A DNA stretch of 62,828 nt from contig NC_069006.1 of assembly GCF_001194135.2 (NCBI RefSeq), positions 23,142,764-23,205,591 on the forward strand, written 5' to 3'. The stretch's first letter is position 1; every line of letters begins with the position of its first letter. The stretch comes from Octopus bimaculoides (Eukaryota). Both the position numbers and the translations under genes were made by a program. The notes under the pieces were generated by a model, which saw nothing but the letters and a program-made list of their open reading frames with translations, was not told where the DNA came from and made no database searches. Below are positions 1 through 62,828 of the stretch, in pieces.

Positions 1-303
1 CTGACTGGCTCCCGTAGGATTTTCGAGCGAGATCGTTGCCAGTGCCCCTGGACTGGGTTGTGCGGGTGGCACATAAAAGACACCATTTCGAGTGTGGCCG
101 TTTTCGTGCGGGTGACACGTAAAAGCACCCACTACACTCTCTGAGCGGTTGGCGTTAGGAAGGGCATCCAGCTGTAGAAACTCTGCCAAATTAGACTGGA
201 GCCTGGTGTTGCCATCCGGTTTCACCAGTCCTCAGTCAAATCGTCCAACCCATGCTAGCATGGAAAGCGGACGTTAAACGATGATGATGATGATGATGAT
301 GAT
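1..303 (+). mobile_element. 3' part of a retroposon (SINE/LINE) ending in GGAAAGCGGACGTTAAAC(GAT)n
   Basis: Simple-repeat (GAT)n tail. The reverse complement of its 3' end recurs at 32228-32322 and, diverged, at 37890-38000. Confidence 0.7.
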
Positions 304-522
304 ATATATATATATAGCTGAAATGTTTCATCCACTTAACACATAAATATGTAATGGTATAATCTTTTTTTCTGCCTCTGACGAGATTCTACTTTATAAC
401 GATTTAATTATTACAATTAAAATCTTTGAAGTCAGAATCAAAACAGCTATTAGGGATTATGTTTGTATTTTGCAATTAATAAATATAATTATTAATTGAT
501 TAATCTCTATTTTCTCATATAC

Positions 523-583
<61 letters not shown>

Positions 584-883
584 TTGTTATATATAATGTA
601 TTATATATATTACATATGTACTTTTTTTCCATTCTCTATGACAATCATGCTTTGTAAAACTAAACCCTTTTAACCCAAACTTCTACCATTAATCCTTAAT
701 TCTAATTTCAAATCATAACCACAACCTTCAGTTTGATCCCTAATATATGCCTTCCTTCAGCATCCTCATAACCCTAATCCCGAATTCAGCTCCTGCAATC
801 TTTGGCAATAAATGTAATCAATAACTTTATATATATTTTTCTGTTTCTCTTCTCTTTTCCTTTTTTCCCCTCTTCTATTCTAG

Positions 884-1116
884 GTGAAGTTAAAGCAATC
901 ATCAGAACTTGTAGCGATGGAACATACCCTTTTAGTAAAAACATAACATATACAAACAAAACGGTTACACTGAATGGTTTGAGTGTAAGATTTTGCCAGG
1001 AGTCATTTTGTAATGGAATTTCTAGTGCCCAATGCTTGTTGCCAGATCATCTCTTCATGCCATTTCTTCTTTACATGATAACCACTTTGATCACTTCAGC
1101 TCTTAATACTAATTAA
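884..1116 (+). CDS. Terminal coding exon of Ly6/uPAR (three-finger, quiver/lynx-like) GPI-anchored protein, paralog 1. No upstream exons were found in the window, so they probably lie before it.
   Basis: Polypyrimidine tract ending TTCTAG/G at 883/884 (phase 1). Translates to (G)EVKAIIRTCSDGTYPFSKNITYTNKTVTLNGLSVRFCQESFCNG followed by a hydrophobic tail. CxxxxCN is the LU-domain terminal motif. Clearly paralogous to exon 7659-7930 (EVKAIIRTC vs QVQAIIRDC). Confidence 0.85.
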
Positions 1117-1441
1117 CAAACTTTTTAAACGATGACAAGAATCCCAGATGGGCTTCTGTCATCTTTTAGTAATATACACAATTAACCAATGCTAGCATGG
1201 GTTTCATGTATATTGTATATTGTTGTTGATGTATATATCATTGTTAGAAACCCTCAAACATTCAGATTATTGTCTCAAATGTAATGCTTCTTTATTTTGT
1301 AGCTTCAAGATTTACTCCGACACCCAATAATAGACAGTGCATTATCGAAATCTGTCAACCTCTGTTCTTCTCTGTCTGTTTTTTTCTTTTTATATCTCTC
1401 TATATCTCATTTTCCATGCCATAAATCTATCTCTATCTGCT

Positions 1442-1490
<49 letters not shown>

Positions 1491-1500
1491 TGTGCATAAA

Positions 1501-1733
1501 CGGCGGGGAGCTGGCAGAAACGTTAGCACGCCGGGCGAAATGCTTAGTGGTATTTCGTCTGCTGCTACATTCTGAGTTCAAATTCCGCCGAGGTCGACTT
1601 TGCCTTTCATCCTTTCGGGGTCGATTAAATAAGTACCAGTTACACACTGGGGTCGATATAATCGACTTAATCCGTTTGTCTGTCCTTGTTTGTCCCCTCT
1701 GTGTGTAGCCCCTTGTGGGTAGTAAAAAGAAAT
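1501..1733 (+). mobile_element. tRNA-derived SINE, abundant family A (near full length, low divergence)
   Basis: tRNA-like head (AGCTGGCAGAAACGTTAGC ... GAGTTCAAATTCC B box) and body GGGTCGAT..AAGTACCAGTT..CTGGGGTCGA. The same sequence recurs more than 10 times in the window. Confidence 0.85.
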
Positions 1734-3447
1734 AACACATGTGCATAAACACACACACAGTTCAATTTAGAAAAAATATTGTAATATTCTGTAAATATTG
1801 TAATATTCTGTTTAGTGTGAAACAATATTTAAAAAAGAAAAAAATGAACAAAATTTAGCCCCATTTTCCCCAGCAACACATTGGTGTTTGTTATAATCAA
1901 CTCAAGAAGGAGAAAATGCAAAGCTGACATTCACACAACTCAATTCAGAACATAAAACATCACAAATAGATGATACTGCCTGGGATTCACTTCTATTGCT
2001 CTATTATTTCTGTCAACTAACCACTAATTGCAAATTAATATTAACAGCTAATTCATTAATATTAAATACTCTGCCCTCTTCTTGACACAATTGATAAAAT
2101 GAGGAGGAGGTGAGAAAGAGAGGGTGTGGTGAGAACAAAATGACATTTGATCCTCAGGGGCAGTTTAAAGAAAATATTTTTTTTTCATTATTTTTTTTCA
2201 TGTTTGTTTTGTGACCCACACATTTTGAAATATCCAAGTTTCTTCTTGTGTAAATAAATAATAAAATGTAAGAAACAAAAAGTAGTAATTGAAACAATTT
2301 TGCTTGAGTTTAATTANNNNNNNNNNNNNNNNNNNNNNNNNNNNNNNNNNNNNNNNNNNNNNNNNNNNNNNNNNNNNNNNNNNNNNNNNNNNNNNNNNNN
2401 NNNNNNNNNNNNNNNNNNNNNNNNNNNNNNNNNNNNNNNNNNNNNNNNNNNNNNNNNNNNNNNNNNNNNNNNNNNNNNNNNNNNNNNNNNNNNNNNNNNN
2501 NNNNNNNNNNNNNNNNNNNNNNNNNNNNNNNNNNNNNNNNNNNNNNNNNNNNNNNNNNNNNNNNNNNNNNNNNNNNNNNNNNNNNNNNNNNNNNNNNNNN
2601 NNNNNNNNNNNNNNNNNNNNNNNNNNNNNNNNNNNNNNNNNNNNNNNNNNNNNNNNNNNNNNNNNNNNNNNNNNNNNNNATATAAACATATATTGAGTCA
2701 TAAAGAAAGTTATATACATTAGCAGTTGAATATGGTGTAGCAAGTTCTAGGATTTGAAACCCTTTTCCGAAATTACCAGTTGACTATCCTGAGTGATCTA
2801 CAATTGAGGAATGCATATGTCATGTGTATGTTCAATTTGTTGACCAATTGGTTTCCAGGAATTCCTGCCACCAGTCAGAACATCGCCCTAAGTGGCTTTG
2901 AGATTCGTGTCCTTTTCCTCTGGTTAAGCAGCTTAGTGCCAAACACTTTTGGCGCACACTGATTGCATTGTGTATTTTTTTTTTTGCCACGGTTAAGATA
3001 TAAACAAGAGTGAGAAAAGTGAAATAAAAAATCACAGCTTTGGAACAAAATACCTTGTGGTATTTGTCTTGCCTGAAATCTACAGACGATCCCTTGAGAC
3101 TCTCACCAACATCAAATGCAGTCAACCAGAGATTGATCCATGGGGAAACCCATGACTATCAACACAAACTGTGATAAAAATAAAACAATATTATCAGAAT
3201 TAAAAACAAATGAGTTGATCTTATTGTTGTTGCTACTGCTGCTGTTTTTCTTTTGTTGTTGTTGTGGTTGTTGTTGTTGCTGTTGTGGTTGTCATTGTTT
3301 TCGTTGTTTAGCTCCAACCAGTTGAAACTGAGCAGATCTCTTCCTGTCAGGAACATTCTGTTGTTTTTTTAAAAGAGACTGTACTATGATTTGACTTCTA
3401 TTTCTAGCAGATCGAGCAAACTCGTAAAGGGACCTTCAGATCGTTGT

Positions 3448-3935
3448 CATTATCTTGATGCTAATGCCATTATAACCAGATATGAAACCTGTTAACCTAA
3501 AACTTTATAAATGGAAAATAATACAACCCAAAACATACATAATGGATCCTAGCAACAATCTAAGACCAGTCTCTACTCACAGATACCACACTCAAGTCAC
3601 TAGGACCAGACTAGTTTCTTATCACAAAAACAAAACTGACAAAAAAAAACTTCTCTTTCGATAATGCTTGTTGCAAGAATCATGGGAATGCTATTATCTT
3701 AATGATGTCATTATTACCAGATATGAAACCTGTTAACCTGAAACTTTGTAAACAGAAAATAATACAATCCAAAACATAGATAATAGATCCTAGCAACAAC
3801 CTAAAACCATTCATTGCTCACAGAATACTACACTTAAGCAAAAGACTAAGATCAGTCACTAGGACCAGATTAGTGACTAATCACAAAAACAAAACTGATG
3901 GAAAAATTCATCTTTCCATAATGCATGCCACAAGA
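3448..3935. repeat. Tandem duplication, two diverged copies with a period of about 241 bp
   Basis: ATGAAACCTGTTAACCT at 3482 and 3723. Collinear similarity continues through CACAAAAACAAAACTGA. Confidence 0.85.
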
Positions 3936-4609
3936 AATTATTCCTAGCATCAAGTCAAGTAAAATCGTTGTAATCCATGCATACAAACTTCTTTACAAGT
4001 GTTGGGAATGTAAACACTTAATGAATATATTGCATGATTAAAAAATATACTAATATAAGGATTCCTATATACAGTAAATTATATAAAAAGACTTTATACA
4101 TTGTCAAAAAAATTAATTATAATTATAAATACTAAGAAAGGATATACAAATGTATAAAAATATCAAATATCAAATACAAAAAATTTCTAAAACAATATGT
4201 AATTTACAAATATAACAAAATATAATATTGTATTATACAGTGAGTTTTATGAAAAGAAATTATAAACTGCCAATCCCTTTATAAGCTATAGAAGTTACAC
4301 AAATGTATGAGAGAGTGTATAAATATATAAAGATTTAAAAATATAAAATATAAAAATTTTGTGAAATATTTTTTTTTACAAAGGTATTTAACTTCTTAGA
4401 GGCTACACCAAATGTGTGTATGTATGCATGTGTATGTGGTATGTGTGTTTATGTGTATGTGGTATATATGTGTGTGGATGTGTTTGTGTGTGTATGTGTG
4501 CATAGTTGTGTAGAGGTGGGAGAGTGGGAATGTGTAGTGGGGGAGGTGAATTTCTGGTCTCTTTCTCCTCACCAATGCTTGATAATCAGTGTTGGTTTGT
4601 TTACATCAC

Positions 4610-4760
4610 TGTAACTTAGCAATTTGGCAAAAGAGACTGATAGAATAAAACAAAAAATCAAGTTCTGGATTCAATTTCTTCAACTAAAAACCCTTCAAAT
4701 CAGTGCCCCAGCTTGGCCTCAGTCAAATAACTGAAACAAGCAACAACAAAAAAACAAGTG
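4610..4760 (+). mobile_element. SINE family B fragment (...GGCAAAAGAGACCGATAGAATAAGTAC...CAGCATGGCC..AATGACTGAAACAAG)
   Basis: Similar to 55200-55370 (+), 57914-58050 (-) and 10020-10115 (-). Confidence 0.6.
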
Positions 4761-5009
4761 ACAGATAAAACATGATATATCACTCTTACGCTATAGCTTT
4801 ATCTTCAGCTTTGTAATTATTATCCCATCATGATGATGATGATGATGATGATGATGACGACAGAGTACTTATCAATATTCAAACCTATTTCAAGTCACCA
4901 GCAGGCTCAGAGGGGGTGAGTACAATCAAATGAACAGTCAAGACTGTTGATAAGAAATAGACCTGATCCAAAGGTGAGAGGAACATAACATTTATGAGTT
5001 ACAGTAACA

Positions 5010-5052
5010 ATGGTTCCTGTTTGGTCTGTTCTCTTTACCTTTCTTCTAACAG
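5010..5052 (+). CDS. Ly6/uPAR paralog 2, exon 1 (signal peptide)
   Basis: ATG at 5010 encodes MVPVWSVLFTFLLT, followed by donor G/GTAACT at 5052/5053 (phase 1). Joins in frame to exon 2 to give the signal peptide MVPVWSVLFTFLLTVSTSNG-LSC. Confidence 0.85.
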
Positions 5053-5227
5053 GTAACTGTGAACTTTATTGCTTCTCTTCACAATTCAGTAATGTAATAC
5101 ATGTATATGTTCGTTAATTTCTCAATTACTCTCTTAAATATCTTTCTTAATTAAATGGATCCACATTTCTCTTCTATATTTCATTTTTTAAAATTTATTT
5201 TCATTGTAAACTAATAATAATGATAAT

Positions 5228-5345
5228 CCGTTCAACTCCAAGGGGATGGGAAAAGTCAATCAAGTTGACCCCAGTATTTTGACTGCTACGTAATTTATCG
5301 ACCCCAAAAGGATGAAAGGCAAAGTTGACCTTGGTGGAATTTGAT
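5228..5345 (-). mobile_element. SINE family A fragment in Ly6 intron 1
   Basis: Reverse complement of the 1501-1733 core (GACCCCAAAAGGATGAAAGGCAAAGTTGACCTTGGTGGAATTTGA). Confidence 0.7.
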
Positions 5346-6320
5346 TTATAATAAGTGAGTCAGTTTCTTGCTACTCAGAGTCTCACCTGTGTGTGACATC
5401 CTGACCCCAGGGCCATTAGAACTGAACGGACATCACTGAGAATTCCAAATTTAAACAAGGGAGAAATAGCTGTTCCTAATAAAACCAAAATATGAGATGG
5501 TCATGGGTGAAATGTTTAGGATCATCGATCTGCCCAAACAGCACAAACTCAGGGCTACCCAACAACAACAATGAATTATAATAACAGCTAAACTCAGATG
5601 TTTAACCCTCTTCTTTAAATAATACTGATGTTTAGCCCCAGGTAAACTCTGATCCAGTACACCAATGATCAAAGGCATTCTTGCCATGACCATCCTGTTT
5701 CTTGTGTCAAATTATATCATCTGTTTGATTTTTTTTTTTTTTTTGGTGGGGTTTTTGTAGTGAAGGTAGGATGAGAGTAATTTGGCTGCTATTTCTCACA
5801 GCTTCAAGAATGTTTTTCTCATCCCCCCCCCCATAATAGCACCATGTCACAAATAATTGTGTGTTGTTTAACCCTAGGTCTGTCCTATTCTAGCAGGATT
5901 ATAATCAAACATGTTCCAGTTGTGACCATTCCATTTGTTAGTAAGTCTGTCAGAAAGCATATTGCTTTGTGCAGCCTTCTTTCTTAGGTGATAAACAGAG
6001 TTCAATACAAAGATCTTTGGTGACTATTTCTAGCAGGTTTCCCACAGTTCCATGCATCATAAATATCTTCCTTGTTTTTCTGTTTTTGTTGTTGCTGGTG
6101 GTGTTGTTGTTGTTGTTGTTGCTGCTGCTGTTGTATAATTCTCCCATCAATTATTTCTTCAAACTCTATTCCTTCCACCTCCTACTTCTCCTGTTCCTCC
6201 CACTCCAGAACCTGGATAATATTTCTTATCAGTTAAGACCAGAAGCCATGAGAGCCAGTGCCTAATACTACATCAGGGCCTTATTATTATTATTTTTGTT
6301 CCTCTCAATTTTACTTTCAG

Positions 6321-6497
6321 TTTCAACCAGCAATGGTCTGTCCTGCTACAGTTGTGAAGGAAGCAAACCTTTTTCAGAATGTGAATCAGACATAAGGGAA
6401 TACCGATTGGGAATGGATTCAAAGTTTGCAGTAAACTGTTCAAAATATTCACACATGACAAAGCCATACTGTGCTATTGAAAGATACATGAAAAATG
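6321..6497 (+). CDS. Ly6/uPAR paralog 2, exon 2
   Basis: Acceptor TTTACTTTCAG at 6320 and donor ATG/GTAAGT at 6497/6498. Encodes STSNGLSCYSCEGSKPFSECESDIREYRLGMDSKFAVNCSKYSHMTKPYCAIERYMKN, with LU cysteines 1-5 and the typical LxCYxC start. Confidence 0.92.
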
Positions 6498-6714
6498 GTA
6501 AGTAAATCCATCAGTTTCTACCAAGATAGAGACACGAGTAAAATTAATAATAGAGAAATGAAAATAAAACTTTGGAAACAGCAAGGCAGCCATAACTTAT
6601 ATGGAAACTATGAGCATGCTTTCAAGGGAGATAATCAGAGAAAGACTTGAATGTCAACGTAAGATCATAATACTTCATGTAAAGTAAAATAAGTATAACA
6701 AATAATCCAGAATC

Positions 6715-6886
6715 CTTGTCCAGTATTGGATCAATTCCAAAATCTAATCAGTTCGTGCCAGTCACAAGACCAGACATCCCTGAAAGGTTCATCCATATCC
6801 ATCCAACGGTTCTTCAGATATCTTGTCCACGAACAAACAAACATGACTGAAAACAATATCTCCGCCTTTGCTAAGGCAGAGGTAAT
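6715..6886 (-). mobile_element. Non-autonomous element with a 5' hairpin (ATTACCTCTGCCTT-AGCA-AAGGCGGAG) and a GTTT microsatellite; possibly Helentron/DINE-1-like
   Basis: A hairpin next to the end followed by (GTTT)n is the architecture of HINE/DINE-type elements. The classification is an inference. Confidence 0.4.
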
Positions 6887-7658
6887 AATAATAATAATAA
6901 TAATAATAANNNNNNNNNNNNNNNNNNNNNNNNNNNNNNNNNNNNNNNNNNNNNNNNNNNNNNNNNNNNNNNNNNNNNNNNNNNNNNNNNNNNNNNNNNN
7001 NNNNNNNNNAATTTAAATGAAAATTCAATAAAAATTACTAAAAGTTAAATTTGAATTTTTAAAACAAATTTAATGAATTTTAACCAAATTTATCTATTTT
7101 TATTTTTACTTATTTTTATTTATTTTGAATTGATATTTTTTTTATTTTATGTTGAATGAAATTTTTCAACCAGTAACCCTTAAGTTTTAGCAACAAAACC
7201 TAACAGAAGTGAACTTAGCCAGCAAAATATATTGATTATTATTCTCCTTCATCATCATTTAATATTTAATCACCCTCGCTAATTTAACTCATAAAACATT
7301 TCTTATTTAATCATCCCTTTATGACTTAAACTAGTCTTCTCCAGCCCAAATACTTGTTTTATGTTCAAGCCAGCCAGATCCAGCCTCTCACTTATCCTAC
7401 AATGTCATTCTAAAAATAAACAATTACATCATTGAAATCTCAAAGCTATAAGATAATGCATGATTAATTAAAAACAATGTGAATAAAGAAACAATACATT
7501 TGACAGAGTAATAAGAATGCTACCAGGTTAAAAAAGGATTTATTTCCAATAAACTTAGATATGCAAAGATGTTACATGAAGGTTTCCTTCTTTTGGGTTT
7601 TGCAGTAAAAACTTAAGGTTTCCCTTCCTCTTCTCACAGTTGTTTATTTTCTCTTCAG

Positions 7659-7930
7659 GGCAAGTACAAGCTATTATTAGGGACTGTAATGATAAGATAT
7701 TCTCATTCTCCATGGAACATCCACCATACAAAAAACTTGAAACTGTTAATGGGGATTACAACATTTCCGTGTGCTCTTATGTTTCCTCTCAAGGAGCAAT
7801 ACTGTGCGTTTCATTGTGCGATGAAGACATGTGCAATGGCGTGTTTGGCAAATCAGATAGCATTACATTAAGCCTACCACTATTTGTCATATCATTACTT
7901 TCAGTGAAGGGACTCGCAAACTTCAGTTAA
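7659..7930 (+). CDS. Ly6/uPAR paralog 2, exon 3 (LU cysteines 6-10 and GPI signal). The full protein is 163 aa.
   Basis: Acceptor TTTTCTCTTCAG at 7658. Encodes QVQAIIRDCNDK...ISVCSYVSSQGAILCVSLCDEDMCNG, then a small-residue spacer and hydrophobic tail (LSLPLFVISLLSV). Exons sum to 43+177+272=492 nt in an open frame with 10 cysteines. Confidence 0.92.
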
Positions 7931-8174
7931 CTCTTTAATCATTGTCAGTCCTACCAGCCATGATTTCAATATCAGTTTACAGATGTTGTTTTCCACATTT
8001 TATTGGTTTCCATCAAGGGTATTTATTTAACTGACACCAGAAGGATTAACAGTAAAATCTATAGAATGGCAATGAAGAAGAAGAAAAAATACTAAACTAT
8101 TGTAAGCTTCATCACAAATTCAAATATTATCAAATAAAATAAAGCTACCATACTTTAAAGAAAGAAACAAAGAC

Positions 8175-8265
8175 TGGACAAAAGAATGGACAAAGAATGA
8201 ACAAAAAATGGACAAAGAATGGACAAAGAATGAACAAAAAATGGACAAAGAATGGACAAAGATTG
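8175..8265. repeat. 11-bp minisatellite (ATGGACAAAGA) with 33-bp higher-order periodicity, in the Ly6 3' region
   Basis: Directly visible in the sequence. Confidence 0.85.
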
Positions 8266-8845
8266 GATTGAAAGAATGGATGGAAAGAAGGAAGAAAGAC
8301 ACAAACAAATGAAGAGTTTTGTTTAGTTCAGTTTGTCATCACATTCATCCACAATATAAAGATAAAACAGAGTCATCTGGCTTTTCTACATTCAAAGGTC
8401 ACATCCTGTCAAGGTCAACTGTGCCCTTCCTCCTTTCCAGAACCTTTAAAATAAAGAATCAATAAAGTAACAGAGTCATTTTAATTGACTCTCTCTCACA
8501 CCTGCTGACAAAATTCCTGGTTTCATGCTTATGTTAGAAACAATTGGCAGAAGCATTAGCATTCTGGGCAAAATGCTTAGCAGCATTTCATCCGTTTTTA
8601 CATTCTGAGTTCAAATTCAATGTGCATATGGCTGACTACTCCACTGATGTGCATACCCTTAAGGTAGTTCACAGGAAGATTCAGTGTGACACAGAATGTA
8701 TCGAGACTGGTCCCTTTGAATTACAGATACAGTAAAGTGGAGTCATGTGAAATAAAGTGTCTTGTTCAAGGACACAATGTATTCCACTTTCTGCAAGCAT
8801 CAGTCGGTTCTTTTACTGAAAACCACTTGAACATTCTACTACTAG

Positions 8846-8880
<35 letters not shown>

Positions 8881-9774
8881 ACAATGAGGATTTTCAAAAC
8901 CTCTTATGGGGATATTTTTATCCAAGATACACTGGTTTAATATCAAATATTTTGAAGAGATATTTCTTCAATGAATATATTATATAAAATATCCATATAT
9001 ACATACATATGGGAAATGGTTCTTTGCATTGAGAACCACTTCCCATTGCCAACCGGTGGTTGTCACATGCTGATGGCAGGTCAATACCCAGAAACTCGGG
9101 TCTGTGTGTATCGGTGAGGCTGGAGATGGGAAAGATGACTTCCCTTTGCAAATACTGATAGAGCACAGAAAGTGTGTCAATAGCCAGTTGGAGGAAATGT
9201 CTCCCTGGGGCTACAAGCTACAGTAGCATCAACCCTTAAGAGTTAGCCACATTTAGGTGACAAATATACTTCACGATAAAGTACACCATTTTTCATGTTA
9301 GAACTATTTTACAACTTTTCAATCAGTTATCTCCCCTTCTTCAACTTAGCGTCTGTGACCTTTACCAATGTCTTTCATCCAGCTTCAAATTCTCATTTTT
9401 AATAAACTGATAAAAGAAATTAAAGGATTTGTTTCTTGATGGATTTCATTAAAAAAATTTTTTTGTTTGATACTTCGACTGATTCACGTCTTTATTTGCC
9501 CAAAGACATTCTCCAGGTAAGCCATGCATACATCCATGCAGACACACACACATGCATATATATACATGTACGTATGTGTACATAGATTTACACGTTACAT
9601 ACTTGTAAGTACACGTGTATAAAAGCATGTATGTATAACATATAATGAAATTTATTTTTAACCGGCAAACTTTATTTGCAACTAGGAAACACAGAGTGGT
9701 ATCAACAAAATAACTTTTATGACTTAGTCAAGTGAAGAGCAAAACCCAAGTATTTTCTTTTATTTACAGCCAAC

Positions 9775-9903
9775 ATGGGTGACAATAGTGATAGGGAAGC
9801 AAAGAGGTGGGTGGCACAGAATTATGTTGCTCCATTAAGAAGCAATGTATCAAGAATATTTAGCTCGACTGGACTCCACGAAAGGTGTTCAAGGGGGAGG
9901 TAA
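9775..9903 (+). CDS. Candidate small ORF (42 aa, MGDNSDREAKRWVAQNYVAPLRSNVSRIFSSTGLHERCSRGR) in a putative spliced transcript
   Basis: Upstream consensus donor CAG/GTAAGC (9516/9517), acceptor TTTTCTTTTATTTACAG at 9769, and Kozak-like CCAACATGG. No homology recognised. Confidence 0.35.
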   Translation: MGDNSDREAKRWVAQNYVAPLRSNVSRIFSSTGLHERCSRGR

Positions 9904-10301
9904 TAGGTTTAACTCTAATGCCCTTTTAAAATAGGTGCTCTCCCTTAGATTAGCTTTTTTAAATTTACAATCTGCTCGGTATCACCTTCAGGTTTTGAAC
10001 TGATCCATGCTACCTGCCTTTTTCTTGTGTTTCAGTCATTGGACTACGGCCATGCTGGGGCACCGCCTTGAAATATTTAGACGAACAAATAGATCCCGGT
10101 ACTTATCTTTTTAAGTTTGGAATTGTGCGCCGGAAAGTCCGTATCAATTGCTGATTCAGTGAATTTACGGAATTTACCGAATGCCGTCGCCTTCGGGTAG
10201 AAAACGAAAGATTGCCCTACCACGCTACAAGTGAAAGAATCACACTAATATTTATTTATATTTAATTTACACCTTTAACTTTGAAGGCTTCATACAACAG
10301 C

Positions 10302-11000
10302 ATGGCTCTTTGTAACTCTTACAACATCACTTTATATGAATGCGTATCTTGTTTCTACGGCAAGGATGATCTCCTTTGCATTTTTAGCCGAACACGGCCA
10401 CCAGCCGCGTACACGAGATTGTCCGGGGAAAACCGGATTCTGCCGTAAAACCTCCGTAGACCTCCGAACCGAAAGAAGACCTCTTTGTGTCGTCTGCCAG
10501 TTTTGAGCAGAAAACCACCAAACTGTTATTGGAGAACCGGGCATTGAAAAGACAGTTTTCGTCCGTCGAAAATACCTACGCGGCTGGATTGTGAAAACGG
10601 TTTGGCTTTTTGGCGGACTGGAACGAATAAGTAAGAAGGCATTTATGATCCCACCGCTAAACGAATCCAGTGAGACCGACAGACGAGATGTTGGGACTTT
10701 GCCTGCACTTATTCCCCAATTATCTATAATGACCGTTAGCGTGTGCCTATTAGTAACCTCAACAACCTGTGCTATATACACACTATCAAGTGAACCACAG
10801 TCAGCATTTTGTTGATCCCGTCAACCCATCAATTGAGCGTTTATGGAGAAAGCTCAAGAACAGCATAATTCGATCTGGAATGAGCCTTGAATACCCGAAG
10901 CAGTAGTATGGTCGCTCGGTTCCTTTTCCGACGGGATGTCTCACCACCAACCCAGCGACTTCGTAAGTTTCTTGTGGCGGCTGCAACATTTACATCCAGG
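10302..11000 (+). pseudogene. Decayed Merlin (IS1595/IS1016-like) DDE transposase
   Basis: Across frameshifts and stops: MALCNSYN...FLAEHG...TRDCP (N-terminal Zn-ribbon-like); TVIGEPGIE-KTVFVRRKYLRG..VWLFGGLERISKKAF (the first catalytic D motif appears deleted); IIYNDR*R (cf. IxSDxWRAY); YTHYQVNHSQHFVDP...SIERLWRKLK. These are hallmark ISXO2/Merlin motifs. Confidence 0.85.
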
Positions 11001-11058
11001 TTCCTGAAGACACGGAAGACTATACACAAATAATTATTTTAATTAGTATCTTTTAAAA

Positions 11059-11190
11059 CACATAGTTGAGGCCTATTGGTCCCGAATCAAAAGACGGCTG
11101 AACTATATCAATGGATCAGCGGACGATATGAAATTGTCGAAGTTTATCCTCACTAAATTCCAACGGCGGCGGACATGGCGAAGGTTTGAG
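11059..11190 (+). pseudogene. Second Merlin/IS1595-like transposase C-terminal fragment
   Basis: Encodes HIVEAYWSRIKRRLNYINGSADDMK, which resembles the IS1595 catalytic-E helix (NxIEGxWSxLKRxIxG). It is distinct in sequence from the first copy. Confidence 0.6.
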
Positions 11191-11691
11191 TTTGTAATAA
11201 AAACAAATTCACACTTTCATTTCACTTTGTCATATTACTGCAGGAAATTTCTCTGAAAGAAACCTTTGCAGAAAGGTAAGTAGATTGATTAAATATTTCT
11301 TTCATTATGTTATCGCAGTTTTGTGAGATTTTGGCTGTTATTTCTAGCATAAAAAAATTTCCCTCCATATTTTTCTACGTCGATTGAAAAAAAAAATCTA
11401 AAAGAATTAAAATGTTAAAATTTGGGCTGAAGAAGGAGAATTAAAAATTTTGGCGTATATTGTCGCAAAAACAGGAAATATCTTTAGCAGGATGAAGGAT
11501 CCCATTTCTTTCAGATAATTTTTTTTTAAGAATTTTTTGTTTGTTGTTTAAAGATTGTATACTTCTAGTGGGTGTTTGCCCTTTCTTGTTTTTTAACCTT
11601 TACACTGGTATTTCCTAAGGATAACAACAAATTTCTGCTTTATTTAATATGGAACAAGATTACTGGCGATCTAACGGTACGAGTCCTAAAT

Positions 11692-11973
11692 ATCGGCCTT
11701 TTCCGTAAAAAGTGTCTTCGGCGATCTGTACCAAAGATCGGCCTTTTCCGTAACACCCGCACGATCTTCACTACGGTGTTAGGGCTAGTGTTTAGGGTTA
11801 GGGTTACGGTTAGGGACGGAATTCCCTAACCCTAACCGTAAACCCTTCCAAATAAATCGCGCTCTCTGTATGTCTTTCGCTTTTATGACGTCGTTTCCCT
11901 GTTTCTCTCCAACACTTTTTACGGAAAAGGCCGATCTTTGGTAAAGATCGCCGAAGACACTTTTTACGGAAAA
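11692..11973. mobile_element. Foldback/MITE-like element with 55-bp inverted arms and an internal TTAGGG/CCCTAA palindrome
   Basis: 11699-11753 is the reverse complement of 11919-11973 at 54/55 nt. The arms contain a 45-bp-period sub-repeat. The centre has TTAGGG-like units (11779-11815) facing CCCTAA-like units (11824-11845). Confidence 0.75.
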
Positions 11974-12231
11974 CGTTGAGATAGAAATAGTCTGTTGCTT
12001 TTATATTACACTGTTCTAACAAGATAATAGTTATTTTGATACATTTTTGATTTCTTAATAACTGTACTTGCTTTACTCATCCATATTTGATCGGTAGTAT
12101 TCTCAACACAATGGTACAATAGGAAACCTTAGGCTTTTCAGAATTTATTTACTGTACATAAATTCAAATGTTCTCTAATGAGCTTTTGTCAGATACCCTT
12201 TGTTGATGAAAATATGTTTTTCTCTAGGTTA

Positions 12232-12600
12232 TGTGGAGGCGCAATGGCCCAGTGGTTAGGGCAGCGGACTCGCGGTTTCGATTCCCAGACCGGGCGTTGT
12301 GAGTGTTTATTGAGCGAAAACACCAAAAGCTCCACGAGGCTCCGGCAGGGGATGGTGGCGAACCCTGCTGTACTCTTTCACCACAACTTTCTCTCACTCT
12401 TTCTTCCTGTTCTTGTTGTGCCTGTACTTCAAAGGGTCAGCCTTGTCACTCTGCGTCACGCTGAATATCTCCGGAGAACTACGTTAAGGGTACACGTGTC
12501 TGCGGAGTGCTCAGCCACTTGCACGTTAATTTCACGAGCAAGCTGTTCCGTAGGTCAGATCAACTGGAACCCTCGACGTCGTAAGCGGCGGAGTGCCAAC
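12232..12600 (+). mobile_element. tRNA-derived SINE, family C (full length)
   Basis: A box TGGCCCAGTGG and B box GGTTTCGATTCC. Its 3' half (GGGTCAGCCTTGTCAC...GTTAATTTCACGAGC...CCCTCGACGTCGTAAGCG) is shared with 54930-55078. Confidence 0.8.
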
Positions 12601-13059
12601 ATGCAAAAATCTGGTGTTTGGAATATAAATTAACATGAAAGTTTGATCATAGAACCAAAGCAAAACTCAGGCAGGTTAAAGTAATTAACACAACACAATC
12701 AATAAATAATCTTTTAATTAATTATGAAACTGCTGGAGTTACAAGGATAAATTGTTGGGTTTTTAAAAAAAAAAAATGGGGACTGGGTAAATAGCAGGAA
12801 AAGGGGAATATAACAGTAGATGAAAAGAGTTTTTCATCAAGAGACTGAAACGAGGTGACGGCTGAATGTCATTTGTCAAAGAAGTTTTCATTGCCTCCAA
12901 TATTCTCCAACACAAAATAATGTTGTCCAGTGAATAGTTTTGTGAACCTTCAACACTTTGCTACAACCTCTCCATCATGTACCTAAATTCTTTGTTTTAA
13001 GAAACAAATCGTTTCTGAAACCATGAATAATAAAAACAGTCATAACAATAATAATAATA

Positions 13060-14040
13060 ATTTCAAATTTTGGTACAAAGGCCACCTATTCAGGGGAGCG
13101 GGGTAAGTTGATTGCATTGACCCCAGTATCCAACTGGTACTTATTTTATCCACCCCAAAAAAGGATGAGAGGTTAAGTGAACTTTGGCAGAATTTGAACT
13201 CAGAACATAGACATGAAATGCTGTTTAACATTTTGCCCAGCATGCTAACTATTCTGCCAGCTCGCCACCCTAACAATAATAATAATAATAATAATCCTTT
13301 CTACTATAGGCACAAGACCTGGATTTTGTCAGGAGGGAGGACAGTCAATCACATCGACCCTCAGGACTCAATGGGTACTCAATTTATCAACCCTGAAAAG
13401 ATGAAAGGCTAAGTCAACCTCAGTGGAATTTGAACTCAGAATGTAAAGACAGACAAAAAAACCATTAAGCATTTCACCCAGCATGCTAACGATTCTGCCA
13501 GCTCACCACCTTAATAAAAACTCTCATTTTGGCACATTGCAGCCTGTTGCTGCATTCACCTTTTGTCTGCATATTCCTGGGTCTTCTCAAGCAACTCCTA
13601 GTGCAGTCTTCATCCCTGTGAGATATTTTCTCATCTGCCATTTTGCCTGTCTTGATGTTTTCAGTTCACATTCCACTAAGGTTAACTTTGCCTTTAATCT
13701 TTTTGAGGTCGATAAAATAGGTACCAGTCGAGTACTGGGGTCAATGTAATTGATTTATCCCCTCCCCCAATTCCAGGCATTGTGCCTATAGTAGAAAAAA
13801 GATTATTATTATTATGGTGGCAAGCTGGTAGAATCGTTACTGTGTTGGACAAAATGCTAAGCAGTATTTCTTCCAACTTTACATTCTGAGTTCAAATATT
13901 GCTGAGATTTACTTTGGGGTCCTGTCTTTTTTGAGGTCAATAAAATAAGCACCAGTGGAGCAGTGGGGGTCAATATAATTGGCTTATCTCTCCCTTCAAA
14001 ATTTTCATGCCTTATGCCCGTTGTAGTACAAAGAATTATT
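13060..14040. mobile_element. Cluster of four family A SINEs (two on -, about 13060-13262 and 13290-13505; two on +, about 13680-13805 and 13818-14040)
   Basis: Each matches the 1501-1733 element or its reverse complement. Confidence 0.8.
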
Positions 14041-17000
14041 ATTATCTCTTAACCAGGAACCATGGAATATGAACTTTGCATGGAAGATGATGAGGATGCG
14101 ATGTTCATACTTTTCCCTGTAAGGGAACAATACATGCAAAATAAATTATTAAAAATTCCAGCTAAGAATCAAAGCAACCACATTGATAGACATGACCTCA
14201 GTTTTCTAAATTTAAATTAAATAAAATTAATAAGAATAATAATTTTTTATTTTATTTTTTAAACCAAAAATATAATCTTTTCTTAATGAATCATTTGAAC
14301 CAAAGAAAAAAATATTGAGAACAGAAAAAATGCAGAGGGAAAGGGAGTTTGAAGAACCTCAAATACATATGAATAAATAAAAATATTAGCTTACTGAGCA
14401 ATGAAACATTATTACAACTGTATGTGATGTTAAGACCGACAGCACCCACTTTCATCTGCTAGAAATAGCAACCAAATTCCCTCAAGTCACATCCAACTAT
14501 CTTAAAACAGAAAGAATGTGTTATATACAATATAGTCCCTAAAATACCTTTTATCATATCCCCGCCTGATCAAAATCCAGGGACCCCCACTTCTTTTCTC
14601 TCTCTTTACACTTGTTGTTGCTGTTGAGTCTCCAAGTTGGCCCCTTTTTGAGAAGACCTATAATCAAAGGCATTCTAGCCATGACCATCCCATCTCATTC
14701 AAGAATAGAACATTTCAAATTATGAACTGTCATTTTCTAAAAATGTAGGGTATGTTTGAGGTAAATTTGACTTATTTCTAGCAGATCTAGACATCATGTA
14801 GAATTTCTTTCACTGGTTTACTCTTCACTTCTGAGAAAGGGTTGAAACAAAAAAGAAACAGACCAATTTAGAGTGACTAGCCCAATTGTAGCCATTACTA
14901 CCTTAGCCCTTATTTCCCCCTCTGTGTCTAGGTGTAGGCCTCTTTTAGAGGGGTTAACACATTTCATGTAAAGATTTTGCATAAACCTCTCTTCTAATTG
15001 CTCCCTTGAGTGTTATAAAGCTATACATAAGCATTGTGCATATTAAACGAGCTTGTTAACTTCCCCACTCCCCTCCCCCCAAAAAAGGGGTAACACAGTG
15101 ACCTTCTCTCTTCCCAGCTTTCCTGAATTCAGGATGGATACAGGGAGCTCACAATTAGAATTTAACAACATACATAATAAACAGTTGGATAATTTAAGTA
15201 GAAAAGCTGTACGGGGGATGGTGGCAGTGGTGGGATAACGCAATGGAGGTGGAGTGTGTTAAGTGTGATGTGGTGTAATGGGAGTATTATGTAACAGAGG
15301 TGTAGTGTTGTGGCAGTGGTATGGTGTGGTGCAGGTATAGTGTTGTGTAACGGTAGCTGTAGTGTAATATGATAGTAGTAGTAGTAGTATGGGAGTATGT
15401 GCTGTAACAGAGAATTGTAGCATCCGCCATTTGTTAGTGGTTCCCTATTCTTGGTAGATGACGCCTTTACACCACTCAGCTGACATCCCTCCAATGCATG
15501 GGTCTGTTTGAGTAGTCGTTGCTGGTGAGGGTCCAGTTGTAGGGTAATGTGATGCTGGCAGTTGCAGTGTGTGTTGTAAGTGTAGTAGTAGTAGTAGTGT
15601 TGTGAGATGCAGAAATAAACATGACTTTCTCCTGCTAAAAATAATCAGAAACCAAATAAACAGATTCGTACCCAAAAACAGTCATAAAAAAAAAAAAACA
15701 GAAAAAGAGAGAGAATTCAATTAACAAAGAAACTCTTAAAATGAATGTTAAATCTAAACAAATGTAATAAATAAATATCAAGAAGTAAAAAGAAAAAGCA
15801 AAATTATTGAATTACCTCTCAAAAGAAAATATCAGAGCAGGAAACAAATTTGTAAAAACAATGATGGGGGAAAAAAGAAAAAATACAAAAAAAGAAAATG
15901 GACACAAAGATAAGTAGGGTATGTGATATAGTCACTGGTTGAGAGAGTGTGACTCGTCTCACTTGCAATGTCTTCTTATCTCAGCATTTAGAAACAAACC
16001 AAACAAGAAGCAAAAAAAGAACCCCTTTGTTTTTACCTCCCAATCACAGACTAGAGGGGTAATTAACACTTTAACTGCAAAATATAATTTCATATATATA
16101 TTGTTTTGCAAGATTCTTGATGTAAAAATGTGTGGCAAAAGATGATTACCCCCAAATGTAACAATAATTTCATGCTTATTCCAGAAATGTTAAATATCTA
16201 CCAAAAAATAGAATTGATATTTTCTGCAAGTCACATTGCCTTGATAAACTTGACATCTCTCAACAGAAAATAGTTCCAACAGGTTGGAATATACAATTCC
16301 TTTCCACAGTTAAGCGTTGTGAAATTTCCGCAGCAGCAAAAGAGTTTACAGTTGCTATTACCAGGATGTTTTTGCAAATGAATTCAAAGACCAAGTATTC
16401 AGTGGTACAACAGTGCGAAGTTATAGTCATTGTGCTGATTGTTTTGTTTGTTTATTTGTTTAGTATTGTTTACAATTGTTTTTGCTGTTGTATTTGTTTC
16501 TTTCCTCCATGTTCTATATATTTCCAGTCATGTTTGAAACTCTTTCCCTTTACTTTTTTATAATTTTTCACCAAAGAAACCCCGCATTATCAACAATTTT
16601 GACAAAATTAATTAACATAGGTGCCACATGTTATCACATGTGAACTAGTCCAAAATAATTATTGGCCACAACACATACTTTGTAGGGGCCAAAGTGGCTG
16701 TCATCTTTCTTGTTTTCATTCAGAAATTAAAGGAACACATTGCAAAAAAAAAAAGGGAGACTTCCAATTGGTATGTGTGCACATTCATTCATGCAAATAC
16801 ATGCATATATAAGGGTGCAGGTATTCAAACACACATACACAAACATATAGCCACACATATACATGCATATGTACACAAGTATGCATCTATATGTGTATAT
16901 CACTCTCTTATATTCATTTTTCCACTCAAGGAAATGTTGGACTTTTCCTCCAGCAAATTGTCAAACATGAGAAAATAGCTGTAAAATCACACACACACAT

Positions 17001-17259
17001 ACAAGCAAGCTTTGTTTTGGCAACTATCACTTTTTCTTTCTTTGTTCTATTTAAAAAAAAAAATCTTTAAAATTTCTTCACAAACCTTCTGTGAAGAATT
17101 CTGCCCAAGAACTTGACAGAATGTGTCTCAAAGACAACTTATCAATCGTTCCTCATTGATTAGTGTTGGTACACAAACAAGATTTCACTCAAGAATGTCG
17201 GCTACCTTTGTTTAAAAGACCTGATCTGGATAGGAAAGAATATTGTCTCAGGGAACTGA

Positions 17260-17735
17260 GTAACACTTTCTTCCTTAACAAACCAGGTCATTCATAATAT
17301 ATATATTATATATACGCACACGCATATACATATATAGACACACATACATACATACACATATATATAAGTAGATAAAGATGCAGAGTTTAACACTTTCTTT
17401 CTGAGCAAGCCAGAGCATTTAAAATATATATATCATATATACATAAGCACACACTCACTCACACATATATATATACACTTATACACATATATAAGTAGAT
17501 AGAGATGCAGGTATAACACCACACACACATATAAGTAGATAGAGATGTAGAGTATAACACCTTCTTAACAAGCCAGGTCATTTATTATATATATATATAT
17601 ATTATAAACATATGTAGACACACACATACATGAATGCATATACATATATACAAAAGTAGAGATACCGGTTGTAACACTTTCTTTCATCATTTATAATATA
17701 TTATATGTACACACACACACACACATATATATCTG
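17260..17735. repeat. Degenerate tandem repeat of about 125 bp (about 4 copies) built from microsatellite-containing units
   Basis: Recurring TAACACTTTCTT..CAAGCCAG.TCATT and ATAAGTAGATA.AGATGCAG motifs. Confidence 0.75.
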
Positions 17736-18996
17736 CGATGGTTTTTGATAAGCAGTATCAATTTTTACAATTCTGTAAATAATAATAATAATAATATTTT
17801 ATAAGCTTAAAGCTTATAAATGATCCCTGTGTAATGACTAAAGAAATTAGTCTAATATTGGGGCATATAAATAAGCCCCTGATGGAAATAAAGTAGGGTT
17901 TCCATATGCATGAGACTCAAACCCACAGCTCTTTGTTTTCATGACCAGTGTGTAACCAAGCAGACAGAGATGGAGGGTGAACAGAGAACTTCCATTGGGA
18001 TGTGGCAGGGAGCCTTATTTATGTAAAATACAGATTCCTTGACAACAACAAAAAAACCAGTTTTAGACAAACATCAGTCTTGGTACTGCTACTAGAGTCT
18101 TTACTAGATATGGTTAATTAGCAAAGATGGCACTTTGCATCTGATTAAAGTTGTCTTGAAAGAAATAATGTTTGAGAAAGATATTCACACAAATCAGACT
18201 GATGGCATCCAGTCTGCTGGGGTTTTTTATACAACAGTGATTTGAGAGAGACTTGGCTGATATTTCTAGCAGGTTGAGTGACCGCATAAAGGTTGTTAGT
18301 AAGCTCAAGAGGCTTTTTCTAATTGTTGTTTAGCCCAGGACAACACTGACTGAGCAGATTGAAGACATGCTAATCATGACCACCATCACTTTCTCTGTGT
18401 GTGCATGGTAGGGGGTGTTCAGATTTAAGACTACATTATCCAATGTGTTTTTTCTTTATATGAAGTACATTTGGCTACTATTTCTAGCAATATCGAATGA
18501 TCACATAGAAAGTTTCTCTGCTTGTAGACACCTCAGATTGATGAAGATAATATATGCCAGCCACTGCAAACTGGGTTTCACACACAGGCCATAATCCAAA
18601 TGAAAACCAGGGATTTAGTGGCAAGATGAACCAAATTAGGGGACACATGTCTGATGTTGAGTACAGGATAGATTACCTTACTCCCACTCAATCTCACATC
18701 ACTTACCACCTCCATACACATACATACATAAATATATACACATATATTCAGATATGCACACACACACATACATGTATAGGTTTACAAAGATACATATTTA
18801 ATATATATACACTTACATATATACACAAAATCATACATACATACACATTCAGCCAAGAAAGATTCTGTAAAGACATGCAGAATACTGCAGGAGATAGCAG
18901 AAGGAACTAATTAACCAAAACATAACGATAAAAAGTTTTAACAAAGACCAAACCCTACATCCCACTGGACACATCCAGAACAACAAAGCAATACAT

Positions 18997-19034
<38 letters not shown>

Positions 19035-19285
19035 GTATGTATATTGTTAGTAATAATACTTTTCTTTCCTTTGTTTTCCTCCAACTGTAATAAATGAAGG
19101 ATCTTGTGTTCTTGATTTTTGGATTGTTGCCAAAATAAGGCAATAATTGAAAGATAAGTAAATGAGGGTGCTACAGAGATCCAGTTAGATCCAGCAGGAA
19201 CTGGTGCACCACATAGTGTAATAATAATAATAATAATAATGATGATGATGATAGTAATAATAATAACTGGCTGCACACTTTGTAT

Positions 19286-19400
19286 TCAATAGGTTGCTTC
19301 TGAAGTGTCTGCCACGGTAGTTGTTAGCGTCGGGCAGGACGTTGTGTTGGTTACAGTTTGTACCACTTGTTGTAGTTCAACAACCTGTGTTTCTACATCC
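19286..19400 (-). CDS. GOLGA3: GOLGA3 terminal coding exon
   Basis: CCTATTTACAG acceptor (phase 2). Encodes RDVETQVVELQQVVQ...EATY, then TGA at 19288-19286. Confidence 0.82.
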
Positions 19401-22400
19401 CTGTAAATAGGAGAAAGGAAAAGAGATCTTGAAAAGAACACTGTTACACCACACTGCAGCAAACAAATTTAATAAAGTCAGTATGAAAAATACACAACAT
19501 TTTTAGATATATATTTATATATATTGGGTTGTCCCATAAATAATGCGGTTCTTTTCAATAGCTTGAACTAAAAAAGTCAGAGGGAGATGGGATAAACTAC
19601 CTATATCAACTTGCTATAAAAGCAGGTAGTAATTTTACTTTGTTCTTATTCTTAGTGCAAGTTTTGAAGAGTGCAGTTCAATTCTGATACACACATAATT
19701 ATAAATAATCAAAATGAATTGCTCATCTGGTGGTGTAGATTTAGCAGTATGGGCAAACCAAAAAATTATTTATAATACACAATACAGCAAATGAATTTGT
19801 TCTGTTAGATAAGGCATATTTCAGCATCAATGCACAATATATATAAAACTATAAACTTCTCTCAACAGAACAAACGAACTTGACAACCAATATATCACTA
19901 TTTCAATCTTGTTGAGCCTCATTACCTTCCATGAAGCCAAGGTAATTGTTTCTCTTGCCACCATCATACATAATATGTAGAAGTACCAGGTATTTATAAT
20001 CTACGTAATAACATTCTGGTTCCAAGTTCTATAAAAGCTGAAAAATATGTCAGAACTACAAATAGACTAACCTCCAGGTTTCACCAGAATTCTGAATAGC
20101 TGCTGAATGATCATCGATCTGCTTCTCTAGTCCGGAGATTTGAGCTCGAAGACTACTCAGGCAGGACTGCAAGTCATCCAATGGTCTGTAAGAGATTACA
20201 TATTCATGAAGTAGTAATGGTAGATGTAGGTATTTTAAATTACAGTCTCTTTCACTTACGTTACAACATGTAGCTTATACATGACTCAGTCACACAGACA
20301 ACACTACAGTCACATCACAGACACACTGTCATGATCATGCAGTTGTGCGTTCGATTCCCGGACTGGGCTATGTGTTGTGTTCTTGAGCAAGACACTTTAT
20401 TTCACGTTGTTCCAGTTCACCCAGCTGTTAGAATTGAGTTGCGATGTCACTGATGCCAAGCTGTATTGGCCTTTGCCTTTTCTTTGGATAACATCAGTGG
20501 TGTGGAGAGGAGAGGCTGGTATGCATGGGCGACTGCTGGTCTTCCATAAACAACCTTGCCTGGACTTGTGCCTCGGAGGGGAACTTTCTTGGTGCAATCC
20601 CCTGGTCATTCAATGACCAAAGGGGGTCTTTACATCTTACTTCTGTGACTATTCAAAGAAACAGTGAGTTATGAAGGAACTGACAGAAACTGGTGACATA
20701 CATATGTATGTGTGTGTAACTGTACCATGGAGGAAAGGTTACTTACTTGCTTTCCAGAGCTTGGACTGTTGTGTCCTGCAATAGCTGTTCCAAGGCTTCA
20801 ATGTCAAATGGTTCACCGGCCAGCGCTAATATGGTCTCCTTGGTATCTTCATCCATTTGTGTCCCGACGTCTCGACAGTTCGGAGAGCAAGCTCCTTCAG
20901 TCACAGGCTGCGTTGATTCAGGTTCAATGCTGGCTTCTGCGGTCAGGTTTTCACTGTTAACTAAGGTCCTCTTGGGGGAGCTTTTTAATTTGGATGAAAC
21001 CTTTTTGGAGATCTGGTTGCAATCAGAGAAAAGAACACAAAATATAAACTTAAAAGTAAAAAAAAAAACAGAAATAGATTCATCAATCTAACATAAACAT
21101 ACAGAACAACAAAAATCAAAACAAACAGCAGAAAAAAAAAGTCTTCTGACCTTATGTTGATGGATTGAGGTCTTGAGGGCACTCCTTAATTCGGACACTT
21201 TAGCCTGTTGGTTCAACTTTTCTTGGCGTGAGGCTGTCAGTTCACCACGGAGGGCCTCCAGTTCTTGTTGGTTGTTCTAAGAATTACAAGAAAACAGATT
21301 TTTTTTTTTGTTTTTGTTTATTTTAAAGTCTTACTCAGAGGAGCAACAACTGTGACCCTTAACAGAGTCATGGTTGCTGTTCTTCCTATGATTTAGGGGC
21401 TTAGTGAGTGGAAGGATGAGGGGGAAGTGCTTATGATCCTTTTCAGGGTCTCAATGATGGAAGCAAAGAAGGGGAACACCAACACTCCTATTTAGGGCCT
21501 CAGTGACAGGAGAGAGAGGAAGGGCAGTGTTTGTGACCCTTTTTAGGGCCTCAGTGAATGAAGGGAGAAAGGACAATGTCTGTTAGGTTTTTTAATGCTT
21601 CCCTGACTGGAGGGAGGAAGGACTGCCTACATGATCCTTTTCAGGGTTTCTGTGACTGATAGGAGCAAGGAAAAGCACCAAGACCCTTTCCAGGGTCCCT
21701 AGAGAGAAGGGAGAAACTAAGATCCAGATCAAAGACGTTACTGAAAAATAATACACAACACATACATTGGAAGATAGAAGCAAGATGTAGACCCCACCAG
21801 ATGCATTGCTGGCTCCTTGTCTAGGAAAACAGTAACCTGGAATAAGAACTGATACAAAACAGAAGGGTCTTTTTAGCCCTCATTACATAAAACAATTTCT
21901 CCTGTGCCTGTGGAACTATAAAATACACCTAGGGCACTTTGTAAAGTAGTTGGTTATAGGAAGGGCATCCTACCATATAAACCTTGCCAAAAAGGAAAAA
22001 AACCTACAACGAAGATGTGAACATCAGAAGCCACATTGCAGGCTACTGGTCAGGAGAGTAGCAACTCTGAGTAAGAAATAATACAAAGCCCTCCTTGTAG
22101 GGGACGAACTCCCTAATGCTGGTAGCATGATAAAATGCATTGAAGATATACACAGCATCATAGTTGGTTTGTTTAGAATGAGTGAAACAGGGAGATAGAG
22201 AATGTTAGGTATCATATCTACAGGTTATTTGTCCAAACTAAACATGAGGACAGTTGAAGAGAATACCTGTAAAGTCTTTTTCAGATTCTCCTGTTCCAGG
22301 TCGTGTCGTTCTTCAGACAGAGTCAATTGGTGACGAACAGACTCAATTTCAGAGTTCTTCTGTTGAAGCTTCCATTGTAAACTCTGCAAATATAAAACAA

Positions 22401-25400
22401 ATTAAAACAAACTGAAGTCAGAGAAAGACAAGCATCATCATCATCATCATCATTGCAAAGAGCACCTGTGCCAGTACCACATGAAGAGCATCCGTGCCAT
22501 GCCACATGATAGAGGAACTGTGCCAAAGCCATGTTAAAATGCATCCATGCAAGCGCCACATAAAAACACCCAGTACACTCTGTAAAGAGGTTGGCTTTAG
22601 GAAGGGCATCATGCCAAAATAGATGACTGGGGCTTGGTGTAGCCCTCTGGTTTGCCAGCTCCTGACCTGGGGCTAAACAACAACATAAGAAATGTAAGTA
22701 AATAAATGACATCTCACACCTTCTGGGTAAAAACAAGTAAACAAGAGAAGCCCTTTACCTCTAGTTGCTCCAGTATGACTGGATTGCGGTCCTGATTGTC
22801 GGAGAGGTTCCGTTGCAAGCGCTCAATTTGAGCGTTCAGTGTTTGGTTAACATGCTGCACATTCTGAAGACTAGACTGCACCTGAGACAGCTCTTCCTTC
22901 TTTCGCTGCAGTTCATCTGCAGTTGCATCACATTGCAATGCTTTCTGCTCAAAGCTCCCCTGTAATTGCTCCTGTTCAGTTGCCAGAGCTTTCTGTTGCC
23001 GCTTCAAGTTTTTGTTTTCTTTAATTTTCACACCAATCTGCAATGAAGAAACAGATATGTTTCAATAGATACATCCATGTAGATACATCGTGTCGTTTTT
23101 CATGTTTTTTTCGTAATGTAAAAGCTGTAAAATACATCCAAATATCTTTTACAGAGTGCAAACATTTAACCTAGAATTGACATATGTAGAGTTGATAGAT
23201 ATATTTATTATACCATACAGACACTGCAACAATCAGGCAAATTGATATCAAAAAGGATAAGAATCTGGGAAACTATAAGAAAAATTTAATCCAATAGTAG
23301 GTTTTTGATTCCAAGAAAGACCATTCTTGCTAAGCCTGCACATATGATTTGTTTCTAGTGATCACCACCCCCTCCATCAAATCAACATGGCCTATACAGG
23401 TGCATGGTGTGCCACACATCAGGTGTCAAAGCGATTGTAGAGCATCATCATCATCATCATCAATGAAATTAAGTGATGAACCACTCAGTCCAGCATTTGA
23501 GCTCACAAACTCGCATAACACCCTAACCACTAGGCTATGTGCCCTCATAATAAAAACAACAGAAAAAAAACCAAAAGACCGACCTGTTTCCTGAGCTCTC
23601 TCTGGTTACTCTTTTCATGAGCCAGCATCTGTTCAAGTTCCTGTAACCTGTTGCTGAAATCAGAATCGTTACAATCTTGGTTCTTCAGCGTTTCGCTGAA
23701 CTGGGTCTGTAGTTCGACCAGTGACGACTCACGACGAGCCAGAGCTTCTTCTAACTCAGCCACATGGTTCTTCAGAGTTGTATTGCTTTGTTGTAAACCT
23801 TCAGAGGTAAAAAAAAAATATATATATATATATATANNNNNNNNNNNNNNNNNNNNNNNNNNNNNNNNNNNNNNNNNNNNNNNNNNNNNNNNNNNNNNNN
23901 NNNNNNNNNNNNNNNNNNNNNNNNNNNNNNNNNNNNNNNNNNNNNNNNNNNNNNNNNNNNNNNNNNNNNNNNNNNNNNNNNNNNNNNNNNNNNNNNNNNN
24001 NNNNNNNNNNNNNNNNNNNNNNNNNNNNNNNNNNNNNNNNNNNNNNNNNNNNNNNNNNNNNNNNNNNNNNNNNNNNNNNNNNNNNNNNNNNNNNNNNNNN
24101 NNNNNNNNNNNNNNNNNNNNNNNNNNNNNNNNNNNNNNNNNNNNNNNNNNNNNNNNNNNNNNNNNNNNNNNNNNNNNNNNNNNNNNNNNNNNNNNNNNNN
24201 NNNNNNNNNNNNNNNNNNNNNNNNNNNNNNNNNNNNNNNNNNNATGATAATAATAATAATAATGATAATAATGATAATAATGATAATAATAATAATAATG
24301 ATAATAATGATAATAATGATAATAATGATAATAATAATAATGATAATCCTTTCTAATATAGGAACAAGGCCTAAGATTCTTTTGAAGGGTGCTAATCAAT
24401 TACACAGGCCTTAATTGGTACTTGTTTTATCAACCCCAAAAGGATGAAAGACAAAGTCGACCTCGGTGGAATTTGAACTCAGAAATAAGGAGAAAAAAAT
24501 AATAATATTATCACAATAATTGGTCTTCATCTTCAAAGTTAGAAATACTTTGGCTCCCTACCCCAGCCCAACATCTACTAACCCCCTACAAAGCTGAGGT
24601 GCAACCCTCATTGGAACATTGCTCCCACATCTGAGATTGGGCTGCTATTGTCTCTGATTGCGATAAAGCCACTCACCAACACACTCCATACAGTCTTTTA
24701 TGAAAAGTGGGTCACATGAGACATTGCCCATTCTCAAGTGGCCAGTGATGTAGAACAACATCTGACAGTCTGGTTGATCATGGGATAACTAAAACTAGTT
24801 ATAAAAGTACAGAAATTTTAGGGAAAAGTTCCACCCCAGGGCTCCTGACCTGTAAGGCGACCTCGTTCTTTTTCAAGTTCCAGCTGGAATTGGTAATCTT
24901 TGGAACTGGCTTCCCGCTCCACTTCTTCTTTCTCGTTGACCAATTGCTGTAGCTGCTCTCCCATGACCACAACCTGTGCTACATATTGGTCAATCTGTTG
25001 TTTGGTTGCTATTTCCAGTTCTGTTAATTGACTTTCAGCTTGATGTTTCTGGCTGGTTACCAATTCTAATTCTCCAGCAAGAGTCTGAAATTGAGAAGTC
25101 TTATGTTAGAACAAATTCATTTATTTATATATATATATAGCAGTCTGTTAAAGTCTGTCATACCGGCCATGACGAAGGGAAATAGCCCTGAAACTCGAGT
25201 CGCCTTTATATATTTATATATTTGATCCTTTATATTGAACACTCAATATTTCATCTACATTCAATACTTTCTTTCACGGTGCCATCCATTTTTATTTTAT
25301 TTTATATTATATATTGTATATTATATTATATATTGTATATTCCATATTCTATATCGCACATTGGTTCTGCAGGAATATAAATAAAACATAAAAAATAGAC

Positions 25401-25490
25401 AGTGTTGGAACTCTTTTAAACAAAATAATATATTCCTCTATACACAATCATACAAAAAAACCCACCTTTTTTGTATTTATTTTTACTCGC

Positions 25491-25524
<34 letters not shown>

Positions 25525-28500
25525 TGTAGATAAGGTTTTCTTTAAGCAAAGGCTAAGAGTGAGGTAATTCTGAAAGAAACCCCACATAAGATATGACCCT
25601 CTAACAGTGACTCACAGGACCCACTGGCAGTTGGAAGTTCTCCAATGTCCAGCAATGAGACCCCTTTAATAAGTTAAATGATAAACTTCAATGGTTGGAC
25701 ATTGTACCAATAACCCTACACTGTAAAAGACAGACAGAATAGATTTTTTAAAAATCACAGAAGTATGAAATAGTCGTTATCTTACCTGTAACTCTACCTT
25801 CATGTGATCTTGTTGCTCCAACATACCAAATTCAAACTTCCGTTTAAGCATATCATGTTCGTTCTGAAGTGCTTCTTTGCTGGAAACCATCTCGCGGAGT
25901 TTACTACTGAGAAGTTCAGTGTTGCTGTCATAAGCCTTTTGTCTTTCCATCAATTCATCTTTCACAGCATTTAAATCAGTACTAAGTCTTGCTGACCGAG
26001 CTTTCTGTTTGGTCAAGTTGTTTTGCCATTTCTTTTCAATAGATTTCATCTCTGCTTTCAGGGTTTTGTTCTCAGTCTCAAGCTGTAGAAGTTTCTCAGA
26101 ATTTTCTAGATTTTGCTCTTCACTTGATGGTCTCTCTTTCTCCTTTTCTAATTCAACATTTACAAGATCAAGATTCTTCTGGACATTTTCTAGAAGGTTC
26201 TGTACGGCTTCCTTCTCATGAACTTCATGTAAATACCGGTCATTCAATTCTGTAAACTGCCCTCGAAGATCATTTAAGTCCTTGGTAAGAGCTTCATTCT
26301 TCTTCTCAATCTTCTGAGAATGTTCAACCAGATTCTCTTTGTCTTCCTGAAGTTCTTTCTCAGGCAAATTAGACAGTGTTTTCTGAGATTCTTCCAATTC
26401 CAACTTGATCCTATCTCTGTCCACTTTCACTTGTTCAAGTTCGGCAACACGATTATTCAGCTCCTGCTTCATTTGCCAAAAGCTTTTCTCTACTTTACTC
26501 AAGTCACCACGAAGTGTTTCCAAGGAAGAATCAAAAATTTTCTTTTCTTCAGAAGCTGCTACCAAAGATATTTCCACTGCAGCCTTCTCTTCTTTCAACT
26601 TCAACACTTCCTGGTTCTTCCGACTGACTTCTGTTTGGAAAGCACTCAAAGAAGATTCAACATCAATGAGTTTCTGCTGTAATTCCTCACTGATTTTATC
26701 CTGGTGAAACGAAAAAGAGATAAAAAAAAAAAATAATAATAATAAACTGGTAATTATAATGATTACTGTCAAAGAAAATTATGTTTGAAAATGTATGATG
26801 TGTCACTTCATATATGTATACGTATTACTCTGTGTATGTGAGTATGATTCAGTGTGTGTGTGAGTATGTGCACTCAGTTCTGTTTCTATGTATGTCCAGA
26901 TGTGCAGACATGGGTATATGTAAATTTAGTAGTCAGGTATCCTACTTCTGGATAAATATCTCGTGACTTACTGGATTCAAATTAGGAATCATTACTGCTA
27001 GACTACAATTTTACAACAGAAAAATACGCTCCCAAATTAGACAACAAATTTTTTTTTAAACTAATTCATGCATTTATTTGAATTTGTAAAACTTTCCAAC
27101 CCATATGGATAGGAGATAATGAAATTTTTAAAAAGTCATAATTAAAAGAAAAAAAGAGCAAATTAAAAAGAAATCTAAGTATCCTACCTTTTCAGTGAGT
27201 TTTCCTTCAGTAACCATCAGATTTTTCATCAGACTTGCCTGCTCAGTTTCTAAAGAAAATATTTGAATCTGCTTTTTCTTCACGTTGTTTTGTGATTTCT
27301 CAAGTTGAGCCTCTAGGTCAACTGTTGTCTGCAACAAGGTGGCTATCTTTGACTTCTCTTCCTCGACACTCAAAATTTTCGAATCAAATGTCTCTTCAAT
27401 GAGATGCCTCTCTCTCTGGATCTCCTGGAAAGCTGTTTCTCTCTCCAACATGTCTGCCTGAATGTTTTCCAGTTGTCGAGCGAGTGTCTCTTTCTCTAAC
27501 ACTGCCTTCTGCCGCGTCTCAGACAACAACTGGTGCAGGCGTGCAGTATCTGCTTTCAAGCGTTCGCTGATTATTCCCTGAGATGAGACTTGTGCATGCA
27601 GTGCAGTTAACTCCTTTTGCAGTTCTGAACGAACCTTGTTGGCCATCTGGAGTTGTTCGTGGTACCACTGCTTTGTGCTGGTAATGGCTGACAGGTCACT
27701 TTTTGCATTCCGTGCATAAGTGTCAGACAGCATCTTTTTCTGAAGTGCAGTCTGCACCTCAACATAAAGTTCAGCAACTTTATTTTTTAAAGCTTGAATG
27801 GTCACGTCACGGGCATTAAGACTGTCCGACAATTCTCGTACATTTATGTTTTGCTTGTCCTGAAGCTCCTGGGTCAGCTTCAATTCCTCTTCATGATGTT
27901 TAGCAGCATCAATCTTTTCTTCGAGCAGTTTCTGAGTATCCTCTAGACATTGTTCCAAGTAGACACGGTTCTCTTTCAAGCTCTTGATGTCGGCTTTCAG
28001 TGCATTCTGTTTCACGTCAGACTCCGAATTATTGAACAATTGCAGTTTCTGATCCAGAGAGGCAACTTGAGCCTGTAACTCCGCACGTTCTTGTAATGCA
28101 ATTTCTGCCTCTGCACTCAACACTTCCAACTGACCCTCCAGTTTTGCCTTCTCCTTCAGAACAGTATTTAGGTTCGTTTCTTCCGGTTTCCCTGTTGCTG
28201 GAGAAGATACCTCGACATAGGCCTGAAGAGAGAGAGAGAGAAAGAAAAGGATGGAGAAAGAACAACCAAAATGAGACTAAATACGTTTATATATAATATA
28301 TCTTGGCTGACACAAAGCTACGCTGATACAGAGAAAAGGTACATCAAATCTGTCTAAAATAATTCTTATATATATATNNNNNNNNNNGGATTTGTGTCAA
28401 CATAGTGCAATAGAGTGTTCCCCCTGAAGAATTGTAGTGGATCTGCATCCAATCACACTATGAACACCTGAACACCCAATGCAGAGGATGCAAAAAGCCA

Positions 28501-31500
28501 TAATGTGAAACATGCATAGGATAAAACATGAATGGATAAAAAAACAGAAAAAGTGATTCTACCTTGGATTTTCTCTCTGTAAATGGTTTCATTGCATTCT
28601 TAAAAAGAGGTCCAGGGTCAGGAAGAACGATTTTAGGTTTTGTGGTAGTCGATAATTTAGATGGTAAAGAACTGACATCTTTCTCGGGTAACTCCACACT
28701 GCCAGGGACGGAACCAAGACGATCGGAAATGTCAGTATTTTGGAAAGGATACTTTTGGTCATGGCTAGCACCGGTCACCGAATCCAGCAGAGGAGAAAAC
28801 CTTGCAGTGTCTCTGCCAGAGTCACTTGGTGTGAAAGAACGTTCTCTCACTGGTGGAGAGTGTCGTCCATTTTGGAATCTTTTGAGGAAACTTTCCAGCT
28901 CAATAGCTTTGACAGGTGGCAGTGACTTGAGAAAATCTTCGGCTGTGCTGTCGTCTTCATAATTGTAATCCTCATCACAATCAGAGAACTGGGCTGAGGA
29001 GCTTTTTACAGAGGCAACTTCATCAGTTTTGTCTCCTTCACTTAGACCATTCTCTTGACTGGGTTCTCTGGAGATTTGTTCCATAGACGATGAGACAACT
29101 GAAGATGTTGTTGATGCGGAAGGAGACAAACCATCATTTTCTTCTGTAAAATCTTTGGAAGCAGATTTGTTCTTAGGTTTTCCCTTTTTCTTCGATTTTG
29201 GTTTTACCTGTTCCCTGTCCCTGGGGGATGTTTCGGAGTCAGACATAAATTTTGGTCCTGAATTGAACCAAGATGTTTTCTCTGTTGTTAAAGTGATATT
29301 TGTTGCAGGAATTATAATTTTGCCTTTGGTTGATGGAATAACTTTGGCCAAATCTTTGTCAGTCTTTGAAACGTCTGTTGGCAATATTTCAGTGCTTTCT
29401 CCTGAAGACATCAACGAATGAGAATCATTAGAGTATAAAGAATCCAAACGTGGTGTTCTCTCAAAAGACATTTTCAGACTTTGGCTATCACTGTTGAGAC
29501 CAGGAATAAGATTCTGAAATTAAAGAATTTAAAAATTAACAACTTTGAATTCCTCACACAAATGGATTTAGTTTAAATATTTGTGTCTTAATTGGTTCCA
29601 ACAGTTCCTACTGCCAAAAGATTTTAGTAATGGTTCTTTTAGTGGCCACCATACTGAACTAGTTTACTGCTTACACCACACTCCCACCGTCAACACCATA
29701 GACACACACTCTCTCTCTCTCTCTCTCTCGCTCAGATTTGGTTGGCTTGGAGCTATAATAGAAAGTAACCTATCTAAAGTGCCACACAGTAGGATTAAAC
29801 CCAAAACCATGGGGTTGAGAAGCAAACTTCTTAAACACACAGCTACAAGTGTATCTATAAAACAAAATGTAAAAATATACCTGAGGTATGTCAGAGGATG
29901 TTTCTGAATTTGTCTTTGAGGAGAAACTTTCACTCAAGGGTGCTGGCTGTATATTGTTGGCCTTCAACCTCTTCTCTGCTTCAGCCACAATCTGAGCAAC
30001 TACTTCAGGAGAAGCAGGGGTCACATTCTTATCACCTGAAAGTGAAAGAGGACAACAGATAAGTTCAATAAAAATACTGTTAGAAAGTTGATAGTGACAA
30101 TAGAATCTTGGTCTAAATGACTAACAGTATTTGAATGAATAAAAGATTGCTTGTTTGCAAGCAATGTGATATTTCCCCCTCCATCTTTAGTCTGATCAAT
30201 GTTTTCATGAAATACTGCAAACAACCAACCAGTGAGAGAGGCTGACATGAAACACTTACCAATAACTGACCACTGCAAGTGGAGTGCTTCTGCAACAGTC
30301 TCAAAAGCATTGCTGTTTTCAAACGGAGTTGTATTGGTCGTTCGTTGTGCAGTGGTGGTCGCTGGCTGTGGTACATGTGCCAGTGTTGAAGGAGACACTT
30401 CCGTTGTAGCCATCTTCCTTTTTGGGATTGTAAACTTTGGTCTGTTGTCACGGCTACGTAGTTGAGAATTCACAGTTTTGGTGATGGCTGATACCTACAA
30501 CAACAACAACAACAACAACAAAAATGAGGAGGAGGGGCAGTACCCATCACAAATGCAAAAGCTTTCAAGACAGATGAGATTTATGAACATATTAATTATT
30601 AAGGTCTTGTGTTTCATCCCAGGTAAGCCCTGAATAAATGGATCTATGATTAAGGTCATTCCAACGAGGACCACTCCATCATACTTTTCAAAATTGTTCT
30701 TTTCTAAGATGATTAAATACTGACGGAGGGACAATAGGTGGACAATCAAGGTGACAGAATGGACACCAAGACAAAGGATAAGATCAAGATGTCAACCAAA
30801 GACAAAATGGCAAAATGATTGTACCCACTACCTGGGGGCATACATGGCCATGACTACTACCTTCACCACTGGACTCTCTATCTGTCAGTCTATATCTATC
30901 AATCTGTATAAGTATCAGACTAATATAAGTACTGGGGTTGATATAACTCATTAAATACTTTTGAAGGTGGTGTCCCAGCATGGCCATAGTTCATGACTCA
31001 AACCAGTAAAAGAACAAAATGAAATAGACAACAAACAAACAAAAAAAGAAAGCGGGAGATGGGGGTTCACCTTGATAAGGGTAGATATGTCATCAGCAGT
31101 TGTGGTAGGATCGTTGATGGAGGAAGGCTTGTCTGATTCAAGTTCACTGAAGTTGATAAAGGGATTCACGAGATGATCGTTCCCCTGTGGGCTTAACCTT
31201 TTCTCAGACCAAACATAGTGAACTCGAGTATCACAAGGGTTACCTTCGCTGCTCTGACATAGCCTCTGCTCAACTGGGTTCCTCTTCACAGTCTCTGCAA
31301 ATAGAGAGCATCATCACCATTATTATTATTATTATGAAGGAACTGTAATAAATGAATGACTGGCGAGATGGAGGAGAAAAGAAAGTTGGAAGAAGAAGAA
31401 GGGGAGGAGGAGAAGGGGAGGGGGAGGAGGAGAAGAAAGGATAGGATGAAAGAAAAAATAAAGAACAAGAGAAGAAGAAAAAAAGAAGGAAGAAAAGGAG

Positions 31501-31759
31501 GAGGCAGAAGAAATAATAAGTGGAAGTGGGAGAAAGAAGTTGATGAAGAGAGAAGCAGAATTTACTGACCAGGAATTCCATAAGACTGTAGAACGGCAGA
31601 AGAAGAAGGAGAAGAAGTGAAATCATTGACAAAATCTAAGTCGTAGTGGATCACATTATTGAAGGAATCAAAATTCTGTTGAACTTGCTCAACATCAGGG
31701 GGAAGCTGGAGTTCGTGCTCGAAGTTGATCTGTTCAAATGTGAAATTAAAAGGCTCCAT
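19286..31759 (-). CDS. GOLGA3: Golgin subfamily A member 3 (golgin-160), 15 coding exons, about 1723 aa: a Ser/Thr-rich head plus a long coiled coil
   Basis: Exons (minus): 31759-31570, 31294-31071, 30494-30260, 30035-29881, 29513-28563, 28222-27188, 26700-25786, 25084-24850, 23798-23584, 23037-22759, 22383-22267, 21276-21151, 21012-20747, 20185-20072, 19400-19286. All introns are GT-AG with consistent phases, totalling 5172 nt. Collinear matches to recalled human GOLGA3 motifs: LKEKAKLEGQLEVLS (EKMRLEGQLEALS), KQWYHEQL (KEWYQQQL), QLENIQADMLERETAFQEIQ (QLQGIEADMLDQEAAFMQIQ), LELEKERGRLTGLQQSN (LELEHEKGKLTGLGQSN), QAKVSEL (identical), KPLDDLQSCLSSL (EPLKNLNSCLQQL). The start Met is the least certain part. 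Confidence 0.92.
19524..19690 (+). mobile_element. Mariner-type TIR end fragment in the last GOLGA3 intron
   Basis: TA|TTGGGTTGTCCCATAAATAATGCGG resembles the TIR at 61827. No partner end was found. Confidence 0.5.
20072..20185 (-). CDS. GOLGA3: GOLGA3 coding exon 14 (not in ORF track)
   Basis: CTCTTACAG acceptor and AG/GTTAGT donor. Encodes KPLDDLQSCLSSLRAQISGLEKQIDDHSAAIQNSGETW. Confidence 0.88.
20330..20632 (+). mobile_element. CORE-like SINE in GOLGA3 intron
   Basis: B box GTTCGATTCC followed by TGTGTTCTTGAGCAAGACACTTTATTTCACGTTG, also seen at 54850 and 58200 (-). Confidence 0.7.
20747..21012 (-). CDS. GOLGA3: GOLGA3 coding exon 13 (not in ORF track)
   Basis: GCAACCAG acceptor and AA/GTAAGT donor (phase 2). 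Encodes ISKKVSS...EPFDIEALEQLLQDTTVQALES. Confidence 0.87.
21151..21276 (-). CDS. GOLGA3: GOLGA3 coding exon 12 (not in ORF track)
   Basis: ATTCTTAG acceptor and AAG/GTCAGA donor. Encodes NNQQELEALRGEL...QAKVSELRSALK. Confidence 0.88.
21350..21780. repeat. Degenerate minisatellite of about 45-60 bp in the GOLGA3 intron between coding exons 11 and 12
   Basis: Recurring (A/G)TGA(T/C)CC(T)TTT(C/T)AGGG(T/C)CTCAGTGA followed by a purine-rich run. Confidence 0.65.
22267..22383 (-). CDS. GOLGA3: GOLGA3 coding exon 11 (not in ORF track)
   Basis: ATTTGCAG acceptor and CAG/GTATTC donor. Encodes SLQWKLQQKNSEIESVRHQLTLSEERHDLEQENLKKTLQ (cf. recalled human NLKWEVDQKEREIQSLKQQLDLTE). Confidence 0.88.
22759..23037 (-). 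CDS. GOLGA3: GOLGA3 coding exon 10
   Basis: CATTGCAG acceptor and GAG/GTAAAG donor. 93 codons. Confidence 0.9.
23584..23798 (-). CDS. GOLGA3: GOLGA3 coding exon 9
   Basis: CTCTGAAG acceptor and CAG/GTCGGT donor. Encodes GLQQSNTTLKNHVAELEEALARRESSLVEL. Confidence 0.9.
24340..24485 (-). mobile_element. SINE family A fragment with an (ATA/ATG)n tail
   Basis: CCCCAAAAGGATGAAAGACAAAGTCGACCTCGGTGGAATTTGAACTCAGAA is the reverse complement of the family A core. Confidence 0.75.
24850..25084 (-). CDS. GOLGA3: GOLGA3 coding exon 8
   Basis: AATTTCAG acceptor and G/GTCAGG donor. Encodes TLAGELELV...LELEKERGRLT. Confidence 0.9.
25165..25204 (+). ncRNA. Degenerate type-I minimal hammerhead ribozyme motif (Penelope-like)
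   Basis: GGC-C(A)TGACGA-AGGG[AAATAG]CCCT-GAA-AC[TCGA]GT-C-GCC: stems I, II and III all pair, and the core has a 1-nt insertion. Confidence 0.6.
25786..26700 (-). CDS. GOLGA3: GOLGA3 coding exon 7
   Basis: TTTCACCAG acceptor and CAG/GTAAGA donor. 305 codons of heptad-rich sequence. Confidence 0.92.
27188..28222 (-). CDS. GOLGA3: GOLGA3 coding exon 6 (start of coiled coil)
   Basis: (TC)n-TTCAG acceptor and AAG/GTAGGA donor. 345 codons, including the EKAKLEGQLEVLS and KQWYHEQL motifs. Confidence 0.93.
28563..29513 (-). CDS. GOLGA3: GOLGA3 coding exon 5 (Ser-rich head)
   Basis: AATTTCAG acceptor and AAG/GTAGAA donor. 317 open codons. Confidence 0.88.
29881..30035 (-). CDS. GOLGA3: GOLGA3 coding exon 4
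   Basis: CACTTTCAG acceptor and CAG/GTATAT donor. Encodes DKNVTPASPEVVAQIVAEAEKRLK...DIPQ. Confidence 0.85.
30260..30494 (-). CDS. GOLGA3: GOLGA3 coding exon 3
   Basis: (TTG)n-TAG acceptor and G/GTAAGT donor, phase 0 to 1. Encodes VSAITKTVNSQ...LQWSVI. Confidence 0.82.
31071..31294 (-). CDS. GOLGA3: GOLGA3 coding exon 2
   Basis: TATTTGCAG acceptor and AAG/GTGAAC donor, phase 1 to 0. Encodes ETVKRNPVEQ...ISTLIK. Confidence 0.8.
31570..31759 (-). CDS. GOLGA3: GOLGA3 coding exon 1 (exon begins at 31792; putative start MEPFNFTFEQ)
   Basis: Acceptor CATTTCAG at 31793, first in-frame ATG at 31759, donor G/GTCAGT (phase 1). Confidence 0.7.
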
Positions 31760-32039
31760 ACAGACCCAGACATTACTCCCCCTGGCACCAGCCTGAAATG
31801 GTAAACAAAAGAGAAAAACAAGGAAATAAGTGGGTGAAAAATAAGCAAACAAAAAGGCGGTCGGCTGACAGTTGAAGCTTATAAGTGGAGTTGAACAACC
31901 TAAATAGCAGACATGTGGATACAAGTCCCTGCACACACACACGTAAGTGAGAGAATAGATAGAAATATATACTTCGACCCTCCCAAGATCATACGTATAG
32001 ATATATAGATATATAGATATGTATATGAATAGACATAGC

Positions 32040-32322
32040 TGCTTAGTAAGAAGTTTGTTTCTTTACCACAAGGTTCCAGGTTCGTTCTCACTGTATGCCA
32101 CTTTGGGCAAGTGTTTTCTGTTACAGCCCCAGGTCAACCAAAGTTTTGTGAGTGGATTTGGTAGATGGAAACTGAAAGAAGCCATCATGTGTATATGTAT
32201 ATGTGTGCATGTGTGTGTGTATATATATCATCATCATCATCATCATCATCGTTTAACATCCGCTTTCCATGCTAGCATGGGTTGGACGATTTGACTGAGG
32301 ACTGACTGGTGAACCAGATGGC
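32040..32322. mobile_element. Tail-to-tail SINE pair: CORE-like family D (+, 32040-32220) and a (GAT)n-tailed retroposon end (-, 32228-32322)
   Basis: ACTTTGGGCAAGTGTTTTCT...GTGAGTGGATTTGGTAGATGGAAACTGAAAGAAGCC is also present at 33535-33625 (-), 56170-56285 and 62060-62185. Confidence 0.7.
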
Positions 32323-32811
32323 AAGATTGGTGAATTTCTCTGTTGCTATTGTGAGTGAGTGTTTGAGAAATAGATAGAGAGAGAGAGAGAGAAGAACAGT
32401 TGACACTTAATCCAACTCCAATCTTAAGTTCAATCAAGAAAAAGAAACAAGTGTGAATAAGGCCTTACCTTGCTGACATCTGAGTAAATAAGTCAGTTTA
32501 GTCAGTGCGGCAGGTAAATTAAGTAGGTTTGGTGTTGTCAGTGTACAGAAGAAAGTCAGCGAACTATTTATGTCTGACTGGCTACTCTAAATAACTGGTG
32601 GCAACTAACAAGGCAAGAGGAAGGGATGTGTGTGTGTGTGTGTGTGTTTTAATCTAACCGAAATATTTTGATATGATTTATTATTAACCCAGTCATTACT
32701 TAACACAGACAGGAATGTCCAAGCTAGAAATAGCCAGGTGTCAAGAAAACAACAACAGTGAGAGAGAAGGACACAAAAAAAACAATAAATAACACAAAGG
32801 AAAATAAAAAA

Positions 32812-33184
32812 GTATTGTATTTCGGGATCATCATTTTTTTCTTTTGTTTTTTGCCAAATAAATACACACACAATATATTCATTCTTCTCTCGTTTATTAC
32901 TGTCCTTATTTTAACTCGAGTCCATTGTCCGAAAATCTTTTGTCACACATCTGTGACCTCTTCAGCAACACTTTCCATCCTAATGTGTGCTCCTGCTCTG
33001 CTTAGTCCATTCTGTTCTTCTAGAAGACTGAAAGTGTCATTGAAGAGATCACAGACATGTGACGAAAGATTTCCAGATATGAATTAAAATAAGAACAGTA
33101 TTAAACGAGTGAAGAATGAATATATAATGCATGTATTTATTTGGTAAAAAAGAAAAAAAACGACCATCCTGAAATGCAACAGCA
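32812..33184. repeat. Long imperfect inverted repeat (arms about 32812-32975 and 33030-33184, 54-nt loop)
   Basis: Manual alignment of the left arm with the reverse complement of the right arm gives roughly 75-80% identity with two short indels. Confidence 0.85.
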
Positions 33185-34997
33185 TCTGTTTCAACACACT
33201 GTTTCACATCAGGAATCTTGCAACACAAATTCACAAACATAAAATATATAAAATGGAAAGAAAAACAAAGGAACTTTAATATGGCTCTTCAAAGAGCAGC
33301 CTGTTTCCCTCATATCACATATCACCATCTTAAAAATATACCCTAAAAATAAAGACAAGATGGTCAGGGCTTGTATGCCTTTGATCAATATGCAAAATAA
33401 CCCTTAGCTTGTCTTCAAGCAAGGTAATATTTCCCCAGGATCAGACATGTTTTTGAAGATTGGAAATGAATGGCATTCATTTACAACAATCACACAACAC
33501 CAAAACAACACACACATATTTTGCAGTCTCTGTCTACCAAATCCACTCACAAGGCTTTGGTCAGCCCAAAGCTATAGAAGAATACACTTGCCCAAGGTGT
33601 CATGCAGTGAGATTGACTCAGATCAATGTAGTTGGGAAGTACATTTCTTAACCACATCAAAAATAAGGTAACGAAAAACGTTAAGAATGAAACTGAGGGT
33701 GACACAACTAAATAAAAATGTCTTGAATGTGCTGCACTGTTGTCACTGTAATTCAATGACTGAGTGAAGTTGAAAATAAAATAAATGTAATAGCATAAAA
33801 AAAACAAAGAACTAATCTAAAGATAGACTGAACTACGATACATGACTTCCATGACACATAATAGAAAAGTAAGTATTAAACAGATTCTTGTTTCAAGTAA
33901 CGAGCTTTGTTATTCCGATTACGGCTGAATTGTCAACACAGGTTTACATATGGAAACAAAGTGAGAAAACATAAACAAGAAACATGGATAAAATAAATGG
34001 ATTTAAACTGTGAGAAGAGAACAGTTCACACACTATTGTTAGAGGCATAACACTATTTGTAGTTTGGTGTTTATAGTTTGTTTGGTTTATGCCCATTTTT
34101 CCATGCTAGCATGGGTTAGACTTGTGTTTCTCAAAGTGGGATGTGTGTCGATACAGATGGAGGTGGGGGTGGAGGGACTTCAGAATAGCACCAAAGTAAC
34201 AACTGAATAAAACTAGCAATAGAATTTTTATCAAAACTCCTTTTGAATATATATATATATTTCAAAGCAGGAGTTAAAAAAAAAGCCCATTATGTGTGTA
34301 TACATACATATATACTTATGTTTGTAAGTATGTATATGCATATTTGTGTGTGTTTGTGTGACAGGAAAGGGAGAGTTGAAAGAAAAAAGAGATTGAGAGA
34401 AATCTCCAAAGCAAATAGAATGAGGCAACAACTATGAGAGAGAGAGAGAGAACAAGAAGCAAATGGAAGCAGATAAAACTCTGAGACATTATCTCGCTTT
34501 CGCTCTCTCCTCCACCACTTGGAACCGATCCAATTTCCTACTGTTAATTAAGTCAATGAAAACCAGTATTTTGGTACAGTACCAAGTCGGTACTAAGTTA
34601 GTAGAGCAATTAATAATTTATGCTGGTGTAGTAGGTGTGATGGAAGTAGTGACATAGTAGTGGTGGCGGTGGCACAGGTGTGGTGATGGTGGTGATGGCG
34701 CTTTTGGTGTTGGTATGGTTTAGTAACACCCAACACCAGACAAGCATGTTTCCTGCCAGTCCAGATGTTCCCGTCCATACCAAAGCCTTCTGTTTGTTTT
34801 GCCGACACATTCTCCATCCATTGCTAGTTTTCCATGCTTGTCACGACTTCACCGTCTTACTCATTTCTGCTAGCTGGGTGAATGAGAGCAATGTGAAATG
34901 AAATGTCATGCCAACCCATAAGGGACGGTTTCCTGGTTCCATGGCATATAAATTCCCCACCAGGACAGGACGCTGTTCCATCACAGGGTTACTCAAT

Positions 34998-35207
34998 TGG
35001 CAGAATCGTTAACACACCAGGCGAAATGCTTAGCGATATTCTGTCTGTTGCTACGTTCTGAGTTCAAATTCCGCCGGGGCCGACTTTACCTTTCATCCTT
35101 TCGGGGGTCGATAAATTAAGTACCAGTGAAACACTGGGGTCAATATAATTGACTAGTCCCCTCCCCCAAAATTTCAGGCCTAGTGCCTATAGCAGAAAGG
35201 ATTATTA
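34998..35207 (+). mobile_element. SINE family A, near full length, followed by (TAG)n
   Basis: Closely matches 1501-1733 and retains its CpGs. Confidence 0.85.
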
Positions 35208-35208
35208 T

Positions 35209-35255
<47 letters not shown>

Positions 35256-38200
35256 ATGACAAGTACCAGCAATCCAAAAACACACAGCAACAACTCCAAT
35301 GGAAATAGCATTAGGCAACAACAGATACACCCATACACACAAGTTGTCTGTGAGTAGGTTTTAAGTACCAACACATACACACAACTCCACTCAGAATATC
35401 ATTAAAGAACAATACACACACACGCACGCACATACTCACGGTCCCTCTTCACCCATCAATCATCCACACATGTTCTTCAGTTTGTTTAAAGGGCATCACA
35501 GCTAAATTTACAAAGGGAGCACCACACAGAGCTATGTAGTCACCTAGAGGTTTCCTTCAGTAATCGGCCAATGGCTCTAGGATCAGGGATATGGTGAACT
35601 TTTTAGTGCCAAGGGTGAATTGCAAGTTCATAAGAATCTGTGGGGTACATCTGTGTTGAGAAAAATAATCAATCGTTAAATTAGGCAAATTAATGAATGT
35701 ATAGACAAAAAGGAATAAGCAGAACAAGAGGAGACATGATAGAGAGTCATGGAAGGAAGGGATCATGGGATGTGTGATGAAAGAGCTTTGACAAAGAAAC
35801 TAAAATAATAAGAAGAAGAAAGCTGAAGTGAAGACCAAAAATGCAGTGCATGTGTTTAATTGGCAAATTATGGCCATCCCTGCCAAGTATAACAATATTT
35901 GTTTCATCACACCATTTCACACAAAGAATCTTGCAAAGCAATTGCATAAACATAATGAATATATTATTTGCATCAAACTAAATTACTTGGTTTTAAGGTT
36001 TATAGAGACATCATCGATGGAAAGATTTCAGGGATTTCCCCTTCAGGTACCCCCCCCCCCTTCTAGAGGACTTTCCAGACTTAATGAGTTTCAATGGTAC
36101 TTGTGAACAAAGCTGCACCCAAGGACAAAGGGCTCCTCAACCCTGCTCTACACAGGAATTGACCATATCACACAAGAGTGATGACCAAACCCTGGACAAG
36201 ACAACGGGTATATGCACAAAGAAGTATGTCACATCTATCATTCTTTTGCTGCTGCTAATAGATCAACTAAGCAGAAACTCAGTTAAACTTTTAGCATTTA
36301 AACCAGCAATATCCAGCCCAAATACTCTATCCATTCTGTGTTCAAACTGGCCAGATCCAGCCTCGATATAACCTACCCTATAACATCATTCGAAAACTAA
36401 ACAATCAAATCATTGAAATTTTGAAGCTAAAAGATAAAGTATGATTGATCTAAAACAACGTTAAATAAATAAGCTTTACATCTGACAGAATAATCCGAAT
36501 GCTGAAGGGTCGAATCTTTGAATATATTTTTAGAAAAATTAGTTTCGAACATTTCCACCAGATTTCCAAGGACGGATATTGCAAGCGAAAGGTGTCAACA
36601 ACCGTCTCAACTGATCAACAATTACAGAACATAAAGAAGAATATATCACAAATGAGTGGTTAGGGTTAGGGTTAACAACACCCAAATCAGGAAATGCTGC
36701 AAGCATTTCTACTAAAAGATGTTTCCATGTGTAAATAGTTACTCAAGTCTGATATAATTACAAACAGAAGCTCATTATGAAAAAAAAAAAAAAGAAAGAA
36801 AGAAAACCAAGTAGAATGACCTGAATTTGCTATCTGTTTCTAAAGCAATGTTTTTGAAATGAAAATTGCAGCACCCTCCCACCCAGTCCATACTGGGGTG
36901 CAAGGGTGTATGATGTTTGAGGTTGAAGAGAAGAGGGGGGAGGAGGCAATAATATTAGTTCTGAACATAATAATAATGATAATAATACAAAAAAAAAAAA
37001 ACCCAAAGCAATATGCATTCTTTGTTACTGACATTGGGATACCATAGATAAATGAATGTTATATTATTGAAAGCTGAAATAAACTGGATTACTGGAGCAG
37101 AAAGAATTTGCCAATTAAGGAAAATGATGCATAAATTGCAGACACTTTACATCAAGTTTGTTTTTAGGTGTGTATATGTACATATATATGTATGTACATA
37201 TAGCACCTATTGAATATATATGTATGTACATACGTATATATAGTATGTATGCACATATGTATGTTTATATACATGTATTACATGTTTGTGTGTATGTATG
37301 TATGTATGTATGTATGTATGTATGTTTGAATACATGTATGTAGATATGCATGTATATCTGAGAACGATATTTCCTGAAGATAAATGAAACCATTCCAATT
37401 CAAGAATCAGTGAATAGATTGAAAAAAACAGGAACTGTCAGCTACTATGTCTCATTCAGTTTGCCAATTCCTGCACACACACACACACACACGCACACAC
37501 ACACACACACATGCATGCACTTATGCACAAACACATGCATACATACACGTCTCAATGAAGAAACCTAACTATGGCAATTACTGCCCAAGAATTGAAGACA
37601 ATAATTGTTATAAACACTTCTTCAAGGACAAACGCATTTGAGAATCATTACAAGTGGAAGCAGAGTTGAAATTTGCCCTACTTTTTTTTCTTCTTTTTTT
37701 TACAAGGAAGCTGTTTAAAAAAAAAAATCTACAAAACAACTTTATAAAGCTTAAAAACAGTCATTGAAAACAAACAGGATTCCCAAAATAGTAGCTCAAT
37801 TTCTGAGAACTAATAGCCTAATCTTCCTCAATGTAAAGCTTTCTAGTGTACACTGAATCATGTAGTCCCAGACATATTCATCTTCATCACTGTTTTGACA
37901 TCCACTTTTTCCATGCTTGCATGGGTCAGACGGAATTTGGTTGAGGCAGATTTTCTACAGCCGGATGCCCTTCCTGTTGCTAACCCTCACCTATGTCTGT
38001 GTAAGGTAATATTTATCCATGGCCAGACATGTTTTTCATGGAAGACTGGAAACAAAGGACACAACTTGCATGACAGTGACACTTGTTTACAGCTATCATG
38101 CAATGTCAAGGCAGTTTCTATCGAATTCACTCACAGGGCTTTGGCTGGCCCAAGGTGCCAAACAGTAGGATTGAACCTGGAAATACATAGCTTATCACAC

Positions 38201-38403
38201 AGTCACAACTTTGTTAAAGAAAAAGAAAAAGGGAGGGAGGTGATCATGCGTATACATATATTCATACACACATACATATATATGCCTCTGCACATGTATG
38301 TGTTTGTATGTATTAACCTATATAACCCTAATTAAATAATTAACATGGTTTGTTTATGAGTATTTTTTTTTTTTTACTGTTTCATTTATTTTACCCCCAC
38401 CCC

Positions 38404-38442
<39 letters not shown>

Positions 38443-39345
38443 TCATATATATATATATATATATATAGGCTAGTAGGCCTTAATGACCATATAAAATAAT
38501 GCTGTGCTGTATACAGCTTAAATAACCATAAACAAACTTGCCAAATGTGGGAGCCATTACGTGGGTGATAGATGTGCTAGAAACAGAAATGAAACAATGG
38601 ATAATGTGGACCTAGATATATTGTCTGAAGAAGGCCAAAAACAAAAATGTTCAAAACTGGGATGCCTTTGATTACAAGGGTGTTTTGAATGAAGCCTGGT
38701 CTGGTGCTATAAACAACAATAACCATCACAAACCAGCAGATGGTGTCTTAATGTTTTGTTACCATAAATAGTAACAAAATATAAGTTAAGAACTGTCAAA
38801 AGTTTTCCAAGCTGATAGAAAGAAGAGGGGCAGCATAGTAGGACAATGAGAGAGAGAGAGAGAGAGAAAGAGAACAGACAGAGTGTGTGGGAATGCGTAA
38901 GAGAAAGACAAGAGGCAGATAAAGAATGAGAGAGGAAGTGTATGTGAGGTAGTGTGTAGTGTGTGCGTGTAAAGTTATGTGAAACAGAGAGTGTATGAGA
39001 GAGAGAGAGAGCACATGAAAATGTATGAGAGTGTGAAAGAGTGTATGAGAATGTGTTACTGTGTGTGGGTGTAGGTGTGTTAGAGAAGACAGGATAGATA
39101 GAGAGATATTGCTCTATATAAATATAGAACAGTCAATGAGTAAACACTAGTATAAAGCAGGGCGTGCCTTTACTTGAATGAAGGTATTAGAGAAGCAAAA
39201 ATGAATAGTAATAATAATAATAATAAAGAGAAGAAAAAATAATTGTGAAAAGTTTCTTTTAGTGTTGCAAGGGCAAAAGGAGGAATAAAACTAATTCACT
39301 GAAGGAGATTTTAAAATCTGAACTCCCAGATTCATTTTCGTTATT

Positions 39346-39593
39346 AAAACACCCCAGGAGGGGAAAGGGGCTCTTTATAATTACTTGACCTTCAAGGTAT
39401 AACAACCAAATCACACCCTGTAGTTTAAAAAAAAAATATTGATGAGATAATACAGTCCTTCAAAAAAACACCCCAGGAGGGGAAAGGGGCTCTTTATAAT
39501 TACTTGACCTTCAAGGTATAACAACCAAATCACCCTCAAATCACACCCTGTAGTTCAAAAAAAAATATTGATGAGATAATACAGTCCTTCAAA
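39346..39593. repeat. Near-identical tandem duplication of about 119 bp
   Basis: AAAACACCCCAGGAGGGGAAAGGGGCTC...CAGTCCTTCAAA occurs twice. The second copy has an extra CAAATCACCCT of about 11 bp. Confidence 0.9.
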
Positions 39594-40867
39594 GCCATAG
39601 AGAAAGACAGGGCAGCCATGTCTGGAAGGTATTTTAATTATAGGTTTTGCTAAATCTATGGTGACCTGGGATGAGATAACTTGAGAACTTCAATGTGGTC
39701 ACTTCTTGGCTGCTAGAAACAGCAGCCAAATGTTGTAATGAATCACATCCCATCGGGTAAAACACAGAACAACACAACAAATATTACAGCCCTCAATATG
39801 GTTGAAATGTTCCAGAAGTCATAGGTTTCCTAAATCACTTGACCAGAGAACAACCAGCACAACGAGGGAGCCTGTATGTGGTCACTTGACCTGCTAGAAA
39901 TAGAAGCCAGCTCCCCTCACCCCACTAAATGACCACTCATTACACAGTACTAAATTAGAAGGGGCACATTAGATAATGCAGTCCCTGGTATACAAAATGT
40001 CCAGATCAACATGGCTGAAACAAACTAGGATTACTTGGTCACAGCTGACCTTGGGCTAAACAACAACAACATGTATTTGCATACGTGGATGTAATCTTAA
40101 GAAGAGGTCATATCGACTAGGGTGGTAGAAGTAATGACAAGGAAATGAGATAGGTTAGTGCAAGCTGTTGGTGCTATTGTCATCACCTCTGATCTAGCAG
40201 TAGGTCTACAATCAAAGACATTCCAGTTATGGCCATCCCTTTCCATTTTTTTTTCTTTAAAAATAGTGTACATCTAATGTGGCTATTTTTTTTTTTTTGT
40301 ATTTTAAAGATATTAATGAATGTTTTGAAGTAGATTTTAACTGCTATTTCAAATAAAGTACACAACAAGTACAACACAAATTTCTAAAGTATTTGTGACC
40401 TTGTCACCCAATCTACCTATGTTATATGACACCTTTATCATGTGAAAACCCGAATATTATATGTCAGTCATGTTTTTTTTTTAAATACAAAAACTATTGT
40501 CAGAAATACTTAAGGGCAGTTCTTCTCAATTTAGGGGTTGCAAAGAAGAATACTGAGGGTCAAAGTTTTTGTGAGCAGAGTTCAAATTCAAAATTTATTG
40601 GGTGGATTTGTCAATAAAACCTGGGAGTCTGTGAGGAAAATTAAATAATCTGGGATTCCTGGGTACTGAAAAGGTTGGGAGCCCACCCCCACCTAAGAAA
40701 ACACCAAATTAGGCATTTGTTCTCTATGTTCTTTTGTGATTGGTTAGAATGTAGGTAGAACCCCCATATGAAACAAAATAAGGGCATTAAAGACATGTGA
40801 AAGATTAATAAATATGATTTTCATGGAAGAAAATTAACAACATCAGTAATAAAGGTTTTTTAATTCA

Positions 40868-42200
40868 GGTACAAGACAAGGCCAGCAATTTTGAGGGGCA
40901 GGGTTAGTCGAAACCAGTGACCTATTTTATCAACCCCAAAAGGATGAAAGCAAAAACTGACCTTGGTGAGATTTGAACTCAGAACAGAAAGAGCCCAAAT
41001 AAATGCTAGAAGGCATTTTTGGGGATGCTTTAATGATTCTACATGCTCACAGGCTTTTGCTTCTGAGTTAAGCAATTTTGAGGGATGATTGTATTAACCC
41101 CAGTACTTTACTAATATTTCATTTTCATTGACCCCAAGAGGAATGAAAAGTGAAACTGAACTCAGTAGAATTTCAACTCAGAATGCAGAGTCAGAGCTGC
41201 AAAGCATTTTGTTCAAAACTTTAACAAATATGCCAATCAACTACCCTTATATTAATAAAAATAAAAATAATAATAATAATAATAATAAATGCTCTGATGC
41301 AGTACTAGGTAGTGGCTCTCATGGCTTCTGATCTTAACTGAGTGGAAGTGTTATGTACATTGTTTTGTCTTGGTGTAAAAGATGGCCTACAACAAACGTT
41401 CTGTTCAGTACCACAGATTTGCTTGACCTCAACCAACTGAGAATGTCCCTTAGTGGCTGATGATATGTGCACCTCTGATCACAAGAAGTAGTGGGGGAGC
41501 ATCATAGCCATGTGTTGAGAGGAATTTTTGGGGGTTTGAATAATTCACCTCTGGAAACATGGGTGTTTCATTCAACATCCTTAAACAAACATTATTCAAG
41601 GACCATTTGAGCAGGATGGGCTACTCGACCTGAAGAAAATTCTAACTGGGCCCCACTTGCAAGTTCATGCGCTGTTTATCTTGATATAAGATCACTATGT
41701 CGCACACATATGGTTGTGATGCATGTGCCTGGTGTACCCTTATCAGATGGGTATACTGAGCTTCGTATATTTTACTTCAGTGTCACTTTAATGGCATGCA
41801 CTGCTCTTTCACTCAACAATAATAATAATCCTTTCTACTGGAAGCACAAGGCCTCAAATGTGGGTAAGNNNNNNNNNNTAATAATCCTTTCTACTGGAAG
41901 CACAAGGCCTCAAATGTGGGTAAGGAATTAAGTCGTTTACATCAACCCCAGTGCATAACTGGTACTTATTTCATTGAGCCCAAAAGGATGAAAGGCAAAG
42001 TCGACCTTGGCGGAATTTGAACTCGGAATGTAAAGACAGGAGAATTTTGTCCCACATGCTAACGATTCTGTCAGCTCATTGCCTTATTAATAATAATAGT
42101 AATAATCCTTTCTACTGGAAGCACAAGGCCTCAAATGTGGGTAAGGAATTAAGTCGTTTACATCAACCCCAGTGCATAACTGGTACTTATTTAAATGACT
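40868..42200. mobile_element. SINE-rich block: family A copies (-) at about 40868-41000, 41085-41190 and 41878-42075 plus a duplicated 3' end at 42100-42195, and another interspersed repeat at about 41335-41815
   Basis: Family A core motifs are repeated. The 41335-41815 segment has unique complexity and resembles a recalled octopus interspersed repeat (low certainty). Confidence 0.6.
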
Positions 42201-43216
42201 GAACGACAACAACAACAACAAAACGTGCCACCAAGGGAGACTTTACAGGATTGTCATGACCGGAGCTGAACAACAAAATAACTAAACATTTTGAGTAATG
42301 ATGAAAAATGTGTAGCACATAATCCTTTTTCTGGTCCTTTTATATTTGTCCGTCAAATACTTATGAACGACATCGACAATCTTTTAAACCTCAAAGTAGT
42401 AACTGTCAATTCGTTTTATAGTAACAGATCTGGCGAATGACTATTTTAATGCGTGTGTGTGTGTGTGTGTGTGTGAAGAGAGAGAGAGAGAGAGAGAGTT
42501 ACGAAAAGCATACATACAACAATTTTCTCTCGTGCAAACAGCAAACCACCTGCCCCCACAAAAACCTATTTTTCAGTCAACCGCAGAAATGAGCAAACAA
42601 ACAAAACCACGTTTATTCCCTGCAGGTTATGAATTTAAAAAATCTTTCTGAGGTCAACTTCGATTTTCATTATCCGAGAGTTTGTCGATAAAATAAAACT
42701 GGGGTCAGTTCTGAGGTCAATTTAATATTTCTATAAAGTAGTCTAAGTGCGAATGGAATTATAATCGAGGACCAGACTAACTTCGATTTTTTTTTCTTAT
42801 CTTTCCGGGGTTGATAAAATAACGTACCAGTCAAGAATTGGAGCAACGTGAATATGTCTACAAAGCATCGGTTAAGTGAATGGAATTTTCATAAAAGATT
42901 TACCACTGATAATATAGTTTTATTTTGTTGTCTATAACCCCAGGTCAGACCTGATTTGATCAAACGACTTCTAGCCGTAGCAATCCTGTCATGTGTGTGT
43001 GTTTCAGATATGATGCATTTAGAACTACAATTAACAAAGTGTTGCGATTTGATTGCTATTTCTAGCTGGTCTAGTGACTAACAATACAGAGAATCAATAT
43101 CCATCATTATGTTTTGTAAACGAAATTTAAAAGTCGATCTCACACTAATGAGGTGTATAATAAATTACATTGTAAATTACTTCAGATTATGAAAAGCAGA
43201 TAAAATCATTCAAACC

Positions 43217-43265
<49 letters not shown>

Positions 43266-44975
43266 TCCCAGAATCGATAACAGATGCAACAACAAAACCT
43301 ACACACTCATATATATTCAAAAAAAGAAACATTAATGAACATACCAGTCGGTATTCGCCCAACAAATGAGCGAATTTTGTTTGTGACAGTCATATTTCTT
43401 TCCGTTTGTGTTAGTACGAATCTGTGTAGGTCTAAATCAATCGTATATTCNNNNNNNNNNNNNNNNNNNNNNNNNNNNNNNNNNNNNNNNNNNNNNNNNN
43501 NNNNNNNNNNNNNNNNNNNNNNNNNNNNNNNNNNNNNNNNNNNNNNNNNNNNNNNNNNNNNNNNNNNNNNNNNNNNNNNNNNNNNNNNNNNNNNNNNNNN
43601 NNNNNNNNNNNNNNNNNNNNNNNNNNNNNNNNNNNNNNNNNNNNNNNNNNNNNNNNNNNNNNNNNNNNNNNNNNNNNNNNNNNNNNNNNNNNNNNNNNNN
43701 NNNNNNNNNNNNNNNNNNNNNNNNNNNNNNNNNNNNNNNNNNNNNNNNNNNNNNNNNNNNNNNNNNNNNNNNNNNNNNNNNNNNNNNNNNNNNNNNNNNN
43801 NNNNNNNNNNNNNNNNNNNNNNNNNNNNNNNNNNNNNNNNNNNNNNNNNNNNNNNNNNNNNNNNNNNNNNNNNNNNNNNNNNNNNNNNNNNNNNNNNNNN
43901 NNNNNNNNNNNNNNNNNNNNNNNNNNNNNNNNNNNNNNNNNNNNNNNNNNNNNNNNNNNNNNNNNNNNNNNNNNNNNNNNNNNNNNNNNNNNNNNNNNNN
44001 NNNNNNNNNNNNNNNNNNNNNNNNNNNNNNNTAGGAGATATAGTTGTTGATAAGTTCGTGAGACTGTCTAGCGAAGGTGGAACTTCGGGGTTACCATCGA
44101 TCATCGATGTTTTCCTTGTAAAAATGTGTGCGATACTCTACTTAAATGTATTAAGTGATTCTACCATTAATGTTTAACTGATTTTAATACGTAACTATTA
44201 TAAAACAGACACCTACGAGCAAGCATGTTTGTGTGTAAAATGACTTAATTTGATATGTTTGGGTTGAGAGGAAGTTTCTAACGATATTGAAAGTAAGCTA
44301 TCGTTTAAGTCGCTTATTGACAGTACATTGGTTGACACAGTATCTTTTGTGTAACAAGGGTGAAGACACGTTTCATTGAATATCGTAAATATAACAATGG
44401 ACAAAAAAAAAAAAGCAAGGAGCAAATCAATTTAGTGGCACATTGAAGTTTGTCTCAAGAAAGGTAAATTAACAGTCATCAGATATGGCTGGATGGAAGA
44501 GAATAGCTTGGGCTCTTTTCTACGAGAGGTCTTGAAGCACCGTATCTGAATTTTGTGTTACAAAAATAATAGGAAAAGGAGAAAAAAAAACAACGAATCT
44601 CAAGGATGAAAATATATAGACGGAAGACGCAAGCCAAAGCTTGCTTTAAGTCCATCAGAGTTATATCCCTTAGACTGGTCTTTCAAGTCATTGTTCTGCA
44701 TATAAGCATTCAAGGGGCAACTGTGCACCCCGAAGTTATTGTGTGGAATGGTGAAGGGTAGGATGAGGCTGGGAAAGTGAAAGAGAAAGAGATGAGATTC
44801 TTTTTTTATTTTGTATTTGATTTGATATAGAAATTCACTATTACTTTGTCTATCATACATTAATGACATTCTTAGTTCGACTTTCTTATCTGTGAAGACA
44901 AGCTCAGTATTTACATTACTTGAAAAGAAAAGACAAACAACTGAAAGCGTAGAGTAAAATTACCGTGGAAGTAGA

Positions 44976-45013
44976 CTATCCAACGTTTCGGACAAAGTCT
45001 TTCTTCGGGATAA
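44976..45013 (-). ncRNA. Second degenerate Penelope-type hammerhead motif
   Basis: Minus strand TTATCC-C(-)GAAGA-AAGAC[TTT]GTCC-GAAACGTT-GGATAG: 6-bp stem I, palindromic ACGT stem III, and the core U is missing. Confidence 0.45.
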
Positions 45014-45112
45014 AGTCGACGGGAAGGAAACAAAAGAAAGACAGGAGCGTTTTTACATCCGATATGTTTGAGAAACCAGCTGAATATTCCACTCCTAACG
45101 GTAATTTCACCG

Positions 45113-45152
<40 letters not shown>

Positions 45153-45589
45153 CTGCTAGGTCAACCAAGATTTTAATGACCTTAAACATGCTTCCTTCAT
45201 AAAAACTGGAATCAGTCATAAAATATTTGGCGCGAGATTATTGAACAAATGCGAAACCTGTAGCATCTGCTGCACCTGGTTACTCTTCGGTCATTTCAAC
45301 CCTCCTCCTTTTCCTCCTTTACCCTTTCTTCCTCTCAAACGACAGTTGAAGAGGATTGGAAATTCGACCAAAACAGCCATTAAAAAAATGAGCGGTGGCA
45401 ATAAAATAGTTATATTCACACGCTCTACTGGTCGATATATCTTTAGCTATGACAAACTCTCATCGATCTAAATGAAATATGTAAGATAGAGGAGGCTTCG
45501 TTTTCTACAGCAAGAAAATAAGACAAAAAGGAGAATGTCTTTGATAGAGTTGAACACGGCATTCTGTAAGCTTGTTGCAGGGTGATGTA

Positions 45590-45950
45590 ATATATTTTTC
45601 AAATTTTGGTACTGGGTCTGGAATTGGGTAGGAGGTAGTCGATTACACCGATCCCCAATATGTGACTGGTACTGTATTTCATCGGCCATGAAAATTAAAC
45701 CCTGTGGTATTTGAAATCGGAAAGTAAAGAACCGAAATAGAATGGCGCTATGCATTTTGTCCGACGCGCTAATGATTCATACGAAACATACGAGCTCTCT
45801 GCATGGTTTCTCAGGACTAAAATGAAGTATATCTGGCACTCCGTCGGGGAGAAAAGTTGGGGAGAAGGTAAGTCGATTACATTGACCCCAGAACTCAGCT
45901 GTAACTTATTTCATCCACCCCGAAAGGATTAAAGGCAAAGTCGACCTCTT
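45590..45950 (-). mobile_element. Two diverged family A SINE fragments
   Basis: CCCCGAAAGGATTAAAGGCAAAGTCGACC and GTCGATTACATTGACCCCAG motifs. Confidence 0.6.
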
Positions 45951-59887: not shown

Positions 59888-60692
59888 TCTTAGTCTATTT
59901 CTACCTCATCCTCTTCATTTTCCACGTGATACAAACGTCTGGGAAAATCCTAACTCATTTACTAACATCGCTCATTCGCTGAGTCATTCCCTCACTCACT
60001 CACTGTCACGCTCATTCACTCATTCATATAACTCATTCATTCCTTCACTCGCACAATCACTCCCTCGTTCACTTCTTCGTTCATTCGCCAACAAATACGC
60101 TTATTATTATCAATTTACACACACATAAACACGTATACACACATACACACGTACACACACATACACACGTACATACACATACACACGTATACGTACACAC
60201 ACACAAACACATACACATAAACATATATACACACACGCACGCCCAAACATATGCACATGTATAATACACACACAAACATACACACGTAAACACATATACA
60301 CACGTATACGCACACACATACGCATACACCCCCCCCCCCNNNNNNNNNNNNNNNNNNNNNNNNNNNNNNNNNNNNNNNNNNNNNNNNNNNNNNNNNNNNN
60401 NNNNNNNNNNNNNNNNNNNNNNNNNNNNNNNNNNNNNNNNNNNNNNNNNNNNNNNNNNNNNNNNNNNNNNNNNNNNNNNNNNNNNNNNNNNNNNNNNNNN
60501 ACACACACACCTACTATCTTCCAAGTAACACGCAAGCACAGCCACATACGCGCAGTCTATGGAATACCTCAGCGATGAGGGGAAACACCTTACGAGAACT
60601 ATGACGTCATCGATCACGTGAACTGGGGAAACATTAAAAAAAACAGAGATGAAGCAAAAATTGAACGAACCCCAAAAATGGAAATGGAGGAA

Positions 60693-60752
<60 letters not shown>

Positions 60753-60953
60753 GTTTCCGTCTACCAACTGTACTCGATGTATATATATGTATGTATATAT
60801 ATATATGTGTGTAATGACAGACACGCACACAGATAAGGAGATACATGCATTCACATACACGCATATATGTGCGCACACACATGCATTCCTATGTACGCTC
60901 TCACATACACACATTCGAATATAGACATCCAGGCACTCCTAAATATATATACA

Positions 60954-60984
<31 letters not shown>

Positions 60985-61826
60985 NNNNNNNNNNNNNNNN
61001 NNNNNNNNNNNNNNNNNNNNNNNNNNNNNNNNNNNNNNNNNNNNNNNNNNNNNNNNNNNNNNNNNNNNNNNNNNNNNNNNNNNNNNNNNNNNNNNNNNNN
61101 NNNNNNNNNNNNNNNNNNNNNNNNNNNNNNNNNNNNNNNNNNNNNNNNNNNNNNNNNNNNNNNNNNNNNNNNNNNNNNNNNNNNNNNNNNNNNNNNNNNN
61201 NNNNNNNNNNNNNNNNNNNNNNNNNNNNNNNNNNNNNNNNNNNNNNNNNNNNNNNNNNNNNNNNNNNNNNNNNNNNNNNNNNNNNNNNNNNNNNNNNNNN
61301 NNNNNNNNNNNNNNNNNNNNNNNNNNNNNNNNNNNNNNNNNNNNNNNNNNNNNNNNNNNNNNNNNNNNNNNNNNNNNNNNNNNNNNNNNNNNNNNNNNNN
61401 NNNNNNNNNNNNNNNNNNNNNNNNNNNNNNNNNNNNNNNNNNNNNNNNNNNNNNNNNNNNNNNNNNNNNNNNNNNNNNNNNNNNNNNNNNNNNNNNNNNN
61501 NNNNNNNNNNNNNNNNNNNNNNNNNNNNNNNNNNNNNNNNNNNNNNNNNNNNNNNNNNNNNNNNNNNNNNNNNNNNNNNNNNNNNNNNNNNNNNNNNNNN
61601 NNNNNNNNNNNNNNNNNNNNNNNNNNNNNNNNNNNNNNNNNNNNNNNNNNNNNNNNNNNNNNNNNNNNNNNNNNNNNNNNNNNNNNNNNNNNNNNNNNNN
61701 NNNNNNNNNNNNNNNNNNNNNNNNNNNNNNNNNNNNNNNNNNNNNNNNNNNNNNNNNNNNNNNNNNNNNNNNNNNNNNNNNNNNNNNNNNNNNNNNNNNN
61801 NNNNNNTATATATATATATATATATA

Positions 61827-62051
61827 TTGGGTTGGTGCATAGTTATAGCGGCTTTTATTCAACAAATGCTTAACAAAAACATCTTTGAATGACGGTCTGA
61901 CCGTCTGCCAAGCAAATGGGAAACAGTAATTGAAGTAGATGGTGAATATGCTCCGGAATAATCATTTAAAGATGTTTCTGTTACATGTTGTTATTGTTTT
62001 TGTCGAATAAAATTTGTTGAAAAAAGCCGCAATAAGTATGCACCAACCCAA
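61827..62051 (+). mobile_element. Mariner-derived MITE (225 bp) with TA target-site duplication
   Basis: TA|TTGGGTTGGTGCATAGTTATAGCGGCTTTT ... AAAAGCCGCAATAAGTATGCACCAACCCAA|TA. The internal frame DRLPSKWETVIEVDGEY matches the mariner transposase C-terminus. Confidence 0.9.
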
Positions 62052-62502
62052 TATATACAATATAGGCGCAGGAGGGGCAAGAAACTTGCTTCCCAACCAC
62101 ATGGTTCTGTGCAAGTGTCTTCTACTGTAACCTCGGGATGACAAAAGTCTTGTTAGACGGAAACTGAAAGAAGCCGGTCGTATATGTGTGTGTGTGTGTA
62201 TGTGTGTGTGTGTGCATGTATGTATACATGTGTGTGTACGTATGTATATATATATATACACACACATATATAGTGAAAAATGATAGACACATATATATTA
62301 GTACATATTTACATTCTCATAGAAATGCATACATACAGACATACGGACAGACAGACAGACAGACAGACATTTATGAACATCCATGCACGCATTACATAAA
62401 CATATGCATTCACACACATATATGTACATATACACACAAGTACGTTCATGCACTTACATCCACACGCTCCATCCTCACTCTTATACACACCCCACACATT
62501 CT

Positions 62503-62537
<35 letters not shown>

Positions 62538-62725
62538 TGGAAGACTGACAAATGCAGAGGCTAAAAGAATGAGAGACAACTTTGTCAGATCACGTGTCCG
62601 ACACAGGAGGAGTTACGCTTCGCTTACACATTATCCGGAAAGACTCGTATGTGTGCGTGCGCGCGCGTGCATCTACATCTGTTGGTAGTTGTCTTCATCT
62701 AACTGTTGTTCCTGTTGCCCATATC

Positions 62726-62782
<57 letters not shown>

Positions 62783-62828
62783 TTTTTATTTAAAAATTTA
62801 TTTCTATAACTGAACTAATATATATATA

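Follow-up and report, generated by a model that had tools for sequence, protein, structure and literature searches.

A probable quiver-type Ly6/uPAR gene at the distal end of a tandem array in Octopus bimaculoides and the alternative terminal exons of its family

Gene beta and the terminal exon upstream of it

The window analyzed herein is a stretch of 62,828 nucleotides of the Octopus bimaculoides genome (contig NC_069006.1, positions 23,142,764 to 23,205,591, assembly GCF_001194135.2). Its content amounts to one complete gene, referred to as gene beta, and one terminal exon, e3D, of an upstream gene alpha (Table 1); a third Ly6 copy was not found in the remaining 55 kb. Spliced together, the three exons of gene beta give an in-frame coding sequence of 492 nt encoding 163 residues. 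The start codon lies in a good Kozak context (aacaATGg), the donor of exon 2 reads ATG/GTAAGT, and the introns, each of phase 1, end in pyrimidine-rich acceptors (...cag/). The product contains 10 cysteines (23, 26, 35, 54, 65, 83, 112, 123, 127, and 132) and two sequons (N53 and N108), and its only strongly hydrophobic stretches are residues 1 to 17 and 141 to 159. The exons fall exactly where the earlier note had placed them, with GT/AG sites, and its three-exon gene with a signal peptide, 10 cysteines, and phase-1 introns is thereby recovered; what it had called the GPI tail corresponds to the hydrophobic C terminus and is a predicted anchor signal.

Table 1. Predicted features of the locus (positions counted from the first letter of the window)
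Feature	Position	Strand	Description
Terminal exon e3D of the upstream gene alpha	884..1116	+	Phase-1 acceptor 883/884; 77 codons; stop 1114-1116
Gene beta exon 1 (e1)	5010..5052	+	ATG and signal peptide MVPVWSVLFTFLLT; donor CAG/GTAACT; phase 1
Gene beta exon 2 (e2)	6321..6497	+	End of signal peptide, Cys1-5, N53 sequon; phase 1-1
Gene beta intron 2	6498..7658	+	Holds the 100-N assembly gap 6910-7009
Gene beta terminal exon e3A	7659..7930	+	Cys6-10, C-N motif, 30-residue GPI-signal-like tail; stop 7928-7930
AATAAA poly(A) signal	8133..8138	+	203 nt past the gene beta stop; motif evidence alone
Relic of the second terminal exon of gene beta (e3B)	8781..8819	+	Last 11 codons only (IPLSASISRFF)

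The junction between e1 and e2 is used, at 100% identity, by the UniProt model A0A0L8G515 of O. bimaculoides, which is the sole deposited model of gene beta and is truncated to 75 residues. The exact 163-residue product does not occur in the protein collection; with this and the truncation, the 6497/7659 junction is a predicted one for O. bimaculoides. The XP models of O. sinensis exhibit the same complete three-exon structure, and counterparts of e1 are present in O. sinensis (two copies) and in O. vulgaris. One of the two assembly gaps is intergenic (2317-2679) and the other lies within intron 2 of gene beta; hence, no codon spans a gap. The flanks of the intergenic gap (1793-2315 and 2955-4005) keep their order and orientation in the gap-free O. 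sinensis sequence, and those of the intronic gap (6506-6909 and 7010-7241) are likewise collinear with it, with 231 bp in its place. No Ly6 exon was found in the O. sinensis stretches that match the two gaps.

The segment 884-1116 reads as an alternative terminal exon of gene alpha, the second of its two, an assignment that is new here. It encodes Cys6, Cys9, Cys10-Asn, and a hydrophobic tail but lacks Cys7 and Cys8, meaning three cysteines of the domain instead of five. The preceding exons of gene alpha (e1, e2a, and e3C) fall beyond the 5' end of the window. Orthologs of e3D exist in O. sinensis (L002, 28167-28394) and O. vulgaris (L014, 27087-27314) with 89% amino acid identity; the nucleotide identity is 94% with no indels and a dN/dS of 0.83. 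Gene alpha would use e3D as a terminal exon; no clean transcript with this exon was found, and the only deposited model that includes it (P0005) is a chimeric prediction. The two same-strand paralogs that had been noticed earlier hold insofar as the second copy is real, with an acceptor and a stop, but this copy is a terminal exon alone and not simply a truncated paralog.

Family assignment, fold, and tandem array

Of the two profiles that the earlier note had named for such a protein, Pfam QVR (PF17064) aligns end to end with the gene beta product (profile positions 1-86 of 86, E 6.4e-5), albeit at 24.3 bits versus a gathering cutoff of 27.3, whereas PF00021 UPAR_LY6 gives no match (10.2 bits versus a cutoff of 24.8). 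Apart from QVR, no Pfam family is matched. All eight cephalopod members match it at E <= 0.01, with no competing family; of 67 wider relatives, 30 match QVR (best E 1.2e-6). QVR-0, the gene at the head of the array in O. bimaculoides, has an unmarked precomputed QVR match, UniProt names the O. bimaculoides fragments "Protein quiver", and the next relatives are mollusc "quiver/sleepless" proteins. The N-terminal L-x-C-x-x-C pattern typical of LU domains is present in the gene beta product (L21, C23, and C26), and C132-N133 shows little or no variation among the 67 relatives. The one deviation from the plesiotypic arrangement of 10 cysteines is that Cys8 and Cys9 lie three residues apart and not next to each other.

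The fold was predicted by AF2 from 67 sequences for a protein (P0001) that is 88% identical to the window product, not for that product itself, and the model has a mean pLDDT of 90.0. Foldseek matches this model in the PDB to the TbRII ectodomain, GPIHBP1, PSCA, Lynx1, and Lynx2 with probabilities of 0.94 to 1.00, and to TEX101, C4.4A, and uPAR with probabilities of 0.51 to 0.84; the target-normalized TM-scores are 0.47 to 0.70 and the E-values modest (3e-3 to 0.1). In the model, e2 forms finger 1 and the first strand of finger 2, and e3A forms the second strand of finger 2 together with finger 3. The hallmarks of LU genes are three exons, phase-1 introns, a GPI signal in exon 3, 10 cysteines, and clustering (PMC6600238). 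Gene beta exhibits this exon layout with its phases, the cysteine pattern with the one deviation, and, as modeled, a three-finger fold. The assignment to the Ly6/uPAR (LU) three-finger family, quiver type, is supported by the sequence and the predicted fold; the earlier placement in the Ly6/three-finger family with a typical gene layout agrees with the full-length but subcutoff QVR match, the fold match of P0001, and the three exons with phase-1 introns.

The array is completely mapped in O. sinensis, where five genes (QVR-0, alpha', beta', alpha, and beta) lie on the same strand within 125 kb. O. vulgaris is mapped in part, with an identical layout of alpha and beta, and O. bimaculoides is also mapped in part, with the array head present. 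The window represents the distal end of this array, as the earlier note had suspected from the window alone, and we are confident in the identity and architecture of gene beta as its distal quiver-type LU gene. The supposed lineage specificity survives only in the alpha/beta subfamily: At E < 1e-30, no gastropod or bivalve protein is found, and the named matches are from cephalopods, plus three contig proteins without a known species. Gastropods and bivalves do have clear relatives (E 1e-19 to 1e-15), and the family as a whole is spread across molluscs and not specific to cephalopods.

Alternative terminal exons and competing readings of the locus

One unit of the array consists of one signal-peptide exon, one exon for Cys1 to Cys5, and up to two alternative exons for Cys6 to Cys10 plus the tail, and every terminal exon comes with a phase-1 acceptor and a stop codon of its own. 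Exon-swapped transcripts occur in one cuttlefish, and exon-swapped annotated isoforms occur in O. sinensis. For the latter, the RefSeq gene LOC118760862 comprises X1 with 163 residues (e3A) and X2 with 160 residues (e3B), which are identical over 74 residues and then differ. In the cuttlefish Sepia esculenta, the RNA-seq contigs for P0009 and P0011 are identical over 247 nt of 5' UTR and over nt 1-232 of the coding sequence and part at nt 233, the phase-1 junction; they are seen in 10 and nine independent contigs, respectively, and their species assignment rests on PMC10141105 and PMC9538352. The tails of six terminal exons extend 25 to 33 residues past Cys-Asn with hydrophobic ends, and the last 15 residues are uncharged in five of the six, the exception being e3A of the window with its single charge (K157).

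Two alternative terminal exons are thus found in the family (Sepia esculenta and O. sinensis) but not in gene beta of the window. The e3B relic aligns to the 3' end of O. sinensis e3B (merged coordinates 114658-114754), with homology of the 3' flank continuing to 8993. Its old stop codon is mutated to Tyr and followed by TGA, and the exon body, the acceptor, and all cysteines are gone. Gene beta of the present assembly is hence limited to a single product, its second terminal exon having been lost.

Compared with O. sinensis, the exons are free of indels over 725 bp, the number predicted at the rate of the flanking non-coding sequence being 9.5 (P = 7.5e-5), and the cysteines are all conserved; the dN/dS of e2 is 0.18 to 0.36 relative to the O. 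sinensis copies. The nucleotide identity of the exons is about that of non-coding sequence (92%), with e3A lower (88.6%) and at a dN/dS of 0.57 to 0.84. This identity and the ratios of about 0.6 to 0.84 in e3A and e3D point to weak constraint on anything other than the cysteines and the reading frame. Three-finger proteins usually have fast-evolving loops. Low identity and the high e3A ratio, together with the reduction of e3B to 39 bp, the lack of the exact product in the protein collection, and the truncated deposited model, would also suit a gene beta that is a decaying or non-functional copy, drifting neutrally after the loss of one terminal exon. Such decay is quite unlikely: The open reading frame is intact, splice sites and all 10 cysteines are kept, the lack of indels and the low e2 ratio argue against neutral drift, as do the good start context and the AATAAA downstream of the stop, and quick loops are the norm for this fold. 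It is also unlikely that alpha and beta constitute one complex transcription unit, with a real read-through product of 226/223 residues (1.5 LU domains and 15 cysteines) or a mutually exclusive choice of exon 2. RefSeq models do link e1 and e2a of alpha to e2b and e3A/e3B of beta, both in O. sinensis (X1 and X2) and in O. bimaculoides (XP_014784093.1), and the internal exons are all of phase 1-1, which keeps every combination in frame. A precedent from a mammalian Ly6 cluster is the tandem transcript chimerism Ly6g5b/Csnk2b-Ly6g5b, which resembles these read-through models but involves other partner genes (PMC3626593). Against a single unit stand the beta-specific ATG/signal-peptide exon, conserved in three species, and the deposited model, which begins at that exon; moreover, the read-through models are computational, and an odd half-domain with 15 cysteines could probably not form the LU set of disulfides.

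Two further readings concern what the product is. The fold, the tandem arrangement, and the rapid change of the loops are also traits of snake three-finger toxins, which would fit secreted toxin-like or defense proteins, for example salivary three-finger toxins, in place of membrane-anchored modulators. This is very improbable given that the terminal exons of octopus and cuttlefish all keep the hydrophobic-ended extension, that the closest named relatives are of the quiver/sleepless type, and that the Sepia esculenta transcripts stem from whole-larva or juvenile RNA-seq and not from venom gland. Secreted three-finger toxins are not known to carry such a C-terminal extension. TbRII ectodomains make up the top 13 Foldseek matches (E 3e-3 to 3e-2); their length equals that of the domain of about 113 residues, and one could imagine the product as a GPI-linked trap for ligands, with an ectodomain like that of TGF-beta/activin type II receptors. 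TbRII, however, has the same three-finger superfold, the ranking probably stems from loop length, the sequence identity to TbRII is only 13 to 17%, and the sequence profile matches QVR alone. With an LU-type gene structure, a C-terminal Cys-Asn, and no transmembrane-kinase part, a ligand trap is exceedingly improbable.

Comparison with known systems and possible role

Drosophila QUIVER/SLEEPLESS is among the closest known systems, sharing with the octopus genes a signal peptide, an LU domain of 10 cysteines, a site of N-glycosylation in the first half, the terminal Cys-Asn, and a hydrophobic GPI-type tail. The octopus product differs from it by its subcutoff profile score, its longer domain with long loops, and the two alternative second half-domains seen in cephalopods. 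Loop 2 of SSS is required for the binding of Shaker and nAChR (PMC4735452); in the octopus genes, the swap junction lies, by the model, at the tip of this very loop. With the mammalian Ly6/uPAR clusters (for example 8q24: LYNX1/SLURP2, LY6E, PSCA, and GPIHBP1), the octopus genes have in common three exons, phase-1 introns, a GPI signal in the last exon, clusters born by duplication, and the three-finger fold. LYNX1 and SLURP2 share 5' exons. The two are listed as a single locus that gives rise to two LU proteins (PMC6600238). In contrast to the mammalian clusters, the octopus product lacks a PF00021 match and has separated Cys8 and Cys9, and the cephalopod swap concerns the second half of one domain and not an entire domain. 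Snake three-finger toxins resemble the octopus genes in fold, gene arrays, and quick loop evolution, whereas the octopus genes retain the C-terminal anchor signal and a Ly6 pattern of 10 (or eight) cysteines.

The signal peptide of the 163-residue precursor, encoded by exon 1 together with the first part of exon 2, would be cleaved upon entry into the ER, and the mature domain would be held by five disulfides and glycosylated at N53 and N108. Exchange of the hydrophobic tail, which follows Cys-Asn after a short spacer, for a GPI anchor would then leave a small binding module on the outer membrane leaflet. Anchoring, glycosylation, the use of e3D, and any partner protein are all deduced. By analogy with Drosophila QVR/SSS and mammalian Lynx, which act on K+ channels and nAChRs, the anchored protein may act on adjacent membrane proteins; a role at septate junctions, as for other QVR-family members, is an alternative analogy. 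That the proteins of the array are specific modulators of ion channels or nAChRs is a tentative suggestion built on this analogy.

The binding surface may have been diversified along two routes, namely tandem duplication of the alpha-beta gene pair and the choice of the terminal exon, by which the first half-domain would be kept while one half of finger 2, the whole of finger 3, and the anchor signal are replaced. The accessory role at nAChR-like or chemotactile receptors that the earlier note had proposed gained no support and is a conjecture; the searchable literature gave nothing that links Ly6 proteins to octopus chemotactile receptors, and nothing on such channel modulators in cephalopods. 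Coleoids might even combine constant first with alternative second half-domains, through alternative terminal exons and possibly by splicing across units, into a repertoire of GPI-anchored three-finger proteins whose receptor-contacting middle and third fingers are retuned from one cell to another and which serve as accessory subunits of the expanded nicotinic-type receptors, including the chemotactile ones; this is speculative and improbable. What the exon-swapped transcripts and isoforms mean for the family is that cephalopod members of an otherwise ordinary family can exchange half a domain through the choice of the last exon.

Exon structure and family of gene beta

Gene beta is a three-exon gene whose exons, proposed in the earlier note, were borne out at their exact positions with introns in phase 1. 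The joined coding sequence of 492 nt encodes a protein of 163 residues containing 10 cysteines. Its acceptors are preceded by tracts of 80–95% pyrimidine, the start codon has a favourable context (aacaATGg) and is preceded by in-frame stops, and a poly(A)-type AATAAA follows 203 nt 3′ of the stop. Strong hydrophobicity is confined to residues 1–17 and 141–159, and two N-x-S/T sequons are present (N53 and N108). A short out-of-frame ATG (4993–5009), 17 nt 5′ of the start, is a possible uORF, given its weak context and its conservation in O. sinensis. The region is eukaryotic in character and rich in repeats (microsatellites and SINE-like elements). Of the two assembly gaps, one lies between the two genes (2317–2679) and one within intron 2 (6910–7009), and neither is spanned by a codon. 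On either side of each gap, the sequence aligns collinearly and in unchanged orientation with O. sinensis sequence free of N runs, and no Ly6-type exon was found in the corresponding O. sinensis stretches. Hence, the gene model is unaffected by the gaps.

Positions and characteristics of the features in the window and of the members of the O. sinensis array
Feature	Position	Strand	Characteristics
Gene beta exon 1	5010–5052	+	donor CAG/GTAACT, followed by phase-1 intron
Gene beta exon 2	6321–6497	+	donor ATG/GTAAGT, followed by phase-1 intron
Gene beta exon 3 (e3A)	7659–7930	+	terminal exon
e3D	884–1116	+	phase-1 acceptor, 77 codons
SINE-like repeat copies	1496–1734; ~8545–8618; ~13022–14045; ~24275–24504; ~34994–35258; ~41879–42192		sequence repeat
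Coiled-coil gene of several exons with long ORFs	about 22717–30494	−	weak, generic coiled-coil Pfam matches only
Exons of the coiled-coil gene	22717–23061; 24821–25105; 25780–26778; 27131–28276; 28461–29519; 30024–30494	−	ORFs
QVR-0	O. sinensis, array position 1	one strand throughout	LOC115224715, 156 aa
Unit alpha′	O. sinensis, array position 2	same strand	LOC115224798: e1 (MSAQ...), e2a, e3C
Unit beta′	O. sinensis, array position 3	same strand	LOC118760862: e1 (MVPA...), e2, e3A, e3B
Unit alpha	O. sinensis, array position 4	same strand	e1, e2a, e3C, e3D
Unit beta	O. sinensis, array position 5	same strand	e1, e2b, e3A, e3B

The deposited O. bimaculoides annotation covers gene beta only by a 75-residue truncation and by read-through models. 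The former (UniProt A0A0L8G515, "Protein quiver") is 100% identical to exons 1 and 2 spliced at 5052/6321, so this predicted junction was already in use in a deposited, though truncated, model; past exon 2, it reads "GK*" into intron 2. This match also identifies the window as O. bimaculoides. The full 163-residue product was not found in the protein collection, its best match being the equally long isoform X1 of O. sinensis LOC118760862 (88% identity end to end, with a matching set of three exons). Because the complete gene is missing from the O. bimaculoides annotation, the exon model of the earlier note improves on the record. In the RefSeq read-through models (O. sinensis locus L002, 10001–50168; O. 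bimaculoides XP_014784093.1), exons 1 and 2 of the upstream gene are joined to exons 2 and 3 of the downstream gene, giving products of 226 and 223 residues with 1.5 LU (Ly6/uPAR three-finger) domains and 15 cysteines; these may be annotation artefacts or genuine tandem chimeras.

The assignment to the Ly6/three-finger family is supported by profile, fold, and gene layout. QVR (PF17064), the u-PAR/Ly-6-like domain of the quiver family, matches residues 21–133 over the whole profile with E 6.4e-5 and 24.3 bits (curated cutoff 27.3 bits), and PF00021 gave no match. Each of the eight clean cephalopod members also gave a QVR match, with no rival family, and 30 of 67 wider relatives did so. The AlphaFold2 model of the 88%-identical O. 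sinensis protein, computed from a 67-sequence alignment, has a mean pLDDT of 90.0 (91–97 in the domain); it replaced a run on an eight-sequence cephalopod alignment, which was discarded at a pLDDT of 43.8. Searched against the PDB by Foldseek, the model retrieves mainly three-finger/LU structures, with unrelated chains appearing from rank 29. The TbRII ectodomain, GPIHBP1, PSCA, Lynx1, and Lynx2 are found with probabilities of 0.94–1.00, and TEX101, C4.4A, uPAR, and CD177 with 0.30–0.84; target-normalised TM-scores are 0.47–0.70 for the former five structures, and E-values are 3e-3 to 0.1. A sequence-profile search of the PDB returned nothing meaningful, only a chance match to a ribosomal protein at E 1.3. 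The octopus genes also match the defined layout and clustering of LU genes (PMC6600238). Judged by profile, predicted fold, and layout, gene beta belongs to the quiver-type LU genes, on the margin of what the Pfam model covers; its domain of ~113 residues has unusually long loops.

A profile search of 1.84 billion representatives yielded 126 relatives. Seven of them lie at E < 1e-30, where the named ones are all cephalopod (Octopus, Sepia, and Argonauta) and P0012 and P0014 are contig proteins. From E 1e-19 onward follows a continuum of weaker gastropod and bivalve relatives (Lottia, Haliotis, Pomacea, Gigantopelta, Bulinus, Potamilus, Crassostrea, and Argopecten), several of which carry the automatic name "Protein quiver" or "Protein sleepless". 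The array had been suggested to be lineage-specific; this holds for the closest named relatives but is not established overall.

Architecture of the array

Three overlapping O. sinensis loci were merged into 125 kb without gaps, on which the array is headed by QVR-0 and followed by two [alpha beta] copies. The layout of alpha and beta is identical in O. vulgaris. The window is collinear with the end of alpha and with beta (410–10124), and a six-frame search found no further Ly6 copy in its remaining 55 kb. On CM046626.1 of O. bimaculoides, the array head consists of QVR-0 followed by e1, e2a, and e3C of alpha′, with order and strand as in O. sinensis. The earlier view that the window holds the end of an array is thus correct. 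Directly after an assembly gap on CM046626.1 (locus L019, 19126–19389 and 19893–20081), there is a second, partial e3C-like exon copy, which could have arisen by local duplication or as an artefact of the assembly. Compared with the e3A of the window, the syntenic beta e3A of O. sinensis (L002, 42910–43179) shows 79% amino acid identity and that of beta′ (L001, 34970–35239) 88%, which points to asymmetric evolution once the [alpha beta] pair had duplicated, with much more divergence in the e3A of syntenic beta.

In O. sinensis, the alternative terminal exon e3B lies 7 kb after e3A. Its relic in gene beta of the window (8781–8819) retains only the last 11 codons (8781–8813), reading IPLSASISRFF compared with IPLSASISWFF in the beta′ copy of O. 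bimaculoides, which is intact; a Tyr codon has taken the place of the stop and is followed by TGA, and homology of the 3′ flank extends up to 8993. Where the exon body should lie, there are 258 bp containing a SINE fragment. The relic was seen in the top lines of a blastn run without low-complexity filter, which gave many microsatellite matches, and was confirmed by direct alignment. Since there are no Ns at the site, the loss reflects either a true deletion or a collapse in the assembly.

The SINE-like repeat of about 170–240 bp has many copies in the window and dozens in the O. sinensis loci; at gathering thresholds, Rfam detected no RNA family in the window and none for this repeat. The minus-strand coiled-coil gene is unrelated to the Ly6 array.

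Alternative terminal exons

Each e3-type exon carries its own phase-1 acceptor, cysteines 6–10 (Cys6, 9, and 10 in e3D), a hydrophobic tail, and a stop codon. Of the four alpha/beta units mapped in O. sinensis, three have two such exons. Hence, a unit comprises one constant half-domain and up to two interchangeable second halves. For O. sinensis LOC118760862, RefSeq lists X1 with e3A (163 aa) and X2 with e3B (160 aa), which are identical over the first 74 residues and then diverge. Transcripts give independent evidence: the Sepia esculenta pair P0009 and P0011 is represented by 10 and 9 assembled RNA-seq contigs, respectively, of about 1 kb; herein, 247 nt of 5′UTR and coding nt 1–232 are identical, and the sequences split from nt 233, which is the phase-1 exon 2/3 junction. 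Two of the underlying runs are S. esculenta RNA-seq from PRJNA844162 (PMC10141105, PMC9538352). Thus, there is expression of this design in a decapodiform, besides its annotation in octopods. In the AlphaFold2 model, the junction (N73/G74) is situated at the tip of the hairpin 64–72/75–84, i.e., the middle finger, so that a swap of the terminal exon would exchange a single strand of finger 2 together with the whole of finger 3 and the anchor signal. It is this loop that Drosophila SSS needs for binding Shaker and nAChR (PMC4735452).

The earlier note had read the stretch at 884 as an upstream paralog. It is a real exon on the same strand, with 29–34% identity to the final exon of gene beta, but is better read as e3D, a second terminal exon of gene alpha; its domain part has only three cysteines because Cys7 and Cys8 are missing. 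No clean transcript using e3D was found, and a homology search with its 77 residues alone gave no candidates. Its use is inferred from the ORF and acceptor conserved in three species and from its likeness to the expressed Sepia "y" exon. In a neighbour-joining tree of terminal-exon peptides, the Sepia "y" exon clusters with e3D and the "x" exon with e3A; given the shortness of the peptides and the lack of support for the tree, this is taken as no more than a hint that the exon pair is older than the octopus–cuttlefish split. Pairs with identical N terminus and different C terminus were absent outside cephalopods in a library clustered at 50% identity, which, owing to this clustering, is no evidence of absence. 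The Cys7–Cys8 pair is missing in two separate array members, O. sinensis QVR-0 (L013, 1361–1522) and 884–1116 of the window; these 8-Cys forms suggest that the finger-3 disulfide may be dispensable in this family.

Constraint and biological role

Substitution identity with O. sinensis is 92.1% in alignable noncoding sequence, 93–94% in e1, e2, and e3D, and 88.6% in e3A, with dN/dS of 0.18–0.36 for e2, 0.57–0.84 for e3A, and 0.83 for e3D. The exons contain no indels in 725 bp (9.5 events expected, P = 7.5e-5), and all cysteines are retained. By these sequence comparisons, scaffold and reading frame are under constraint, and the loops of the second half evolve at about neutral speed.

By analogy with the family, the product most likely sits on the cell surface by a GPI anchor, where it would bind and modulate membrane proteins next to it. 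The proposed link to nicotinic-type or chemotactile receptors is speculation of the earlier note and is not established; no receptor gene was noticed near the locus, and in the searchable literature no relevant paper was found on Ly6 in cephalopods, on Ly6 with chemotactile receptors, or on quiver genes with alternative terminal exons. As LU/Ly6 genes with this exon layout and in clusters occur in many animals, the locus is in that sense an ordinary one. What makes it of real interest is that alternative terminal exons swap half of the domain, which is a variation on a familiar kind of gene and for which no description was found in that literature. Should the two isoforms be made in different cells, the arrangement would diversify a surface modulator compactly, without whole-gene duplication. 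The array members also form a concrete candidate set for accessory proteins of cephalopod nicotinic-type receptors.
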